Shown in pieces: positions 1 to 64,000 of a DNA stretch of 64,000 bases. Source of the DNA: Dehalococcoidia bacterium (GTDB lineage: Bacteria > Chloroflexota > Dehalococcoidia > Lucifugimonadales > G963668185); NCBI GenBank assembly GCA_965249225.1, contig CBDFLT010000007.1, positions 88,894 through 152,893 on the forward strand, read 5' to 3'. The notes under the pieces are model-generated. The model saw only the letters and a list, made by a program, of their open reading frames with translations. It made no database searches and was not told the DNA's origin. Position 1 is the first letter of the stretch. Each line of letters opens with the position of its first letter. The position numbers and the translations under genes were made by a program.

Positions 1-14
1 AGGGAGATAGGCTG

Positions 15-1349
15 ATGCGCCAGGCCCAGGCCGCGGGGCAGGAGGCATCCAGACCTCAGTTAATACAATCCATGATCGACGCGATGCGCGTCCCGGATCT
101 TCGGACCCGGATACTGTTTACCCTGGGCATGCTGGTAGTGTTTCGGTTCGTGGCCCACGTTCCTGTGCCTGGGGTAGATTCGCAGGCGTTGGCGCAAGCC
201 TTTCAGCAGTCGGCGTTGCTGGGGTTCCTGGACCTGTTTAGTGGCGGAGCGCTGGCCAACCTGAGCGTTGCCGCGCTGGGCGTGTATCCCTACATCACCT
301 CATCCATCGTGATGCAGATACTCGTGCCCGTGGTGCCCAGCCTGAAGGCGCTGGCTCAGGAGGGTGAGTACGGCCGACAAAAGATCAACCAGTACACCCA
401 TTGGCTAACCGTGCCCGTGGCCGCACTGCAATCGTGGGGGCAGCTGACGCTGCTGAGGCAGTCGGGTGTACTTCCCTCAGTGGACTTCGGCCTTAACCTT
501 CAGACCATGGCCATGGTGTTGTCAATGGTAGCGGGGACCATGTTCCTCGTCTGGCTCGGCGAGCTGATCACCGAACGAGGCCTTGGCAACGGCATATCAC
601 TAATAATATTCGGCGGGATAGTGGCCCGCTTCCCACAGGTGATAGGGCAGGGCTTCCTGGAGAGAGACGAGGCCGGCGGCCTGCTCCTGCTGGGTCTGTT
701 GGGCTTCGCCATTATATACCTCATCGTGCTTTTCACCGAGGCTCAGCGCCGCGTGCCGGTGCAATACGGGCGAAGTGTATTCCGAGGAGGCCGCATGCAG
801 CGTGCCAGCGGCTCAACGTTCCTGCCGCTCCGAGTCAACTCGGCGGGCATGATCCCACTCATCTTCGCCTCCTCGATCATCATTCTGCCGGCGACCATCG
901 CGAGCTACTTCAGGAACCCGCTCAGTGACGACATACTCGCTAGCGGTGCCCGGTTCCTGTCCAATGCGCTGGACCCTTCCGGATGGATTTATTGGGCGAT
1001 GTTTTTCGTCCTGGTGGTCGTCTTCGCCTTCTTTTACACGATGATAACGTTCCAGCAACAGAACCTGGCCGAGAACCTCCAGCGGAATGGAGGCTTCATC
1101 CCAGGCATACGTCCGGGCCCACCGACCCAGGCGTACCTGAGCCGAGTGTTGATCCGCATTACCTGGGGCGGCGCCTTGTTCCTGGGGTTCGTTGCGATTA
1201 TTCCTTTCTTCGTCACTCAGGCCACCGACGTGCGCGCTCTGACGCTGAGCAGTTTCAGCCTCTTGATCATGGTGGGCGTGGCGCTGGACACAATGCGTCA
1301 GCTCGAGGCGCAACTGCTGATGCGCAACTACGAAGGATTCATCAGGTGA
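15..1349 (+). CDS. secY: Preprotein translocase subunit SecY
   Basis: Multi-TM protein with SecY motifs (LGVYPYITSSIVMQ, GLGNGISLIIF, GGFIPGIRPG, C-terminal YEGF); sits before adk-map-infA. Confidence 0.98.
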   Translation: MRQAQAAGQEASRPQLIQSMIDAMRVPDLRTRILFTLGMLVVFRFVAHVPVPGVDSQALAQAFQQSALLGFLDLFSGGALANLSVAALGVYPYITSSIVMQILVPVVPSLKALAQEGEYGRQKINQYTHWLTVPVAALQSWGQLTLLRQSGVLPSVDFGLNLQTMAMVLSMVAGTMFLVWLGELITERGLGNGISLIIFGGIVARFPQVIGQGFLERDEAGGLLLLGLLGFAIIYLIVLFTEAQRRVPVQYGRSVFRGGRMQRASGSTFLPLRVNSAGMIPLIFASSIIILPATIASYFRNPLSDDILASGARFLSNALDPSGWIYWAMFFVLVVVFAFFYTMITFQQQNLAENLQRNGGFIPGIRPGPPTQAYLSRVLIRITWGGALFLGFVAIIPFFVTQATDVRALTLSSFSLLIMVGVALDTMRQLEAQLLMRNYEGFIR

Positions 1350-1419
1350 CCGGACCGCAGGTACGCTCTCAAGACCCCACGCACAGAGCGCACGAGGCCG
1401 GACACGGAACCTACCGGGA

Positions 1420-2058
1420 GTGAAGGTGGTGTTGTTGGGGCCGCCCGGCTCAGGCAAGGGTACACACGTCGTCAGGCTCGCGGAAGAGCTGCATGTTCCC
1501 CGCATCTCCTCAGGAGACCTGTTTCGCGACCATCAGGTGCGGGACACGGAACTTGGCCGGCTAGCCCGATCATACATGGAGAGGGGGGTACTCGTTCCAG
1601 ATGAGGTAACCATCGGGATGGTGATGGGGTGGCTCGACGAGCAGCGTGAGGCCGGCGGGTTCGTGATGGATGGATTCCCGAGGACTCTGCCGCAGGCACG
1701 GGCCCTGGACGAGGCGTTGGAGGAGATGGGAGGACCGGACAGAGTTCTTTACATCAACGTATCTGAGCAGGAGCTCGTCTCAAGGTTGAGCGGCAGGCTC
1801 GTCTGTCGCAACTGCCAAACTCCTTACCATCTAAAATTCTCACCACCCGGGAGGCCTGGGAAGTGCGACGAGTGCGGAGGTGAGCTATATCAGCGCGACG
1901 ATGACAAAGCTGAAGCCGTGAAGAAACGCATCCGCGTGTATGCGGAGGAGACCGAGCCGCTGGTGCAGTATTACCGGGATGGAGGCAAGCTTGCGGAGCT
2001 GGACGGCGAAGGTTCTATTGAGGAGGTGTGGCGAGCTCTCATCGCCGCGGTACGGTGA
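1420..2058 (+). CDS. adk: Adenylate kinase with zinc-binding LID
   Basis: P-loop GPPGSGKGT, DGFPRT, LID CRNC...CDEC, QRDDD; canonical position. Confidence 0.97.
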   Translation: MKVVLLGPPGSGKGTHVVRLAEELHVPRISSGDLFRDHQVRDTELGRLARSYMERGVLVPDEVTIGMVMGWLDEQREAGGFVMDGFPRTLPQARALDEALEEMGGPDRVLYINVSEQELVSRLSGRLVCRNCQTPYHLKFSPPGRPGKCDECGGELYQRDDDKAEAVKKRIRVYAEETEPLVQYYRDGGKLAELDGEGSIEEVWRALIAAVR

Positions 2059-2144
2059 TTGGGCCGCAGGCACGCCATCTATCCGATCTGCGGAACCGGT
2101 TTGTGCTACTATAATGGGTGCCAACTTAAAGTTGAGGATGAGTC

Positions 2145-2942
2145 ATTAATCGCATCGCTGGGCCGAGCACGGCCCGCTCGAGTGGGATCACGATCAAGTC
2201 CCCCAAAGAACTGGACTTCATGCGCCAGGCGGGACAGGTGGTGGCCTGTGTCAAAGCCAAGGTGGTCGATGCCATCGCTCCAGGAGTGTCGACCCGCGAG
2301 CTCGACCGTATCGCGGAGCAAGAGATCAGAAGGCTGGGGGCCGTGCCCTCTTTCAAAGGATACATGGGCTTTCCCGCTTCCATCTGTGCGTCGCTAAACG
2401 AGCAGATCGTCCACGGGATTCCTGGAGACAGGATGGTTCGAGAGGGCGACATCATAAGTGTAGACATCGGAGCTATCGTCGGTGGGTTCCATGGCGACAG
2501 CGCGCTCACCGTCGGAGTGGGCAGGATATCGAACGAGGCCCAACGACTGATCGACGCCACTCGGGAATCCCTTTGGCGCGGCATCGCCCAGGCCAGGGCC
2601 GGGACACGCGTCGGCGGGATCTCGGCGGCCATCCAGGCCTACGCTGAGAGCCAGGGGTATTCCGTGGTACGCCAGTACGTGGGCCACGGCGTCGGCCGCT
2701 CACTCCATGAGGAGCCCCAGGTGCCCAACTACGGAGTGCCGGAGAGAGGGCCTCTGCTTCGCGAGGGTATGGCCATCGCCATCGAGCCTATGCTGAATAT
2801 CGGGGGGTGGGAGGCGGAACAGCTTGACGATGGCTGGACGGTTGTCACAGTCGATGGGAGCCTCTCTGCGCATTTCGAAGAAACGGTGGCGATAACGGAA
2901 GACGGCGCCGAGGTCCTGACAACTTTGGACCCTGTGTACTAG
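2145..2942 (+). CDS. map: Methionine aminopeptidase type I (start uncertain; first in-frame ATG at 2220, conserved ITIKS segment lies upstream)
   Basis: VHGIP, DIG, HGDSA, GHGVG..LHEEP, AIEPM and SAHFE metal-ligand motifs; frame is open from 2142. Confidence 0.95.
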
Positions 2943-3028
2943 AAGCGGTTTCAAAATCAGCTCTCGGGTCGGTGTGGGGAGGTCTGCACGAGTCGACGAG
3001 CCTTCTGAAACAACTTGCGAGGAGATTG

Positions 3029-3253
3029 ATGGCAAGAAAGCAAAAGGAAGCTATTGAGGTAGAGGGGGTTGTAACCGAGGCTCTGCCCAACGCGACTTTT
3101 AGAATCGAGTTGGCTAATGGCCATCTGGTCCTGGCCTACGTGTCCGGCAAAATACGCCTTCACTTCATAAGGGTCCTGCCCGGCGACCGAGTTCTAGTGG
3201 AGCTTTCCCCGTATGATCTGACAAGGGGCAGGATCACTTACCGGTTTAAGTAG
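3029..3253 (+). CDS. infA: Translation initiation factor IF-1
   Basis: [20 protein letters not shown]...SGKIR...[18 protein letters not shown]; GAGGAG RBS before ATG 3029. Confidence 0.98.
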
Positions 3254-3351
3254 GGAGCTGATATAGTTCTAGACGGTAAAGCATCGGCGCATTTGGTGAA
3301 TAAGGGTTTAAGGCCGCACGGCGATAAAGGGCAAGAAATCGGAGAGCAAAA

Positions 3352-3465
3352 GTGAAGGTTTCCGCATCGGTTAAGCCTAGGTGCGCCAGGTGTCGGGTGG
3401 TCCGGCGCAAAGGCCGAGTCCTTATCATCTGTGACAATCCCAGACATAAGCAGAGGCAGGGTTAA
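3352..3465 (+). CDS. rpmJ: 50S ribosomal protein L36 (zinc-ribbon form)
   Basis: Not in the ORF track; manual translation from GTG gives [37 protein letters not shown]. Confidence 0.97.
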
Positions 3466-3495
3466 GGACCGAACCTGGCTCAAGGGGGGCAAGTT

Positions 3496-3879
3496 ATGGC
3501 CTTGGTCGCCGGAGTTAACATCCCGGACAACAGGAAAGTCGAATACTCACTTCGCGCCATCTTCGGCATAGGTGCCTCTCAGGCGCGAGACGTCGTTCAG
3601 AAGGCGAACGTCGAAGGCAACCCGCGGGTCAAAGACCTGACGGAAGCGGAGCTATCCCGCCTTCGCGAGGTTATCGACCGTGAAAAAAAAGTGGAGGGCG
3701 ATCTTAGGCGCGAGGTAAACATGAACATCAGGCGCCTCATCGACATCGGCTCATACAGGGGCCTGCGCCACCGCAGGAACCTACCCGTCCGGGGCCAGCG
3801 AACGCGCACCAACGCACGGCAAAAGCGTGGCCCCAAGAAGCCGGTGGCAGGGCGACGCCACACCGTTACCAGGAAGTAG
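3496..3879 (+). CDS. rpsM: 30S ribosomal protein S13
   Basis: [38 protein letters not shown]. Confidence 0.98.
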
Positions 3880-4014
3880 CCCCGGGCATAATGTACACGT
3901 TATGATCGGTCCCAGAGTGTTCGGATCGTGGCACATTAGGACGAGTGACGCGTTTATGTGGGGCCAAAGTAGATAGTAGAGGCGACCAGGCAGAAATGCG
4001 GAAGGAAGCAAGGA

Positions 4015-4401
4015 ATGGCGAGAAAACCAAGGGCTAGGCGGCGGGAGCGTAAATCCGTCCCGGTGGGAAGGGCTTACATCCAGTCCACATTTAACAACAC
4101 TATCGTCACGCTAACCGACTCGCAGGGGAATGTTCTCGCATGGGGTAGCGCGGGAACCGTTGGTTTTAAGGGGTCGAGAAAATCGACGGCCTTCGCCGCT
4201 CAAAGGGCGGCCGAAGATGCCGCCAAGAAGGGCAAGGAGCACGGCCTTCGCCAGCTTGAGGTATTTGTCAGGGGGCCGGGTGCGGGCAGAGAAGCCGCCA
4301 TACGCGCCCTGAACGGGATGGGACTCTTCATTACCAGCATCCGCGACGTTACTCCCATCCCGCACAACGGCTGCCGTCCGCCAAAGAGAAGGCGCGTGTA
4401 G
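4015..4401 (+). CDS. rpsK: 30S ribosomal protein S11
   Basis: [36 protein letters not shown]. Confidence 0.98.
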
Positions 4402-4419
4402 TGAGGGGAGTGGAAAAGG

Positions 4420-5232
4420 GTGTTTAAGGTGGAACAGCGTACGGAGGCTCTGTCCCCGCGAGATGCTGGGGAGCTCGTAAATGAGGCATTTCTCATATTT
4501 GGCAGACATCTCAGGCGATTCATAGTGCTTGTGGCGGTCGTGCAGGTGCCCGTAAATATTGTGTCGCTCCTACTGGGCGGAGGCATGGTCGCCTACGCGG
4601 TGGGAGGCGCCCTGGGCCTCTTTGGCAGCATCATCGTCTATGCGATGCTAGTCGATGCAGTGGGCCAGCATTATGTCACCGGGGGCGTGGACGTCCGCCG
4701 GAGTTATCGCAAGGCTTGGGACCGCATCGCGTCGCTGTCGATATTGACCGGAATTGCGGCACTAGCGCTGGTGGCGGTCGCTGCGCCGGTTACGGTTATC
4801 GACAACGCGGTGCTTTTCCTGGTGGCGCTGATAGCAGTTGCCGCCATCGCTGTCGTGGTTTACCTTTCAATGGCGGTACAGGTCGTGATAGTCGAACACG
4901 CTAAGGCTTTCGACGCACTCAGGAGAAGCTACCTGTTGGTACGTGGGAGGTGGTGGCGGGTCTTTGGAGTTATTGCGCTATTCTTTCTAGTTGGATTTGG
5001 TCTTAGTCTTGTAGTGGCTCTTCCCATCGCTCTAGTAGTTGGAATCGCCAATCCTGTGGCCGGATCGCTCTCCAGTGACGTTCTTCAGTTCGTGAGCGGA
5101 GTGGCCGTTACGCTGGCCGTGTCGCCCGTCATTTACATCGGCGGTACGCTTCTATACTACGATCTCAGAGTGAGGCGGGAGTCGTACAATATCTCTGTCT
5201 TATCTTCTGAGATGGGGTTGGCCCTGGCTTGA
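4420..5232 (+). CDS. Hypothetical integral membrane protein (about 6 TM; GDPD-membrane-domain-like)
   Basis: 270 aa hydrophobic ORF with ALRRSYLLVRGRWWRVFG and LLYYDLRVRRE motifs typical of this membrane family. Confidence 0.75.
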   Translation: MFKVEQRTEALSPRDAGELVNEAFLIFGRHLRRFIVLVAVVQVPVNIVSLLLGGGMVAYAVGGALGLFGSIIVYAMLVDAVGQHYVTGGVDVRRSYRKAWDRIASLSILTGIAALALVAVAAPVTVIDNAVLFLVALIAVAAIAVVVYLSMAVQVVIVEHAKAFDALRRSYLLVRGRWWRVFGVIALFFLVGFGLSLVVALPIALVVGIANPVAGSLSSDVLQFVSGVAVTLAVSPVIYIGGTLLYYDLRVRRESYNISVLSSEMGLALA

Positions 5233-5283
5233 GGATGAGGCCCTAGCCGAACGACGATGTTGGAGGTTTGAGAAAAAATATCA

Positions 5284-5913
5284 ATGGCTCGCTACATCGA
5301 CCCAGTATGCCGCCAGTGTCGACGGATCGGAGAGAAGCTCTTCCTGAAGGGGGAGCGCTGCTATACACCCCGTTGTGCTATCGAAAGGCGTAGGAAGCCT
5401 CCCGGGGACCAGACGCCCAGAAGGCGTCGGCCCTCAGATTGGGCGCTTCAGCTCAGAGAGAAGCAAAAGGCGAGGTGGTCATACGGAGTGCTGGAACGTC
5501 AGTTCAGGCGGTACTTTGAGACGGCAAAAGACAGGCCGGGGATTACGGGTGACAATCTCCTTCAACTGCTGGAGAGTCGGCTCGATAACGTGGTCTATAG
5601 GCTGTCCTTTGCGGACTCTCGCCGCCAGGCCAGGCAACTGGTAACGCACGGCCATTTCGCCGTCAACGGGAAGCGGGTGAACATACCCTCATACAATGTG
5701 AAACAGGGCGATGTGATCGGCTGGGGAAAGGCCAATGGGTCTCTCCCTGAGTTCGTTAATATGCTCACTGAAGGCATCCCAAAGCGTCCGGTCCCTGAGT
5801 GGCTTAAGCTGGAGGTGTCCAACCTTACGGGTGAGGTATTAACCATGCCCACGCCCTCAGATATCGATACCGGTATCGACGTGCGGCTCATCGTCGAACT
5901 CTACTCCAAGTAA
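5284..5913 (+). CDS. rpsD: 30S ribosomal protein S4
   Basis: MARYIDPVCRQCRR, QLREKQK, LESRLDNVVYR, ARQLVTHGH, IVELYSK. Confidence 0.98.
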   Translation: MARYIDPVCRQCRRIGEKLFLKGERCYTPRCAIERRRKPPGDQTPRRRRPSDWALQLREKQKARWSYGVLERQFRRYFETAKDRPGITGDNLLQLLESRLDNVVYRLSFADSRRQARQLVTHGHFAVNGKRVNIPSYNVKQGDVIGWGKANGSLPEFVNMLTEGIPKRPVPEWLKLEVSNLTGEVLTMPTPSDIDTGIDVRLIVELYSK

Positions 5914-5969
5914 GCTGAGTTAGTGGCAACCTTGAACTTCTTCATTTGTGAAACGGAGGATCTGTCCGC

Positions 5970-6989
5970 ATGGTCTTAGAGTTCCGAGGAATCGCCCCGA
6001 GTGAAACCGAAACCAGTGAAGAGGTCGTACCACGCCCGCGTATAACTGTCATCGACGACGATGACCGCTACGGCAAATTTGCTGTGGAGCCGCTGGAGGA
6101 GGGGCACGGGGTGACCCTTGGAAACCCACTTCGGCGAGTCCTCTACAGTTCGCTTCCTGGTACGGCCGTTACTTGGGTCAAAATCGAGGGCGTGCTGCAC
6201 GAGTATGGGACAATTGCCCACGTCAAAGAAGAGGTGGCTGAGCTACTGCTCAACATCAGGGGCATCAGGCTTAGGTCCAGTGTGGACCGGCCCGGTAAAC
6301 TTCGCCTCGAAGTGGCCGGGGAGGGTCAGGTGTGTGCGGGAGATATCATGGCGTCCTCCGACTTCGAGGTCGTGAACCCCGAGCTGCATCTTGCGATCCT
6401 TGACTCCAACGAAGCTAAGCTATCGGTGGAGCTCAACGTCGAGCAAGGGAGAGGCTACTTGCCCGCCGGCCATGGTGATGGACTTCCCATCGGTGTTCTA
6501 CCCATGGACGCTGTGTTCACGCCCATCAGAAAGGTGAACTATAACATCGAGAAGACCAGGATTGGCCAGAGGGCCGACCTCGAGCGCCTGGTGCTTGAGG
6601 TGTGGACAGATGGGTCCATTACTCCCGTGGAGGCGGTACGGCAGGCCTCCAACATCCTGGTTGAGAATTTCTTCCTGCTCGCCAGCGTCCAGAGGGAGGT
6701 CGCAGACGGCGCCGAAGGCCCACCCATTGCCCTAAAGATCTCCCCTGAGAACTACAACGTCCTGGTCGAACGGCTGGAGCTGTCGTCCCGGACTCTGAAT
6801 TGTCTGAAGCGGGCCAGCATCAACAAGGTTGGCCAGGTTCTTGAACTGAAGAAGTCAGAGCTGCTGCAGATCAGAAACTTCGGGGAGAAGTCGCTCAACG
6901 AGCTTTACTCTCGTCTGCGGGAGATGAACTTATTTCCGCCTGAGCTGGACCCAGACGCACCAGACGTACAGGAATCGGCCGAGGAGTAG
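5970..6989 (+). CDS. rpoA: RNA polymerase alpha subunit
   Basis: EPLEEGHGVTLGNPLRRVL, VLHEY, FTPIRKVNY, alpha-CTD RTLNCLKRA/RNFGEKS. Confidence 0.98.
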   Translation: MVLEFRGIAPSETETSEEVVPRPRITVIDDDDRYGKFAVEPLEEGHGVTLGNPLRRVLYSSLPGTAVTWVKIEGVLHEYGTIAHVKEEVAELLLNIRGIRLRSSVDRPGKLRLEVAGEGQVCAGDIMASSDFEVVNPELHLAILDSNEAKLSVELNVEQGRGYLPAGHGDGLPIGVLPMDAVFTPIRKVNYNIEKTRIGQRADLERLVLEVWTDGSITPVEAVRQASNILVENFFLLASVQREVADGAEGPPIALKISPENYNVLVERLELSSRTLNCLKRASINKVGQVLELKKSELLQIRNFGEKSLNELYSRLREMNLFPPELDPDAPDVQESAEE

Positions 6990-7076
6990 ACCGGTCCCGG
7001 CCTGCTACTGAAGCAGTACGGTTACATAAGTGAAAAAGTAGGGATTGTTAAAGCGGCTTTCAGGGAGCTAAAACTG

Positions 7077-7430
7077 ATGAGGCACCGACTCTCAGGGCGA
7101 AAGCTGTCGCGACCCACCGGGCACCGGATGTCCATGCTAAGGGGCATGGTAACCGATCTCTTGCGCGACGAAACGATTCGAACGACCGACGCCAAGGCGC
7201 GAGAGGTTAAGCGCATCGCCGATAAGGTTATAACAATGGGCAAGAAGGGTACGCTAAGCGACCGACGCCAGGCCCTCGCCATCCTCTATGACAAGGATGT
7301 GGTGCGGAAACTGTTCGATGAGTTGGGGCCGAGATACGAGTCCCGAAGAGGTGGATATACCAGGATGGTAAAGCTGGGCCCCCGCAAGGGCGATGCAGCG
7401 CCCATGGCTGTAATCGAGCTGGTGGCCTAG
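7077..7430 (+). CDS. rplQ: 50S ribosomal protein L17
   Basis: MRHRLSGRKLSR, TTDAKAREV, GGYTR...RKGDAAPMAVIEL. Confidence 0.98.
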   Translation: MRHRLSGRKLSRPTGHRMSMLRGMVTDLLRDETIRTTDAKAREVKRIADKVITMGKKGTLSDRRQALAILYDKDVVRKLFDELGPRYESRRGGYTRMVKLGPRKGDAAPMAVIELVA

Positions 7431-7548
7431 CAGGAGTTGGCGCGGTCTATTAATTTGCTAAGAGTGTGTGGAGATAGCAGTCCTGGGATGGCAAAAGGCC
7501 CTTTTTAGATAGATTCTGGGGACTAGAATCCGCAAAACGCGTGGCCAG

Positions 7549-8328
7549 ATGCGACTGGCTTTAATCGTTGAATACGAGGGAACCGACTACCACGGTTTTC
7601 AGTACCAGGTTGACGCTCCTTCGATACAGGGGGAGTTAGAAAAGGCGATAGCCCGTTTGACAGGAGAAAAACCGAGGGTAGTGGGAGCGGGGCGGACCGA
7701 TGCTGGGGTCCACGCTAAAGGCCAGGTGGCGGCGTTCAAGACCAGCTCAGGGTACCCGCCCGAGACCTTCGTAAAGGCCCTGAACTTTTACCTGCCAGAG
7801 GAGGTCGCCGTCAGGGCTGCGTATCAGGTACACGAGGGGTTCGATCCACGGAGGGAAGCGTTGAGCCGGACGTACAGGTATACCATCCTCAACAGTCCGA
7901 CGCCCTCGCCCCTCTCCCGACGGACGGCTTACCTCGAAGCAGCCACCCTGGACATGGGGGCGATGCAAAGGGTTGCCCGGTTGCTAGTAGGGAGGCACGA
8001 CTTCTCCCGCTTCGCCGGCCCAATGGAGGACTCGAACGCTAGCACCGAGCGCGAGATATATAGCACATCGGTTACTAAGGAGGGTGATGTCATCACCTTC
8101 GACGTCGAGGGCAGCTCGTTCCTGCCTCACCAGGTGCGCCGGATGACGGGGGCACTGGTAGACTTGGGACGTGGTGCCCTGACTATGGATGACATAAGGG
8201 CTATGATCGATGGAGGGCCGTGCGAGGCCGTGGCACACTCCCTGCCCCCGCGAGGGTTGTGCCTTATGGCCGTCACCTATGCGGACTTCCCCCCTGGAGA
8301 GGGTCGTTCAAATGACGATGGACAATAA
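7549..8328 (+). CDS. truA: tRNA pseudouridine(38-40) synthase
   Basis: [21 protein letters not shown] (catalytic Asp), FLPHQVRRM. Confidence 0.96.
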
Positions 8329-8785
8329 ACCTTACAGAACGCGGGCGTCTGAGCTAAAGCCCGAGTGGCATGTTATGGATGCCGAGGGAAAGACCCTGGG
8401 CAGGCTCGCCACTGAGATCGCCCAACTTCTCCAGGGCAAGCACAAGCCGATATACGTGCGTCATCTGAACACGGGAGACTTTGTAATCGTGGTAAACGCC
8501 GAAAAGGTACGGGTTACCGGCGACAAGCTCAATAGTAAGATGTATTATCGCCATAGCGGGTATCCCGGCGGACTCAAGGCGCAGACCCTGTCCGACGTCC
8601 TGGAGAGGAAGCCAACGCAAGTGCTGAAGCGTGCCGTCAAAGGGATGCTGCCCAAGAACGCGCTTGGAAGGCGGATGCTGTCCCGTTTGAAGCTGTACGC
8701 GGGCGGCACGCATCCCCACGAGGCCCAGGTGAAGGCCACTCAAGGGGCCGCGGAGGCGAAGCTGAGTAAGACAGAGGGAGCCTAA
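8312..8785 (+). CDS. rplM: 50S ribosomal protein L13
   Basis: [43 protein letters not shown]; start placed at ATG 8312. Confidence 0.97.
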
Positions 8786-8786
8786 G

Positions 8787-9185
8787 TTGAACCAGCAGCA
8801 GGAGTACTACTACGCCACGGGTAAGCGTAAGACATCCATCGCCAGGGTAAGGCTGTACAAGGACGACGGCCCGATGGTGGTCAATGGCAAGCCCCTGGAG
8901 GAGGCGTTTGCGTGGGCGTCGTGGCAGCAGCACATCTTCGAACCATTCAAGGTGACCAACACCTTTGGTGACTACAGGATAACCGCTAAGGTGTCAGGCG
9001 GGGGGGTTATGAGCCAGGCAGGCGCGCTTCGCCACGGCATATCCAGGGCCCTTCTGGTGGCCGACCCCTTGCTGCGCCAGTCCCTGAAGCAGGCTGGGCT
9101 TCTCACCCGGGATGCGCGAATCAAGGAGAGCAAGAAGTACGGCCTGAAACGGGCTCGAAAGGCCAAGCAGTACACCAAGCGTTAA
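8787..9185 (+). CDS. rpsI: 30S ribosomal protein S9
   Basis: [31 protein letters not shown]-terminal [11 protein letters not shown]; TTG start. Confidence 0.98.
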
Positions 9186-9210
9186 GGGACCCGTAAACCG
9201 CATACTTCGG

Positions 9211-9241
9211 AAACGCCCTCGGTGCACCGAGGGCGTTTTTG
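9211..9241. terminator. Bidirectional intrinsic terminator between rpsI and the convergent VOC gene
   Basis: Perfect 28-bp palindrome AAACGCCCTCGGTGCACCGAGGGCGTTT followed by a T run. Confidence 0.85.
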
Positions 9242-9243
9242 TG

Positions 9244-9642
9244 TCATTCGGGCTGGCCGGGTGTCTCTTTAGGTTTGTGTCCGCCGTCCGTTAGCTCCAT
9301 CAGCTGGAGGACGTTGCCGTCCGAGTCCAGAAAGGTGCCGACCCAGCCGCCCCAGTGCTCCTTTTCGGGCGGCCTGATGAACTTCACCCCCTTTGCAGCG
9401 AGGGACCTGTGCGTGCCATGGATGTCGCCCACTCTAAGGTTCACCATTATGCGGTAGGGGTCCTTTGCATCGCCTTTTACCTCGGCATGCTTACCGATGC
9501 TGAGCCTGATGTCGCCCCACTTGAACGCGACAAAGTCCGGGCGGACCGAGTGAGGCGTTAGGCCCAGCGTGTCGCGGTAGAAGGCGGTCATTCGCTCCAT
9601 GTCCTCGGTCCAGATTATGACGCCGACCACCCCATCGATCAT
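9244..9642 (-). CDS. VOC/glyoxalase-family protein
   Basis: MTAFYRDTLGL and WGGWVGTFLDSDGNVLQL, typical of the beta-alpha-beta-beta-beta fold. Confidence 0.85.
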   Translation of the reverse strand: MIDGVVGVIIWTEDMERMTAFYRDTLGLTPHSVRPDFVAFKWGDIRLSIGKHAEVKGDAKDPYRIMVNLRVGDIHGTHRSLAAKGVKFIRPPEKEHWGGWVGTFLDSDGNVLQLMELTDGGHKPKETPGQPE

Positions 9643-9818
9643 TCCAGGGCCTCCTTTGGACGGACTCTTTACCCTGTCGCATCCATGTTATGGGCGGTGA
9701 GCGTGCCCGGTCAATCAGATGGCTTTCGTAGGAAGGGAGACCGTGTAAAGAAGGGAAAAGGTCTTGAATTGGTCGAAAGGTGGTTCCAAGTTTCGGCGGC
9801 GAGGGTTTATAATCAATG

Positions 9819-9974
9819 ATGGAGACAGTAGTTGGGAAGTTGATAGCTTATGTGGAGGGTCTCTAGAAAGGAGGCTGTGTCATTGGATAGCAGTAGTAGT
9901 AGGAGGTACTCCGGGTAGGTGTTCCCTGGAGCACCTTCCATATAAGGCCCCGCTCCGGCGGGGCCTTATTCTTT
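9819..9974 (+). ncRNA. Candidate stand-alone small RNA or short-peptide transcript
   Basis: TTCCAA-18-TATAAT (9784-9813) upstream, an internal hairpin, a strong terminator and no ORF longer than 16 codons inside. Confidence 0.45.
9942..9974 (+). terminator. Intrinsic terminator
   Basis: 12-bp stem ATAAGGCCCCGC-tccg-GCGGGGCCTTAT followed by TCTTT. Confidence 0.8.
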
Positions 9975-10026
9975 GTCAAAGACGCGTATAGCTGTCCGAG
10001 CGGAATCCTGATAGGAGCGCAAGAAC

Positions 10027-10605
10027 ATGCAGAGATGCGCTTGGCCTTCGCCGTCCGACGACCCGTTGGAGTTGTCTTACCACGACCGGGAGTGGGGTGT
10101 CCCGCAGCACGACGACCGGGCGCTCTTTGAAGCCCTGGTCCTGGATGGGATGCAGGCGGGGTTGAGCTGGATGACGATCCTGCGAAAGCGTGAGGCGTTT
10201 CGAAGGGCCTTCGATGGGTTCGACCCCGCTCGGGTCGCCCGATACGATGAGCGTAAGGTAGAAGAGCTACTCACCGACGAGGGGATCGTTCGCAACCGGC
10301 AGAAGATCGCCGCGGCTATCGAGAACGCGCAAGCGTTTCTGGCCGTGCAGGAAGAGTACGGCGGCTTCGACGCCTATATCTGGTCATTTGTGGGAGGCCG
10401 GCCCAAGGTCAACTCCTGGCGCGCCTGGGAGGAGATCCCAGCAAAGACGCCCGAGTCCGAAGCCATGAGTGCGGACCTAAAGCGCAGGGGATTTAGGTTT
10501 GTAGGCCCGACCATCTGCTACGCGTTCATGCAGGCGGAGGGCCTGGTGAACGACCACACGGTGGACTGTTTCAGGTACGGGGAGCTGTCTGGCGGAAGCC
10601 GCTAA
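10027..10605 (+). CDS. tag: DNA-3-methyladenine glycosylase I
   Basis: RCAW...YHDREWGVP, QAGLSW.TILRKR, GIVRNRQKI, FVGPTICYAFMQA.GLVNDH..DC. Confidence 0.95.
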   Translation: MQRCAWPSPSDDPLELSYHDREWGVPQHDDRALFEALVLDGMQAGLSWMTILRKREAFRRAFDGFDPARVARYDERKVEELLTDEGIVRNRQKIAAAIENAQAFLAVQEEYGGFDAYIWSFVGGRPKVNSWRAWEEIPAKTPESEAMSADLKRRGFRFVGPTICYAFMQAEGLVNDHTVDCFRYGELSGGSR

Positions 10606-12296
10606 AAGGCCTGGGTCTTGGCGCCCTTCCAGCGAGCGATAGCCGCCTCTGCACGTGGGCTGATTACCCCCTGCACCTCGACATTTATCAGCACCGGACG
10701 CTCGATCTGAAAGGCCCGCTTGATCGCCGGTGAGAGCTCGTCCGGGTGCTGGACGTGCTCTCCATGTCCGCCCAGTCCCTTGACCATCTGGTCGTAGCGG
10801 GAAGGTAGGAGGTCGGTGGCCACCGACCTGCCGAAGACCCCCAGCTGTATCTGCCGGTCGATGCCCCATGCCGAGTCGTTGCCCAGCACCGTCACAACCG
10901 CGAGGTTATGCCGCACCGCCGTATCGAACTCCATCGCGTTGAAACCGAAGGAGCCGTCGCCGGTGAACGCGATGACTCGGCTCTTAGGGTGGGCCAGCTT
11001 GACCGCCAGGGCAACCGGCAACGCCGAGCCCAGCATACCCAGGGGCGGTAGATACCACCAGCTCTTGGGGTTGACGGCGGGCAGTCGAGCCCGGCCGAAT
11101 GCGCAGAAGTCGCCGCCGTCGAAGGATAGATAGTCATCGGGCCCCAGGTGCTGCTGGACTACTTTGAATACGTGTGAGGGGTGCATCGGCTCCTGGGAAA
11201 CGGCGGTGGACTCGAGCCACTCGGCGTGCGCATCTCGCTCAGCCCTGAGTTGCTGCAACCACGGAAGGTCGCTCCAGGCGTGTTTGGTGGCCCCGTTGGT
11301 GAACTGACACACCACCGCCTCGATGTCGCCCACGATGCCGACCGAGACACCCCTGTTTCTGCCAATCTCTGCGGCCGAGGGATCGACCTGTATGATCCGG
11401 GCGTCTTTTGAAATGGTAGGGGGCATCGCGTAACCCAGGACGAGGTCCTGCTTCCTGCCCAGCAGCACGACCACGTCGGCTTCACCCGATAGCCGGGCGG
11501 CGCCGTTGAGGGCCCGGTCGAAATACCCCATGCAGTAGGGGTGCTCGTCGGACACCATCCCCCTGGCGTCGCCCTCGGTCATGAGGGGCACGCGTGTCGT
11601 CTCGATGAAGTCCTGGAGGGCCTCGCCCGACCTGGCGTACGACGCGGCGCTACCCGCTATGATCAGGGGCCTGCTGGCGCCGCTGAGCAGTGCGATAGCC
11701 TCCCCGATCTGGTCCTCGGACGCCAGGGCAGGGGATGTGCTGCGGTATTCATTGGGCTGGTAGAAAACTACCTCGCTCTCCGAGACCTCCTGCTGCTGCA
11801 TGTCCACGGGGATGGTGAGGTGCACCGGCCCGCGCCGTCCGCTATATGCGACCCTCAAAGCGTGAGCGAGCATGTCGGGTATGCGCCGCGCGTCCGGGAC
11901 CACCCACGCTCCCTTGACGACGGGACGCGCCATACCCACCTGGTCGATCTCCTGCATGGCGCCACGGCCCAGGTCGTACGACTCGGCGGAGCCACTTATG
12001 GACAGCAGGGGGCTCTCGGCATGGAGGGCGGAGGCGAGGCCCGGCACCGCGTTGGCGAATCCGGGCGTCGTGTACATCGCCACGCCTGGACCGCCCGTTA
12101 TTCGACCCCAGGCGTCAGCCATGTGGACGGCGGCCTGCTCGTGCCGGGTGTCGATGAACCTGAAATCCATCTCACTCATCAGGTCAAATGTCGGCAGCAA
12201 ATGGTCTCCAGCGATCATGAAGATGTTACGGACTCCCTCAAGCTTAAGGGAGTCGGCGATGATTTGGCTGCCTGTAACCTTTTTCGACCCTGCCAT
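10602..12296 (-). CDS. Thiamine-pyrophosphate-dependent enzyme (acetolactate synthase/acyl-CoA lyase-like)
   Basis: RHEQAA, GAMQEIDQ, GDGSFGFN...GNDSAW TPP-binding motif. Confidence 0.9.
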   Translation of the reverse strand: MAGSKKVTGSQIIADSLKLEGVRNIFMIAGDHLLPTFDLMSEMDFRFIDTRHEQAAVHMADAWGRITGGPGVAMYTTPGFANAVPGLASALHAESPLLSISGSAESYDLGRGAMQEIDQVGMARPVVKGAWVVPDARRIPDMLAHALRVAYSGRRGPVHLTIPVDMQQQEVSESEVVFYQPNEYRSTSPALASEDQIGEAIALLSGASRPLIIAGSAASYARSGEALQDFIETTRVPLMTEGDARGMVSDEHPYCMGYFDRALNGAARLSGEADVVVLLGRKQDLVLGYAMPPTISKDARIIQVDPSAAEIGRNRGVSVGIVGDIEAVVCQFTNGATKHAWSDLPWLQQLRAERDAHAEWLESTAVSQEPMHPSHVFKVVQQHLGPDDYLSFDGGDFCAFGRARLPAVNPKSWWYLPPLGMLGSALPVALAVKLAHPKSRVIAFTGDGSFGFNAMEFDTAVRHNLAVVTVLGNDSAWGIDRQIQLGVFGRSVATDLLPSRYDQMVKGLGGHGEHVQHPDELSPAIKRAFQIERPVLINVEVQGVISPRAEAAIARWKGAKTQAF

Positions 12297-12351
12297 CTAT
12301 TCCCTCTGACGTGAGTGGCAGCGCCTCACGGCGCTGCCGAATTACCGTCCC

Positions 12352-12379
12352 ATTGTAGCTTTGAGAGGTGGGGTGTCAA
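12352..12379 (-). promoter_or_regulatory. Sigma70-type promoter of the TPP enzyme gene
   Basis: Minus strand TTGACA-16-TACAAT; 9-bp GC hairpin (12317-12338) in the 5' UTR. Confidence 0.65.
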
Positions 12380-12663
12380 GTAACGAAAATGTGAGGCTGG
12401 CCTCGCCACCAAGTCCAATTTGAGGTTCATATCCCCTATCGGCTAGAATGGTGAGGAACGTTGCCACGGTGAGGACAGCAGCATCTGTAACCAGCTTTAT
12501 GACGTAGGTGTTACAGGACAGATGTGGTGGCTGGCCAATAAGTGCTCCGAAGGTGTACCGGAGGTGGCACGGATGTCCTCGGACGGAGCCACGGGCGTGG
12601 CCCATACGTAAGTACAAAGAGGGGTTCTAGGCGGACTCAAAGTTGCCGTAAAAGGGGGAGAGT

Positions 12664-13665
12664 GTGGCAAGGTTGCTCGAGGTCAGGGACCTCCAGACTC
12701 AATTTTTCACTCAGGACGGCGTGGTGAAAGCGGTGGACGGGATAAGCTTCAACGTGGACGAAGGGGAAATACTGGGCATCGTTGGTGAGAGCGGCTGCGG
12801 CAAGAGCGTTACCGCGCTGTCCATAATGCGCCTTATAGCCGATCCACCTGGGCGAATTGTGGGTGGGGAGATTGTCTTCGAGGGAGAAGACCTCCTCTCG
12901 ATGGACAATGCCGCGATGCGTCACCTCCGGGGAAACCGCATCGCCATGATTTTCCAGGAGCCCATGACCTCGCTCAACCCGGTGCTGACCATCGGCAGGC
13001 AGATTACCGAAACCCTCGAGCTTCACCAGGATATGGATAAAGCGGGTGCGCGGGAGCGAGCTGCCGAGTTGCTTGGGCTTGTCGGAATTCCCGACCCCCT
13101 GAACCGGCTCAAGGATTATCCTCACCAGTTCAGTGGCGGCATGCGACAGAGGGTTATGATCGCCATAGCGCTGAGCTGTAACCCCAAGCTGATCGTTGCC
13201 GACGAGCCTACTACCGCCCTCGACGTCACGATTCAGGCCCAGATCCTGGAGGTGATGCAGTCTCTGGCGCGAGAGTTCCATACCGCTCTTATCATCATCA
13301 CCCACAACCTGGGAGTTGTGGCTCGATACGCGCAGCGTGTGGTCGTGATGTATGCCGGTAAGATCATCGAGGTCGGCACAGCCAAAGATATATATCACGA
13401 TCCGAGACACCCCTACACTCTGGGCTTGCTGAACTCAGTCCCCCGACTCGATCAGGATGCCAGGGCAAGGCTGGACCCGATTGAGGGTCTGCCCCCGGAC
13501 CTGATCGATATCCCCGAGCGCTGCTCCTTCGCGCCGCGCTGCGAGTTCGCCGTAGACAGATGCCGGCGCGAGGTCCCTCCGCTTGAGACATTCGAGGTGG
13601 GGCACTCGTCAGCCTGTTTCAGGATGAACGAACTTGCAGAGATTTCGGCTCCGGCGGGTACCTAG
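12664..13665 (+). CDS. oppD: Oligopeptide/dipeptide ABC transporter ATPase (OppD-like)
   Basis: [29 protein letters not shown]-terminal HPYT...C.F.PRC domain. Confidence 0.92.
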
Positions 13666-13677
13666 GGGAAGGCGGCT

Positions 13678-14727
13678 ATGGCAGAGGTACAAAACAGTCA
13701 GCAAGACGGCCGTCAATTCGGGGCAACCCATGTGGAAATCAAGAACTTAAAAATGTATTTCCCGGTGACCTCGGGACTCCTGTTCCAGAAAAAGGTTGCC
13801 GACGTCAAAGCGGTGGACGACGTTACCCTATCCATCAAAAAAGGCGAGACTCTCGGACTGGTGGGGGAAAGTGGTTCCGGAAAGACGACCACCGGCCGGT
13901 GCGTATTGCGGTTGTACAAGCCCACCGGCGGCGAGGTCGTTTTCGAGGGACAGAGGTTGAACGACCTGAGCGAGTCCGAGATGAGGCCCATGCGCCGAAA
14001 GATGCAGATCATCTTTCAGGACCCTTACGGCTCGTTGAACCCCAGGATGACGTGTGGAGACATCATCGGCGAGCCACTCATCATCCACAAGCTGACGCAT
14101 GGAAAAGAGGAGCGCCGAGATAGGGTCCATGAGCTGCTGAGTCTCGTTGGTCTGAACCCCTACATGGCCGACCGTTATCCCCACGAGTTCAGCGGAGGTC
14201 AGAGGCAGCGGATTGGTATAGCGAGAGCACTCGCCGTAAGTCCCAACTTCATTGTGTGCGACGAGCCCGTGTCCGCTCTGGACGTCTCCATTCAGGCCCA
14301 GATCATCAACCTGCTGGAAGAGCTTCAGGAGAAGTTCAACCTGACCTACCTCTTTATCGCTCACGACCTGTCGGTGGTGCGTCACATAAGCGACCGCATC
14401 GCCGTCATGTACCTCGGACACATAGTAGAGATCGCCGACCGGACCGAGCTATACGAGAACCCGATTCATCCCTACACGAAGGCGTTACTCTCGGCGGTCC
14501 CCATTCCGGACCCCACTCTGGAGGCGGAGCGAGAGCGGATTATCCTTACGGGCGATGTTCCGAGCCCGATGAACCCGCCCAGTGGCTGTGTGTTCCACAC
14601 CAGGTGCCCCATCGCGATTAAAGAGTGCCGGGTCGAGGTGCCCGAGCTAAGGGAGGTCGCCAAGGACCACTGGGTGGCCTGTATTAGAGCGGAGGGCTAT
14701 TATCAGGCGAGGCCCATTGCCGTCTAG
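13678..14727 (+). CDS. oppF: Oligopeptide/dipeptide ABC transporter ATPase (OppF-like)
   Basis: [39 protein letters not shown]. Confidence 0.92.
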
Positions 14728-14777
14728 TGGCTTGGTTTGGACCTGTCCGTTTGTCGGCGGAGCGTGGCTGTCGGTGG

Positions 14778-15062
14778 CTATGCGGACGAGGTGTCGGCCC
14801 GGTTGAGGAAGCTAATGTCCGGTGGCCCGATGACTCCCGCACGCTCCATCGCATCCCGCAGGTCCTGGGATTGCACGAACTTGTGAGCGTTTTCCAGGCT
14901 GTCCCACTCAATTAGGACCGTCACCTGGTTGGGGGTCTCGGCGTTTTGAAAGACCTGGGCGCCTATAGAGCCGGCGGCCCTTCGGACCGAAGCATGCTCG
15001 TCGTAAACAGCCTTCCACTTGGCGAAATCCTCAACGGTTGATCGAACGAGTGTGTACGGCAT
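14778..15062 (-). CDS. Small dimeric alpha/beta-barrel (ABM/cyclase-like) protein
   Basis: VEDFAKWKAVYD...R.AAG...EWDSLE.A.KF...M.RAGV; AAGGAGG RBS before ATG 15062. Confidence 0.75.
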   Translation of the reverse strand: MPYTLVRSTVEDFAKWKAVYDEHASVRRAAGSIGAQVFQNAETPNQVTVLIEWDSLENAHKFVQSQDLRDAMERAGVIGPPDISFLNRADTSSA

Positions 15063-15206
15063 ATGGGTTCCTCCTTCTTTGGGATAGGGACCTAGGGACT
15101 TGCGAGCGGCCACCGTGGTGGCAAGATAGCATGTAAGCTACCCACTGGCAACAGTGGAACGTACATAGACAGGTGGTTCGAAGAGCTCGTTTAGTAGGGT
15201 GATTTC

Positions 15207-15695
15207 GTGAGGAGAGGTCCCCCCGTTATCCGCCACATGGCCGGCCTGCTCACCGGCCGACTCTATGCGGTTCGCGGCGACAGCATGAAACCGAGCTTCC
15301 GGCACGGTGACCACCTGCTGGTTAGCCGGTTGGCCTACCGCGTAGAGAGCCACCGCAGGGGGGAGGTGGTGATAGTGTGCGACCCCAGGCGCCCTTCGAG
15401 TACTTTTCTGAAGCGTATCGTGGGTCTGCCGGGAGAGGTGGTGCGTATCCAGGACGGCTTGCTCCTCATCGACGGCGACCACCTAGCCGAGCCATATCTT
15501 GGGGGACTGCCCGCATCTCCGGGCACGGACGAGGCGACGTGGACGCTGGCCCGAGATCAGTACCTGGTCCTCGGGGACAACAGGGCCCACAGCACGGACA
15601 GCCGCCATTTCGGACCCGTAGACAGGGGTCTAATCATAGGCGGAGCGTGGTTTCGTTTCTGGCCGCCTCGACGATGGGGTTCGATAGAGGGCTAG
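15207..15695 (+). CDS. Signal peptidase I (S26 family), no obvious membrane anchor
   Basis: GDSMKP (catalytic Ser), FLKRIVGLPG (catalytic Lys), GDNRAHSTDSRHFG. Confidence 0.88.
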   Translation: MRRGPPVIRHMAGLLTGRLYAVRGDSMKPSFRHGDHLLVSRLAYRVESHRRGEVVIVCDPRRPSSTFLKRIVGLPGEVVRIQDGLLLIDGDHLAEPYLGGLPASPGTDEATWTLARDQYLVLGDNRAHSTDSRHFGPVDRGLIIGGAWFRFWPPRRWGSIEG

Positions 15696-15810
15696 GCGTC
15701 GTTTCAGACCGTCCTCTCAGGAGCATCCGCCCTGTCCCGCCTGTTGGAGAGACGTTCCCGCTGGCTCAACTAGTTTTGAAGCCATTTGGCTGTGTTGAGT
15801 TCCCAAAGAA

Positions 15811-15866
15811 GGGGGGAGTACAGAGGGGGCGTTGCCCCCTCTGTTAAGGGTATGGGGTATACCCGG
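15811..15866. repeat. REP/MITE-like hairpin at the islet boundary
   Basis: ACAGAGGGGGC-gtt-GCCCCCTCTGT stem followed by GGGTATGGGGTATACCC; from memory resembles the AGAGGGG..CCCCTCT repeats of Dehalococcoidia. Confidence 0.5.
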
Positions 15867-15929
15867 TTTTGCACGGTAATTGGCCCCTGCACGGAAAGTC
15901 AGCAGGTTGCACGACAACCTGGACCACTA

Positions 15930-17807
15930 TTATGCCCGAAGCGGCCACACTTTCACTGCGAGTTCAGCCATTCGTTCCTGTCTGCTGGTTATCTCTTTAG
16001 GTCCCCACTCGTCCTGCTGTGCAACCTCTTTAGTCAGCAGGAAAGTAGACTTCGCTAGTGTCGGTTTCTTCTCCTCAAGCCGACGATTACCTATGACGGA
16101 GTTTAAATCGGCGCGCAGAAGAACCATGTTGCCAAGTCGGTTGTGGTAGGTATGCGCAACGGCACTATCGAGGTCAGGCCATCCTTGTCCAAGATGTCCG
16201 GGCAGAACGTGTTCTAGATTAATGACTATGTCTTCGTTAGGCACGAATTCCGGTGTCGCATTACCTTGCAATTTGTATTCAAGCGCCCTGAGGTAATATC
16301 GCGCGAGGCCGCTCTTTGACACTCTATATGCCGCGAATTGCTCTTTGAATGCTGGGTCAGACAACAACAGGGGAGCCATGTGATCTGCCAACTTGCTTGC
16401 GGTGCCGACTCTTCCAGAGCTTATTTCTTGTGCAACATTGTGTATAAGTTCTACTGCCCGTCCACTCCTGATACCTGCCACAAGGTAGCGAACTGACCAA
16501 AAGACCAACTGCCGGAATGCAAGTTCAGCCTGCTTCTTATTGAACCGTCCACTTATTGCAAGAGCGAGAGGTCTTAGCGGGGACACACCAAGCAGAACCA
16601 ACGTGGAGATATGTTCTCTAATATGGGGATGATAGTCATTCCACTTGGGGTGCGTTGGAGTCTGAATGGCTACATAGTGGTTTGCGCCCTCAGCAAGAGC
16701 ATCAAGGAACTCAATTACCTGCTGTTTTGCTGCCATCCTCTCCTTTACTACTTCGAAGACCGCACGTTCGCGTACATGACCCCACTTTGAAATAATAAGA
16801 TGGGTGAGATGGGGATGATAGTCATTCCACTTGGGGTGCGTTGGAGTCTGAATGGCTACATAGTGGTTTGCGCCCTCAGCAAGAGCATCAAGGAACTCAA
16901 TTACCTGCTGTTTTGCTGCCATCCTCTCCTTTACTACTTCGAAGACCGCACGTTCGCGTACATGACCCCACTTTGAAATAATAAGATGGGTGAGATATGT
17001 GATGGTGATGTCATCTTGCTCAAGGGTTTCTAGAGCGCCGTTCATCGAAGCCCATTTATGTTGGGCTTCCGAAAGTCTATTGTCGGCAAGAGCAAATAGG
17101 TGGTTCTTCACAAGGTCAGCCTGAGATGTTCGAAGGCCACGATCATTAAGGGTCTCGAACATTACGTAGGCATTTAGGTCGTCAGGGACCTTGAGAACAA
17201 TTACTTGAGCGGAGTCCTGTATGTATGTGACCCACGTATTAAGTCGGTCAATTCGATTTGGATCACCATGTGGTGCAATGATTTGACCCACATGCTGCGC
17301 AGCCAGGCTTCCAGCTTTTTCGATGCGAAAGTGAGAAGGTTTCTGTGGTTTTGCAGCCTTTCTCGCCGCTTCGCCCTTCTTGGCAAGGATGTGGTTCTTG
17401 AAGAACTCATTGTCATCAACATTCAACCGGAGACGGGGGTTGAATTCCCGCGTTTCGCGCACAATGGTGAAGAGGAACGCATTCACGTCCTGCACCAGAA
17501 GCGCATCGTGACGCTCCTCAAAATAATCACGGATTGCTGCTAGCAGAATTGTAGTTGTGGCTAGCCTCTGCTGACCGTCGGCTACTTCAAACGTCCCATC
17601 TTCACGCTGAGAAAGCACAATCGTGCCTAAGAAGTACGTAGACTTTACCGAGTCAATGGCATTTGCTAGGTCATGGAACAAGTCAAGAATGTGACTCTCT
17701 TCCCAGGAATATTCCCGCTGGTTCAAAGGAACAGCCAGCCTATTTCGGGCTAGGGCCGTACCAATGCCTGCTTGTTCGAAATCAATTGTGCTTGGGTGTG
17801 TGGTCAC
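15930..17807 (-). CDS. DUF262-DUF1524 fusion (GmrSD-like type IV restriction/defence nuclease) with a 62-aa internal duplication
   Basis: QREYSW, DGQQRL and FETLNDRG (DUF262); LEHVLP...NRLGNMVLL...N (HNH-like DUF1524); visibly AT-richer than the flanks. Confidence 0.88.
   Translation of the reverse strand: MTTHPSTIDFEQAGIGTALARNRLAVPLNQREYSWEESHILDLFHDLANAIDSVKSTYFLGTIVLSQREDGTFEVADGQQRLATTTILLAAIRDYFEERHDALLVQDVNAFLFTIVRETREFNPRLRLNVDDNEFFKNHILAKKGEAARKAAKPQKPSHFRIEKAGSLAAQHVGQIIAPHGDPNRIDRLNTWVTYIQDSAQVIVLKVPDDLNAYVMFETLNDRGLRTSQADLVKNHLFALADNRLSEAQHKWASMNGALETLEQDDITITYLTHLIISKWGHVRERAVFEVVKERMAAKQQVIEFLDALAEGANHYVAIQTPTHPKWNDYHPHLTHLIISKWGHVRERAVFEVVKERMAAKQQVIEFLDALAEGANHYVAIQTPTHPKWNDYHPHIREHISTLVLLGVSPLRPLALAISGRFNKKQAELAFRQLVFWSVRYLVAGIRSGRAVELIHNVAQEISSGRVGTASKLADHMAPLLLSDPAFKEQFAAYRVSKSGLARYYLRALEYKLQGNATPEFVPNEDIVINLEHVLPGHLGQGWPDLDSAVAHTYHNRLGNMVLLRADLNSVIGNRRLEEKKPTLAKSTFLLTKEVAQQDEWGPKEITSRQERMAELAVKVWPLRA
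16623..16994. repeat. Exact tandem duplication, 2 x 186 bp, in frame
   Basis: 16623-16808 is identical to 16809-16994 by direct comparison. Confidence 0.95.
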
Positions 17808-18027
17808 GGTCTACTCCTCCTTCACCCATCGCTGAAGGTTCGAGAAAAGAGATTGAATGTCCAACCGCCTCTAATTCTCGTATGGCAACCTGCCTAAGTC
17901 GCTCACGAATCCACGTCGATAAAGGGATTCCGGCCAACTCCGCGGCATCCTTGAATGCCCGCTTCTCGGCAGATTCCGCCCGTATCTCAATGTACTCGTC
18001 TAGCCTTCTTGCTTTATTCGGCCTACC
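17782..18027 (-). pseudogene. Ribbon-helix-helix-like DNA-binding ORF lacking a start codon
   Basis: Manual translation GRPNKARRLDEYIEIRAESAEKRAFKDAAELAGIPLSTWIRERLRQVAIRELEAVG...; no ATG/GTG/TTG between the upstream in-frame TGA (about 18135) and the domain; 3' end overlaps the DUF262 start. Confidence 0.6.
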
Positions 18028-19102
18028 GTCTGTGCTTTGCCCTGCTGGAGGCCGATGTCGACGAGAGGGTGTTTCTTGCGCGGCCTCGGGTGGCGCTACT
18101 TGAGCGAGAAGAGGGTATTGTCGTCTCGGACTTCAACCATCGGGCGACATCCTTGGCGTGGTAGCTGACGATCATGTTTGCGCCGGCCCGCTTGATCGCG
18201 GTCAGAATCTCCAGCGTAACCCTGCGTTCGTCTATCCACTCGTTGCCCGCCGCCGACTTGACCATAGAGTATTCCCCGCTTACGTTGTAGGCGGCGATGG
18301 GGTGATTGAAGGCGTCCCGTGCGGCCGCCAGGACATCCAGGTAGGCCAACGCGGGTTTGATCATCACGATATCCGCGCCCTCGTCTATGTCCTGCTGGAT
18401 CTCCCGCAGGGCCTGGCGTATGTTGGCCGGGTCCAACTGATAACCGGCGCGGTCTCCGAACTCAGGGGTTGATTCGGCGGCGACGCGGAACGGTCCGTAG
18501 AAGGCCGAGGCGAACTTTGCCGAGTAGGCCATGATTGGCGTGTCCACGCGACCGTTGGAATCGAGGGCATCGCGGATGGCCGCCACCTGTCCATCCATCA
18601 TCGCCGAGGGCGCTACCAAGTCTGCCCCAGCCTCCGCATGGCACAGAGCGGTCTTGGTCAGTAGCTCCAGCGTGCGGTCGTTGTCGACGCGCCCATCGTC
18701 CATTACGCCGCAGTGGCCGTGGTCTGTGTATTGGCACAGGCAGACGTCGGTCATTACCAGGAGCTCTGGGGCCGTCTGCTTTATCACCCTAATGGCCTCG
18801 GGCACGATGCCGTTGGGTTCATAGGCCTCCGTGCCCAGGGCATCCTTTCTGGCCGGGATGCCGAACAGCAGCACCGCGGGGATACCCAGCTCCGCCACCG
18901 TGCCGATCTCCGAGATCAGGTTGTCGAGGGAAAGCTGGTATATGCCGGGCATCGGGTCGATCTCGTTGCGTACGTCTCGGTCGTGGGTGACGAACAGAGG
19001 GTATATCAGCTCATCCACCGAGAGTCGAGTCTCCTGGACCATATGCCGGAGGGCCGGCAGCTCTCTGAGCCTGCGAAGGCGTGTTCTAGGGAATCTACTC
19101 AT
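18023..19102 (-). CDS. hemB: Porphobilinogen synthase with an atypical 35-aa C-terminal tail
   Basis: DVCLCQYTDHGHCG (Zn), YSAKFASAFYGPFR, MIKPA, YNVSGEY. Confidence 0.96.
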   Translation of the reverse strand: MSRFPRTRLRRLRELPALRHMVQETRLSVDELIYPLFVTHDRDVRNEIDPMPGIYQLSLDNLISEIGTVAELGIPAVLLFGIPARKDALGTEAYEPNGIVPEAIRVIKQTAPELLVMTDVCLCQYTDHGHCGVMDDGRVDNDRTLELLTKTALCHAEAGADLVAPSAMMDGQVAAIRDALDSNGRVDTPIMAYSAKFASAFYGPFRVAAESTPEFGDRAGYQLDPANIRQALREIQQDIDEGADIVMIKPALAYLDVLAAARDAFNHPIAAYNVSGEYSMVKSAAGNEWIDERRVTLEILTAIKRAGANMIVSYHAKDVARWLKSETTIPSSRSSSATRGRARNTLSSTSASSRAKHRR

Positions 19103-20624
19103 CACGCAAGCCTTCCTGCTGGAAGTATGCCTCCAGAGCATCGACCAGCCCGGCCGTGGTGTACTCTTCTGCTACTATAGCAACTTTCAACCCCAGCGCT
19201 CTAGCGGTCGCGGTAGTTATGGGCCCTATGCACGCTATCGTCGCCTCGGAAAGCCCATCCAGGTTTCCGTCCAGAAGCCCGGCGAGGTTGGTTACCGTAG
19301 AAGAGCTGGTGAAAGTGACCGCGTCCACTCCCGTGGAAAGGATTTCCGCTACTCGCGACTTGGAGTCTTCAGGGGTAACCGTTCGATACGCCTCTATCTC
19401 GTGGACCATCGCACCCGCGCGGGCGAGTCCTTCGCTCAACACGTCGCGCCCTTCTTGTGCGCGGGGTATAAGGATTTTGGCGCCCTTGATGTTCTTTCCA
19501 GCCATGCCTTCAACCACCGACTCGGATACGAACCTGTCGGGGACGAAATCGGCGACGATGCCCCTTTCCTCCACGCTGGCCGCCGTGGCCGGTCCGATGG
19601 CGGCGACCTTGGCGCCGTGGAACGCCCTGGAGTCCAGGCCTAGGGCCTGCAACCGCTTGAACACGATATCCACTGCGTTGGCGCTGGTGAAGACCACCCA
19701 CTCATAGTCGCCTAGTTGACGTATCGACGAGTCAAGCTCACTGTAGTCCTCCAGCGGCTGGATCTCTATGGTGGGCAGCTCTATGGCGTGCGCTCCCATG
19801 CTCGACAGGAGTTCGGAGAGCTGTCCAGCCTGCGTTCGGGACCGCGTTACCAGCACCCGTTTGCCGAAGAGGGGGCGCTTGTCGAACCAACGCAGCCGTT
19901 CACGGAGGCTCACCGCCTCGCCTATGACCGCGACTACGGGTGGCTCGAGGCCCGCGTCCTTTCCTTTGGACACGATGTCCGAGAGGGTGCCGACTACCGT
20001 CTGCTGGTACGGCTCCGTGCCCCAGCGGACCAGAGCCGCGGGTGTCTCGGGGGCCCGGCCGTGCCGCGTCAGCGAGTCGACGATGCCGGGTAGGCTTTCC
20101 CATCCCATCAGCACGACCAGGGTGCCACCCGCTTGGGCCAGCTTTTCCCATGCTATCCCGGACTCCGGCTTATCGGGAGACTCGCTGCCGGTAACAACGG
20201 TAAAATGTGATCCCACTTCCCTATGCGTCAGGGGTATGCCCGCATACGCGGGCGCGGCGACCGCAGACGTGACACCGGGAACGACCTCAAACGGGACGCC
20301 GTTTGCCGCCAGGAACTCCGCCTCCTCTCCTCCTCGACCGAACACGAAGGGGTCGCCTCCCTTTAAGCGCACGACCCGCTTGCCCTCCCGTGCCTTCGAC
20401 ACCAGCAGGGTATTGATCTCCTCCTGTCGGTTGTGCGTCCCACCCGGCGCCTTGCCCACGTCGAGCACCTCGGCTTGATCGTGGGCGCGCGCCACTATGC
20501 GTCTGTCGACGAGTCGGTCGCAGACGATGACGTCGGCCGTTTCGACGCACTTGAGGCCCTTGACCGTGATGAGCCCGGGGTCGCCCGGTCCCGCGCCGAC
20601 CAGGAAGACTTTGCCGGCACTCAT
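19095..20624 (-). CDS. cobA: Uroporphyrinogen-III C-methyltransferase / uroporphyrinogen-III synthase fusion (CobA-HemD)
   Basis: VGAGPGDPGLIT, RLKGGDPFVFGRGGEE, then HemD PLFGKRVLVTR, FTSANAV, FTSSSTV. Confidence 0.95.
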   Translation of the reverse strand: MSAGKVFLVGAGPGDPGLITVKGLKCVETADVIVCDRLVDRRIVARAHDQAEVLDVGKAPGGTHNRQEEINTLLVSKAREGKRVVRLKGGDPFVFGRGGEEAEFLAANGVPFEVVPGVTSAVAAPAYAGIPLTHREVGSHFTVVTGSESPDKPESGIAWEKLAQAGGTLVVLMGWESLPGIVDSLTRHGRAPETPAALVRWGTEPYQQTVVGTLSDIVSKGKDAGLEPPVVAVIGEAVSLRERLRWFDKRPLFGKRVLVTRSRTQAGQLSELLSSMGAHAIELPTIEIQPLEDYSELDSSIRQLGDYEWVVFTSANAVDIVFKRLQALGLDSRAFHGAKVAAIGPATAASVEERGIVADFVPDRFVSESVVEGMAGKNIKGAKILIPRAQEGRDVLSEGLARAGAMVHEIEAYRTVTPEDSKSRVAEILSTGVDAVTFTSSSTVTNLAGLLDGNLDGLSEATIACIGPITTATARALGLKVAIVAEEYTTAGLVDALEAYFQQEGLRDE

Positions 20625-20630
20625 TGCAGC

Positions 20631-21554
20631 TCACCCAAGTGTCACAACCTCCTTCGCTCCGGCCTCCAGAAGAGCCTCAGCCGTCCGGCGTCCGGCGGCC
20701 TGTGGGTCGCCGGCGTCATGGTCTGCGCTCACCCGGACGACCCTGTCGCCGTCGGGCGAAGCAGCCATAGCGGAGATGTGGAGCTGGTTGCCCTCCAGTC
20801 TTGCGTAAGCCGCCACAGGCGACTCGCAGCTTCCCCCGATGGCCGTGAGGAACGCTCTCTCAGCCTCTAGCGTGAGGACGGTTGGCCGGTGTTCGACTTC
20901 GGACATCATCCCGATTAACCCCGTGTCTTCAGACCGCGCCTCCGCCGCCAGCGTACCCTGTCCCACGTCCGGGGTGCAGATCTCAGGCGACAGGTACTCG
21001 GTGATCTCCGACTCCCGCCCAAGCCGCAACAAGCCGGCGGCCGCCAGGACGACGCCATCGTAGTCCTGGCCACGGGCCTTCTCGAGCCGAGTGCCCACGT
21101 TTCCCCTGATGGGAATGATCTCTAAGTCCGGGCGGACCGATTTCAATAAGGCAGTACGCCTTGGGCTGCTGGTCCCCATCCGGGCCGCCGGAGGCAGCTC
21201 CATCAGGGGCACCCCCCACCGGTTGACCTGCACGTCCCGGGGGTCCTTGCGTCGCCCGGCGGCCCGGACGACGAGGCCGTCTGGTATGGAGGATGGTACG
21301 TCTTTGGCGCTGTGGACCGCCAGATCGATCTCGCCGCTGACAAGAGCTTTCTCGATGTCGTGCACGAACATCCCTCGCTTCATCCGCTCAAGGGACGCGC
21401 TCTTGTGGCGATCGCCATGCGTGGTGACCGGCGTCACCTCGAACTCGACCGCAGGAAATCGCCGCCTAAGCGGGCGCAAGACCTCCTCGGTTTGAGCAAT
21501 GGAGAGTGGACTGGCCCTGGAGCCAACGACAACCCGCTTGGGAGAGGACAACAC
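20631..21554 (-). CDS. hemC: Hydroxymethylbilane synthase
   Basis: GSRASPL, AVHSAKD, GTSSPRR, RGNVGTRL, AERAFL..IGGSCESP (cofactor Cys). Confidence 0.95.
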   Translation of the reverse strand: MLSSPKRVVVGSRASPLSIAQTEEVLRPLRRRFPAVEFEVTPVTTHGDRHKSASLERMKRGMFVHDIEKALVSGEIDLAVHSAKDVPSSIPDGLVVRAAGRRKDPRDVQVNRWGVPLMELPPAARMGTSSPRRTALLKSVRPDLEIIPIRGNVGTRLEKARGQDYDGVVLAAAGLLRLGRESEITEYLSPEICTPDVGQGTLAAEARSEDTGLIGMMSEVEHRPTVLTLEAERAFLTAIGGSCESPVAAYARLEGNQLHISAMAASPDGDRVVRVSADHDAGDPQAAGRRTAEALLEAGAKEVVTLG

Positions 21555-21568
21555 GTCAGTTACCGGTT

Positions 21569-22294
21569 TCAGTCCGCTGGAGCCGAGACCTTCTGCCCTT
21601 CCAGGCCCGAGGTGAGCGTCTCCTCATCCCACATCTTGCACGTCCCGTTCGGGCAGTCACAGTCGGCTCCAATCATCAGGTTAGATATGATGGTCTTCAT
21701 GGCTTCTTCTGAGGCGCCTTCGCGGACCAGCTCCATTACCTCCTCGGTTATGGACGCCTGCCAGTGGTCGGCGATGATGGTTGCGCCTCGTCGCCGCAGC
21801 TCCGCTCGCGCGTCCCTTAGCAGAGGGGCCAAATCCGCGTACTCGAGTATAGGGCTCCTGGACAGCTCCTGTCGAAACTTCCTGGCGAGGGCCGGGCTCG
21901 CCCCTCCAGTGGATGTCGCTATTGTGACCTCGCCGCGCCTTACTACCGACGGTGCGATGAAGGTGCACAGGGGAGTGACGTCCACCACGTTGAGGAGGAC
22001 GTTTCTCTCCTCCGCCTCGCGGGCGATCAATCTGTTGGTCTGGTTGTCATCAGTGGCGGCGATCGCGATAAAGGCCCCCTCCAGGTCTCCGGGCCGGTAT
22101 GAGCGTTGAGCCCATGCTATCCGATTATTCTCGGCCAGATTCCGCACACTTTCGTTCACCTCTGGGCTTATGACCGCTACCTTGGCGTCGCACTCCAGCA
22201 GCTTGTGTACCTTCTCCTCACCGATGTTTCCACCGCCGATCACCACGCACAGGCGGTCTCGCACATCAATGAACGCGGGGTAGTAAGCCGGCAA
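21569..22294 (-). CDS. Precorrin-2 dehydrogenase/sirohydrochlorin ferrochelatase (SirC/Met8/CysG N-terminal type)
   Basis: YYPAFID, VVIGGG, AATDD, NVVD...C.FIAPS, STGGASPALA. Confidence 0.9.
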   Translation of the reverse strand: MPAYYPAFIDVRDRLCVVIGGGNIGEEKVHKLLECDAKVAVISPEVNESVRNLAENNRIAWAQRSYRPGDLEGAFIAIAATDDNQTNRLIAREAEERNVLLNVVDVTPLCTFIAPSVVRRGEVTIATSTGGASPALARKFRQELSRSPILEYADLAPLLRDARAELRRRGATIIADHWQASITEEVMELVREGASEEAMKTIISNLMIGADCDCPNGTCKMWDEETLTSGLEGQKVSAPAD

Positions 22295-22311
22295 ATCGCC
22301 TCCTTTAAGGT

Positions 22312-23316
22312 CTAAACGAAGTAGCGCACCCGTGTCTTTTTGTACTCGCGGGTGCTGTAGAGCAGCAGGTAGTCATCTATGCCCGTGGCCTCCGAAATCT
22401 CGCGCGCAACGTCCTCGCACTGCTCCCTGGTGGTCGCGTGAATCATGGTGAAGTGAGTGTACTGCCAGTCCGGGAAGGTGGGACGCTGGTAGCAGTGGGT
22501 GACCCATCTGGACTGGGCCATGATCTTACCCACTTCTACCGCCCGTTCCTCAGGGACCTTCCAGACCGCCATGGAGTTTTCCTTGAATCCGGCCCGTCGA
22601 TGGTGCAGGACCGCACTGTACCGCCGCAAGATGCCGCCTTTCTGGAAATCGTCTGCAAGGCGGAATAGCTCCTGCTGCGTGATCCCAAGCCTTTTGGCCA
22701 TTGGCTCGAATGGACGGGCAACCATCGGCAGGTCTTCCTGGAGTTCCCTTATCGCCTGAATGTCGAACTCCGTGACCGGCATGGCCTCGTTCCAGTTCTC
22801 GCCATTTTCGTTGTACCCGTCGGGGCTGTAATAGTCGTTGGCGGCCCCTTCCCCGGTAACCATGTCGAAGTTGACGCCTATCTTGAAAAACCTGATGGTA
22901 GGCATCACTCGGTAGGTCTCCGCGCCGGTTCGCTTGGCCATCTCAGCGATAGCGTCCTCTAGGCTTTCGTTCGGCGCCACGGCAATCGTGAACCACAGGT
23001 TGAACCGTCCGGTCCTGGCGTAGTTGTGGCTTACTCCCGGATGCTCGTTGACGATTTTGGCCCCCTCATCCAACCTGTCTGGCGCGATGCGCATAGCCAC
23101 TAGGGTGGTCTTGTATCCTAGCCGCCTGGTATCGAAGATGGCGCTGATCTGGCGGACGACGTTCTTGTCCTTCAGCCTTTTGATGCGTTCGAGCACCTCG
23201 GCCGTGTCGATTCCCAGCTCATGGCCTAGGTGCTCGAAAGGCTCCTCTACCAGAGGGAACGACGACTGTAGGGTGTTCAGGAGCCGCCGGTCGGTGAGAT
23301 CTAGGTCCGCGGCCAT
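22312..23316 (-). CDS. Fused siroheme decarboxylase AhbA-AhbB (NirDL-like, two Lrp/AsnC-type modules)
   Basis: Module 1 LQSSFPLVEEPF...GVSHNYAR...FNLWFT; module 2 LQEDLPMVARPF...VTHCYQRP..PDWQY...MIHA...YSTREYKK. Confidence 0.9.
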   Translation of the reverse strand: MAADLDLTDRRLLNTLQSSFPLVEEPFEHLGHELGIDTAEVLERIKRLKDKNVVRQISAIFDTRRLGYKTTLVAMRIAPDRLDEGAKIVNEHPGVSHNYARTGRFNLWFTIAVAPNESLEDAIAEMAKRTGAETYRVMPTIRFFKIGVNFDMVTGEGAANDYYSPDGYNENGENWNEAMPVTEFDIQAIRELQEDLPMVARPFEPMAKRLGITQQELFRLADDFQKGGILRRYSAVLHHRRAGFKENSMAVWKVPEERAVEVGKIMAQSRWVTHCYQRPTFPDWQYTHFTMIHATTREQCEDVAREISEATGIDDYLLLYSTREYKKTRVRYFV

Positions 23317-23591
23317 GCACTACCTCATGTCAGGAACGGTGTAGGGTGTGAACCGGCTAGTTTGACACGACTTATAGGAGGTCGACAGCTAATTTTCCGC
23401 GCCTGCGGTACAGGTTGATTCCGCATAAGTAGCGCATTAACTAGACTATCAGGAGGTGTGTTGGCAGTCAATCGAATCGGTGCATTGAGCAGGGTCTCTC
23501 GATGCTCTGACAACTGTCACTCTGAGAGGAGCGAAGAGTCTCCTTGAGCGATCGCGGCTACATAGCATTGTGGTGCTTAGAGGGCTATGGT

Positions 23592-24284
23592 ATGTTCATC
23601 TCGCCTTCGGTGCGAGTAACGGCAAGGGGTGAGTCGCTGCAAGATGCGAAGAGTCGTCTGCTAGACCGCCTGCGGCAAGAGATAGGCGACGAGAGGGTAG
23701 TCCAGGCGATGGGCCGGGTGCTCAGGGAGGAGTTCGTCCCAGAAGACGTAATGCACCGGGCCTATGAGGATATACCTCTCCCGATAGGCGAAGGGCAAAC
23801 GATTTCACAACCCTACATCGTGGCGGTCATGGTATCCATGCTCGAAGCGCGCCGGACCGATAGGGTGCTTGAGATCGGCACCGGCAGCGGATATCAGGCG
23901 GCTATCCTGGCCGAGCTTGCGAGCGAGGTTGTAACGGTCGAGCGCTTGGCTCCACTCGCCGACGCTGCCCGAGAGCGCCTGGCCAGGCTAGGTTACGCCA
24001 ACGTGAAAGTCTTCCCGGCGGAAATGCAGCTGGGTTGGCCGGCGGACGCTCCCTACGACGCAATCATTGTGGCGGCGGCGGCGCCTAGGCTGCCCCGCAG
24101 CTTAATGGAACAGTTGAGTGAGGATGGAAGATTAGTGGTTCCCGTGGGCTCCATCGAATCCCAGGAGCTCATGAAAGTGTTCAAGACGCCGGACTCGTAT
24201 TCGGTTCGGACGATGGGAGCTTGCAGGTTTGTTCCCCTTATCGGGGAGGGGGCCTGGCCCGAGCCTCTTCAGAGCGGCCAGTAG
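23592..24284 (+). CDS. pcm: Protein-L-isoaspartate O-methyltransferase
   Basis: AYEDIPLPIGEGQTISQPY, VLEIGTGSGYQAA, APYDAIIVAAA, CRFVPL. Confidence 0.95.
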   Translation: MFISPSVRVTARGESLQDAKSRLLDRLRQEIGDERVVQAMGRVLREEFVPEDVMHRAYEDIPLPIGEGQTISQPYIVAVMVSMLEARRTDRVLEIGTGSGYQAAILAELASEVVTVERLAPLADAARERLARLGYANVKVFPAEMQLGWPADAPYDAIIVAAAAPRLPRSLMEQLSEDGRLVVPVGSIESQELMKVFKTPDSYSVRTMGACRFVPLIGEGAWPEPLQSGQ

Positions 24285-24487
24285 CGCTTCCGTTGGCGTC
24301 TTAGATTGGTGCGCCCACCGATGTTGACCATGTTATTGCGTTGGATCGTGTCTTTCCCCCAGGGCGTGGATACATCCACACTTGCGTAGATGGAGTTCGG
24401 CTTGTCAGAAGCGCAACCGGGAGCCTATACTGAGTCGTCCTCGAATCGGCCCCCTCAGGCCACAGGGAATACAGCGATCTGCTGAAC

Positions 24488-25960
24488 GTGGAACAAGAGA
24501 CGGTAATCGGGCTGGAAGTACACGTCCAGCTTCTGACCAACAGCAAGATGTTCTGCTCGTGCAGCACGGACTATCAGGACGCTCCGCCGAACTCGGTGGT
24601 GTGTCCTATTTGTATGGGCATGCCCGGTGTTCTTCCCGTGATTAATGTGCGTGCCGTGGAATTCGTGGTACGCACCGGCCTTGCCCTCGATTGCGAGATC
24701 GCCAGCAACACCAAGTTCGACCGAAAGAACTACCCCTATCCGGACCTGATGAAGGGCTATCAGATTTCGCAATACGACCAGCCCATTGCGACCGAGGGCA
24801 AGCTTATTATCGATGTCGACGGCCACGAGAAGCTGGTGGGCTTAACCCGTGTCCACCTGGAGGAGGACGTGGCCAAGCTGCTCCATCGCTCCGATGCCGA
24901 CGGCGATGGCTACAGCCTTCTGGACATCAACCGCTCGGGCGTCCCCCTGATGGAGATAGTCAGCGAGCCTGATCTTAGGTCGGCTGAGGAGGCGCGAACC
25001 TATCTTACCGATCTGCGGTCCATCCTCCGCTACATCGGAGTCAGCACCGCCAACATGGAGGAAGGCAGCTTCCGATGTGACGCCAATATCTCCCTTCGCC
25101 CCCGTGGCTCGTCCGAGCTGGGAGCCAAGGTGGAAGTAAAGAACATGAACAGCTTTCGCTCTGTGTACCGCGCACTCAAGTACGAGGAGGAGAGGCAGAG
25201 ACGGGCACTGGAGAAGGGGCAGTCAATCGCCCAGGAGACCCGTGGTTGGGTGGAGGGCCGCGGCGTAACCGTGACGCAGCGGTCGAAGGAGTACGCATCC
25301 GACTACCGCTATTTTCCTGAGCCCGACCTACCGCCGCTGGTGATCGAACCCGGGTGGGTCGAGGAGATTCGGGAAAGCCTTCCTGAGCTTCCACGGGCCA
25401 GGAAGGCCCGCTTCATTGAGGAGTACGGCCTTCCGATCTACGACGCCGGCTTGCTGACGGTATCTAAGCCCACGGCGGACTACTTCGAGTCTGCGATGGC
25501 CGTCAAACCTTCACGCGAAATACAGCGTTCGAAGTTGGCCAAGTCGGCGAGCAACTGGATGCTGGGTGAGCTGACGCGGCTTCTGAATCTGCGTGGACAG
25601 GAAGTCACCGATGTGAAGATCGCTCCTAAAGACATAGTCGAGCTTGTTGAGCTTGTGGAAGCCGGTACGCTTAGCAGCACCATGGCCAGCACCGTCTTCG
25701 AGGAGATGTTCGATACCGGGAGTCCGCCCAGTCAGATCGTTGAGGCAGGTGGTATGGTTCAGATAAGTGACGCCGACTCCATCGGCTCGGCGATCGAAGA
25801 GGCCATATCCGCCAATCCCAAGCCGGTGGCCGACTTTCTCAACGGAAAGGAGACGGCCATGAGGTTCCTGGTTGGCCAGGTAATGAAGATCACCAGGGGA
25901 AAGGCTAATCCACAACTGGCGACCCAGCTTCTTGGAGAGAAGCTGAGTTCCATGAGGTAA
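24488..25960 (+). CDS. gatB: Asp/Glu-tRNA amidotransferase subunit B
   Basis: IGLEVHVQL, FDRKNYPYPDL, HLEED, RCDANIS, DYRYFPEPDL, GQVMK.TRGKANP. Confidence 0.97.
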   Translation: MEQETVIGLEVHVQLLTNSKMFCSCSTDYQDAPPNSVVCPICMGMPGVLPVINVRAVEFVVRTGLALDCEIASNTKFDRKNYPYPDLMKGYQISQYDQPIATEGKLIIDVDGHEKLVGLTRVHLEEDVAKLLHRSDADGDGYSLLDINRSGVPLMEIVSEPDLRSAEEARTYLTDLRSILRYIGVSTANMEEGSFRCDANISLRPRGSSELGAKVEVKNMNSFRSVYRALKYEEERQRRALEKGQSIAQETRGWVEGRGVTVTQRSKEYASDYRYFPEPDLPPLVIEPGWVEEIRESLPELPRARKARFIEEYGLPIYDAGLLTVSKPTADYFESAMAVKPSREIQRSKLAKSASNWMLGELTRLLNLRGQEVTDVKIAPKDIVELVELVEAGTLSSTMASTVFEEMFDTGSPPSQIVEAGGMVQISDADSIGSAIEEAISANPKPVADFLNGKETAMRFLVGQVMKITRGKANPQLATQLLGEKLSSMR

Positions 25961-25964
25961 CTCT

Positions 25965-27326
25965 ATGACTCGCCGTGACCCGCCAGACGCGATACCTAAC
26001 GGTGCCGTGCAACGTCAGTCTAGGCGGGCTGGGCTTGTAAAACTGCTCTACCCTGGCATCGGTATCAAGCGTTGGTTGCTTGTTGGCGCGTTGGGCATTG
26101 GGATCTGCTCGATTGGCCTGGCGTTTCTGCTGAGGAAGCTACTGGATCTCGGATTCCCGGATTTCCTGCCCTTCTATTTCGAGGGGGTGCTGTTGTTGGC
26201 GGTGGGCGTGGGCGTCATCCTGGTGTTCGTGTATGGGCTCTATCGCTCCATAGGCCCTCTGATCCTGGCCAGTGACAGCATCGACTCCCTGGCCGACACC
26301 ATATACACTCGGCGTTCACGCGGCCGTGGACCGAGGATCGTTGTAGCGGGCGGCGGCACCGGACTATCGGTCCTCCTCCGAGGCCTTAAGGCCTACACGG
26401 ACAACATTACGGCCCTGGTCACCGTGGCTGACGACGGAGGTAGCTCAGGGCGACTTCGCAGGGAGTTGGGGGTTTTGCCTCCAGGCGACTTCCGCAACTG
26501 TCTGGTGGCGATGTCGGATGCGGAGTCGCTGTTGACGGACCTGTTCCAACACCGATTCGACCACGGTGACGGGCTTGAGGGTCACAGCTTCGGAAACCTG
26601 TTCATAGCTGCGATGACCGACGTCTCCGGCAGCTTCGAGCGCGCTCTCCAGGAATCCAGCAGGGTCCTGGCGGTCCACGGTCGGATTCTCCCGGCGACGG
26701 TGGCCAATCTAAGCCTCTCGGCTCGGCTTAAGGACGGCGCGACAGTGCATGGCGAGTCCACCATAGGCGAGTGTGGGGGCAAGATAGAACGGCTGCGTAT
26801 CGAGCCCGCAAACGCGGAGGCGTATCCAGCGGCGGTTGAGTCGATACGAGAGGCTCAGTTTATCGTGATAGGTCCGGGCAGCTTGTACACCAGTGTCCTG
26901 CCCAATCTGCTGGTCTCGGGTATCGCGGACGCGGTCAGGGTGTCGGATGCACCAAAGGCGTATGTGTGCAACGTGGCGACACAGAAGGGTGAGACCGACG
27001 GGTACACGGTCGCCGACCACGTTGAGGCGTTGCAGGCGCATACGTTCCCGGAGGTTGTCGACTACGTGGTAGTCCACAGCAAGCCGACCGAGCTTGGCTC
27101 ACGGTATCTCGGCGATCCTGTTGTCAGCGACGGCAACCCCCTGAAACACGCCGTGGTGGAATCGGCCGACCTCGTTGACAGGGACCGCCTGGTGCGGCAC
27201 GACTCCGAGAAGCTGGCGAAGGTGCTTATGGGTATCTACCAGCGGAGTCGCAAGAACGGGCCGAGGTCCCGGAACGGGGTCCTGTCTCGCCTGTCGATCA
27301 TGGGCAGGGCCGAAAAAAGGCTCTGA
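25965..27326 (+). CDS. yvcK: YvcK/GlmR-family (CofD-like) protein with N-terminal TM helices
   Basis: GGGTGLS, VADDGGSSGRLR, PPGDFRNCL, GHSFGNL, GPGSLYTSV, RHD. Confidence 0.9.
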   Translation: MTRRDPPDAIPNGAVQRQSRRAGLVKLLYPGIGIKRWLLVGALGIGICSIGLAFLLRKLLDLGFPDFLPFYFEGVLLLAVGVGVILVFVYGLYRSIGPLILASDSIDSLADTIYTRRSRGRGPRIVVAGGGTGLSVLLRGLKAYTDNITALVTVADDGGSSGRLRRELGVLPPGDFRNCLVAMSDAESLLTDLFQHRFDHGDGLEGHSFGNLFIAAMTDVSGSFERALQESSRVLAVHGRILPATVANLSLSARLKDGATVHGESTIGECGGKIERLRIEPANAEAYPAAVESIREAQFIVIGPGSLYTSVLPNLLVSGIADAVRVSDAPKAYVCNVATQKGETDGYTVADHVEALQAHTFPEVVDYVVVHSKPTELGSRYLGDPVVSDGNPLKHAVVESADLVDRDRLVRHDSEKLAKVLMGIYQRSRKNGPRSRNGVLSRLSIMGRAEKRL

Positions 27327-27394
27327 CTTGGTTTCTATAGTCACCCAGTGGGCTATAATGGTGTGGCAAGAGCTAGAATTATTGAAAGGCGCAA

Positions 27395-27613
27395 ATGCAG
27401 ACGCCAGCTAACTGGTTGCAGATTTTCGTGGCCCTTCTTCTGATCGTTACCGTGCTTCTACAGGTGAAAGGCCAGGGCACCGGTCTGTTCGGTTCGGCCG
27501 AGGGTTCCTACCGAACCCGTCGGGGAGTGGAAAAGGCCCTGTTCCAGTTCACCATCGTCCTGATTGGCATCTTCATAGCCATTTCCATCATTAGCGTTCG
27601 GGTCTTCAATTAG
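27395..27613 (+). CDS. secG: Preprotein translocase subunit SecG
   Basis: Two TM helices with LLQ.KG.G.GLFG...YRTRRGVEK; TATAAT at 27354-27359. Confidence 0.9.
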   Translation: MQTPANWLQIFVALLLIVTVLLQVKGQGTGLFGSAEGSYRTRRGVEKALFQFTIVLIGIFIAISIISVRVFN

Positions 27614-27650
27614 TCGCCCGATACGCCCCTCTGGCTGCACTCCCGATTAA

Positions 27651-28502
27651 ATGGCCCACCCCGTTGTGACGCTGACCACCGACTTCGGCGCACGAGACGG
27701 CTACGTTGGTGCCATGAAGGGAGTGGTCCTGGGCATCAGCCCCGGTGTCACCCTGATTGACATCTCGCACGAGGTTCCACCACAGGACATCGTCCACGCG
27801 GCTTTCGTCCTTAGGACCGCGTACCGCTACTTCCCGCCCGACGGCATCCACGTTTGCGTCGTGGACCCAGGTGTGGGCACGTCACGGAGGCCGCTTCTCC
27901 TTGAGACCCCGGCCGGTCGGTTCGTCGCGCCAGACAATGGCGTGCTCACCTACGCGCTGATGGACCACCGGGCCTTGGCCGACGAAGGCGGGCCGGGTGC
28001 ACAAGCGGGATTCATGGAGCCGCGGTCTGTGCCGGTGCCGGACTCATGCTCGGCATATGTGCTGAACCGTGAAGAGTTCTGGCTTCGTCCGTTGAGCAAC
28101 ACCTTTCATGGCCGCGATATCTTCGCTCCTGTGGCGGCGCACCTGTCCCTGGGTGTCGCGGCGGAGGAACTCGGCGATCTTGTTGAAGAGGCGGTTTGCC
28201 TCAGCGTCCCGGAGCCGGAGGAAAGCGAGGGCTTGATTACAGGCCGGATTATTCACGTCGATGGGTACGGAAACCTGGTCAGCAATATACCGCCGGGAAT
28301 GATAGTTGGCGACCCGGCCGAGGTGCGGGTTGGAGGGCGGCGCATTAGCGGGCTGAGCGGGTCTTTCGAGGGTGGTAGGGAGCTGCTGGCGATCGCTGGA
28401 AGCCACGGCTACATCGAGATCGCCGTCGAGAACGGCAGCGCGGCGGAAACACTGGGGATCGGCCTGGGCGCCAGGATGACCGTCTCGCTGGGCGACGCTT
28501 AG
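27651..28502 (+). CDS. SAM hydroxide adenosyltransferase (DUF62; SAM hydrolase/halogenase family)
   Basis: TLTTDFG, VVDPGVGTSRR, FVAPDNG, SNTFHGRDIFAP, DGYGN. Confidence 0.9.
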   Translation: MAHPVVTLTTDFGARDGYVGAMKGVVLGISPGVTLIDISHEVPPQDIVHAAFVLRTAYRYFPPDGIHVCVVDPGVGTSRRPLLLETPAGRFVAPDNGVLTYALMDHRALADEGGPGAQAGFMEPRSVPVPDSCSAYVLNREEFWLRPLSNTFHGRDIFAPVAAHLSLGVAAEELGDLVEEAVCLSVPEPEESEGLITGRIIHVDGYGNLVSNIPPGMIVGDPAEVRVGGRRISGLSGSFEGGRELLAIAGSHGYIEIAVENGSAAETLGIGLGARMTVSLGDA

Positions 28503-28568
28503 CTGAGCTTGGCCCCGGCCACGGCCTGAGAAGCGGTCTCCCCCCTCGTTGTTAATTTGGAGGCGCTT

Positions 28569-29939
28569 TTATGTTCGCCCTATCTTCCACTCGGTGCCCT
28601 GGGGGGTATCTTCTAGAATTATTCCAAGCTGGCTAAGCCGGTCGCGAATCTGGTCGGCAAGCTCGTAGTGTTTTGCGGCGCGCAGTCTCAGCCGCGTATC
28701 GATTAAGAGCTCTATGAAGGGGGCGATGTCCATAGCAGATGTATCTGCGGGCTCCTGAAGCGTCAGGCCCAACACGCCGGCCATTTCTTTTAACGTCGCT
28801 TGGGCGGCGCTGACGTCCATTCCCTCCTTGCGGCCTCGGTTGACCTCCTTGGCGAGGTCGAATAGCACCGCCAAGGCCCTCGGCGTATTGAGGTCGTCGT
28901 CCATCGCCTCGACGAACTGGTCTCGTGTGGAGTGGACCGCCAGTGGGTTACCCTTGCCTGCGGAGCCCTCATCTTTCAGCGCGTTTTGCAGCCGTTCGAG
29001 GGCCCGCTCGTGTGCTAACACGGCCTCCTCGTTGTATGTCAGGGGGCTTCGATAGTGGGAGCTGAGGAATAACAGTCGAAGCGTATCCGGCGAGTAGTTT
29101 TCCAGGGCTTCCGCGGCCGTCACTAGATTACCCATGGACTTGCTCATTTTGGATTCGCCCAGGCTGAGCAGGCCGTGGTGTACCCAGAACCTGGCGAACG
29201 GCGTCTTGTTCGAGTAGGACTCGGACTGTGCGATCTCGTTTTCGTGGTGCGGAAAGACCAGGTCTAGGCCTCCGCCATGGATGTCTACGGTCTCTCCCAG
29301 ATAGCCCATCGACATGGCGCTGCACTCGATGTGCCAGCCCGGTCGGCCGGGGCCCCAAGGACTCTCCCAGACGGGTTCTCCGGGCTTCTGGCTCTTCCAG
29401 AGGGCAAAGTCCATGATGTCCTCTTTTTCCTCTCCCACCTGTACCCTGGCTCCGGCCTTCATGCCATCCAGGCTTCGATGGCTGAGCTTACCGTAGTCCT
29501 CGTCCCTCCTCACGCGAAAGTAGACGCTTCCGTTAACCGAGTAAGCGAATCCACGGTCTAATAGCCCCTGCACCATCTCCAGGATCTTTGGCATCTCCTG
29601 CGTTGCTCGAGGGTATGCGTGTGCGCGTTGCACGTTGAGGGCATCCATGTCTGTCAGATAGGTCGTGATGTTTCTCTCGGCCAGCTCCTCGATAGGCATT
29701 GATTGCTGGGTCGCGGCCTGGATCATCTTGTCGTCTATGTCGGTGATGTTCTGGACGTGCTCGACCTTAAACCCTTTGAACTCCAGATATCGCCGGATCA
29801 CGTCGAAAATCACGGAGCTCATGGCATGTCCCAGGTGGGAGGGAGCATAGGGCGTGATGCCGCAGACGTACATCTTGACCTTGCCGTCCGCGGCTGTGAA
29901 GTCCTCTTTTTGCCCGGTGAGGGTGTTGTAGAGCTTCAT
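28569..29939 (-). CDS. cysS: Cysteinyl-tRNA synthetase
   Basis: HLGH (HIGH motif), GRPGWHIECS, HHENE, KMSKS, C-terminal anticodon-binding domain. Confidence 0.95.
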   Translation of the reverse strand: MKLYNTLTGQKEDFTAADGKVKMYVCGITPYAPSHLGHAMSSVIFDVIRRYLEFKGFKVEHVQNITDIDDKMIQAATQQSMPIEELAERNITTYLTDMDALNVQRAHAYPRATQEMPKILEMVQGLLDRGFAYSVNGSVYFRVRRDEDYGKLSHRSLDGMKAGARVQVGEEKEDIMDFALWKSQKPGEPVWESPWGPGRPGWHIECSAMSMGYLGETVDIHGGGLDLVFPHHENEIAQSESYSNKTPFARFWVHHGLLSLGESKMSKSMGNLVTAAEALENYSPDTLRLLFLSSHYRSPLTYNEEAVLAHERALERLQNALKDEGSAGKGNPLAVHSTRDQFVEAMDDDLNTPRALAVLFDLAKEVNRGRKEGMDVSAAQATLKEMAGVLGLTLQEPADTSAMDIAPFIELLIDTRLRLRAAKHYELADQIRDRLSQLGIILEDTPQGTEWKIGRT

Positions 29940-30418
29940 TCGGTAGGACCGACGGTTGCGGTAGCCAAGCTGCCTACTCCTTCGCCTCTGCCCACGAACC
30001 CCAGGCCGTCGGTGGTCTTGGCTTTGACGTTGACGGAGTCGGGATCTAGGCCGAGGCAGCCGGACAGGCGTTCTTTGATCTGGCCCAGGAAGGGTTGAAG
30101 GACCGGACGTTCGGCCAATATTGTAGCATCAACGTTGAAGGGGCGCCATCCACGGCCTTCGATCAGACCTACGGTTTGGCGGAGGAGCTCGGTGCTGTCG
30201 ATATCCTTGTAGCGCGGGTCGGATGAGGGGAAGTGGGTACCGATATCGCCCATTCCCGCGGCGCCCAACAGCGCGTCGATGACCGCGTGGATCAGCACAT
30301 CACCGTCGCTGTGTCCTGCGAGGCCCTTGGTGAACGGTATGGACACGCCACCAAGCACCAGCGGCCTCCCCTCGGCGAGAGGGTGCACGTCGAACCCGAT
30401 TCCAGATCGATGGGCCAT
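29936..30418 (-). CDS. ispF: 2-C-methyl-D-erythritol 2,4-cyclodiphosphate synthase
   Basis: GIGFDVH, GHSDGDVLIHA, GDIGTHFP, NVKAKT...G..GRGEG. Confidence 0.97.
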   Translation of the reverse strand: MAHRSGIGFDVHPLAEGRPLVLGGVSIPFTKGLAGHSDGDVLIHAVIDALLGAAGMGDIGTHFPSSDPRYKDIDSTELLRQTVGLIEGRGWRPFNVDATILAERPVLQPFLGQIKERLSGCLGLDPDSVNVKAKTTDGLGFVGRGEGVGSLATATVGPTE

Positions 30419-30422
30419 CGTA

Positions 30423-31157
30423 CTACGTGGCTGCGGTCCGAGCGCTTTGCTCTATGCTTTGAAGGACCACCTCGGCCATGCGAATGTCCTCTGTCGTGGT
30501 CACCTTGAGGTTGCTGTAGGACCCCATGAACAACCTGACGGTGCCGCCTATTTCTTCGACCATGCTGGCGTCGTCGGTAGCTTCACTCCGCGACTTTTCG
30601 TGGGCCTCGGCCAGCAGGCGCGTGCGGAAAACCTGTGGAGTCTGGACGGTCCACAACCTGTCGCGGGCAAGGGTTTCGATTACCTCAAGCTCTTCGTTTG
30701 CGAGTTTGGTAGTGTCTTTAGCCGGCACCGCCGCGGCGGTGGCTCCGCTCTTCTGGGCTTCAGCGAGACCTCTGGGTATCATGTCAGCGGTCAGGCAGGG
30801 TCGGGCGCCGTCATGGACGACGATCCACTCGGTGTCCCGTAGTCTGTCGAGCCCGTTCATTACCGAGTCCTGCCGGCGGTCTCCTCCGGCGCACACCTCT
30901 CTTACCTTGTGCCAACCGTTTTCCTCCACGAGTTTCCGGCCCTTGCCCAAGTTGACGTGTGACAGGACGACAACGATGGCGTCAACCTGGGGACAATCGT
31001 GTAACACCTTGAGACTGTACCAGAGAAGAGGCCGGTCAATCAGGGGTGCGAAAATCTTGTCTAATCCCCCCATGCGCTTGCTATGGCCGGCCGCGACAAT
31101 AATAGCCCCCACCATCTGGCGGGGGTCAGGCTGCCCGGCCACCTCGGAACCTTTCAA
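30423..31157 (-). CDS. ispD: 2-C-methyl-D-erythritol 4-phosphate cytidylyltransferase
   Basis: AAGHSKRMG..DK, GGDRRQDSV, HDGARP, QTPQ.F, TDD, NLKVTT. Confidence 0.96.
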   Translation of the reverse strand: MKGSEVAGQPDPRQMVGAIIVAAGHSKRMGGLDKIFAPLIDRPLLWYSLKVLHDCPQVDAIVVVLSHVNLGKGRKLVEENGWHKVREVCAGGDRRQDSVMNGLDRLRDTEWIVVHDGARPCLTADMIPRGLAEAQKSGATAAAVPAKDTTKLANEELEVIETLARDRLWTVQTPQVFRTRLLAEAHEKSRSEATDDASMVEEIGGTVRLFMGSYSNLKVTTTEDIRMAEVVLQSIEQSARTAAT

Positions 31158-31439
31158 CTTCTATCTCCCAAGAGCGAGTAAGCGGCTCGGAAGCAAGAGA
31201 GGGAGCCGCCATACGCTGTCGAGTGTGTATCTTGCTATGATATATGGGGTTGCCTTCAGTTGACCCTGAATTTGTTTTGTGCCTTGATTCGCCGTGTACG
31301 ATGGGATTCAAAGCCAAAATAGCATTCCCGCCGGTAGCTGTCAAAAGGATGTGAACGAACGCCGACTGGCTCATCCTATAAGATGGGTATTTCAACGTCG
31401 ATTCTAAGCTTACCATTGCGATAGAGGGGTATTCATTGC

Positions 31440-32087
31440 ATGGGAAAGAACTACTGGATGGTTGTTCAAACACACGAGAACTTCAACATTACTAAGGAGA
31501 ATGGATTTGGCCTGCTCGGTCTCAGAGCGCGGCACCGGCGCCGCGCACAGCGCATGCAGCCCGACGACAGGGTGTTGTTTTACATCACGGGGCTGCGTAT
31601 CTGGAGCGCGATTACTACTATAACCTCCTCGTACTTCGAGAGCCGGGACCGCATTTGGAATCCGGTGCCTCCTAGGGAACAGTTCCCATACCGCGTGAAA
31701 ATGAAGCCGGCTCTCGTCCTGGATGAAGACGACTACATTGACGCACTGGAGCTGGGACCGCGCCTCGAGTACGTTAAACGCTGGCTGCCGGAAGACTGGC
31801 CGCTGGCCTTTTTCGACACTCTACACCTGATCCCTCAAAGGGACTTCCGCTTGATCGAGGCGGAGATGAAGCGCATCCTGTCCCGACACCGCAAGGCGAA
31901 GGACGGCGACCGTCCCATGGGTGAACGTGGAGGTAGTGTGGATGGGGTCTCGGAGTCGAAGATGGCCCAAGAAGACATCGAAGCTCAGCCCGTCTCGAAC
32001 CAGAGCGACGCCGAGGTTCAGCAGGCCGAAGACCAGGATGACATCCCGGCTCAGCCGGCCGGCGATGGTTCCGCGGACTCCACGTAG
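31440..32087 (+). CDS. EVE-domain (PUA-like) protein with an acidic disordered tail
   Basis: NYWMVV...N...R..RMQPDDRVLFY...FPYRV. Confidence 0.75.
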   Translation: MGKNYWMVVQTHENFNITKENGFGLLGLRARHRRRAQRMQPDDRVLFYITGLRIWSAITTITSSYFESRDRIWNPVPPREQFPYRVKMKPALVLDEDDYIDALELGPRLEYVKRWLPEDWPLAFFDTLHLIPQRDFRLIEAEMKRILSRHRKAKDGDRPMGERGGSVDGVSESKMAQEDIEAQPVSNQSDAEVQQAEDQDDIPAQPAGDGSADST

Positions 32088-33049
32088 AAGCTCGCGTCGT
32101 ACAGATCCTGCAGGCGGTCCAGGAACTCGTGAGGGAGGTCTTCGGTCTCCGAGGTGGCGGCGAACTCCTCGAGCTGGGGCATGTTGGTGATATTGGGGAG
32201 GACGGAGGCGACCTTGGGCGCCGCCAGGGCGTACTTGATAGCGATCTGCCCAATAGTCGAGTCCATGCCGTCGGTTAGGAAGTCCAACGTGGCCAACTTT
32301 TTGAGCCCCTGCTCGAGCCACTCCCTGCGGCGGTGGCTGCGGTGGTCGCTGGGGTCGAATACGGTGTCTTTGGTGTAGGTGCCGTCCAGAAGGCCAGAGG
32401 CGTGGGGGACCCTCGTTATCAGTCCGGTTTCCTCCTCCTCCGCGATAGGGAAGAAGCTCCGGGCGGGCTCCTGCTCCAGAACGCTATAGATGATCTGGAG
32501 GACGGGCGCATGTCGTTCCCTCATCGACGCCTCGCCCTCCTCGAACCAGCCTATGTCGGGCCCGATGGCCCCGCCCCAGTAGCGGATTTTGCCCTCTTGT
32601 ACCAGCTCTTCCAGCGTTTTGAAAAGCTCGTCGCTCTCTAGGGCGTCCATCTTTGGGTTGTGTATCTGGTACAGGTCGATGTAGTCCGTCTTGAGCCGCT
32701 TGAGGCTCCGCTCGCAGGCGAATCTGACGAAGTCGCGGCTGAAGTTCTGAGGCCTCTCCTTGTGACCATCTCTGACTACGTTGTTATAGAAGTCGTAGCC
32801 GAACTTGGTCCCGATCACGATGTCGTGGCGCTGACGCCCCATGGCCTTGGCCAGGATCTCCTCGCCGTAGCCGTCGCCATACGCGTCCGCCGTGTCGAAG
32901 AAGTTGACCCCAAGGCCGAAAGCCTTCACCAGTAGATTGATTCCGGTGTCCTCGTCTATCTTGCCCCACCAGTCGGTGCCGATGGTCCAGACTCCGAACC
33001 CTACCTCTGAGACCTCGAGCCCTGTGTTGCCAAGCGTTTTGTATTTCAC
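32051..33049 (-). CDS. Aldo/keto reductase
   Basis: LGNTGLEVSEVGFG, FDTADAYG, TKFG, SLKRLKTDYIDLYQIH. Confidence 0.93.
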   Translation of the reverse strand: MKYKTLGNTGLEVSEVGFGVWTIGTDWWGKIDEDTGINLLVKAFGLGVNFFDTADAYGDGYGEEILAKAMGRQRHDIVIGTKFGYDFYNNVVRDGHKERPQNFSRDFVRFACERSLKRLKTDYIDLYQIHNPKMDALESDELFKTLEELVQEGKIRYWGGAIGPDIGWFEEGEASMRERHAPVLQIIYSVLEQEPARSFFPIAEEEETGLITRVPHASGLLDGTYTKDTVFDPSDHRSHRRREWLEQGLKKLATLDFLTDGMDSTIGQIAIKYALAAPKVASVLPNITNMPQLEEFAATSETEDLPHEFLDRLQDLYDASFYVESAEPSPAG

Positions 33050-33089
33050 GGTCGCTCTTTACTCCGGTGGTGGGCCCTTCTAGCTTATG

Positions 33090-33689
33090 TTACTGGGCGG
33101 CCGCTCTGCCCGTGCCCAGTCTCTGTCGTACTTCGTCGGCCCGTTTCTCGTACTCCTCATCGGATAGAACCGGCGACATGCGGCCCAGGGGCACCTCCTG
33201 TCGCAGATCCACCCAGGACTTGCACCCGGCGAACTCCTCGAGGATGGGCAACGCCTGCGGTTGCTCCAGCTCGTGCACCCTCAGGAGGGCGATGGTAAGC
33301 GGGTACTTGGGCCGCCAGTGGAGCCTCTTCTGGGCGTAGTCGTTGGTCCAGATATGGGAATCGGAGATGCGGTCGACGTCTTCCTGGTCCGTTGTCTCGA
33401 AGACGTCGGTGACCTCACACCAGTAGCTCAGCGTTACCAGGCCGGGGATGTCGTCCTCCTCCAGCGTAATTTCGAGGTCCTCGTGGAATTCAGGCTTGAG
33501 CAATTCTCGCTGCTGGTGCTCGTATGTGGGGTACAGCAGGAACTCGGGATGGACAACCCGGAACTCCTTGTCATCCCGGTGAATTCCGCCCTTGCGAATG
33601 ATCAGGACCTGTTTGCCATGGGCGAGCGCGTGTACGGCCACGGCCCACTCTTTGAGCCCAAGGGATGTGATGGCGGGATGTAGCGTCAA
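33090..33689 (-). CDS. DUF1802-family protein
   Basis: LKEWAVAV.AL..G.Q..IIRKGGI, FLLYPTYEHQ, GCKSWV. Confidence 0.85.
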   Translation of the reverse strand: MTLHPAITSLGLKEWAVAVHALAHGKQVLIIRKGGIHRDDKEFRVVHPEFLLYPTYEHQQRELLKPEFHEDLEITLEEDDIPGLVTLSYWCEVTDVFETTDQEDVDRISDSHIWTNDYAQKRLHWRPKYPLTIALLRVHELEQPQALPILEEFAGCKSWVDLRQEVPLGRMSPVLSDEEYEKRADEVRQRLGTGRAAAQ

Positions 33690-33828
33690 TATTCGTCTCT
33701 CCGGTTGCCGCCAGGGCGTTCGTTGGCTTCATTATATCTTCTCTGGGCGTGACCGGTCGACGATTTTTAGCGGTGTGATGAGCCATCTGGCGCGGCGGAT
33801 GCTGGCCACGGCCGTGGTTAAGCCGTCC

Positions 33829-33856
33829 TTGACAACGCTGGCCGGTGCGCTAGAAT
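33829..33856 (+). promoter_or_regulatory. Sigma70-type promoter of the Yip1 gene
   Basis: TTGACA-16-TAGAAT. Confidence 0.6.
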
Positions 33857-33863
33857 CGGCGCA

Positions 33864-34409
33864 ATGCCCACGCCATCGGGGGAAAATGGAATGCTTTCAG
33901 TAGTCGTGCGGGCCGCGCTTCTCGACCGCCGCGTGTACTCCAAGTTCACGCAGGACCCCATGGCCATCGTGTACGCCTTCGGCACGGTCGTCGCGACCGC
34001 TGCCGCGTTCGGAGTCGGGATGTGGATACTGGCGGTGAGGGAGTTGGAGGAGTCCCCGAGCACCATTGTGCCGGTCGCCATCGTCACCATCCTCGTGGGT
34101 TGGATCGTGTGGAGTCTGGTGAACTACCTGGTGGGCGCTCGATTGCTGGGCGGCGAGGCGAGCTATCGCCAGATTCTTCGGGCGCTGGGGGTTTGCTACG
34201 GACCGGGCGTTCTGATGGTATTGACGGGTGTCCCCGTGGTCGGGCTCTACATAACCTCGGTTGCGACGTTATGGATATTCGCGGCCGGAGTGGTGGCGAT
34301 ACGGGAGACGCAGGGGATCAGTTGGGTGCAGGCGCTCATCTCGGTGATGGCGGGATGGATTCCCTCCGTGTGGATCGTTTCGACGGTGCTCTTTGGCCCC
34401 GAATCATAG
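33864..34409 (+). CDS. Yip1-like membrane protein
   Basis: Five hydrophobic segments; RAALLD..VY, G..LLGG.ASY..ILRALG..Y.P pattern. Confidence 0.7.
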   Translation: MPTPSGENGMLSVVVRAALLDRRVYSKFTQDPMAIVYAFGTVVATAAAFGVGMWILAVRELEESPSTIVPVAIVTILVGWIVWSLVNYLVGARLLGGEASYRQILRALGVCYGPGVLMVLTGVPVVGLYITSVATLWIFAAGVVAIRETQGISWVQALISVMAGWIPSVWIVSTVLFGPES

Positions 34410-34451
34410 GGGCTGACGCGAAACGCCTGATACCGCAGCGGGCGGTCCGGA

Positions 34452-34568
34452 CGCCGTCCATGGGCTCGCAGCAGCTCCGTACTACTGAATCGTAGTACAC
34501 CCTGACGAATAAAGTTGGTACGTTTGTAACTTATGGCCTTTGAGCCGTGTCAGTTACCCTTGTAGTTA
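34452..34568 (+). repeat. Duplicated upstream element, copy 1 (before the zinc-ribbon RDD gene)
   Basis: Near-identical to 36994-37110; contains the palindrome GTACTAC-N6-GTAGTAC (34479-34498). Confidence 0.9.
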
Positions 34569-35085
34569 GAGCCCAAAGGGCCGAACGGCTACCCGCCTCG
34601 TAGCTAGCGATGTCATAGCGAGTCGGTGGTATATTCGGCATCCATGACGTCTGTTTTCCGACCTGGCATCTCCTTGATGTTGGAGCGCCACAAGAAGGGG
34701 ATAGGCAGGTAGGATGTCCGAAAAGGAGGATACGATGACCTGCAACAACTGCGGACGAGAGAATCCCGCTGAGGCGCGCTTCTGCGGCGGATGCGGCGCG
34801 ACGCTGGAAGCGGCTGCTACACTGACCTCTTCAGTGACCCAACTTCCTGTTGAGGTTCGCTATGCCGGCTTCTGGATGCGGCTCGCGGCTGCGCTTATCG
34901 ACTTCGTGGTCGTCTTCTTCGGGCTTCTCTTTTTTGGCATAGGCAGCTTCTTATTGCTATCTTTCGTTGACCTGTGGGTTGTGGGCGGCCCCCTTTTCTT
35001 TCTGATTCCCTTGTTGTATTACGTGCTTCTGACCGGCCTCAGAGGCCAGACATTGGGCAAGATGGCATTGGGGATCAAGGTAATT

Positions 35086-36766
35086 GAGCCTGTCCCAGAA
35101 GTGGAAATTGCGGATAGGGGGAGCAGATAGAAGTCAGAGGGTTCGCTGAAAGGCCTTGGCTTGAGCGGGTAGGACAGGCGACGGAGCGATGGGTCAGCTG
35201 CTGTCATCACTGCAGGTCAGGAGACGGGACAAGGCTCCGGGCCATTAAATAGACCGATGAAGGGGCTGGAGCGCCACACCCGCCAGAGAGTGCGCAAGTT
35301 GAAGGCTGTGGCAAGCATAGTCCACTCGGCCGCCACGTTAACGAGGCCGCGCAGTAGGAACCTCCGTGCCCCCTGTTGTTCCTTGATGATTCCGAAGACT
35401 GGCTCGACCAGTTGCTTTCTCAGCTTGTACGCCTCTCTAGCTGCTGAGGTGGACATCCAGGCACGATGACGGCGTAGCACAGCGTCATGCGGACCTATCG
35501 CCAGGCTTCGCCCAATCTCTTTGGCCCTCGTACAGACTCCGAAGGCTGGGCACACCTGGCAGACGGCCTCAGAGGCCCGGTACAGACGCAACGGGACTCC
35601 ATTCGTATGTTGGATACGAATGAACTTGAGCGTCTGTCCCTGCGGACACGTAAAGCTGTCGCTCGGCTCGTTGTAGGTGAATTGGTCCTTGTGATATGGG
35701 TCTTTGAGGAACCGTTGCCGCGACTCCGACACTACCACCTGCTGATCTCGACGGGCGCATTCTTCCAAGTGACTCGCGGCGAAGTATCCGGCATCGGCCA
35801 ACGTCATCTGCGACTTCGTCCCCGTAGTCTCCTCGGCCTGCTCCAGCATCGGAACCAGCAGGGCATTGTCATTGGCCGCATCCACCACGTCCACGGCGGT
35901 GACCAACATGCCGGTCGCTCCCCCATCCGTCTCTGTGGGTGAGACCATAGCCTGGGCATTGTAGCCAGCCACGATGCCTTGCCTGCCCTTCATCAGCCTG
36001 GCGTCTGGGTCGGTCAGGTTGATGCGCTTGTGGCGCTTCTGACTCGTGAGATCGTCCATCGCCTGCCTCACCTGCTCTCTCAAGACCTCCTTGTCAGCCA
36101 ACTCCCGAGGCAGATGGATGGCAGAGGCATCCTCTCCCGCTTCGTTCTGTGCCTCAAGGTCCGTTATCGCACTCTCCAGCCGCTCCAAGAGCCCTCGCAG
36201 TCCCTCGGCGTCGTAGCTCCTGTTCAGCGAGGCGTTGGCGACCACCTTCGTACCATCCACCGCCTGAACCGCCAGGTCCACCAACTTCATCGTCACCGCC
36301 GTACGAACCGTACGCTCGAACAGCTTCCTCATGGCCTGCCGATGCCCTCTGTAGAACCTCCACAGGGTGTTGTGGTCCGGATGCTGCCACCCGGTCAGCC
36401 ACAGGTACGGTATCTGGTCCCGGCAGGCCGCCTCCAGCTTCCGGCACGAGCGTACCCCGGTCATGAAACCGTACAGCCACACGCTCAACAGCGCACGTGG
36501 ATGGTAGGCTGGCGCTCCCAGCACCTCCCCGTCTATCTTCACCTCAAGCTTCCCCCAGTCCTCCCGGTCCAAAGCGTCAACGAACTCGGCCACGAACCGC
36601 GCCGGATGGTCCAGCGGCAACAACTCGTCAAGCGTCGGCGGCAACATCCACATCTGCTCTCGGCCCATCTCTCGAAGCGGCATATCACCATCTCCCCAAC
36701 TGGTGTCGCTTCGAAGGTACACCCAACGACATACCCATTACCAGCTCAGACTTCTGAGACAGGCTC
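35086..36766 (-). mobile_element. IS1182-family insertion sequence (1681 bp)
   Basis: 17-bp terminal inverted repeats GAGCCTGTC(C/T)CAGAAGT (16/17 match); 4-bp target duplication AATT at 35082-35085 and 36767-36770. Confidence 0.93.
35217..36683 (-). CDS. IS1182-family DDE transposase
   Basis: GAPAYHP..LL...LYG...G.RS.RKLE, PDHNT, AVDGTK, TDPDARLM, YNAQ, ADAGY, R...VEPVFG.IK. Confidence 0.95.
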   Translation of the reverse strand: MPLREMGREQMWMLPPTLDELLPLDHPARFVAEFVDALDREDWGKLEVKIDGEVLGAPAYHPRALLSVWLYGFMTGVRSCRKLEAACRDQIPYLWLTGWQHPDHNTLWRFYRGHRQAMRKLFERTVRTAVTMKLVDLAVQAVDGTKVVANASLNRSYDAEGLRGLLERLESAITDLEAQNEAGEDASAIHLPRELADKEVLREQVRQAMDDLTSQKRHKRINLTDPDARLMKGRQGIVAGYNAQAMVSPTETDGGATGMLVTAVDVVDAANDNALLVPMLEQAEETTGTKSQMTLADAGYFAASHLEECARRDQQVVVSESRQRFLKDPYHKDQFTYNEPSDSFTCPQGQTLKFIRIQHTNGVPLRLYRASEAVCQVCPAFGVCTRAKEIGRSLAIGPHDAVLRRHRAWMSTSAAREAYKLRKQLVEPVFGIIKEQQGARRFLLRGLVNVAAEWTMLATAFNLRTLWRVWRSSPFIGLFNGPEPCPVS

Positions 36767-36993
36767 AATTGGGAGCGATGGCAACGCACCGGGATTAGGT
36801 TTTGCCGCCCTGCGGGAGATCATCGGCAAGTTCGTCTCAGGGATCGTGCTCTTGCTCGGCTACCTGTGGGTAGCGTGGGACCCAAGGAAGAGAGGCTGGC
36901 ACGACTATATCGCGGGTACCCATGTCGTCATCGTGCGGAATTGAGTCGTCGTAATAAGTGAAAAATAGCCGTTGACATGTTCACCCAACGGAG

Positions 36994-37110
36994 CGCCGTC
37001 CATGGACGCGCTGCAGCTCCGTACTACTGAATCGTAGTACACCCTAACGAATAAAGTTGGTACATTTGTAACTTATGGCCTTTGAGCCGTGTCAGTTATC
37101 CTTGTAATTA
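36994..37110 (+). repeat. Duplicated upstream element, copy 2 (before the zinc-ribbon DUF2339 gene)
   Basis: Near-identical to 34452-34568; palindrome at 37021-37040. Confidence 0.9.
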
Positions 37111-37174
37111 AAGGTCGAAGGGCTACCATCCTGGTAATGAGGAGAATGCCGAAATGGTACTGAGGAGGCGGACG

Positions 37175-39241
37175 ATGCGATGCCCTCACTGCCGGCAAGA
37201 AAACGACGAGACCAATTCATTTTGCATCTCCTGTGGCTTGGCCCTGAGGCCTGAGCCTCAGGAGGATGAGGGTCTTCGTAAGGAGACCAAAGTGGAGGCA
37301 TCCTCCGAAGAGGTGTCCCTGGCCGAGCTCCAGGGGCAAGTGCGTGCCCTGCAGAGGGCGGTCCAGGACATGCGAAGCGCGCTCCTGGGGTATTTTAGAT
37401 TGGGAGGTGAGCCGGAGGAGGAAGAGGTGGTGCGAGTCTTGGAGCTTATGCGCCCATCGGCTCCCCATGAGCTGGCACGAGCCTCCACCGCCGCAGGTGC
37501 TCCGCATCCGACCGGCGATATAGGGATTCGCCACTACCCCCGCGAGGGTGCCCCGTCGCTAGGCGGAGGGACCTCCCGGGGTGCCAAGCCTCCGGCCCCC
37601 GCGTGGTGGGGGCGTGAGATGGACTGGGAGCTACTCCTGGGAGGCAACTGGCTGGCCCGTATCGGTGTCTTGGCCGTGGTCATTGGAATGGCCTTCTTCC
37701 TGAAGCTCGCCATTGACAATGAGTGGATCGGCGAGACCGGGCAAGTGGTCCTGGGGATTCTGGGAGGCGTCGCATTCCTGGGCGCCAGCGAGTACTGGCA
37801 AAAACGGTATCCGGCATATGCACAGACCCTTGCCGGAGGCGGCATTGCTCTTCTGTATCTCTCCATCTTCGCCGCCTTTGCCATTTACGACTTGATTGAC
37901 TTCTATCCAGCCGTTGCGTTGCTGGTCGTGATCAGCGTTTCGTCGGCGGGGTTTGCCATTCGATATGAGTCGCCGGCCCTGGCCATCATCGGAATCGTCG
38001 GTGCCTTTGCGGCACCGTTCATCACCGGTGGGTTCGCAAGTTCAGACTCACAGGTGGTTAGCGCGGGCCCGAGTATTCAACTCATGGCGTACGTCATGGT
38101 GGTTGACGTCGGCGTCCTGATACTGTCCACCTTCCGCAACTGGCGCTGGTTCACTCTATTGGCGCTCATCGGGTCTCTGATCGCATTTGGGTCGTGGTAC
38201 GCCGAATATGGCGATGAGGCCACCCTACTGACCGCACAGGGGAGCCTGACCATCATATTCCTCATATTTGTGGCGGCGACCACCCTCTTCCACATCGTCT
38301 GGCGACGGGCTCCGCAGGCGTTCGACCAGTCCCTCATGGCCATCAACGCCGCCGCCTACTTCGGGATAAGCTATGGGCTTCTATGGGACGACTTCCGGCT
38401 ATGGATGGGCGGCTTCACGCTGGTCCTTTCCCTCTTCTACGGCGGTCTTGCCTACGCTGTCTTGGTGAGGAGCAGGGAGCACGTCTATCTGAGCATCATG
38501 GCCCTGGGGATAGCCCTGGTCCTCCTGACCGTGGCCGTCCCGGTCCAGCTGGATGGGCCCTGGGTCAGCGTGGCGTGGGCCGCCGAGGGCGCGGTACTTA
38601 TCTGGGTCTCTTTGACGCTGCGGATGTGGCAGCCCAGGGTGTTCGGCATAGGCCTCTTCGCCGCCCTGGTGGTGCGCTTGCTGGTCTTCGACACCCCGGT
38701 GGATCTTGACGAATTTCGCGTCTTTCTAAACTATCGAATGATGGCCTTCGGGTCCGGCGTCTTAGCCATGTACGCGGCCGCCTACCTGGTGAGAAGAGAG
38801 TGGGCTACCCTACAGGAGTGGGAAAGGACGGTCTTCTTCCCGGCGTTGCTGGTAGGAGCCAACTTCCTGACCCTTTGGGTCTTCAGCGCCGAGGTGATCG
38901 CTGCGGTCGATAGCGGCATCGTCGACGTTACGGGACGGACGGCCGACCATGTGAAAAGTCTTAGTCTCAGCCTCCTGTGGGCGGTATACGGGTCCGTCGT
39001 GCTGGTACCGGGTATCATCAAGGGCTGGCGCTGGGTGCGGCTGGGAGGGCTGGCCGTGATCGGGGTAACCGTCATCAAGCTTTTTGTCTTCGACTCCTTC
39101 GCCCTTGAGCAGGGTTACCGGGTCACCGCATTCCTTGGCCTCGGGGCGATCATGCTGGTCGGAGGCTTTCTCTATCAGCGCCACGGCGCATCTATAAAGG
39201 ACTTCCTCTTTGAGGAGCAGAAGAGTGCACCTCAGCTTTAG
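37175..39241 (+). CDS. Zinc-ribbon + DUF2339 polytopic membrane protein
   Basis: MRCPHC..EN....FCISCG; E..LGGNWLARIG...FFLK.AI.N.WIG; C-terminal KLF.FD...L..GYRV.AF.GLG. Confidence 0.85.
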   Translation: MRCPHCRQENDETNSFCISCGLALRPEPQEDEGLRKETKVEASSEEVSLAELQGQVRALQRAVQDMRSALLGYFRLGGEPEEEEVVRVLELMRPSAPHELARASTAAGAPHPTGDIGIRHYPREGAPSLGGGTSRGAKPPAPAWWGREMDWELLLGGNWLARIGVLAVVIGMAFFLKLAIDNEWIGETGQVVLGILGGVAFLGASEYWQKRYPAYAQTLAGGGIALLYLSIFAAFAIYDLIDFYPAVALLVVISVSSAGFAIRYESPALAIIGIVGAFAAPFITGGFASSDSQVVSAGPSIQLMAYVMVVDVGVLILSTFRNWRWFTLLALIGSLIAFGSWYAEYGDEATLLTAQGSLTIIFLIFVAATTLFHIVWRRAPQAFDQSLMAINAAAYFGISYGLLWDDFRLWMGGFTLVLSLFYGGLAYAVLVRSREHVYLSIMALGIALVLLTVAVPVQLDGPWVSVAWAAEGAVLIWVSLTLRMWQPRVFGIGLFAALVVRLLVFDTPVDLDEFRVFLNYRMMAFGSGVLAMYAAAYLVRREWATLQEWERTVFFPALLVGANFLTLWVFSAEVIAAVDSGIVDVTGRTADHVKSLSLSLLWAVYGSVVLVPGIIKGWRWVRLGGLAVIGVTVIKLFVFDSFALEQGYRVTAFLGLGAIMLVGGFLYQRHGASIKDFLFEEQKSAPQL

Positions 39242-40529
39242 ACTCGGACTGGCAGTAGCGGGACTGGCCATCTCGGTCCTCGTGGTTTCACAGGCGTTTG
39301 CCGACTTCTCTCTGAGCGATTGGCGCCACGTCAAGCCCATCGTCTTGCCGACAGACCTCGGACAAGAGAGCCTGATAGAGCTCTCCCCAGACCCTGAGGT
39401 GTTCGCCAACTCGGCTTCTGGCCTGGTTGACCTCAGGATCATCGCGGGCGATGGCTCAGAGGTGCCCTACAAGCTAGACGTAAGCAAAGGAGAGCGTGAG
39501 CGTGCATCTTTCCCTACGACCATCAGGGAACAGGGCTACGTCCCTGGCGGGTACAACACCTTCGTTGCTGACCTCGGGCGTGAAGGAATCGTCCATAACC
39601 AGATCGAGATACATACCCCCGCCACCAACTTCCGCCGCACCGCCACGGTTGACGCAAGCACGGATGGAGAAACGTGGGCCAGGATCGCCGAGCAGCCGGT
39701 CTATGACTTCACCGTAAAGGAGCGAGCGTTCACCACCAGCGACACCACGCTAAGGTACTCGGAGACGACCGCCCGATACCTTCGCGTGCGGATAGTGGAC
39801 GACGGAGGAGGATCGTTGGAGATCACGGGAGCTAGGGTCCTCTTTGTTAGGGAGACCAAGGCTCGAGAGGTCCCTTGGGCCGCTTCCGTGGTGAGCAGCA
39901 CCCGCGACACAGAGAAGCGCACTACCGTTGTGGATGTGGACCTTGGCGTTGATGGACTACCCAGCCACCGTCTGGCGGTCAGAGTGCCTGATGTCAACTT
40001 CTATCGAGAGGTCAGGCTAGAGATCAGCTCCAACAGGGAGGAATGGAGCAGGGTAACTCACGCCGCAATCTTCTCTTATGACACACCGAAGTTCGTCGGT
40101 AACGGACTGGTGCTTAATTATCCGGAGACCACCACGCGCTATCTTCGCCTTACCATTTTCGATGAGGATAACTCGCCGCTTGACCTCCAGGGTGTGGATG
40201 TGTGGGGCCTCCGGCGCACGGTCTTTTTTTTAGCAACCCCCGGGCAATCCTATGAGTTGTACTATGGGAATCTTGAGGCTCGGCGGCCCGTATATGATAT
40301 CGAGCGGCTGCTCCCATACCTGGCGACTGAAGACCTGCCCCAAGCCAGCCTTGGCCCCCATGACGACAATCCTCAGTTCGTGGAAGCGGCGCCACCGTCG
40401 CGTCCCGTCAGCGAGCGATTTCCCTGGCTCCTCCCTGTGGTAGTTGCTGTAGCAGCCGTGGCTGTAGGACTCATCTTGTTCGGCGTCCTCCGTAATGCGC
40501 GGAAGGTACTGCCGCCGCCCGCCGAGTAA
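39210..40529 (+). CDS. DUF3999-like secreted, membrane-anchored protein
   Basis: Signal peptide, DLRI....EVPY, RYLRL.I.D.DN.PL, LYYGN......YD, C-terminal TM; usual partner of DUF2339. Confidence 0.75.
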   Translation: MRSRRVHLSFRLGLAVAGLAISVLVVSQAFADFSLSDWRHVKPIVLPTDLGQESLIELSPDPEVFANSASGLVDLRIIAGDGSEVPYKLDVSKGERERASFPTTIREQGYVPGGYNTFVADLGREGIVHNQIEIHTPATNFRRTATVDASTDGETWARIAEQPVYDFTVKERAFTTSDTTLRYSETTARYLRVRIVDDGGGSLEITGARVLFVRETKAREVPWAASVVSSTRDTEKRTTVVDVDLGVDGLPSHRLAVRVPDVNFYREVRLEISSNREEWSRVTHAAIFSYDTPKFVGNGLVLNYPETTTRYLRLTIFDEDNSPLDLQGVDVWGLRRTVFFLATPGQSYELYYGNLEARRPVYDIERLLPYLATEDLPQASLGPHDDNPQFVEAAPPSRPVSERFPWLLPVVVAVAAVAVGLILFGVLRNARKVLPPPAE

Positions 40530-40541
40530 AGCCAGAACCGA

Positions 40542-41342
40542 TTATTGCGTCGCTCCGATGTACCGTCGCACCGCGTCGGCCCGCTCGCCTAGGAGGGCCA
40601 TGGTGTTTTGGGCGGTTACGGCCTCCACCTCTTCTACCGACCTGCCCTGCAGCTCGGCGAGTTTCCGGGCCACGTCGCGAACGTGCCGTGGCTCAGTCCA
40701 GTTCTCGCGTTTGGCCTTAAACGGCTGCGGCGCCGCGTCCGTTTCCAAGACGATGCTTTGCAGCGGCAGACCGGCGGCCACCTGCTGAAGCTCCGGCAGC
40801 CTGAGCAGGGGCCGGGCCAGCGAGATGTAAAATCCCAGGTCGATTGCGCTCTTCGCCGTCTCCTCGTCGCCCTGAAAGTAGTGCATAACGCCTCCCACGA
40901 GGTACGCCTGCTCCTCTCTCAGCACGCGGAGCGTCTCCGGGTGTGCCTCCCGGCTGTGGAAGACGATGGGCAGCTTGAGTTCAAGCGCCAGGCGGATCTG
41001 CCGGCGAAACGCCTGATACTGCAGCTCGCGGTCCGGTGCGCCATCCATAAAGTCCAGCCCTATTTCGCTCACGACGACCACCTTGTCGGAGGAGCGGGCC
41101 ATACGACTAAGCTGGTCATATACCTTGTCGTCGAAGGGGTGCACTATGTCCATCGGATGCACGCCGACTCCGGCGAAGAAGTCGGGGAACAGTCCGGCAA
41201 GCGCGACCGAGCGGCGGGACGAGTCGAGGGTGCTTCCCGCAGAGATTACGAAGCCCACCCCTGCGGCTCTCGCCCTCTGAAGGATCTGCGCAACCTCGTC
41301 GTCGGAAAAGGCATCCAGATGGACGTGACAGTCTACTAGCAC
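40542..41342 (-). CDS. TatD-family hydrolase
   Basis: DCHVHLD, GVHP, EIGLD, HSRE, MHYF, LETD. Confidence 0.92.
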   Translation of the reverse strand: MLVDCHVHLDAFSDDEVAQILQRARAAGVGFVISAGSTLDSSRRSVALAGLFPDFFAGVGVHPMDIVHPFDDKVYDQLSRMARSSDKVVVVSEIGLDFMDGAPDRELQYQAFRRQIRLALELKLPIVFHSREAHPETLRVLREEQAYLVGGVMHYFQGDEETAKSAIDLGFYISLARPLLRLPELQQVAAGLPLQSIVLETDAAPQPFKAKRENWTEPRHVRDVARKLAELQGRSVEEVEAVTAQNTMALLGERADAVRRYIGATQ

Positions 41343-41499
41343 GTGCCCTGCCCGGTTCGATGCAAAAGGGGGAAAGATGTAACCTGGCTACGCCGGCGTG
41401 CGGTAAATTATACTACATGGGGTTGTGGGAACCGGCGGCGTTGTCGCGGTTATGCGCGGGTTGAGGTAGGCTGCTCGTGAAACTCCTGGTGGCCAATAA

Positions 41500-42489
41500 A
41501 TGAGAGGCATGGTCCTGAATGTAGGCAAGATACTCGTCGCCCTCGCGGCCAGCGTGGGCCTTGGATGGCTTGCGATCCGGGGGCTCGACTGGGACTTGGT
41601 CGGCGAATCTTTTGGCGATGTGTCGGTAGGGCTGGTTGTCCTGTCGCTGGCAGTGTTCATGTTCGCCAGCTACCTCAGGGCCTATCGGTGGCGGATACTT
41701 TTCGGTCGCGAGCAGATAACCACTTCGCGCCTGTTCCTCATTCAGAACGAAGGCATTGGCGTAAACAACCTCATTCCCGTCCGCATCGCCAGCGAGGCGA
41801 CGCAGCTGGCGGTCTTGTCCACTCGAGACCGCATAGATGGCGCTGTCGCCCTGGCCACGCTTGGGATGGAGCGTATCATGGATGTGCTGGCCAGCACGCT
41901 GATACTGACCATCGCATTCTTCATCGTGCCTGAAATGAAGAACTTCACCGTTTACGTCTGGGGAGCCCTGGGCTTCGCCATCTTGGTCGTTGGGCTGGTG
42001 AGATTTTTGTCCTGGGGTAGCGAGGCCCTCTCCTTCGTCCGCCGCATACCGTTTCTGGCCGCGTTCACAAAGGCGGTCCGCGACCTGGAGCGTGCGCCGC
42101 AGCGCCTGTTGGCTTCACTGCTTGTGAGCGCCGTCTATTGGATGCTGGTTGGCCTGACCGCATGGTTGGCGGCCCAGTCTCTCGATCTGTCCATTTCCCC
42201 CGTCACCGCGACCCTCGCCATCATGGGCACCATCTTCTTCGCCACTGCCATACCCGCGCTGCCGAGCTCTGTTGGCACTTTTGAGGCTGCCGTGGTGTAC
42301 ACCCTGGATTTCTTCGGCGTCGAGAGGTCGGCCGGCTTTGCGTTCGCCGTTCTTATCCACGCCCTCCTCTTTTTACCGCCCACATTGATTGCCATCGTAT
42401 TCCTGCCCAGGGAGGGCATCTTGTCCTTCCAGCGCATTCGCAGGCTGTGGACCAAGGGCGTTAGCCCCGCGTCGGACACTCGGGCTTAA
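41500..42489 (+). CDS. Lysylphosphatidylglycerol-synthase TM-region (flippase-like, UPF0104) protein
   Basis: LRAYRW, NNLIPVR..E, ERIMD, P.LP.SVGTFE. Confidence 0.82.
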   Translation: MRGMVLNVGKILVALAASVGLGWLAIRGLDWDLVGESFGDVSVGLVVLSLAVFMFASYLRAYRWRILFGREQITTSRLFLIQNEGIGVNNLIPVRIASEATQLAVLSTRDRIDGAVALATLGMERIMDVLASTLILTIAFFIVPEMKNFTVYVWGALGFAILVVGLVRFLSWGSEALSFVRRIPFLAAFTKAVRDLERAPQRLLASLLVSAVYWMLVGLTAWLAAQSLDLSISPVTATLAIMGTIFFATAIPALPSSVGTFEAAVVYTLDFFGVERSAGFAFAVLIHALLFLPPTLIAIVFLPREGILSFQRIRRLWTKGVSPASDTRA

Positions 42490-42497
42490 GCGGACCG

Positions 42498-44162
42498 TTG
42501 GTGAGCAGACCCCTTTTCTTTCTGTGGCTGGCCGTTCAGTCCGGTTTGCTCATCGCGGCCTGCTCGAAGTCAGCCTCCCCCACTACCGCGCCAACCGCCA
42601 CTTCAGTCCCCTCTCCCACCTTGGCGGCGACCGCGGCCCCCGTTGCTACCCCGATCGAGGGCGCGGTCTATGGCGGCACCCTGAACGTGGCCGGTCGAGA
42701 GCCTATTCTCCACCAGGACGTGCACCAGGAGGTGTCTCCGGCGCTTTCGACCTGGGGCCCGGGCATCGCTTATAGCCGGCTGCTGCGCTTCAAGTCGGGG
42801 CCGGACGTTGTTTTGCCCAGCCTGGCGGTGGAGTGTGAGCTGTGCGTGAGCTGGGAGATGGAGGACGACCGGACCTACGTGTTCTATCTCAGGGATGACG
42901 TCCGGTGGCATGACCTGCCGCCGGTCAATGGCCGTCCCTTCGTGGCGGACGACGTCGTGTTCAGCTATCAGCGCCAGCGCCAGCAGGGGTGGCCCAACTC
43001 AGGCTTATTGCGGTCGGTGGAGTTTATAGAGGCCCTAGACCCCCACACGGTGCGAATAACGCTGACGGCTCCCGATGCCGACTTCCTGTTCTACCTGGCA
43101 GATGCACGCTCGAAGATCGTGGCCAGGGAGGCGGTCGAGCTACACGGCGATCTGAGGGGCGGCCCCACCATCGGCACCGGCCCGTGGGTATGGCTGGAGG
43201 ACCAGACCCCGGGTTCGTACACGTTCGAACGCAACCCCGATTACTTCGAGACCGGTCTGCCCTTGGTCGACACGCTCAGGATTCACATAATCGAGGACTC
43301 GTTCACCCGATCGGCCGCATTCGCCAACGCGATCATCGACATTCACCGGGTGGAGGTCGAGGAGTGGACGAGCTTTCAGCAGCGACACCCCGACACGCCT
43401 TTTCTCGCTATTAAAGAGCTGGGAGCGGGACTTGAGGTGGGCCTGAAGACGACGGCTCCCCCGTTCGACGACCTGCGGGTGAGAAAGGCCGCGTTCATGG
43501 CGATGGACCCGTGGGGCGCGATCGAGGATGTGTGGCATGGCATGGCCTTCGTGAGTCAGGGTGTGCCGGCCGCGGAGGCGGACTGGCTGCTTCAGCCCGA
43601 GGAGTTTGACCTGTACTTCGGCGACCCGGCCCAGGCGCGCGCCCTGCTGGCCGAGGCGGGCGTGGAGACTCCCGTGCCGGTAACCATCGAGGTCGGTGAC
43701 TTTGGGGAACCCTACCTTGCGCACGCGCAACGCATCGCCGAGGAGTTACGCGCGGTCGGCTTCGAGCCCCTCCTCAACGTGGTCAGCCAGCGGGCGTTTG
43801 GTGAGGATGTTTGGGTCGGCGGAAACTACCAGATGTTCGTCGGCCCCATCGCTCCGGTGACGACGCCGAACGCGTACCTTTTTTCGATCTTGCACAGCCA
43901 AGGCAGCCTGAACACCACCGGGCACCGAGATACGACCCTGGATGAGTTGATCGAAGCTCAAGCCGTGGAGCACGATCCGGAGAAACGAAAGGAGCTGATC
44001 CAGAGCATCCAGCGTCGGGCCCTGGAGAACGCCTACCGGTTCATGCCGGCGACGCGGGTTTCGGTATGGACGTGGTCGCCCCAGGTACAGAACTTTCATC
44101 CCAACTTCGCGGGATTCGACTACTCCCACTGGGCCAGGGTATGGCTGGAGGGAACGCCTTAA
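42498..44162 (+). CDS. Family-5 ABC transporter substrate-binding lipoprotein
   Basis: Lipobox LIAAC, Pro/Thr linker, YGG.L, W...PPVNGR...ADDV.FS, GTGPW, PPFDD.RVR.A. Confidence 0.9.
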   Translation: MVSRPLFFLWLAVQSGLLIAACSKSASPTTAPTATSVPSPTLAATAAPVATPIEGAVYGGTLNVAGREPILHQDVHQEVSPALSTWGPGIAYSRLLRFKSGPDVVLPSLAVECELCVSWEMEDDRTYVFYLRDDVRWHDLPPVNGRPFVADDVVFSYQRQRQQGWPNSGLLRSVEFIEALDPHTVRITLTAPDADFLFYLADARSKIVAREAVELHGDLRGGPTIGTGPWVWLEDQTPGSYTFERNPDYFETGLPLVDTLRIHIIEDSFTRSAAFANAIIDIHRVEVEEWTSFQQRHPDTPFLAIKELGAGLEVGLKTTAPPFDDLRVRKAAFMAMDPWGAIEDVWHGMAFVSQGVPAAEADWLLQPEEFDLYFGDPAQARALLAEAGVETPVPVTIEVGDFGEPYLAHAQRIAEELRAVGFEPLLNVVSQRAFGEDVWVGGNYQMFVGPIAPVTTPNAYLFSILHSQGSLNTTGHRDTTLDELIEAQAVEHDPEKRKELIQSIQRRALENAYRFMPATRVSVWTWSPQVQNFHPNFAGFDYSHWARVWLEGTP

Positions 44163-44286
44163 CCCACGTGCTTGGCCAGTCCGAGTGCGGCGCGGAGCTC
44201 TGTTGGCCGTCTGCAGTATGCGTTGACAGTGGAAAGTCTTGGTGTTATCGTCCCGTCATTCTTCCCGTGAATTTGGAGGTGCAGTC

Positions 44287-44666
44287 GTGATTGATCTTCA
44301 TGCTACCAGGGAGACCGTTATAAACGCGTCGCCACAGGCCGTCTTTGACATCATAAGTGACCTGACACGGCACAAGGACCTGGCGGGCAGCGGAGAACTG
44401 GTCACCGTCCGAAAGTTGACCGAAGGGCCGACGGGTCTCGGTTCGATGATCGAGGCGGACGAGTCGATTCAACTGGGTGACCAGCACATGGAGTTTGCCG
44501 CTAAATCCGTGGTCGTTGGCTACGATGCCCCGAACAGCATGTCGTGGATTCCGGTGCCGCCCGTGAGGTGATGGGCGGTACAGAGGCCTACCAGCAGGCC
44601 CGAGGTGTCGACATCATCAACGGCATGGAGAAGACCCTCCAGAACCTCAAGCAGGCCGCTGAGTAA
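44287..44666 (+). pseudogene. SRPBCC/polyketide-cyclase-like gene with an internal deletion and frameshift
   Basis: N-terminal INASPQAVFDIISDL..H frame stops at 44571; the C-terminal helix GMEKTLQNLKQAAE* continues in another frame to 44666. Confidence 0.7.
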
Positions 44667-44768
44667 CGTACGGCCGCCGGGGTAGCCAGAACCGAGATCA
44701 GGAGCACCACGGATGTTGTCGCCTGGGAGGTTCGATAAGCTCCTGACGATCCGCCGCATAGAAATGAC

Positions 44769-45224
44769 CTACGCCTCTTGCCGGCTGTGGTAGTCCTCGA
44801 TACCGTCTTCCAGCGCGGTCCATGCCAGTAGAGCGCACTTGATTCGGACGGGGAATTTACGGACGCTCTCCAGCAGCCTGACGTCTCCCAGCTTTTCCAG
44901 TTCCTCTTCCGGGGGCTGGCCGCCGCTCATCATGTCCTCAAAGACCGAGACCAGGTGCTCGATCTCCTCCAACGTCTTTCCTTCCAGCAGCTCGGTGAGC
45001 ATTGAGCGGGAGGCCTGGCTGATGGCGCACCCTTTGCTACCTCCGCCCACTCTGGAGACTCGCCCGGAGTCGAGGGCTATCTGGATGAGCGTTTCGTCGC
45101 CGCAGAAGGGGTTGACGCCCTCCACCACGATGTCGGCCTTCTGAAGCCGCTCCTGATTTCTGGGGCTCCTGGAGTGGTCCAGGATGATATCCAGGTAGAG
45201 GTCATCGAGTTCGTTCAGCGCCAT
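44769..45224 (-). CDS. sufU: SufU/NifU-like Fe-S scaffold, copy 2
   Basis: LY...ILDH...PRN, NPFCGD, GCAISQAS, FPVRIKCA. Confidence 0.9.
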   Translation of the reverse strand: MALNELDDLYLDIILDHSRSPRNQERLQKADIVVEGVNPFCGDETLIQIALDSGRVSRVGGGSKGCAISQASRSMLTELLEGKTLEEIEHLVSVFEDMMSGGQPPEEELEKLGDVRLLESVRKFPVRIKCALLAWTALEDGIEDYHSRQEA

Positions 45225-46458
45225 GCACGAAGTATCTCAAAGCCTTCTTGAGAGTGTCCACCAGCAGGTCCACTTCCTCCTCGGTGTTGTAGATGTAGAA
45301 GCTAGCCCTGGCCGTGGCGACGACGTCCAAGGTACGCATGAGGGGCATAGTACAGTGGTGTCCCGTGCGAATGGCGATGCCTTCCCTGTCCAGGAAGGTG
45401 CCGATGTCGTGTGGGTGAACGTCCGATGTGTGGAAAGAGACGATGCCGCCCCGTCTGTCGACATCTCTGGGCCCGAAGACGTCCAGCTCCTCTAGCTCCC
45501 GGAATCGGTCCAGCGCGTACGCGGTGATCTCCCTCTCGTGCTGGCGGACGTTGTCCATGCCGATGGTTTCGAGATAGTCGATGGCGGTCCCCAGTGCGAT
45601 GGCGTCGCCGATGTTGGGCGTCCCTGCCTCAAATCGCAGCGGCAGGTCGTTCCAGGTCGCCCGGTCGAACCAGACCTCCAACACCATCTCGCCGCCACGG
45701 AGGAAGGGGTCCATATCTTCCAGCACGTCCCTTTTGACATATAGGACGCCTATGCCGGTGGGTCCAAGCATCTTGTGGCCCGAAAAGGCCAGGAAGTCGC
45801 AGTCCAGGTCATTTACGTCCACCGGCATGTGCGGAACGCTCTGCGCACCGTCCAGCAGCACGCTGGCTCCAACTGCCCGGGCCCGGGCAGTCAGGTCCTT
45901 CACGGGGTTGATGGTCCCCAGAGCGTTGGACACATGAGCTATAGCGAGCAGCTTGGTTTGCGGGGTGATGATCGAGTCGACGTCTTCCAGGTCGAGCGTC
46001 CCGTCTTCGGCCAGCGTCAGGAATTTCAGTGTGGCTCCGGTGTCTCTCGCCACCTTTTGCCAGGGCACGAGGTTGCTGTGGTGCTCCATCTGCGTCACGA
46101 CGATCTCGTCGCCCTGTTGGATGTTTGCTTTGGCCCAGGTGTTCGCTACGAGGTTGATGCCCTCGGTGGTGTTTCGGGTCCAGATGACGGACTCTGGGTC
46201 GTCGGCGTTGATGAACTTCGTTACCTTGCGACGTGCCTCCTCGTACTTGTCCGTGGCCTCGATGCTGAGGGCATGGACGCCCCGGTGTACGTTGGAGTTG
46301 TACTCCTCGTAGTATCGGGTAAGCGCCTCGATTACGGCGCGGGGCTTCTGGGAGGTGGCGGCGTTGTCCAGATAAACCAGGGGTTTACCGTACACCTCCC
46401 TGGAGAGGATGGGGAAGTCCAGGCGAATTCTTTTTGTGTCTAGTATGTCGCTTCCCAT
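45202..46458 (-). CDS. sufS: Cysteine desulfurase SufS
   Basis: YLDNAATSQKP, EHHSN, FSGHKMLGPTG, RTGHHC. Confidence 0.96.
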   Translation of the reverse strand: MGSDILDTKRIRLDFPILSREVYGKPLVYLDNAATSQKPRAVIEALTRYYEEYNSNVHRGVHALSIEATDKYEEARRKVTKFINADDPESVIWTRNTTEGINLVANTWAKANIQQGDEIVVTQMEHHSNLVPWQKVARDTGATLKFLTLAEDGTLDLEDVDSIITPQTKLLAIAHVSNALGTINPVKDLTARARAVGASVLLDGAQSVPHMPVDVNDLDCDFLAFSGHKMLGPTGIGVLYVKRDVLEDMDPFLRGGEMVLEVWFDRATWNDLPLRFEAGTPNIGDAIALGTAIDYLETIGMDNVRQHEREITAYALDRFRELEELDVFGPRDVDRRGGIVSFHTSDVHPHDIGTFLDREGIAIRTGHHCTMPLMRTLDVVATARASFYIYNTEEEVDLLVDTLKKALRYFVHGAERTR

Positions 46459-46530
46459 TTATCGGAATCCTGCTTTGTTCTTACGCTCGCACCCCACCCT
46501 GAGTGGGTGGGAAACGCCCTATGTGCGGCG

Positions 46531-46983
46531 CTACTCGGTGGTTATCGGTTCTTGTTTACTGGCCAGAGCGGCGCGGAGCGCATGCCACGACAGGCTGGCG
46601 CACTTCACCCTTACGGGAAACCGGGCCACACCGGAGAGGACTTCCAGGTCGCCCAGTTCTTCGGAACCTAAGTCTCCGTCCGGGCCTCGCATCAGCATAT
46701 CGTGGAACGCCTCGAAGATGGCTTCAGCTTCCGTCTCGCTTTTGCCTTTTACGCTCTCGGTCATCAGGGATGCCGCAGCCCGAGAGATGGCGCAGCCCGA
46801 ACCCTGAAAGCCTATGTCCGAGATTGTGCCATCCTCCACTTTCAGATACAACGCGATCTTGTCGCCGCAGAAAGGGTTGAATCCTTCGGCGGTCCGGTTG
46901 GCCCCCTCCACCTCGCGAAAGTTGCGAGGCTTACTGAAGTGGTCCATGACCAGTTCCTGGTATAGCTCGTTAAGCTCAGTCAT
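46531..46983 (-). CDS. sufU: SufU/NifU-like Fe-S scaffold, copy 1
   Basis: LYQELVMDHFSKPRN, NPFCGD, GSGCAISRA, FPVRVKCA; start at ATG 46983. Confidence 0.92.
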   Translation of the reverse strand: MTELNELYQELVMDHFSKPRNFREVEGANRTAEGFNPFCGDKIALYLKVEDGTISDIGFQGSGCAISRAAASLMTESVKGKSETEAEAIFEAFHDMLMRGPDGDLGSEELGDLEVLSGVARFPVRVKCASLSWHALRAALASKQEPITTE

Positions 46984-47108
46984 TACTCGTAGACCGTTGG
47001 TGATTCGCTGGATTGCCGGAGTTGGCGACGCCTGCATACTCGTGCCGGCCATTCTGAGGCTTTCGTCTCAGCTACGGCCTCCCCGTCGGACAATTCCAGG
47101 ATATGCCA

Positions 47109-48458
47109 TTATCGCGCACCCCCGAACTCAGAGGTCGGTATCGACCCGGAGAAGGTGTTCTCCAGGTAGGTCCTGAGCGGTTCAAGGGACACGGACTCAA
47201 TGATCTCGCTGGCGAACCCTTGAATTAACAGGGTGCGGGCCGTCTCCAGGTCCAGTCCCCTGCTTCGCATGTAGAACAGCGCGTCCTCGGCCAGCGCACC
47301 CGCCGTGGCCCCGTGGCCGCACTTCACGTCGTCGGCGTAGATCTCCAGGCTTGGCTTGGTGTCCACCTCGGCCCCGTGCGATAGGATAAGGTTGAGGTCT
47401 TTTTGATACGCGTTGGTCTTCTGGGCGTCCCGGTGGACAACGACCCTTCCGCTATATACCGCCCTGGACTTGCCGCCGAGAATGCCTTTGAAGTACTGGT
47501 CGCTGGTGCAGTGAGGCTTGAGGTGGTCCACGTTTATGTGGTTATCGATGTGCTGGCTGCCTACGGTCAAGTATAAGCCCTTCAGGTAGCAGAAGCTCCC
47601 CGGCGCGTCCAGCATCACGTGGAGATCGTTTCTGGCCAGGGCGGCGCCCTTTGCCAGCGACGTGGACGAAAATGTGCTGTCCTGCCCCTGGTATACTCGC
47701 GTGACCCCGACGTGATATGCCTGGGAGCTCTCCAACAAGTACCGGTAATGCTCAACTCGGGCCCCGTCGTCTACCGCTATCTCCGTCGTGGCGTTGGTGA
47801 AGTAGGAGGAGTCGGAAAGGCCTATGTAACCCTCCACCACCGTTACCTGGCTGTGTTTGCCCGCCACTATCAGCGTTCTGGGGTACGACGCGGTGGGCTG
47901 TCCTCCATTGGTGGAGACGTAGACCAGGTGCAGCGGCGTCGGCAGCGTGTGGTTGTCTGATACGTGGACGAAAGCGCCGTCTTGTAGGAAGGCGGTGTTC
48001 AACGCGGTGAACGCGTCATCTTCGATTGGCGCGTGCTGGGCCAGGTGTTTCTTGACCGCGGCGCCGTTAGTCGCGATGGCCTCCGCCAGGTTCGTTACGC
48101 GGACGCCGTTGGCCGTGATGTGTGGAGTTGAGAGGGCCTTGGCGAATCGACCGTTCACGAAGACGAGAGTAATCCATCCGTCGTCCCATGGGGCCAGCTT
48201 CCTCAGCTCCGTCGCCTTTAGGCTTTCTGGGCCGGCGGCATGGGGATAGTGGAAGGTGGCCTTTGCGATGGGGCCAACGTTGGTGTACTTCCAATTCTCG
48301 TTGCCGCGCCTGGTGGTGGGGAAGCCCAGTTCGGAGAAGCGGGAAAAGGCGTGTCGGCGGACCTCGTCCAACCATGTCGGGCCGTTTTCGCGCAGGCTCC
48401 TGTCCAAAATCTGGAAGTCTGCCTGGTACTGCTCAAACCTCGTGGGGACTTGGGCCAT
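47109..48458 (-). CDS. sufD: Fe-S assembly protein SufD
   Basis: GFPT...ENWKYT, F.ALNTA, KPSLEIYADDVKCGHGAT, LFYMRSRG. Confidence 0.94.
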   Translation of the reverse strand: MAQVPTRFEQYQADFQILDRSLRENGPTWLDEVRRHAFSRFSELGFPTTRRGNENWKYTNVGPIAKATFHYPHAAGPESLKATELRKLAPWDDGWITLVFVNGRFAKALSTPHITANGVRVTNLAEAIATNGAAVKKHLAQHAPIEDDAFTALNTAFLQDGAFVHVSDNHTLPTPLHLVYVSTNGGQPTASYPRTLIVAGKHSQVTVVEGYIGLSDSSYFTNATTEIAVDDGARVEHYRYLLESSQAYHVGVTRVYQGQDSTFSSTSLAKGAALARNDLHVMLDAPGSFCYLKGLYLTVGSQHIDNHINVDHLKPHCTSDQYFKGILGGKSRAVYSGRVVVHRDAQKTNAYQKDLNLILSHGAEVDTKPSLEIYADDVKCGHGATAGALAEDALFYMRSRGLDLETARTLLIQGFASEIIESVSLEPLRTYLENTFSGSIPTSEFGGAR

Positions 48459-48475
48459 ACGTCGGGCGTACCGTC

Positions 48476-49270
48476 CTACGCGCTCAGTTCGGCGCTGGCG
48501 GCGTGAGCCCAATCATAGCCCTTCTCCTCCACCTCACGGGCCAGCTCAGGGCCGCCCGACCTGATGATCCGTCCATCCACCAAAACGTGCACGTAGTCGG
48601 GGGTCAGATAGTTGAGGATACGCTGGTAGTGGGTCACCAGGATCATGGCCCTGGAAGGGCCCCGCAGCTGGTTTACGGCATGGGCCACCGTCTTGAGCGC
48701 GTCGACGTCCAGGCCCGAATCGGTCTCGTCCAGTATGGCGAGTTTCGGGTCGAGTATGGCCAGTTGAAGTATCTCGCTGCGCTTCTTCTCGCCACCGGAG
48801 AACCCTTCGTTCACCGATCGCTTCATCAGCTCTGGAGAGATATCGACCAGCTTAATCTTCTCCTTGTACAGCTTGTCGAAATCGCGGACGCTCAACTCCT
48901 CTAGGCCGCGAGCGGCGCGGACCGCATCAACCGCGGACTTGAGGAACTGCCGGTTGCGGACTCCTGGGAGCTCGACGGGATACTGAAAGGCGAGGAAAAT
49001 TCCGGCGAGGCCGCGCTGATCCGGAGTCTTTTCCAGCAGAGGCTCGCCCTGGTAGATTACCTCGCCTCCAGTGATCTTGTACTCGGGACGACCTGCAAGC
49101 ACGTTTGCCAGCGTGCTCTTTCCGCTGCCGTTAGGTCCCATGATGGCATGAACCTCACCCATGTTAACGGTGAGGTTCACGCCCTTCAGTATCTCGGTGT
49201 CTCCGATGGAAACGTGCAGGTTGCGCACTTCCAGCATCGTTCCGTTGCGGCTCATGGGAGCTGGGGACAT
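48476..49270 (-). CDS. sufC: Fe-S assembly ATPase SufC
   Basis: MGPNGSGKST, FLAFQYPVE, NEGFSGGEKKR, DETDSGLD, THYQR. Confidence 0.97.
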   Translation of the reverse strand: MSPAPMSRNGTMLEVRNLHVSIGDTEILKGVNLTVNMGEVHAIMGPNGSGKSTLANVLAGRPEYKITGGEVIYQGEPLLEKTPDQRGLAGIFLAFQYPVELPGVRNRQFLKSAVDAVRAARGLEELSVRDFDKLYKEKIKLVDISPELMKRSVNEGFSGGEKKRSEILQLAILDPKLAILDETDSGLDVDALKTVAHAVNQLRGPSRAMILVTHYQRILNYLTPDYVHVLVDGRIIRSGGPELAREVEEKGYDWAHAASAELSA

Positions 49271-50737
49271 CTAGCCGACAGCCCCTTCGAGGCTGACCTT
49301 GAGAAGTTGCGAGGCCTCCATGGCGAACTCGAAGGGTAGCTCCTGGAAGATGCCTTTACAGAACCCGTTGATGATCATGTGGTGGGCGTCCTCTTCCGAG
49401 ATGCCCCGTTGCCTGATATAGAAGAGCTGGTCGTCGCTGACCTTGGACGTAGAGGCCTCATGCTCGATTCGCGCCGTCGGGTTCTTCACCTCAATGTAGG
49501 GGACGGTGTGGGCTCCGCATTTGTCGCCGATGAGCAGCGAGTCGCACTGCGTAAAGTTCTGCGCTCCGGTGGCCGACGGCAGTATTTTGACCTGTCCCCG
49601 GTAGGTGTTATTTCCATGTCCCGCGGAGATGCCCTTGGCCACGATGGTACTCTTGGTGTTCTTGCCAATGTGGGTCATCTTGGTCCCGGTGTCCGCCTGC
49701 TGGTGCCTGTTGACCAGCGCCACCGAGTAGAACTCGCCGGTGGAGTTGTCGCCTTGGAGGATCACGCTGGGGTATTTCCAGGTGATGGCCGAGCCGGTCT
49801 CCACCTGGGTCCATGAGATCTTGGAGTTGTTGCCCACGCACTTGCCGCGCTTGGTAACGAAGTTGAACACCCCGCCATTGCCTTCCTTGTCGCCGGGATA
49901 CCAGTTCTGGAGCGTCGAGTACTTGATCTCAGCGTCCTCCAGTGCAACTAGTTCGACGACCGCCGCGTGGAGCTGGTGGCTTTTTCGCATCGGCGCGGTG
50001 CAGCCCTCCAGGTAGCTGACGTAGCTGCCCTTGTCGGCGATTATGAGGGTGCGCTCGAACTGCCCGGAGTCCTCCTGGTTGATGCGGAAGTACGTCATCA
50101 ACTCCATGGGACAGCGCACACCTGGGGGCACGTAGGCGAAGGACCCGTCACTGAAGACGGCTGAGTTTAGAGTCGCGAAGAAATTGTCGCTGTAGGGCAC
50201 AATCGAGCCCAGGTACTTTTTGATCAGGTCCGGATGGTTCTCGACCGCCTCGCTGAATGAGCAGAAGACGATACCCATTTTGTCCAGCTGTTCCTTGTAG
50301 GTGGTGGCGACGGAGACGCTGTCGAACACGGCGTCCACCGCCACGCCAGCCAGCTTTGCGCGCTCGTGCAGTGGCACGCCCAGCTTGTCGAACGTCGCCA
50401 GGAGCTCGGGGTCCACCTCGTCCAGGCTCTTGGGCCTGTCCTTGCTGGAGATAGGCGAGGCGTAGTAGTAGATGTCCTGGTAGTCGATGGACGGAAATCG
50501 CACCATGGACCACCTGGGCTCCCGGTGCTTCTGCTTGAGCCAGTGCCGGTAGGCCCTGAGGCGCCACTCGAGCATGAACTCGGGCTCATTCTTTTTGGCC
50601 GAGATCAGGCGGACGATGTCCTCGTTCAGGCCCTTGGGGGCCAAGTCCGACTCGATCTCGGTGACGAACCCCCACTTGTAGTCCCGCTCGAGGTCCTCTG
50701 AGGTCGTAGTGCGTGAAATTACCTTTGGAGCAGTCAT
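49271..50737 (-). CDS. sufB: Fe-S assembly protein SufB
   Basis: [49 protein letters not shown]. Confidence 0.97.
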
Positions 50738-50795
50738 AATCCCCGATTTTGTGGGCTGATTTCGCCGATGATTCGGCCAGAATCACTCGGTGATA

Positions 50796-50825
50796 ATTCT
50801 AGCACCCGCCGTTATAGGGGGTCAA
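50796..50825 (-). promoter_or_regulatory. Sigma70-type promoter of the suf operon
   Basis: Minus strand TTGACC-18-TAGAAT with an extended -10 TG. Confidence 0.6.
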
Positions 50826-50977
50826 GCGTTTCCACGCATTTTGACATAAAAAGTGATTAAACCGAATCTCTCCATCTTTTCGTAACCCATGGCCCCTCTT
50901 ACGCGCCGCTAAGAGCTACCTCAGTATTCATCTTCAAGATGGCATTAACAAGCAGCTGGCAACGCAGTCTCGCGGCA

Positions 50978-51880
50978 TTATCCGCTGGGCCCCTCCACGA
51001 GGCACCGGATGACCTGCCTGGCCTCGTCCATATTTCCATCCACCGCGACCTTGACGCTCCCCCGGCCATAGATGGCGGTGGTCTTGCCCATCCGCTCGGG
51101 GTCCTCGGTCTCGACAGCCACCTTTGCTTCCCGATATGACAGCAGCCCCGGACTTATGGCGGCGGCTGCGGCCAGGGGATCGCAGAGGTTGTAGGTGTTG
51201 CGATCGGGGTCGGCCTCGAACCAGTTACTTAGGATCTTACTCGCCAGCCTCCCGCTGTCCGACGAGTCCGAGTACCATGGGGCCTCGGACCTGCTCTCGA
51301 CGGCCTGATTGCACACGTCCAGCCCTATTAACGTGACCGGAACGCCAGACTCGAAAACGACGCGTGCTGCGTGTGGATCGTTATAGGTATTGAACTCGGC
51401 GTGAGGGGTCACGTTGCCGGGAACCGCCAGGGCGCCACCCATTACCACGATCTCCTTTAACCAGTCGGTAACCCGCGGTTCCTGGTTCATCGCCCTTGCC
51501 AGGTTGGTAAGAGGGCCTAGGGCGATCACCGTCAGTCCACCACGAAGAGCCGAGGCCAGGCTGACGATGTGGTCCCAGGCGCGCACCCGAACCGATCGAA
51601 TACGCGGCCGTGGCAGGCGGACGGTAAGACCGCCGGGGCCGTGGTAGTAGTATCCGTAGAGGAACTTGCCTTTCAGGGGCCTCGAAGCCCCTCTGGCCAC
51701 CGGCACTTCCTGGTGACCAAGATACTCCAGCAGGCTTAACGTGTTGCGTGTCGTATGGGTCAGCGATGCATTGCCCCCGACGGTGGTCAGCCCCAATACC
51801 TCGAGCTCGGGGGAGTTCAGGGCCATCATAATAGCCAGGGCGTCGTCTGTGCCTGGATCGGTGTCGATTAGGACCTTCAA
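50978..51880 (-). CDS. Nucleoside hydrolase (IU-NH fold, CD variant)
   Basis: DTDPGTDD Ca-binding motif, GPLTN, AEFN..NDP; LCDP in place of the usual HD. Confidence 0.9.
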   Translation of the reverse strand: MKVLIDTDPGTDDALAIMMALNSPELEVLGLTTVGGNASLTHTTRNTLSLLEYLGHQEVPVARGASRPLKGKFLYGYYYHGPGGLTVRLPRPRIRSVRVRAWDHIVSLASALRGGLTVIALGPLTNLARAMNQEPRVTDWLKEIVVMGGALAVPGNVTPHAEFNTYNDPHAARVVFESGVPVTLIGLDVCNQAVESRSEAPWYSDSSDSGRLASKILSNWFEADPDRNTYNLCDPLAAAAAISPGLLSYREAKVAVETEDPERMGKTTAIYGRGSVKVAVDGNMDEARQVIRCLVEGPSG

Positions 51881-51893
51881 TGTCCCATGTCCG

Positions 51894-52859
51894 CTACACC
51901 GCCGCTAATGCCCGTTTCCGACGCGCAAACGACTCCCATGTGTCGCGAGAGGAGTATCGGAACGTCACACCCAGCTCGCGTCGAATCCTCTCCGTGCTCA
52001 CCGTCCATCGGTAGCGTATGAAGTCCAGACCCGGCGGAGGAGAATCCGACTGTAAGCGGAGAGCCCAGGTAACCCCGGTCACTGCATAGAGCAAAGGCGA
52101 TGGGACCATCAGGCACATGCGGCCCATGATCTTCGTCATTTCGCTCCAGTGGATCTCGCCTTCGCCCGCCAGGTTGTATAGTCCCGGCGTTCGATGGACC
52201 ACACAGTGAGCCATGATGTCCACGAGGTCGTCTTCATGGAGGAGTTGAAGGGGAGGGTCGAACCCTCTGACACCGAGGAGGAGCGGCTTGGAGAAGGCTT
52301 GGGCGATGAAATTATCGGCGTTGGGGCCTAGGACTGGGCACGCCCTCAGGACCGTGGTACTTAGAGAAGGGTTTCGCTCCGCATGGGTGGCTAGGGTTCG
52401 TTCGGTCTCGGCCTTTGCCTCACCGTACTGGAATCCCTTCACTGGCCTCACGGGTGACTCCTCGGTTAGCGTCGGCGGGTTGTCGGGGTGGGCGCCGTAG
52501 ACCGTGGTGCTGCTGAGGTAAAGCACGTGACTCACTGGGCCGTCGGCGCACGCGGCGAATACTCTCTCCGCCGCCTCCACGTTGACGCGGTCGACTGACG
52601 CCCGATCGTGGCTCGGTTTCAGCGCAAACGCCAGATGCACGACCGAGTTGGCGCCGTGGTGGGATAGGAGATCCTCGATCGGCTCGGTAATGTCGTGGCG
52701 CTGGTAGACGACCTTCGGGCCGTATGCCCGCCCAAGGGGGCGGATATCCAGCGCGAGGATATGCTCGACGGCCTCCTCATGTTCGAGGCGTTGGATCAGC
52801 CTCCCTCCGACGTATCCGGCGGCGCCGGTGACGGCGACCCTACGGGGCGCGTCACTCAT
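51894..52859 (-). CDS. Extended SDR / NAD-dependent epimerase-dehydratase (possibly HpnA-like)
   Basis: TGAAGYVG, HLAF, SSTTVYG, YGEAK. Confidence 0.88.
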   Translation of the reverse strand: MSDAPRRVAVTGAAGYVGGRLIQRLEHEEAVEHILALDIRPLGRAYGPKVVYQRHDITEPIEDLLSHHGANSVVHLAFALKPSHDRASVDRVNVEAAERVFAACADGPVSHVLYLSSTTVYGAHPDNPPTLTEESPVRPVKGFQYGEAKAETERTLATHAERNPSLSTTVLRACPVLGPNADNFIAQAFSKPLLLGVRGFDPPLQLLHEDDLVDIMAHCVVHRTPGLYNLAGEGEIHWSEMTKIMGRMCLMVPSPLLYAVTGVTWALRLQSDSPPPGLDFIRYRWTVSTERIRRELGVTFRYSSRDTWESFARRKRALAAV

Positions 52860-53223
52860 CGGCTACCACGTCGGTAAAGTCGAACTTGAGGGTGCCCAGG
52901 CCGGGCACGACGAAGCCCATGCCAACCTTTCGAGGACCCGGCTCCAGGGTGAGGCCGGCGACTCGTATGGTGATCGCCTTGTTCATCGCCAGGGTGAAGG
53001 TGTTCTCTTTGCTCACCTCACTGAAGGGAGTCTCCTTGCCCTCCAGCACGAAGCGGGTGGACTCCAGGGGAATCTCGGTCCCGTCCAGCGTTAGGGGAAG
53101 TACCTCGTAGGCGTAGCCCGACCCCAGGGAGTTTTTTATTTGGAACTCAAACCCTTCGGAGGTGTTTCGCAGGCTCTGTTTTACATACAGCCGCCTTAAT
53201 AGGAATCCGGGCACTGTGACCAC
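52852..53223 (-). CDS. Small beta-rich hypothetical protein
   Basis: 123 aa, VPGFLLRRLYVKQSLRNT..GFEF.IKN.L; overlaps the next gene by 8 nt. Confidence 0.75.
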   Translation of the reverse strand: MVTVPGFLLRRLYVKQSLRNTSEGFEFQIKNSLGSGYAYEVLPLTLDGTEIPLESTRFVLEGKETPFSEVSKENTFTLAMNKAITIRVAGLTLEPGPRKVGMGFVVPGLGTLKFDFTDVVADE

Positions 53224-53274
53224 TATGTTGTGTCTCCTAGCCTTGGCCGGCTTTGTCCCAACCGACGGCGTCCG

Positions 53275-53946
53275 CTATTCACGCCGCTCGGCATCCTGCC
53301 GCATGCGGTAGAGGGATATCTCCGTATCCACGATCTCCTTTGGTAGTGGGTTCACCTTGCCCAGGAGAGACGAGTACACGAAGATCTGGGCCACGCGTTC
53401 CGTGAGCGCACAGACCTCCAGCGCCTCGTTCAAATCGCCGCCAACCCCCACAACGCCATGGTTCCTGATCAGCGCCGCCTTGCGTTCCCCCAGGGCGCGG
53501 CACACGTTGTTCGCCACCTCCTCCGTGCCGGGAAACGCGTACTCGGATACGAGCACCGGGCCGCCTATGCGCACCACCATCTCGTCGATTATAGGCGGTA
53601 TATCCAGCCCGGCTACGGCCGCCACGCTGGCGAACACCGAGTGGGTATGGATTACCGCCTTGACGTCCGGGCGGGCCTTGTATATGCCTGTGTGCAGCAA
53701 TGCCTCTGAGGACGGCACCAGGTCTCCCTCCACGGGCTCGACCTGAAAGTCCGCTACAACGATGTCATCCTCCCGAAGGCCGGAGTATCGTTTCCCCGAA
53801 GGCGTCACCGCCATGAGCTCTCTCTCGTCCGTTGGTTCCAGGCGAACACTGATGTTGCCGCTGGTCCCGGTCACGAGCCCCTGCGCGGTCATCTCCTGTG
53901 CGGCCCGCACCACGTCGCGCTTGGCGGCCTGCCAGCGGCCGGTCAT
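53275..53946 (-). CDS. Class II aldolase, L-fuculose-1-phosphate aldolase (FucA)-like
   Basis: GTSGNIS, TPSG, PSSE, HTHS and NHG metal ligands; start at 53946 or 53979. Confidence 0.9.
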   Translation of the reverse strand: MTGRWQAAKRDVVRAAQEMTAQGLVTGTSGNISVRLEPTDERELMAVTPSGKRYSGLREDDIVVADFQVEPVEGDLVPSSEALLHTGIYKARPDVKAVIHTHSVFASVAAVAGLDIPPIIDEMVVRIGGPVLVSEYAFPGTEEVANNVCRALGERKAALIRNHGVVGVGGDLNEALEVCALTERVAQIFVYSSLLGKVNPLPKEIVDTEISLYRMRQDAERRE

Positions 53947-54001
53947 GACTGGGCGCTCCCCTCTGTGCCGTCGTCCCATAGGGCTGTATGCATGGTGGTC
54001 C

Positions 54002-55507
54002 TCATGTCTCGAACTGGCCGAGCTGCTCGGAAAGCCTACACCAGCGGTTGTAGTGCTCTGAGTACTCAGCTGCCCTCAACGGATCGGGCTTGAAACATTT
54101 GAGCCGGGCACTAGCGATCGCGGCGCTCTCGTCCAGCGACTCGAACTCGCCCAGCGCCGTAGCCGTACAAAGGTATGCGCCTAGGGCGCTAACGTGCGGG
54201 GTATCGGACACCATGATCTCCCGTTCCAGGACATCGACCAAAATTCTCACAAAGGTTTGTGTCCTGGTCATGCCGCCGCCCAGGTGTACACTTGTCGCCT
54301 GAATGCCGGCCAGCTCCTCGATCTGCTTGAGATTGGCTCTCACGGCGAATGCGATGGCTTCCAGAGAGGCCCTGGCCAGGTGGCCGCGTCCGGCGTCGCT
54401 ATAGGTGAGTGGAACGGGGAACAAAAGCCCACCCGTCCGGAGACCGAGCTTGCTCATGTCCATCTGCGCCGGCCCTAAGAAAGCCGAAGCCCCTTCGGAC
54501 CCTGGAGTAACAGCACTTGCCGCGGCGTCCATGGCGTCAAGGACACCTTCTCCTCCACCGTAGAGCGCCTGCGCCAGCCACCGGTACGAGTTTCCGGCGT
54601 CCCCGGCGCTGCTTTCCAGGACCCACTTGTCTGTGGTAAGAAAGCATCCGGCCCAGGTTTTCCCTTCTGGGGACAGGATAGGAGAGTCTGTGACCATCTG
54701 AAGGGGGGTGCTCCACCCGGCGACTACGCCGACCTGGCCTGTCTGTGCTACGCCCATGCCCAGTAGCCCGCACTGCGTATCGGCGCCGCAGGTTACCACC
54801 GGTGTGTCTTGTCGTAGCCCGGAGTCCGCGGCCGCGGACTCCGAAACCCGGCCGGCGATGGCCGTGGCCTCCACGAGGGGCACATCACCGTTTACCGCCA
54901 GCCCCATGTCGTCCAGCAATTCCGTGGCCCAGCGGCGACGATGGATATCGAGCAGCCCAGCCTCTGCGGCGAGGGTGGACTCGCTGGCCACCTCGCCCGT
55001 GAGACGCCATGCCATCCAGTCCGCCAGCGACAGCACGGTGGCTATTCTACCATAGGCCTCAGGCCGGTGGGTTTGGAACCAGCGTAGCTTGGCCGGTGTG
55101 AAGAGGAAGGAGGGTCTGTGACCGGTGGCCTTGTAGACCTTGTCCCCAAACTCCTCGTCGATGGCCGCCCCCTCAAACACTGCTCGGATGTCGAGGTTGG
55201 GGCCGACGTACAACTCCCGCCCCGACCGGTCGAGGAAGGCGACTCCCTGACGCTGGCTTGTGACTCCTATGGCTACGACTTCGTCTGCAGACGCCTTGGC
55301 CTCGCTCAGCGCTGCACGGACGAGACCGCAGAGGTCGGCCCAGAGGGCCTGAGGGTCGAACTCGCGGGATAGGGAAGAGGCGTCTTCGATCGCGGAGTAG
55401 CGCCACTCCCCCAAGCTTGCCCCTGCGATATCGCCCTTCCCGTCGAAGACGAAGCACCGTGGGCTGCTGGTGCCGGCGTCGAGGACCAGGGTATACCCGC
55501 TACCCAT
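54002..55507 (-). CDS. FGGY carbohydrate kinase, LsrK (AI-2 kinase)-like
   Basis: LDAGTSSPR, EWRY, REFD, PNLDIRA, GADTQCG, GGG; N-terminal motifs recall LsrK (EWRH, MEFD, ANVDARA). Confidence 0.85.
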   Translation of the reverse strand: MGSGYTLVLDAGTSSPRCFVFDGKGDIAGASLGEWRYSAIEDASSLSREFDPQALWADLCGLVRAALSEAKASADEVVAIGVTSQRQGVAFLDRSGRELYVGPNLDIRAVFEGAAIDEEFGDKVYKATGHRPSFLFTPAKLRWFQTHRPEAYGRIATVLSLADWMAWRLTGEVASESTLAAEAGLLDIHRRRWATELLDDMGLAVNGDVPLVEATAIAGRVSESAAADSGLRQDTPVVTCGADTQCGLLGMGVAQTGQVGVVAGWSTPLQMVTDSPILSPEGKTWAGCFLTTDKWVLESSAGDAGNSYRWLAQALYGGGEGVLDAMDAAASAVTPGSEGASAFLGPAQMDMSKLGLRTGGLLFPVPLTYSDAGRGHLARASLEAIAFAVRANLKQIEELAGIQATSVHLGGGMTRTQTFVRILVDVLEREIMVSDTPHVSALGAYLCTATALGEFESLDESAAIASARLKCFKPDPLRAAEYSEHYNRWCRLSEQLGQFET

Positions 55508-56489
55508 GGCGCTTCCATGCTTCGGGGTTGACCAGGTTTTCGGGGCGCTGGCCCGCGAGGAACCGCTGGATGTCGGCGGCCATCATTTGTGAGTGGCGCT
55601 CGATCGTCTCGGCGGTGGCGCCGCCCAGGTGAGGCGTCAGCACCACGTTGTCAAGCGACAGAAGTGGGTTGCCGGGCGAGATGGGGTGGGAGTCGAACAC
55701 GTCCAGGGCCGCCCCGGCGATTCGTTTCTGATGCAGCGCCTCGACGAGGGCGTCCTGGTCGACAAGCGCTGCGTCGGACGTGTTTACCAGGCAGGCCGTG
55801 TGCTTGAGGAGCGCCAGACGGCGTGCGTCCAGGATACCTTCCGTGTCCTCGCTCAGCGGGGCGTGTATGGTCACGAAGTCGGACCTCGATAGAAGCTCGT
55901 CCAGACCCGTCATCTCCACGTCCTCCGGAGCGTCGGCAACGAACGGATCGTAGGCGATCGTAGTCATGCCGATGGTGCTGGCGAGGGTGGCGGTCTTTCG
56001 CCCAATGGCGCCTAGGCCGATGATGCCCAGTGTCCGCCCAGCCAGTTCGACGCCGCGCATAGAGATGTAGGGCTCAGCAGGATTGATCCAGCGTTCCCCT
56101 ATCACATATCGATGCGCCTCTGGAATTCGCCTTGCCAGCGACAGCATGAGCCCCAATACGTGCTCGGCCACGGCCTGGGCATTTCTGCCCGGAGTGTTCA
56201 CCACCAGGACGCCATGCCGGGTTGCGTTCTCCACGTCGACGTGGCTGGTTGTGCTGCGGCAGACGCCTACGAACCGGAGTTGGTCCGCCCGGTCGAATAC
56301 CTCTTGAAAGACGAAGTCGGACTCGATGACCAGAATTGAGATGGACTCATCCCGAAGCCGTGTGCCCAACTCTTCGGGGTCCCAAAGGCGCCCGGTTTCC
56401 AGCCAGCTCTCGTAAGTGACCGCCATGGACTTGCGCAGTTCCGCAAGCTGGCGATCAGAAAATGGGGCCAGGATAAGAGAGAGCGCCAT
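55500..56489 (-). CDS. D-2-hydroxyacid-dehydrogenase-fold oxidoreductase with altered catalytic residues
   Basis: NTPGRNA.AVAEH, GIIGLGAIG, YDP, TPHLGG; start ATG 56489 overlaps the hpnE stop (TGATG). Confidence 0.88.
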   Translation of the reverse strand: MALSLILAPFSDRQLAELRKSMAVTYESWLETGRLWDPEELGTRLRDESISILVIESDFVFQEVFDRADQLRFVGVCRSTTSHVDVENATRHGVLVVNTPGRNAQAVAEHVLGLMLSLARRIPEAHRYVIGERWINPAEPYISMRGVELAGRTLGIIGLGAIGRKTATLASTIGMTTIAYDPFVADAPEDVEMTGLDELLSRSDFVTIHAPLSEDTEGILDARRLALLKHTACLVNTSDAALVDQDALVEALHQKRIAGAALDVFDSHPISPGNPLLSLDNVVLTPHLGGATAETIERHSQMMAADIQRFLAGQRPENLVNPEAWKRHG

Positions 56490-57868
56490 CAGCTTGTGGA
56501 TGCGGAGGCCACCTCGTCGGCAGCCAGCACCCCGCTTCTGACCGCTCCCTCCATCGTAGATGGCCAGCCGGTGTCGGTCCACTCTCCGGCCAGAAACAGG
56601 TTCTGTATCGGGGTCTTCTGCGGCAATCGATGCCTTGCGGCGCCGGGCACCGAGCGGAAGGTGGCCTTGGGCTGTTTGACGACCAGGAACCGCTCGATTT
56701 TCGCCTCTCGGGCCTTTGGGAACAGGGCCTCCATTTCCCTCGCGAACATCTCCCTCAACTCGTCTTTGGGCTTGTCCACGAACTGCCACGCCCCGCTCAG
56801 CGAGATGCAGCAGTATTGGCCTGGGTAGCCAGTGAGTTGCTGGATGGCGCTCTTGTTGAACACCCACTGCACCGGGCTATCCAGAAACCCCACGAAGTCC
56901 TGGTCCATTACCGGCCTATCGTACCACAGGTGTACGCCCACGATGGGTGAGGAGGTTAGCCCTCTCGCCCCGGCGAAGAACGGCTCATCTGCGACTTCAG
57001 CAGGGAGGACCTGTAGCAGGACGTCGTAGGGCAGGGCGCTGACGTAGACATCCGCCTGCAGCACGTGACCATCCGAGAGCTCTACGCCCGTGACCTCGCC
57101 GTCCCGGACCTGGACCGACCGCACCGCCTTACCCAGAACGAACTTGCTTCCGCCCTTCTCCAGCATGGACTTGGCCGGGTCTCCGGCCAATGACGTGAGT
57201 CCCACCTTCGAGAAGCCCATGGCCGCGTTGGACGGCTTTTTCAGCAGCACCTCCTGGAATACCATCAGCGCCATGTCGGCGCTCACGTCTCGTACGTCAT
57301 CGTTAAGGGTGGGGAGGATTATCAGGTTCCACAGGTTGTCTATGGCTCGCTCGGTCTGGTGATGTCGCTTGAGCCACTGGTACGCCGTCTGTCCGTCGAG
57401 CTCCTGGGCGTGTTTGCGCCTGGAGGTCAGCTTCATGCTGAGAAGGCCGTAGATGGCCAGGAGCTTGTCTATAAGGCCGAGGTGTGGATATCGGATAAAC
57501 GACGGCAGCAGGTGCAGCGGTCCGAGAAGGGGAGTGCTGCTGAGAACGCCCGTCTTCCCGTTCCGGACGATTTCGGCGTGCAGCCTGTCCTGAAGGTACG
57601 CCTTGTCCTGGGCCCCCGCCCATTTGAGGAAGTCGATGTAGTAGGTGAAGCAACCCGTGAACACGTGCTGTCCGTTGTCGACCTCCCGCTGGACTTCACT
57701 GTCCATGAAGGAAAATGCGCGGCCGCCGAGGAAGGGGCGCATCTCCACCAGCGTGACGTGGTAACCGTGCTCAAGCAGGCGATGGGCCGCCGACAGTCCT
57801 GAAAGTCCGCCTCCTAGGACGGCTACGGTCCCAGTAGGGGGACCGCTCGGATCATGCTCTGCGTCCAT
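56489..57868 (-). CDS. hpnE: Hydroxysqualene dehydroxylase HpnE
   Basis: GGGLSGLSAA, GGRAFSF, DNGQH, SSPIV.VHLWYDR, AGEWTDTGWPSTMEGAVRSG. Confidence 0.92.
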   Translation of the reverse strand: MDAEHDPSGPPTGTVAVLGGGLSGLSAAHRLLEHGYHVTLVEMRPFLGGRAFSFMDSEVQREVDNGQHVFTGCFTYYIDFLKWAGAQDKAYLQDRLHAEIVRNGKTGVLSSTPLLGPLHLLPSFIRYPHLGLIDKLLAIYGLLSMKLTSRRKHAQELDGQTAYQWLKRHHQTERAIDNLWNLIILPTLNDDVRDVSADMALMVFQEVLLKKPSNAAMGFSKVGLTSLAGDPAKSMLEKGGSKFVLGKAVRSVQVRDGEVTGVELSDGHVLQADVYVSALPYDVLLQVLPAEVADEPFFAGARGLTSSPIVGVHLWYDRPVMDQDFVGFLDSPVQWVFNKSAIQQLTGYPGQYCCISLSGAWQFVDKPKDELREMFAREMEALFPKAREAKIERFLVVKQPKATFRSVPGAARHRLPQKTPIQNLFLAGEWTDTGWPSTMEGAVRSGVLAADEVASASTS

Positions 57869-58704
57869 AACCTAGCCGTAAGAAGTAGCTTTGCTCTCTT
57901 GCTCAAGCCGATGCGCCGCTGGAACACGTCGAACCCCGAGGCCTCTATGCGATCCAACAAGGCGCTGTACACCCCGTGGAGCACGGCGGGGCAGGCCCGT
58001 GATCGGGGCGAAAGAAGGGGCAGAAGACGCCGCCCACTGGCGAAGTATCTTCGTGCCCGGTCCACCTGAAACCTCATGAGACGCAGGAAGTTGTCGTTTA
58101 CCACACCGTTGAGCAGATCGGCTTCCGAGTAGCCGAATGAGGCCATCTCGTCCAGCGGCAGGTAGATTCTGCCTCGCTCCGCGTCCTCTTTGACGTCGCG
58201 CAGGATATTGGTCAGCTGCATGGCCAGGCCCAAGTCGACTGCGTACTCCCTGGCCTTTGGGTCTTCGTACTCGAACACTTCGATGCAGATGAGGCCCACC
58301 ACGGAGGCCACCTTGTAGCAGTAACCCCTCAGCTCGTCGAAGTTCTGGAACCGGGTCTGAAGGAGGTCCATCTCCACTCCTTCGATCACCTCTTCGAAAT
58401 AGTGAGTGGGGATGTGGAAGGTGCGGACGGTGTCCTGGAGAGCTAAAAACACGGGGTCTTTGGCCTTGCCGCCGTTCACCATCTCCTTCAGCTGCCGGCG
58501 GGTCTGAGCGAAGAGAGCCCTCTTTTCCTCAAGGGAGTTGTTCTCGTCGGAGATGTCGTCGCAGAGCCGGCAGAAGGCATAGGTGGCGTAGATGGCGCGG
58601 CGCTTTCGAGAGGGCAGTGTACGGAAGGCGTAGTAGAAGTTCTTCGCGTACTCTTTGGCTACCCGCTGACAGTGATCGTAGGCCGGCTGCAGTTCGCTTC
58701 CCAT
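57823..58704 (-). CDS. hpnD: Presqualene diphosphate synthase HpnD
   Basis: AKNFYYAF..LP, YAFCR.CDD..D, YCY.VAS.VG, QLTNILRDV.ED. Confidence 0.9.
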   Translation of the reverse strand: MGSELQPAYDHCQRVAKEYAKNFYYAFRTLPSRKRRAIYATYAFCRLCDDISDENNSLEEKRALFAQTRRQLKEMVNGGKAKDPVFLALQDTVRTFHIPTHYFEEVIEGVEMDLLQTRFQNFDELRGYCYKVASVVGLICIEVFEYEDPKAREYAVDLGLAMQLTNILRDVKEDAERGRIYLPLDEMASFGYSEADLLNGVVNDNFLRLMRFQVDRARRYFASGRRLLPLLSPRSRACPAVLHGVYSALLDRIEASGFDVFQRRIGLSKRAKLLLTARLWTQSMIRAVPLLGP

Positions 58705-58742
58705 GGAGAGCCCGGCAGAATGGCGGTTCACTGTGTTGGTGG

Positions 58743-59636
58743 TCAGACTCTGCCCAGGAGCTTCAGCTTCAGCGCCGTAAGCAGCATGAGGCGGATTCTG
58801 AACGCCCTGGACAGGGTTGGCCGCTTGCTCAACACATCGTACCTCTGGCGTTCGATGGCGTCCAAGACCTTCATCCCCCCCCGGCTGAATAGGGCTACGT
58901 CCAGCTTCAAGCGTCCCTCCAGAGTACCCACCAGCTCAAGCCCTCGATGGAAGAGGTCGCGGGTCCTGTCCACTTCGAAGGCCATCATCCGGCGGAAGGC
59001 GTCATCCGCGACGCCTCGACTCAGTTCGTCCTCAGAGTAGCCGAATCGCTCCATGTCCTCCTGGGGAATGTAAATCCGGCCCATCGCATAGTCCCTTGCC
59101 ACGTCCTGCCAGAAGTTGGCTAGCTGAAGGGCCGTGCAGGTATAGTCGGAGAGGTGCTGACGCTCAGTGTCCCGGTACCCGAACACGTACAGGACCAGGT
59201 GTCCTACAGGGTTCGCCGAGTGCTGGCAGTACCAGCCTAGGTCTTCGTAGGTTGGGAAACGCTTTACCCGCTGGTCCATGCGGTTGGCCTCGATCAACTT
59301 CAGGAAAGGCTCCCTAGGTATATCGTGGGCCTGGATGGTCTGCTGGAGGGCGATCATATATGGGTGATGGGGCGTCCCCTCGTAGCAGCGGAGGAGGTCC
59401 TGCTCCCACAGGTCAAGCGCGTGTAACTTGTCGCCTCTGTGCTCGTCGCCGAGGTCGTCCACGCCCCTGCAAAAGGCGTAAATGGCGTACATGTGATCGC
59501 GGGCCAAGCGGGGGAGAAACCAGGAGACGACCGTGAAATTCTCGTAGTGGGTTCCGGCCAGGTCCTGGCACCGGGCGTAGGCCTCTTTTACCGTTGCAGC
59601 GGGTCCAGAGGCGGCTCCGGCCAGGAGGGACTCCAT
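58743..59636 (-). CDS. hpnC: Hydroxysqualene synthase HpnC
   Basis: HYENFTV.S, YAFCR.VDDLGDE, SANPVG.LVL, CTALQLANFWQDV. Confidence 0.92.
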   Translation of the reverse strand: MESLLAGAASGPAATVKEAYARCQDLAGTHYENFTVVSWFLPRLARDHMYAIYAFCRGVDDLGDEHRGDKLHALDLWEQDLLRCYEGTPHHPYMIALQQTIQAHDIPREPFLKLIEANRMDQRVKRFPTYEDLGWYCQHSANPVGHLVLYVFGYRDTERQHLSDYTCTALQLANFWQDVARDYAMGRIYIPQEDMERFGYSEDELSRGVADDAFRRMMAFEVDRTRDLFHRGLELVGTLEGRLKLDVALFSRGGMKVLDAIERQRYDVLSKRPTLSRAFRIRLMLLTALKLKLLGRV

Positions 59637-59643
59637 GGGAGAG

Positions 59644-60123
59644 TCACACCCCTAATATCTGCACTAGAATCTCACGCTCGACGCCATTGCCCGCCTTCTG
59701 GAAGTCCAACTCTACCATAAAGATCCGCTGCCACGTGCCCAGCGCAAGGGCGCCGTCGATGATGGGGATGTACTCGCTGCTGCCCAAGGTGAGATGCTGG
59801 CAGTGAGAGTGTCCGTTAGGGCACTCGTCTTCGTGCATGTGGACAGTTCGTACGGAGAAGTCGTTGTGCCGGTATTGGGCGGACCGTGGCGAGACACGCT
59901 CAAGGAAGTTGGCCATATCCTCCAGAAGAAGAGGCTCATTCTCCTGGATGGTGATGGCCGCAGTGGTGTGTCTTGAGAAAGCCACAGCTAGGCCGTTGCG
60001 AATCCGGGAGTCCTGCACGCACTCAGTGATGCGATCGGTGATGTCGACGAATTCCGGGGCCGCCGCGGCTGCCACGTGCAGCGTAAATAGGCTGGTGTTA
60101 ACGGAAGCCTCGCTTACTCGCAT
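59644..60123 (-). CDS. YjbQ/UPF0047-family protein
   Basis: DIT, HTTAAI.IQENEP, Y.H, NGHSH, LGTWQ.IF.VELD. Confidence 0.9.
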   Translation of the reverse strand: MRVSEASVNTSLFTLHVAAAAAPEFVDITDRITECVQDSRIRNGLAVAFSRHTTAAITIQENEPLLLEDMANFLERVSPRSAQYRHNDFSVRTVHMHEDECPNGHSHCQHLTLGSSEYIPIIDGALALGTWQRIFMVELDFQKAGNGVEREILVQILGV

Positions 60124-60232
60124 TAAACGACCTCTCTATTCACTGGTGTATCTGGCGAAATGAGCCAGACGCACCCAAGGTGGAACATTAACATACCGAC
60201 GAGAATTAATTCAATCGTCTTCGCTTGCTGTT

Positions 60233-62293
60233 TCATTCGGACATAGCCTGTTTTTGCTTGGCTGTCGACCTCTGGCGCTGGTTCCCCACAGCCTCGCCAT
60301 TCAGAGACGTTCTGTACCTTCCCAGAGCCGTCAGGGGCCAGTAGTTCCTGTACATGTGGTAATTAATCATGAAACCCGCGCGTAACTCGGCTCCCTGGAA
60401 CTCGGGTTCATCGGGGGAATAGAACTTGTCGGGCCGCTGTCCAATGCCGTACCCCGGAAATCCCGTTCCAGTAAAATACGGCTCATCCCATGAGCCGTCC
60501 TCCTGCTGTGTTCGTATCAGGTACCCGATGCCCTGACGTGTGGCGGGGTTGCTGCTCTCCCCCGCGGCAAGCATGGCCATCAAGGCCCAGGCTGTCTGCG
60601 ATGCGGTACTGGGGCCTCGACCCGCGTGGGCACGGTCCACGTATGAGATGCAGCTTTCTCCCCACCCGCCATCGGGGTTTTGGTGTTCCACCACCCAACT
60701 GACAGCCCGGCGGACGTACTCGGCGTTCATGTCCATGCCTACAGACTGGAGGGCAGGCAATACCGCACCGGTTCCGTAGATATAGTTGACGCCCCAACGC
60801 CCGAACCACGGCCCGTCCTCTTCCTGCTCAGACAGGATGTACTCGAGCGCCCTCTTCGCGGCCGGATGGCTTGCCGGGTAGCCGAGCTGGGCCATCATCT
60901 CGAGGATGTGGGCCGTGACGTCGACGCTAGGCGGGTCGATGGTCTCACCGAAGTCTGAGAACGGGATTTTCGCCAGGGGGATCTTGTCATTGTCCTTGTC
61001 GAAGGCGCCCCATCCTCCGTTGGCGCTTTGCATACCCAGAAGCCACTGGGTGCCCCGCTCGATGGACTCTTGCAGTTCGGTTGCGTTGGGCACTTCGGTC
61101 TTGTCGAGGGCCATAATGACCTCTGACGAGTCGTCCAGGTCAGGGTAGAGGTCATTTTCAAACTCGAAGGACCAGCCACCGGGCGGCAAGTCCTTGACCT
61201 TCACCTGCCAGTCACCGCCTTGTAGCACCTGCTCTTTGAGCAGCCACTGGGCCGCGTTAACCAAGGCAGGATGATCAGCTGGTAAGCCTGAGTCCGCCAG
61301 CCCGATCATTGCGAGGCCCGTATCCCATACCGGCGACAGACACGCCTGCACTCGGAGGGTGTCTCGCTCCTCTATGGAGAAGGTCTCAAACCCGGCGAGC
61401 CCCTTCTGGATAACCGGGTGGTTCAAGGGATAGCCCAGGGTGTGGAAGGCCATCAATGAGTACACCCATGGCGGTTGTATACCCCCCCAGCTACCGTCGG
61501 CCTCTTGGTGCTCTAAGATCCACTGCTCCGCCCGATTGATGGCTAGGGACCGCGCCGGTTTCCATGGCAGCCTCTCTAGTTGCCTCAGCACAGCGTCGCC
61601 CGTATAGAAGAACGTCTCCCAGCCTACAAGCCGGCGGGGGCGTTCTATCGAGTAATCTACTTCTGAGCGCGGCACCGGATAGAGCTCATCGATATAGGCT
61701 GACTCAGGTATGGAACGAACGGGTTTTCGGTCCAGTATGATAAGCAGAGGCACAATGGTCGCCCTAGCCCAACTGGCGAAGTCGTAGATGGTAACGGGGA
61801 ACCAGTTGGGAAGCAGCATGATCTCGGGTGGCATCACCGGGATGCCCTTCCAGTCCCACTGGTCGAACAGCGCCAGCCATATCCTGGTAAAAATACGGGT
61901 GTTGGGAACGCCTCCCTTGGAGAGGATGAACTCTCTCGCCTTCTTCATGGACGGCTCATCGGCGGAGGTCCCGGCGAGTTTCAGGGCGAAGTAGCACTCT
62001 GTGGAGGTGCTAAGATCGCCCTCGGACCCGTAGAACTGTCCCCACGTTCCATCGTCCCTCTGACGGCTTCGTATGTGGTTCGCCAGCTTCCGCCACCGTT
62101 CCTCATCTCCGATGCCAAGGAAGTGGGTCAGCATGAGAAACTCGGCTTCCATAGTCGCGTTGGACTCCAGCTCTCCCCACCAGTAGCCCTCCGGATGTTG
62201 AACGCTCAGCAGGTAGCCTTGGGCGTGCTTGATTGTCGCGTCCAGCTCCGTCAGTTCCTCTTGGGTTATTTCCTTGTCTCTAATATCGAGCAT
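60233..62293 (-). CDS. shc: Squalene-hopene cyclase
   Basis: YPDLDD (DXDD) motif, SPVWDT, GRWGVNYIYGT, repeated QxxDGxW motifs, FTGTGFP, Y..YWPL.ALGRY. Confidence 0.96.
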   Translation of the reverse strand: MLDIRDKEITQEELTELDATIKHAQGYLLSVQHPEGYWWGELESNATMEAEFLMLTHFLGIGDEERWRKLANHIRSRQRDDGTWGQFYGSEGDLSTSTECYFALKLAGTSADEPSMKKAREFILSKGGVPNTRIFTRIWLALFDQWDWKGIPVMPPEIMLLPNWFPVTIYDFASWARATIVPLLIILDRKPVRSIPESAYIDELYPVPRSEVDYSIERPRRLVGWETFFYTGDAVLRQLERLPWKPARSLAINRAEQWILEHQEADGSWGGIQPPWVYSLMAFHTLGYPLNHPVIQKGLAGFETFSIEERDTLRVQACLSPVWDTGLAMIGLADSGLPADHPALVNAAQWLLKEQVLQGGDWQVKVKDLPPGGWSFEFENDLYPDLDDSSEVIMALDKTEVPNATELQESIERGTQWLLGMQSANGGWGAFDKDNDKIPLAKIPFSDFGETIDPPSVDVTAHILEMMAQLGYPASHPAAKRALEYILSEQEEDGPWFGRWGVNYIYGTGAVLPALQSVGMDMNAEYVRRAVSWVVEHQNPDGGWGESCISYVDRAHAGRGPSTASQTAWALMAMLAAGESSNPATRQGIGYLIRTQQEDGSWDEPYFTGTGFPGYGIGQRPDKFYSPDEPEFQGAELRAGFMINYHMYRNYWPLTALGRYRTSLNGEAVGNQRQRSTAKQKQAMSE

Positions 62294-62331
62294 AGTATCT
62301 GGGGATAGTACTCCGACGAGTTTGGCGGTCT

Positions 62332-63093
62332 CTACAAGGCGGACACCGCAGACCTAAGGAACCTCGACAGCGAAGCGCTGGCGACATTGGCCTGGCGCCT
62401 GAGGTGAAGTAGCCTTGGGGTCTCCGCGGGCCTGGTGATAATGTACCGGACCGCACGCTGCCAGCGGTCAGGACCGTTGCCGTTGATTTCCTGTCCAACG
62501 AAGGCTGGCAGGTCCTGGTCCACGGTATCCAGGACCGAGCGCACTACCAGCGTGGGTATGTGGTGTTGTGTTGCGGCCTGGTTCACCCAGTAGCTCTCCA
62601 TATCGATGATGCTGACCGGGAAGGTTTCGCCGATCCAGGCCTTCATGGAGCTGTTTGGCACGAACATGGACACCGAAAGACAGCCATCTTGAGCGTATCC
62701 GCCGTCAAAGTCATCGATATTGGTAACCACCCTGTCCAGGAGGTCGCTGTCAATGGTCCGCATCGGGTGGGTCTGGTCACGCTCCCAGAGGGCCGGTGGG
62801 CCCTCGATGGACATCAGTGCATTGCATAGGACTAGGCTTCCTGCCTCCATGTTGCGCCGCACCGCCCCCGCGAATCCCGCTGAGATGATGAGTTCGGGCT
62901 TGAACTTCTCGACCGTCTGCTCAGTTGCCGCCTCGGCGCGCTTCCTCCCCGCACCGCCTTCGGCTACGACTACATTTGGCACAGAAGCGGACTGGTAGTA
63001 GCTGATCGCTCCTTCCCGGGTCGTTCTCTTGAATTTTCCCTCCGATAGGTAGTCTTTAAGCTCCTCTCTCAAAGCCGTGACTATCGCTAACAT
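62332..63093 (-). CDS. hpnG: Hopanoid-associated nucleosidase/phosphorylase (HpnG-like)
   Basis: PNP/MTAN fold (TALREE, IISAGFAGA, IDMES, VRSVLD) located between hpnH and shc. Confidence 0.75.
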   Translation of the reverse strand: MLAIVTALREELKDYLSEGKFKRTTREGAISYYQSASVPNVVVAEGGAGRKRAEAATEQTVEKFKPELIISAGFAGAVRRNMEAGSLVLCNALMSIEGPPALWERDQTHPMRTIDSDLLDRVVTNIDDFDGGYAQDGCLSVSMFVPNSSMKAWIGETFPVSIIDMESYWVNQAATQHHIPTLVVRSVLDTVDQDLPAFVGQEINGNGPDRWQRAVRYIITRPAETPRLLHLRRQANVASASLSRFLRSAVSAL

Positions 63094-63138
63094 CGTGAAC
63101 GTCCGGTCCTGTAAAGATGAGGGCAGGCCATCACTTCC

Positions 63139-64000
63139 TCAGGATGCTCCTATGCCGCTGTTCTGGATCGCCCCTTCTCTGATCATCTTTATTGCGTCTC
63201 GCGGATTGGAGAGCGCCTCGAAAAGGGACGCCGATTCAAAGCCGCAGTGCATCATGCAGCTGGCGCAGCGGGGGTCTTTACCCACGCCGTACTTATCCCA
63301 CAGTTCGTCAGTGAACAGGTCGTCGACGTTCTGGGTGTGCCTGTCGCCCAGCAGGTAACAGGGCTCTCTCCAGCCCATCACCGTGTAGGTGGGGTTTGAA
63401 TAGGCCGTACACTGGTACTCCCGGTTGCCACGTAGAAAGTCGAGGTAAAGGGGGTTGTTGTAGAAACGTAGCTTCCTCTTGGGGTCCAGGACGTTCTTAA
63501 AGATCTTGCGCGCCTTTTGCCTGGACAGGAACAACTCCTGCTTGGGTACCGACTCGAACTTGTAACCGGGGGACACCATGCAGCCTTCTACTCCCATGTC
63601 GGTGACCATGGTGAACATCTTGATCAAGTCGTCCTCGTCGCAGCCGTTGAAGACCGTCGTATTGGTGGTTATGCGGTAGCCCTTCTCCAGGGCCGACTCG
63701 ATTCCCCTCATCGCGATCTTGAAGACGCCTTTCCTGTACACGGATCGGTCGTGTGCCTCCTCCATGCCGTCCAAGTGGATCACGAAGCAGAAGTACTTGG
63801 ACGGTGGGATCTTTTTCATCACGCGCTCCATCAGGATGGCGTTTGTGCACATGAATACGAACTTCTTCTTAGCGGTGATGCCGTTGACGATCTCGTGGAT
63901 CTGCTCGTGGATCGTGGGTTCGCCTCCGGCGATGGAGACGATGGGCGCACCCGATTCCTCCACCGCGGCGAGGCACTGCTCAACGGACAGTCTGCGGTTG
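63139..64000 (-). CDS. hpnH: Adenosylhopane synthase HpnH (radical SAM); 5' end lies beyond the window
   Basis: RRLSVEQCLAAVEESGAPIVSIAGGEP, CTNA, HLDG, SPGY, PCYL, YGVG.DPRCASCMMHCGFE. Confidence 0.92.
   Translation of the reverse strand, partial: NRRLSVEQCLAAVEESGAPIVSIAGGEPTIHEQIHEIVNGITAKKKFVFMCTNAILMERVMKKIPPSKYFCFVIHLDGMEEAHDRSVYRKGVFKIAMRGIESALEKGYRITTNTTVFNGCDEDDLIKMFTMVTDMGVEGCMVSPGYKFESVPKQELFLSRQKARKIFKNVLDPKRKLRFYNNPLYLDFLRGNREYQCTAYSNPTYTVMGWREPCYLLGDRHTQNVDDLFTDELWDKYGVGKDPRCASCMMHCGFESASLFEALSNPRDAIKMIREGAIQNSGIGAS

Follow-up and report, generated by a model that had tools for sequence, protein, structure and literature searches.

Six genes of a sugar/nucleoside module, designated here M1 to M6, make up a conserved tail of the hopanoid operon of ocean SAR202 bacteria and are probably co-transcribed with it. 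On our tentative and less-than-even reading, they may code for a DHAP-shunt-like route by which a nucleoside-derived pentose is turned into DHAP, a central metabolite. They lie in a 64,000-nt stretch of DNA (the window), positions 50978–64000 of which carry 13 co-oriented genes, all on the minus strand, in the transcription order hpnH-hpnG-shc-yjbQ-SQS-SQS-hpnE followed by M1 to M6. Profile matches confirmed the families to which all 13 genes had been assigned in the original prediction, made from the sequence alone. That prediction also placed the six-gene block outside described hpn clusters, and our literature search found no paper on the block.

The run begins outside the window, a polyprenyl synthetase gene being immediately upstream of hpnH. 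The hpnH gene (63139–64000), coding for the radical-SAM adenosyl-hopene transferase (TIGR03470, 354.7 bits versus a cut-off of 225), extends with its 5′ part beyond the window end and was found complete in G000:C7. It is followed by a gene for an HpnG-like nucleosidase/phosphorylase of the PNP_UDP_1 family (62332–63093; PF01048), which scores 89 bits with the HpnG model TIGR03468, below the cut-off of 187, and 73 bits with the MTA/SAH nucleosidase model. The squalene-hopene cyclase gene shc (60233–62293; PF13243, 502.9 bits; PF13249, 451.4 bits) precedes a UPF0047/YjbQ-family gene (59644–60123; PF01894, TIGR00149), whose position between shc and the squalene-synthesis genes is kept in many loci. 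Two SQS_PSY family genes follow (58743–59636 and 57823–58731; PF00494, 235 and 280 bits), labelled jointly as HpnC/HpnD type; in loci without hpnE, the single SQS gene matches the one at 57823–58731 best. The hydroxysqualene dehydroxylase gene hpnE (56489–57868; TIGR03467, 390.5 bits versus a cut-off of 283) closes this part of the run.

M1 (55500–56489; PF02826, PF00389) codes for a 329-aa protein of the 2-hydroxyacid dehydrogenase family and M2 (54002–55507; PF00370, PF02782) for an FGGY carbohydrate kinase. M3 (53275–53979; PF00596, 166.6 bits) is a FucA/DrdA-like member of the Zn-type class II aldolase/epimerase family, M4 (52852–53223; PF25653, 67 bits) a 123-aa β-sandwich protein, M5 (51894–52859; PF01370, 78 bits) an extended SDR of the epimerase/dehydratase family, and M6 (50978–51880; PF01156, 265.8 bits), which starts with TTG, an inosine-uridine-type nucleoside hydrolase. 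Direct reading of the junctions bore out the overlaps and the tail gaps of under 60 nt noted originally. The ATG of M1 overlaps the TGA of hpnE (TGATG, 56487–56491), M1 and M2 overlap by 8 nt (55500–55507), as do M4 and M5 (52852–52859), and gaps of 22, 51 and 13 nt separate M2 from M3, M3 from M4 and M5 from M6; the first becomes 55 nt if M3 starts at ATG 53946, where several orthologues begin. A mechanically called 455-aa ORF from GTG 56867 was rejected as the dehydrogenase because it overlaps hpnE; the true start is ATG 56489. The run ends at 50978, and a 240-nt spacer (50738–50977) with a promoter-like site leads to sufB; sufC and sufD were identified as well. By consensus match, this site (50825–50796, minus strand), just ahead of sufB, is the sole strong minus-strand one of the region and none lies within the run, the count of such sites in the region being no higher than in shuffled sequences, i.e., at chance level.

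The original prediction held that the module truly extends the hpn run, a claim supported by the recurrence of the linkage in related genomes. Of the 66 SAR202/Dehalococcoidia loci around M4 orthologues that could be evaluated, 58 have a co-oriented squalene-synthesis gene upstream of M1, and hpn linkage was seen in 17/18 loci around kinase orthologues, some genomes being common to both sets. The SQS/hpnE-to-M1 gap is at most 50 nt, or the genes overlap, at 46 of 57 measured junctions. M6 is present in 64/80 loci. In six loci, the gene before M1 codes for a divergent protein of the MTA/SAH-nucleosidase/HpnG clade, 5 nt away in L041, where the gap was measured. Rearranged loci L013 and L113 have the order yjbQ-hpnCDE-M1 to M5 with shc elsewhere; another type consists of a polyprenyl synthetase gene, a PNP_UDP_1 gene and M1 to M6, with hpnH-hpnG-shc elsewhere; further arrangements are hpnE-M3-M6 and hpnE-M3-M5, and hpnD-hpnE-M1-M2 was found in a different order of the class. 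After these independent rearrangements the module still adjoins an isoprenoid gene, be it squalene synthase, hpnE or polyprenyl synthetase. The sufBCD genes are likewise syntenic in 28/80 loci, so that conserved gene order in this lineage is no proof of common function.

Among 41 relatives, 20 have a kinase orthologue, which is present in 19/23 shc-positive genomes versus 1/18 shc-negative ones; hpnH, like shc, co-occurs with the module. Three relatives without an shc match keep module genes: M1–M5 in G007 and an M3-like gene in both G023 and G027. Mean genome size, computed from rounded values, is about 2.7 Mb with shc and about 1.8 Mb without it, and shc and the module may have been lost jointly through genome reduction alone.

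Other Chloroflexota have a single polypeptide that joins kinase, dehydrogenase and aldolase, in that domain order, and the three thus form one functional unit. At least 120 three-way fusions were found, with 943 matches at E ≤ 1e-3 among 7999 scored candidates. In the fused relatives, dehydrogenase and aldolase are often separated by one or two SCP2 domains, which bind lipids; kinase-dehydrogenase and dehydrogenase-aldolase fusions that lack SCP2 occur as well. Since the fused order puts the kinase first, phosphorylation may precede oxidation.

Alignment of M1 with PDB entries 1wwk, 5aov and 8wpo showed that the NAD motif and the catalytic His are retained, while other residues stand in place of the catalytic Arg and Glu. 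The Arg is absent from the window's M1 and from all 16 orthologues compared with it, Glu is changed to His in 15 of these 17 sequences, and the GxGxxG motif and Asp are conserved in all 17. In contrast, Arg, Glu and His are all retained in 122 of 139 database representatives of the family, the Arg-less ones being mostly the nearest relatives of M1. As judged by alignment, two catalytic residues of the family, Arg and Glu, are thus gone from SAR202 M1, which makes its redox role doubtful. M2 is LsrK/XylB-like and below all equivalog cut-offs (LsrK model, 237 bits versus 528; XylB, 208 versus 380); its top PDB match is LsrK 5ya0 (188 bits). M3 matches FucA 4c24 and 6btd, the structure of a 5-deoxyribulose-1-P aldolase (104 bits), best in the PDB. 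Its GN.S, TP, PSSE, H.H and HG motifs stand unchanged in 17/17 sequences, and it has the Zn ligands, PSSE Glu and phosphate-pocket motifs in common with FucA, while D-E takes the place of FucA H-Y.

For M4, PF19906 scores 26 bits, slightly below cut-off. The AF2 model of M4 (pLDDT 87.3) matched DgpB/DfgB/CarB chains in Foldseek (TM 0.63–0.72, E from 3e-7 to about 2e-5); the modelled protein shares its predicted fold with the β subunits of C-glycoside deglycosidases (DgpB). M5 carries a GxxGxxG motif together with the catalytic residues S...YxxxK, with S117, Y145 and K149 invariant across 14 sequences; it was rejected as HpnA (31 bits versus a cut-off of 368). M6 falls under the cut-offs of the RihC, RihA and UriH models and matches plant NRH 4kpo and RihA best in the PDB. 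It retains the GN.TP.AE.N motif, whose Asn and Glu bind the ribose 5′-OH in IU hydrolases, and this would favour ordinary ribonucleosides over 5′-deoxy ones.

One may ask whether the module simply breaks down ordinary sugars, polyols or ribonucleosides, with a gene order inherited from the SAR202 ancestor, co-transcription that is positional only and no functional tie to hopanoids. The fused homologues of G278 and G351 have as neighbours a sugar-phosphate regulator of the SorC/LsrR type and a divergent MFS transporter gene, and the M1–M5 set of G007, a genome without an shc or hpnH match, has extra DHDPS-family and PIG-L genes and is followed by an MFS transporter gene. The resemblance of M6 to standard ribonucleoside hydrolases, the generally conservative gene order illustrated by sufBCD and the genome-size confound point the same way. 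We nevertheless consider this explanation unlikely, given the tight hpnE/SQS-M1 junctions, the persistence of the module beside an isoprenoid gene after rearrangement, and the SAR202 module itself, which has no transporter or regulator among its genes.

Processing of the hopanoid side chain, which had also been suggested, seems to us improbable to a like degree. The substrate would be the ribose-derived C5 chain that HpnH and HpnG build; in chemical terms, ribosylhopane is 5-deoxyribose with a substituent at C5. M5, possibly with M4, would reduce ribosylhopane to bacteriohopanetetrol, a step for which we know of no enzyme; M2 would phosphorylate the terminal C35 hydroxyl, M1 or M5 would oxidise C34, and M3 would cleave the product into DHAP and a C32 hopanoid aldehyde. 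The conserved position within the hopanoid operon, the co-occurrence with shc and hpnH, and the SCP2 domains of the fused relatives favour this scheme. So does M4, which has the β-subunit fold of enzymes that detach a sugar from a bulky aglycone by breaking a C–C bond, and a 1,2,3,4-tetrol would meet the needs of kinase, dehydrogenase and DHAP-aldolase chemistry. Moreover, no HpnJ, HpnN or HpnA above cut-off was found in G000 (86% complete), and the module genes are the sole additional genes of the operon. However, among 61 genomes sampled around the fusion carrier G278, eight have the full fusion and none a squalene-hopene cyclase, shc being absent also from G278 itself (99% complete); SCP2-free fusions exist, and module genes are kept in the three relatives without shc. 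To our knowledge, all recorded substrates of the FGGY, 2HADH, class II aldolase and IU-hydrolase families are soluble, adenine is already removed by HpnG, and a rationale would be needed for trimming the cell's own product to C32.

A third proposal, that the module supplies DXP to the MEP pathway, is very improbable: a source of DXP is indeed missing in this order (dxr in 40/41 relatives, HMG-CoA reductase in 0/41, canonical dxs in 10/41), but dxs, whose lack was to be checked, is missing from 31/41 irrespective of the module (present in 9/20 genomes with the kinase versus 1/21 without), so the module is no stand-in for it. M2 would phosphorylate a 1-deoxy-pentulose made from 5-deoxyribose (C1 reduction, C4 oxidation) or by reduction of a DPD-like diketone, and M3, as an AraD-type 4-epimerase, would convert 1-deoxy-L-ribulose-5-P to 1-deoxy-D-xylulose-5-P. 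The stereochemistry is feasible on paper, LsrK and XylB, the closest kinases to M2, act on substrates of the 1-deoxy-pentose type, M3 scores highest in NCBIfam with a subfamily that bears the name L-ribulose-5-P 4-epimerase (164 bits, below the cut-off of 251), and some hopanoid clusters, e.g., of Streptomyces, have additional dxs and ispG genes. Yet M3 has the FucA-type PSSE Glu and no conserved C-terminal Tyr, AraD having Asp and Tyr at these places, and the by-product flux would be too small for bulk isoprenoid synthesis.

The DHAP-shunt-like pentose route remains the best chemical fit, as first proposed; the proposed sequence of redox steps before phosphorylation needs refining, in view of the fused domain order and the residues lost from M1. 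Several observations speak against the route. No module enzyme reaches any curated equivalog cut-off, and the substrate is a prediction; the M6 motif argues against a 5′-deoxy sugar; and MtnP and MtnA, encoded at other sites in the genome, already provide for 5′-deoxyadenosine and MTA. Radical-SAM enzymes operate in all bacteria, while the kinase is confined to a set nearly matching that with shc, so general 5′-deoxyadenosine salvage is no explanation. SCP2 domains and a DgpB-like M4 have no part in small-sugar chemistry, and the co-loss of shc and module may stem from genome reduction alone, with the sufBCD synteny a caution against reading function into gene order. In favour of the route are the three overlaps and gaps of at most 55 nt, more weakly the pattern of promoter-like sites, the linkage conserved also through rearrangements, the fusion, the motifs common to M3 and FucA with the 6btd match, the accompanying nucleoside-cleaving gene, and the fact that M2, M3 and M6 are the sole FGGY kinase, class II aldolase and IU hydrolase found in G000. 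From the observed gene families, operon anatomy and conserved linkage we infer a substrate, an order of steps and a link to HpnH. The sugar would be freed by M6 or, in some genomes, by the MTA/SAH-nucleosidase-type paralogue directly before M1; M5 (perhaps with M4 as partner) and/or the NAD-binding M1 would convert aldose to polyol to 2-ketose, standing in for the isomerase of known routes; M2 would phosphorylate the terminal CH2OH; and M3 would cleave the product to DHAP and a short aldehyde. Ordinary ribose would be the second choice of substrate, the first being 5-deoxyribose from 5′-deoxyadenosine, which radical-SAM enzymes, HpnH of the same operon among them, release as a by-product.

All 13 genes that the original prediction placed in one orientation at 50978-64000 lie on the minus strand, and their families were assigned by Pfam and NCBIfam. 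In the order of transcription, they begin with hpnH (truncated at the window end), an HpnG-like gene of the PNP_UDP_1 family (89 bits, against an HpnG cut-off of 187) and the squalene-hopene cyclase gene, shc. A UPF0047/YjbQ gene (yjbQ, 59644-60123) stands between shc and two SQS_PSY genes of the HpnC/HpnD type, which are followed by hpnE. The tail is a module of six genes, M1 to M6, coding for a member of the 2-hydroxyacid dehydrogenase family (M1, 329 aa, start codon ATG at 56489), an FGGY kinase (M2), a member of the class II aldolase family (M3), a 123-aa protein matching PF25653 ‘HMG-CoA_red_N’ and, weakly, CGDB (M4), an extended SDR (M5) and an IU nucleoside hydrolase (M6). A 455-aa open reading frame with a GTG start was considered for the dehydrogenase and dropped in favor of the ATG at 56489. 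The predicted junctions are exact: hpnE and M1 share TGATG at 56487-56491, and M1/M2 and M4/M5 overlap by 8 nt each; the remaining gaps in the tail are 13-55 nt.

Since a polyprenyl synthetase gene is located immediately upstream of hpnH in the contig and the strand switches beyond it, the unit comprises polyprenyl synthetase, hpnH, hpnG, shc, yjbQ, SQS, SQS, hpnE and M1-M6. On the 3′ side of M6, a 240-nt spacer is followed by sufBCD; sufB, sufC and a second gene of the SufBD family occupy 47109-50737. The sole strong minus-strand promoter-like site of the region (50825-50796) is in this spacer, in front of sufBCD, and the count of such sites is no greater than expected by chance. A scan of the window and of the region upstream of the operon with Rfam gave no match. 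An ispF gene, also predicted for this window, was found at 29951-30409 (G000:C7:118844-119302; PF02542, 210 bits), ca. 20 kb from the module and on the same strand. In the assembly (G000, 2.04 Mb, 86% complete), in which the window is G000:C7:88894-152893, no HpnJ, HpnN or HpnA scoring over the cut-off was found. As in described hpn clusters (hpnA-hpnR), the genes hpnC/D/E, shc, hpnG and hpnH stand together; M1-M6, as predicted, fall outside these clusters, none of the six being an hpn family listed in Table 1 of PMC12324291.

The module is linked to hpn genes in related genomes. Of the 41 genomes of the order, G000 among them, 20 have a kinase orthologue (at least 38% identity), and these 20 include G000 and the fragmented G014. 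In 20-kb stretches around 18 of the orthologues, the module comes immediately after hpn genes at 17, the exception being G007. An alignment of M4 searched against 185,579 species genomes retrieved 80 loci, whose titles are those of Dehalococcoidia, SAR202 or Chloroflexota metagenome-assembled genomes, save for one Anaerolineae. At these loci, tblastn detected M3 in 79, M5 in 78, M2 in 71, M1 in 70 and M6 in 64; M1-M5 are complete in 66 and M1-M6 in 53. An SQS gene or hpnE lies co-oriented upstream of M1 at 58 of the 66 loci that offer at least 1.5 kb of sequence there; this set and the kinase set have genomes in common, and related genomes are non-independent samples. The spacer from the SQS/hpnE stop codon to the M1 start codon is 50 nt or less in 46 of 57 measured cases, eight of which overlap. 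We therefore conclude that the linkage of the six-gene block to hpn genes is conserved.

The linkage also persists through rearrangement. In G025, yjbQ-hpnCDE-M1..M5 is found 0.8 Mb away from hpnH-hpnG-shc. At six loci (L041, L044, L046, L047, L050 and L063), M1-M6 are immediately preceded by a nucleosidase that is a divergent member of the MTA/SAH-nucleosidase/HpnG clade; this gene follows a polyprenyl synthetase at L041, which was annotated with Pfam, and the layout of open reading frames is the same at L044. In the four genomes of these loci that were searched, hpnH and shc are located elsewhere, and the hpnH/shc clusters fetched from two of them carry a better HpnG between hpnH and shc. 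Reduced forms occur as hpnE-M3-M6-suf in G016 and hpnD-hpnE-M3-M5 in G028, and a genome from another order of the class has the arrangement shc ... ispG ... hpnD-hpnE-M1-M2. Downstream, sufBCD is syntenic at 28 of the 80 loci. An apparent M3-M4 fusion at L123 was rejected, as its 347-aa open reading frame is an out-of-frame read-through with only the M4 domain.

Presence of the kinase largely follows that of the cyclase. The shc gene was found in 23 of the 41 genomes and hpnH in 22, the two sets differing by one genome in which the hpnH position would fall off the contig edge. The kinase orthologue is present in 19 of 23 shc-positive and in one of 18 shc-negative genomes. The latter, G007 (92% complete), has kept M1-M5 with no match to shc or hpnH and has additional DHDPS-family and PIG-L genes and an MFS transporter. 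G027, also with no shc match, retains polyprenyl synthetase, yjbQ and an M3-like gene, in this order (L119:5721-7069), and G023 retains an M3-like gene. The shc-negative genomes are smaller (ca. 1.8 Mb versus ca. 2.7 Mb, by arithmetic on rounded sizes). G007, G027/G023, the difference in genome size and the sufBCD synteny tell against a strict dependence of the module on hopanoids. The position of yjbQ between shc and the squalene-synthesis genes is conserved at many SAR202 loci, and the gene may functionally be part of the module. HpnH scores against TIGR03470 fall into two classes, ca. 510-531 bits in G016, G025, G037 and G038 and ca. 389-443 bits in the rest; three of the four high-scoring genomes have a reduced module or none.

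M1 belongs to the 2-Hacid_dh family (PF02826, 189.6 bits) and aligns over its full length with structures of phosphoglycerate dehydrogenase and glyoxylate reductase. In a comparison of the M1 of the window with 16 orthologues, all 17 sequences retain the GxGxxG motif with the following Asp as well as the catalytic His. The rest of the catalytic triad is lost: the Arg of the ‘RG’ pair is replaced by varying residues in all 17, and the Glu by His in 15. Of 139 database representatives with an alignment at the three positions, 122 have all three residues, and those lacking the Arg are mostly the nearest relatives of M1. The canonical chemistry must therefore be altered or lost in SAR202 M1. M2 is a member of the FGGY family only, being below the cut-offs for LsrK (237.3 versus 528 bits) and XylB (208.5 versus 380 bits). 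LsrK of the AI-2 system is nonetheless its best model and best structure match, whereas LsrF, LsrG and LsrACDB are not present and the aldolase of the module is of class II.

The M3 motifs H.H, HG, PSSE, GN.S and TP do not vary among the 17 sequences compared. They align to FucA (4c24), and we take them to supply three Zn-ligand His residues, a catalytic Glu and a phosphate pocket, as in that enzyme. The second catalytic residue of FucA is a Tyr (Tyr113 in E. coli FucA); at the H-Y position of 4c24, M3 has an invariant D-E, and its best FucA model scores 144.7 bits versus a cut-off of 264. The match to the 5-deoxyribulose-1-phosphate aldolase structure (DrdA, 6btd; 104 bits) is about equal to that to FucA. 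By score, M3 is not AraD (TIGR00760, 84.9 versus 389 bits; PRK06557, 164 versus 251 bits). AraD has a conserved C-terminal Tyr, and the C-terminal Y/F of M3 is not invariant.

For M4, a predicted model (pLDDT 87.3) retrieved only beta subunits of C-glycoside deglycosidases with Foldseek (TM 0.63-0.72, probability 1.00). DgpB, DfgB and CarB (PDB 7bvr, 7dre, 7dnm and 8qvc) have the same beta-sandwich fold, with a weak sequence match. In contrast to the deglycosidases, the neighbors of M4 are an aldolase and an SDR, and no DgpC-type TIM-barrel alpha subunit was found among the 13 genes. M5 is an extended SDR (PF01370, 78 bits) with G12, G15, S117, Y145 and K149 invariant in 14 sequences; it is not HpnA (31.4 bits versus the TIGR03466 cut-off of 367.65). 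M4 is joined to M5 in two singleton database proteins; as the two genes overlap by 8 nt, these joined proteins may be artefacts of a frameshift. Protein atlas entries for M4 and M5 give family names only. M6 is a typical IU hydrolase (PF01156, 265.8 bits versus 34.2) with the Ca-binding DTDPGTDD from residue 6; it is closest to plant NRH and RihA and is below the specific cut-offs for RihA, RihB, RihC and UriH. A literature search found nothing on the roles of Glu166 and Asn160 in IU hydrolases.

The kinase, dehydrogenase and aldolase recur outside the order on a single polypeptide. Among 301 sampled Chloroflexota genomes, a kinase orthologue was detected in only two besides G000. One of the two is G278, a 99%-complete genome from another class that lacks shc. 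Its 1309-aa protein (L127:6756-10682) combines an FGGY kinase (residues 7-452), 2-Hacid_dh (530-852), an SCP2 sterol-transfer domain (954-1043) and Aldolase_II (1104-1278). At least 120 database proteins have this architecture (P0002-P0121), and 943 matches at E ≤ 1e-3 were obtained among 7999 scored candidates. Sources of the fusions include Bellilinea, Anaerolineaceae and Anaerolineales, and the names of the listed fusions describe parts only (e.g., ‘NAD(P)-dependent oxidoreductase’ or ‘autoinducer 2 kinase’). Versions of ca. 1475 aa have two SCP2 domains; there are also kinase-dehydrogenase fusions of 888 aa and dehydrogenase-aldolase fusions of 560 and 576 aa that lack SCP2.

The fusions contain the same three enzyme families as the module, with 31-40% identity to M2, M1 and M3, and the fused dehydrogenase has the motifs CR..N[IV]D and NTPGRNA in common with M1. 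Unlike the module, they are a single chain that includes one or two SCP2 domains, and they lack the SDR, M4 and the hydrolase. Moreover, the catalytic Arg and Glu are intact in the fused dehydrogenase, unlike in SAR202 M1; M5, missing from the fusions, may have taken over a redox step. The full fusion was found in eight of 61 relatives of G278 and squalene-hopene cyclase in none of the 61, so that the fusion occurs in genomes where no hopanoid cyclase was detected. At six loci, no neighbors of the fused gene are conserved beyond ABC ATPases; a SorC/LsrR-type regulator and an MFS transporter lie beside it at two loci, and an ABC exporter pair at two others. Such a regulator next to the fused homologue in G278 is a further likeness to the Lsr system. 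From the fusions and their cyclase-free carriers we infer that kinase, dehydrogenase and aldolase catalyze steps of a single pathway, which has no inherent tie to hopanoid synthesis. The frequency of SCP2 domains is a hint that the ligand may be hydrophobic.

Our tentative preference, though short of an even chance, is that the module forms a route resembling the DHAP shunt, which would lead from a nucleoside-derived pentose to DHAP without an isomerase; the pentose would preferably be 5-deoxyribose. The DHAP shunt, or 5-deoxyribose salvage (PMC6079011), likewise proceeds from a nucleoside-cleaving enzyme (MtnP or MtnN) through a kinase to a class II aldolase resembling FucA (Ald2/DrdA), whose products are DHAP and an aldehyde. 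It uses a kinase of the MtnK/DrdK type and the isomerase MtnA/DrdI, whereas the module has an FGGY kinase and, in place of an isomerase, a DgpB-like protein and a pair of NAD(P) enzymes, and is located in a hopanoid operon. The original prediction had proposed salvage of 5′-deoxyadenosine or another nucleoside, and this stands in part. M3 is the only class II aldolase detected in G000 by tblastn, which fits a DHAP-shunt aldolase; among the relatives, however, mtnA also occurs with no class II aldolase match in three (G010, G021 and G032). Of the 41 genomes, 30 gave a match to mtnA and 28 to a class II aldolase. In G000, mtnP-mtnA is ca. 100 kb from the module on the same contig, and neither gene is within the module.

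Several observations concern mtnA and its surroundings. In G007, mtnA adjoins an open frame of ca. 690 aa that includes a class II aldolase domain (G007:C27:3073-4801), and similar long frames are present in G008, G011, G017, G022, G029, G037 and G039; these may encode the DHAP-shunt aldolase of those genomes. An IS5-family transposase (334 bits; L117:12064-13014, G000:C7:41064-42014) lies ca. 3 kb from an mtnA-mtnP-kinase-ahcY cluster. In G001, mtnA is in two pieces with in-frame stops, one TGA and one TAG (G001:C1:2757234-2758234), and may be a broken gene.

The L-fucose and L-rhamnose routes (FucK/FucA and RhaB/RhaD) also pair an FGGY kinase with a Zn-dependent class II aldolase, as the module does. 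Neither a FucI nor a RhaA isomerase is present in the module, however, and M2 and M3 are below all FucK and FucA cut-offs. The fused aldolase-dehydrogenase RhaEW shows that joining these two activities is a known theme, although its dehydrogenase is an SDR and that of the Chloroflexota fusions a 2-hydroxyacid dehydrogenase. Should the salvage reading be true, the module would add to the DHAP shunt a new variant that works without an isomerase. No description of the module or of the fusion family was found in the literature search.

We consider it unlikely that the module processes the hopanoid side chain, as another of the original alternatives had it. The position in the operon, the SCP2 domains of the fused relatives and the fold of M4 speak for such a role, as does the fact that the ribosylhopane reductase is unassigned; the carriers of the fusion that lack the cyclase speak against it. 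According to PMC12583986, the enzyme converting ribosylhopane to bacteriohopanetetrol (BHT) is still not established. In one specific version, which we rate as a little more doubtful still, M5 and the DgpB-like M4 would be the ribosylhopane reductase, while M2, M1 and M3 would phosphorylate, oxidize and cut off the terminal three carbons of BHT, giving DHAP and a C32 hopanoid aldehyde. If true, C35 bacteriohopanepolyols would for the first time be connected by enzymes to the C32 hopanols and hopanoic acids that occur in sediments, and FGGY kinases and class II aldolases would gain their first lipid substrate. In Anaerolineae, the relatives fused to SCP2 would then trim polyol lipids not of their own making.

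An unrelated catabolism is, in our judgement, as improbable as side-chain processing. Supply of DXP to the MEP pathway, the remaining alternative, is possible on paper as chemistry and very improbable, since the distributions are not complementary: 20 of 21 kinase-less genomes lack dxs and nine of 20 kinase-bearing ones have it, and thus the module is not a dxs substitute. The dxs distribution is a puzzle of its own. While dxr is present in 40 of the 41 genomes (C6:15353-16462 in G000) and HMG-CoA reductase in none, dxs exceeds the curated cut-off in only 10, and the genomes without it include the single-contig G008 and G032. Sub-threshold matches look like split transketolase or pyruvate-dehydrogenase-type subunits, and a RuBisCO-like protein for the MTA-isoprenoid shunt was not found in G000. 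Most SAR202 relatives therefore have dxr and no canonical dxs.

SAR202 bacteria are among the most abundant heterotrophs of the deep ocean, and among bacterial lipid biomarkers none is used more than hopanoids. The analysis exposes a large uncharacterized family of kinase-dehydrogenase-(SCP2)-aldolase fusions, and the six-gene block, tied to squalene-synthesis genes in dozens of species, provides a concrete gene set for the open step from ribosylhopane to BHT.
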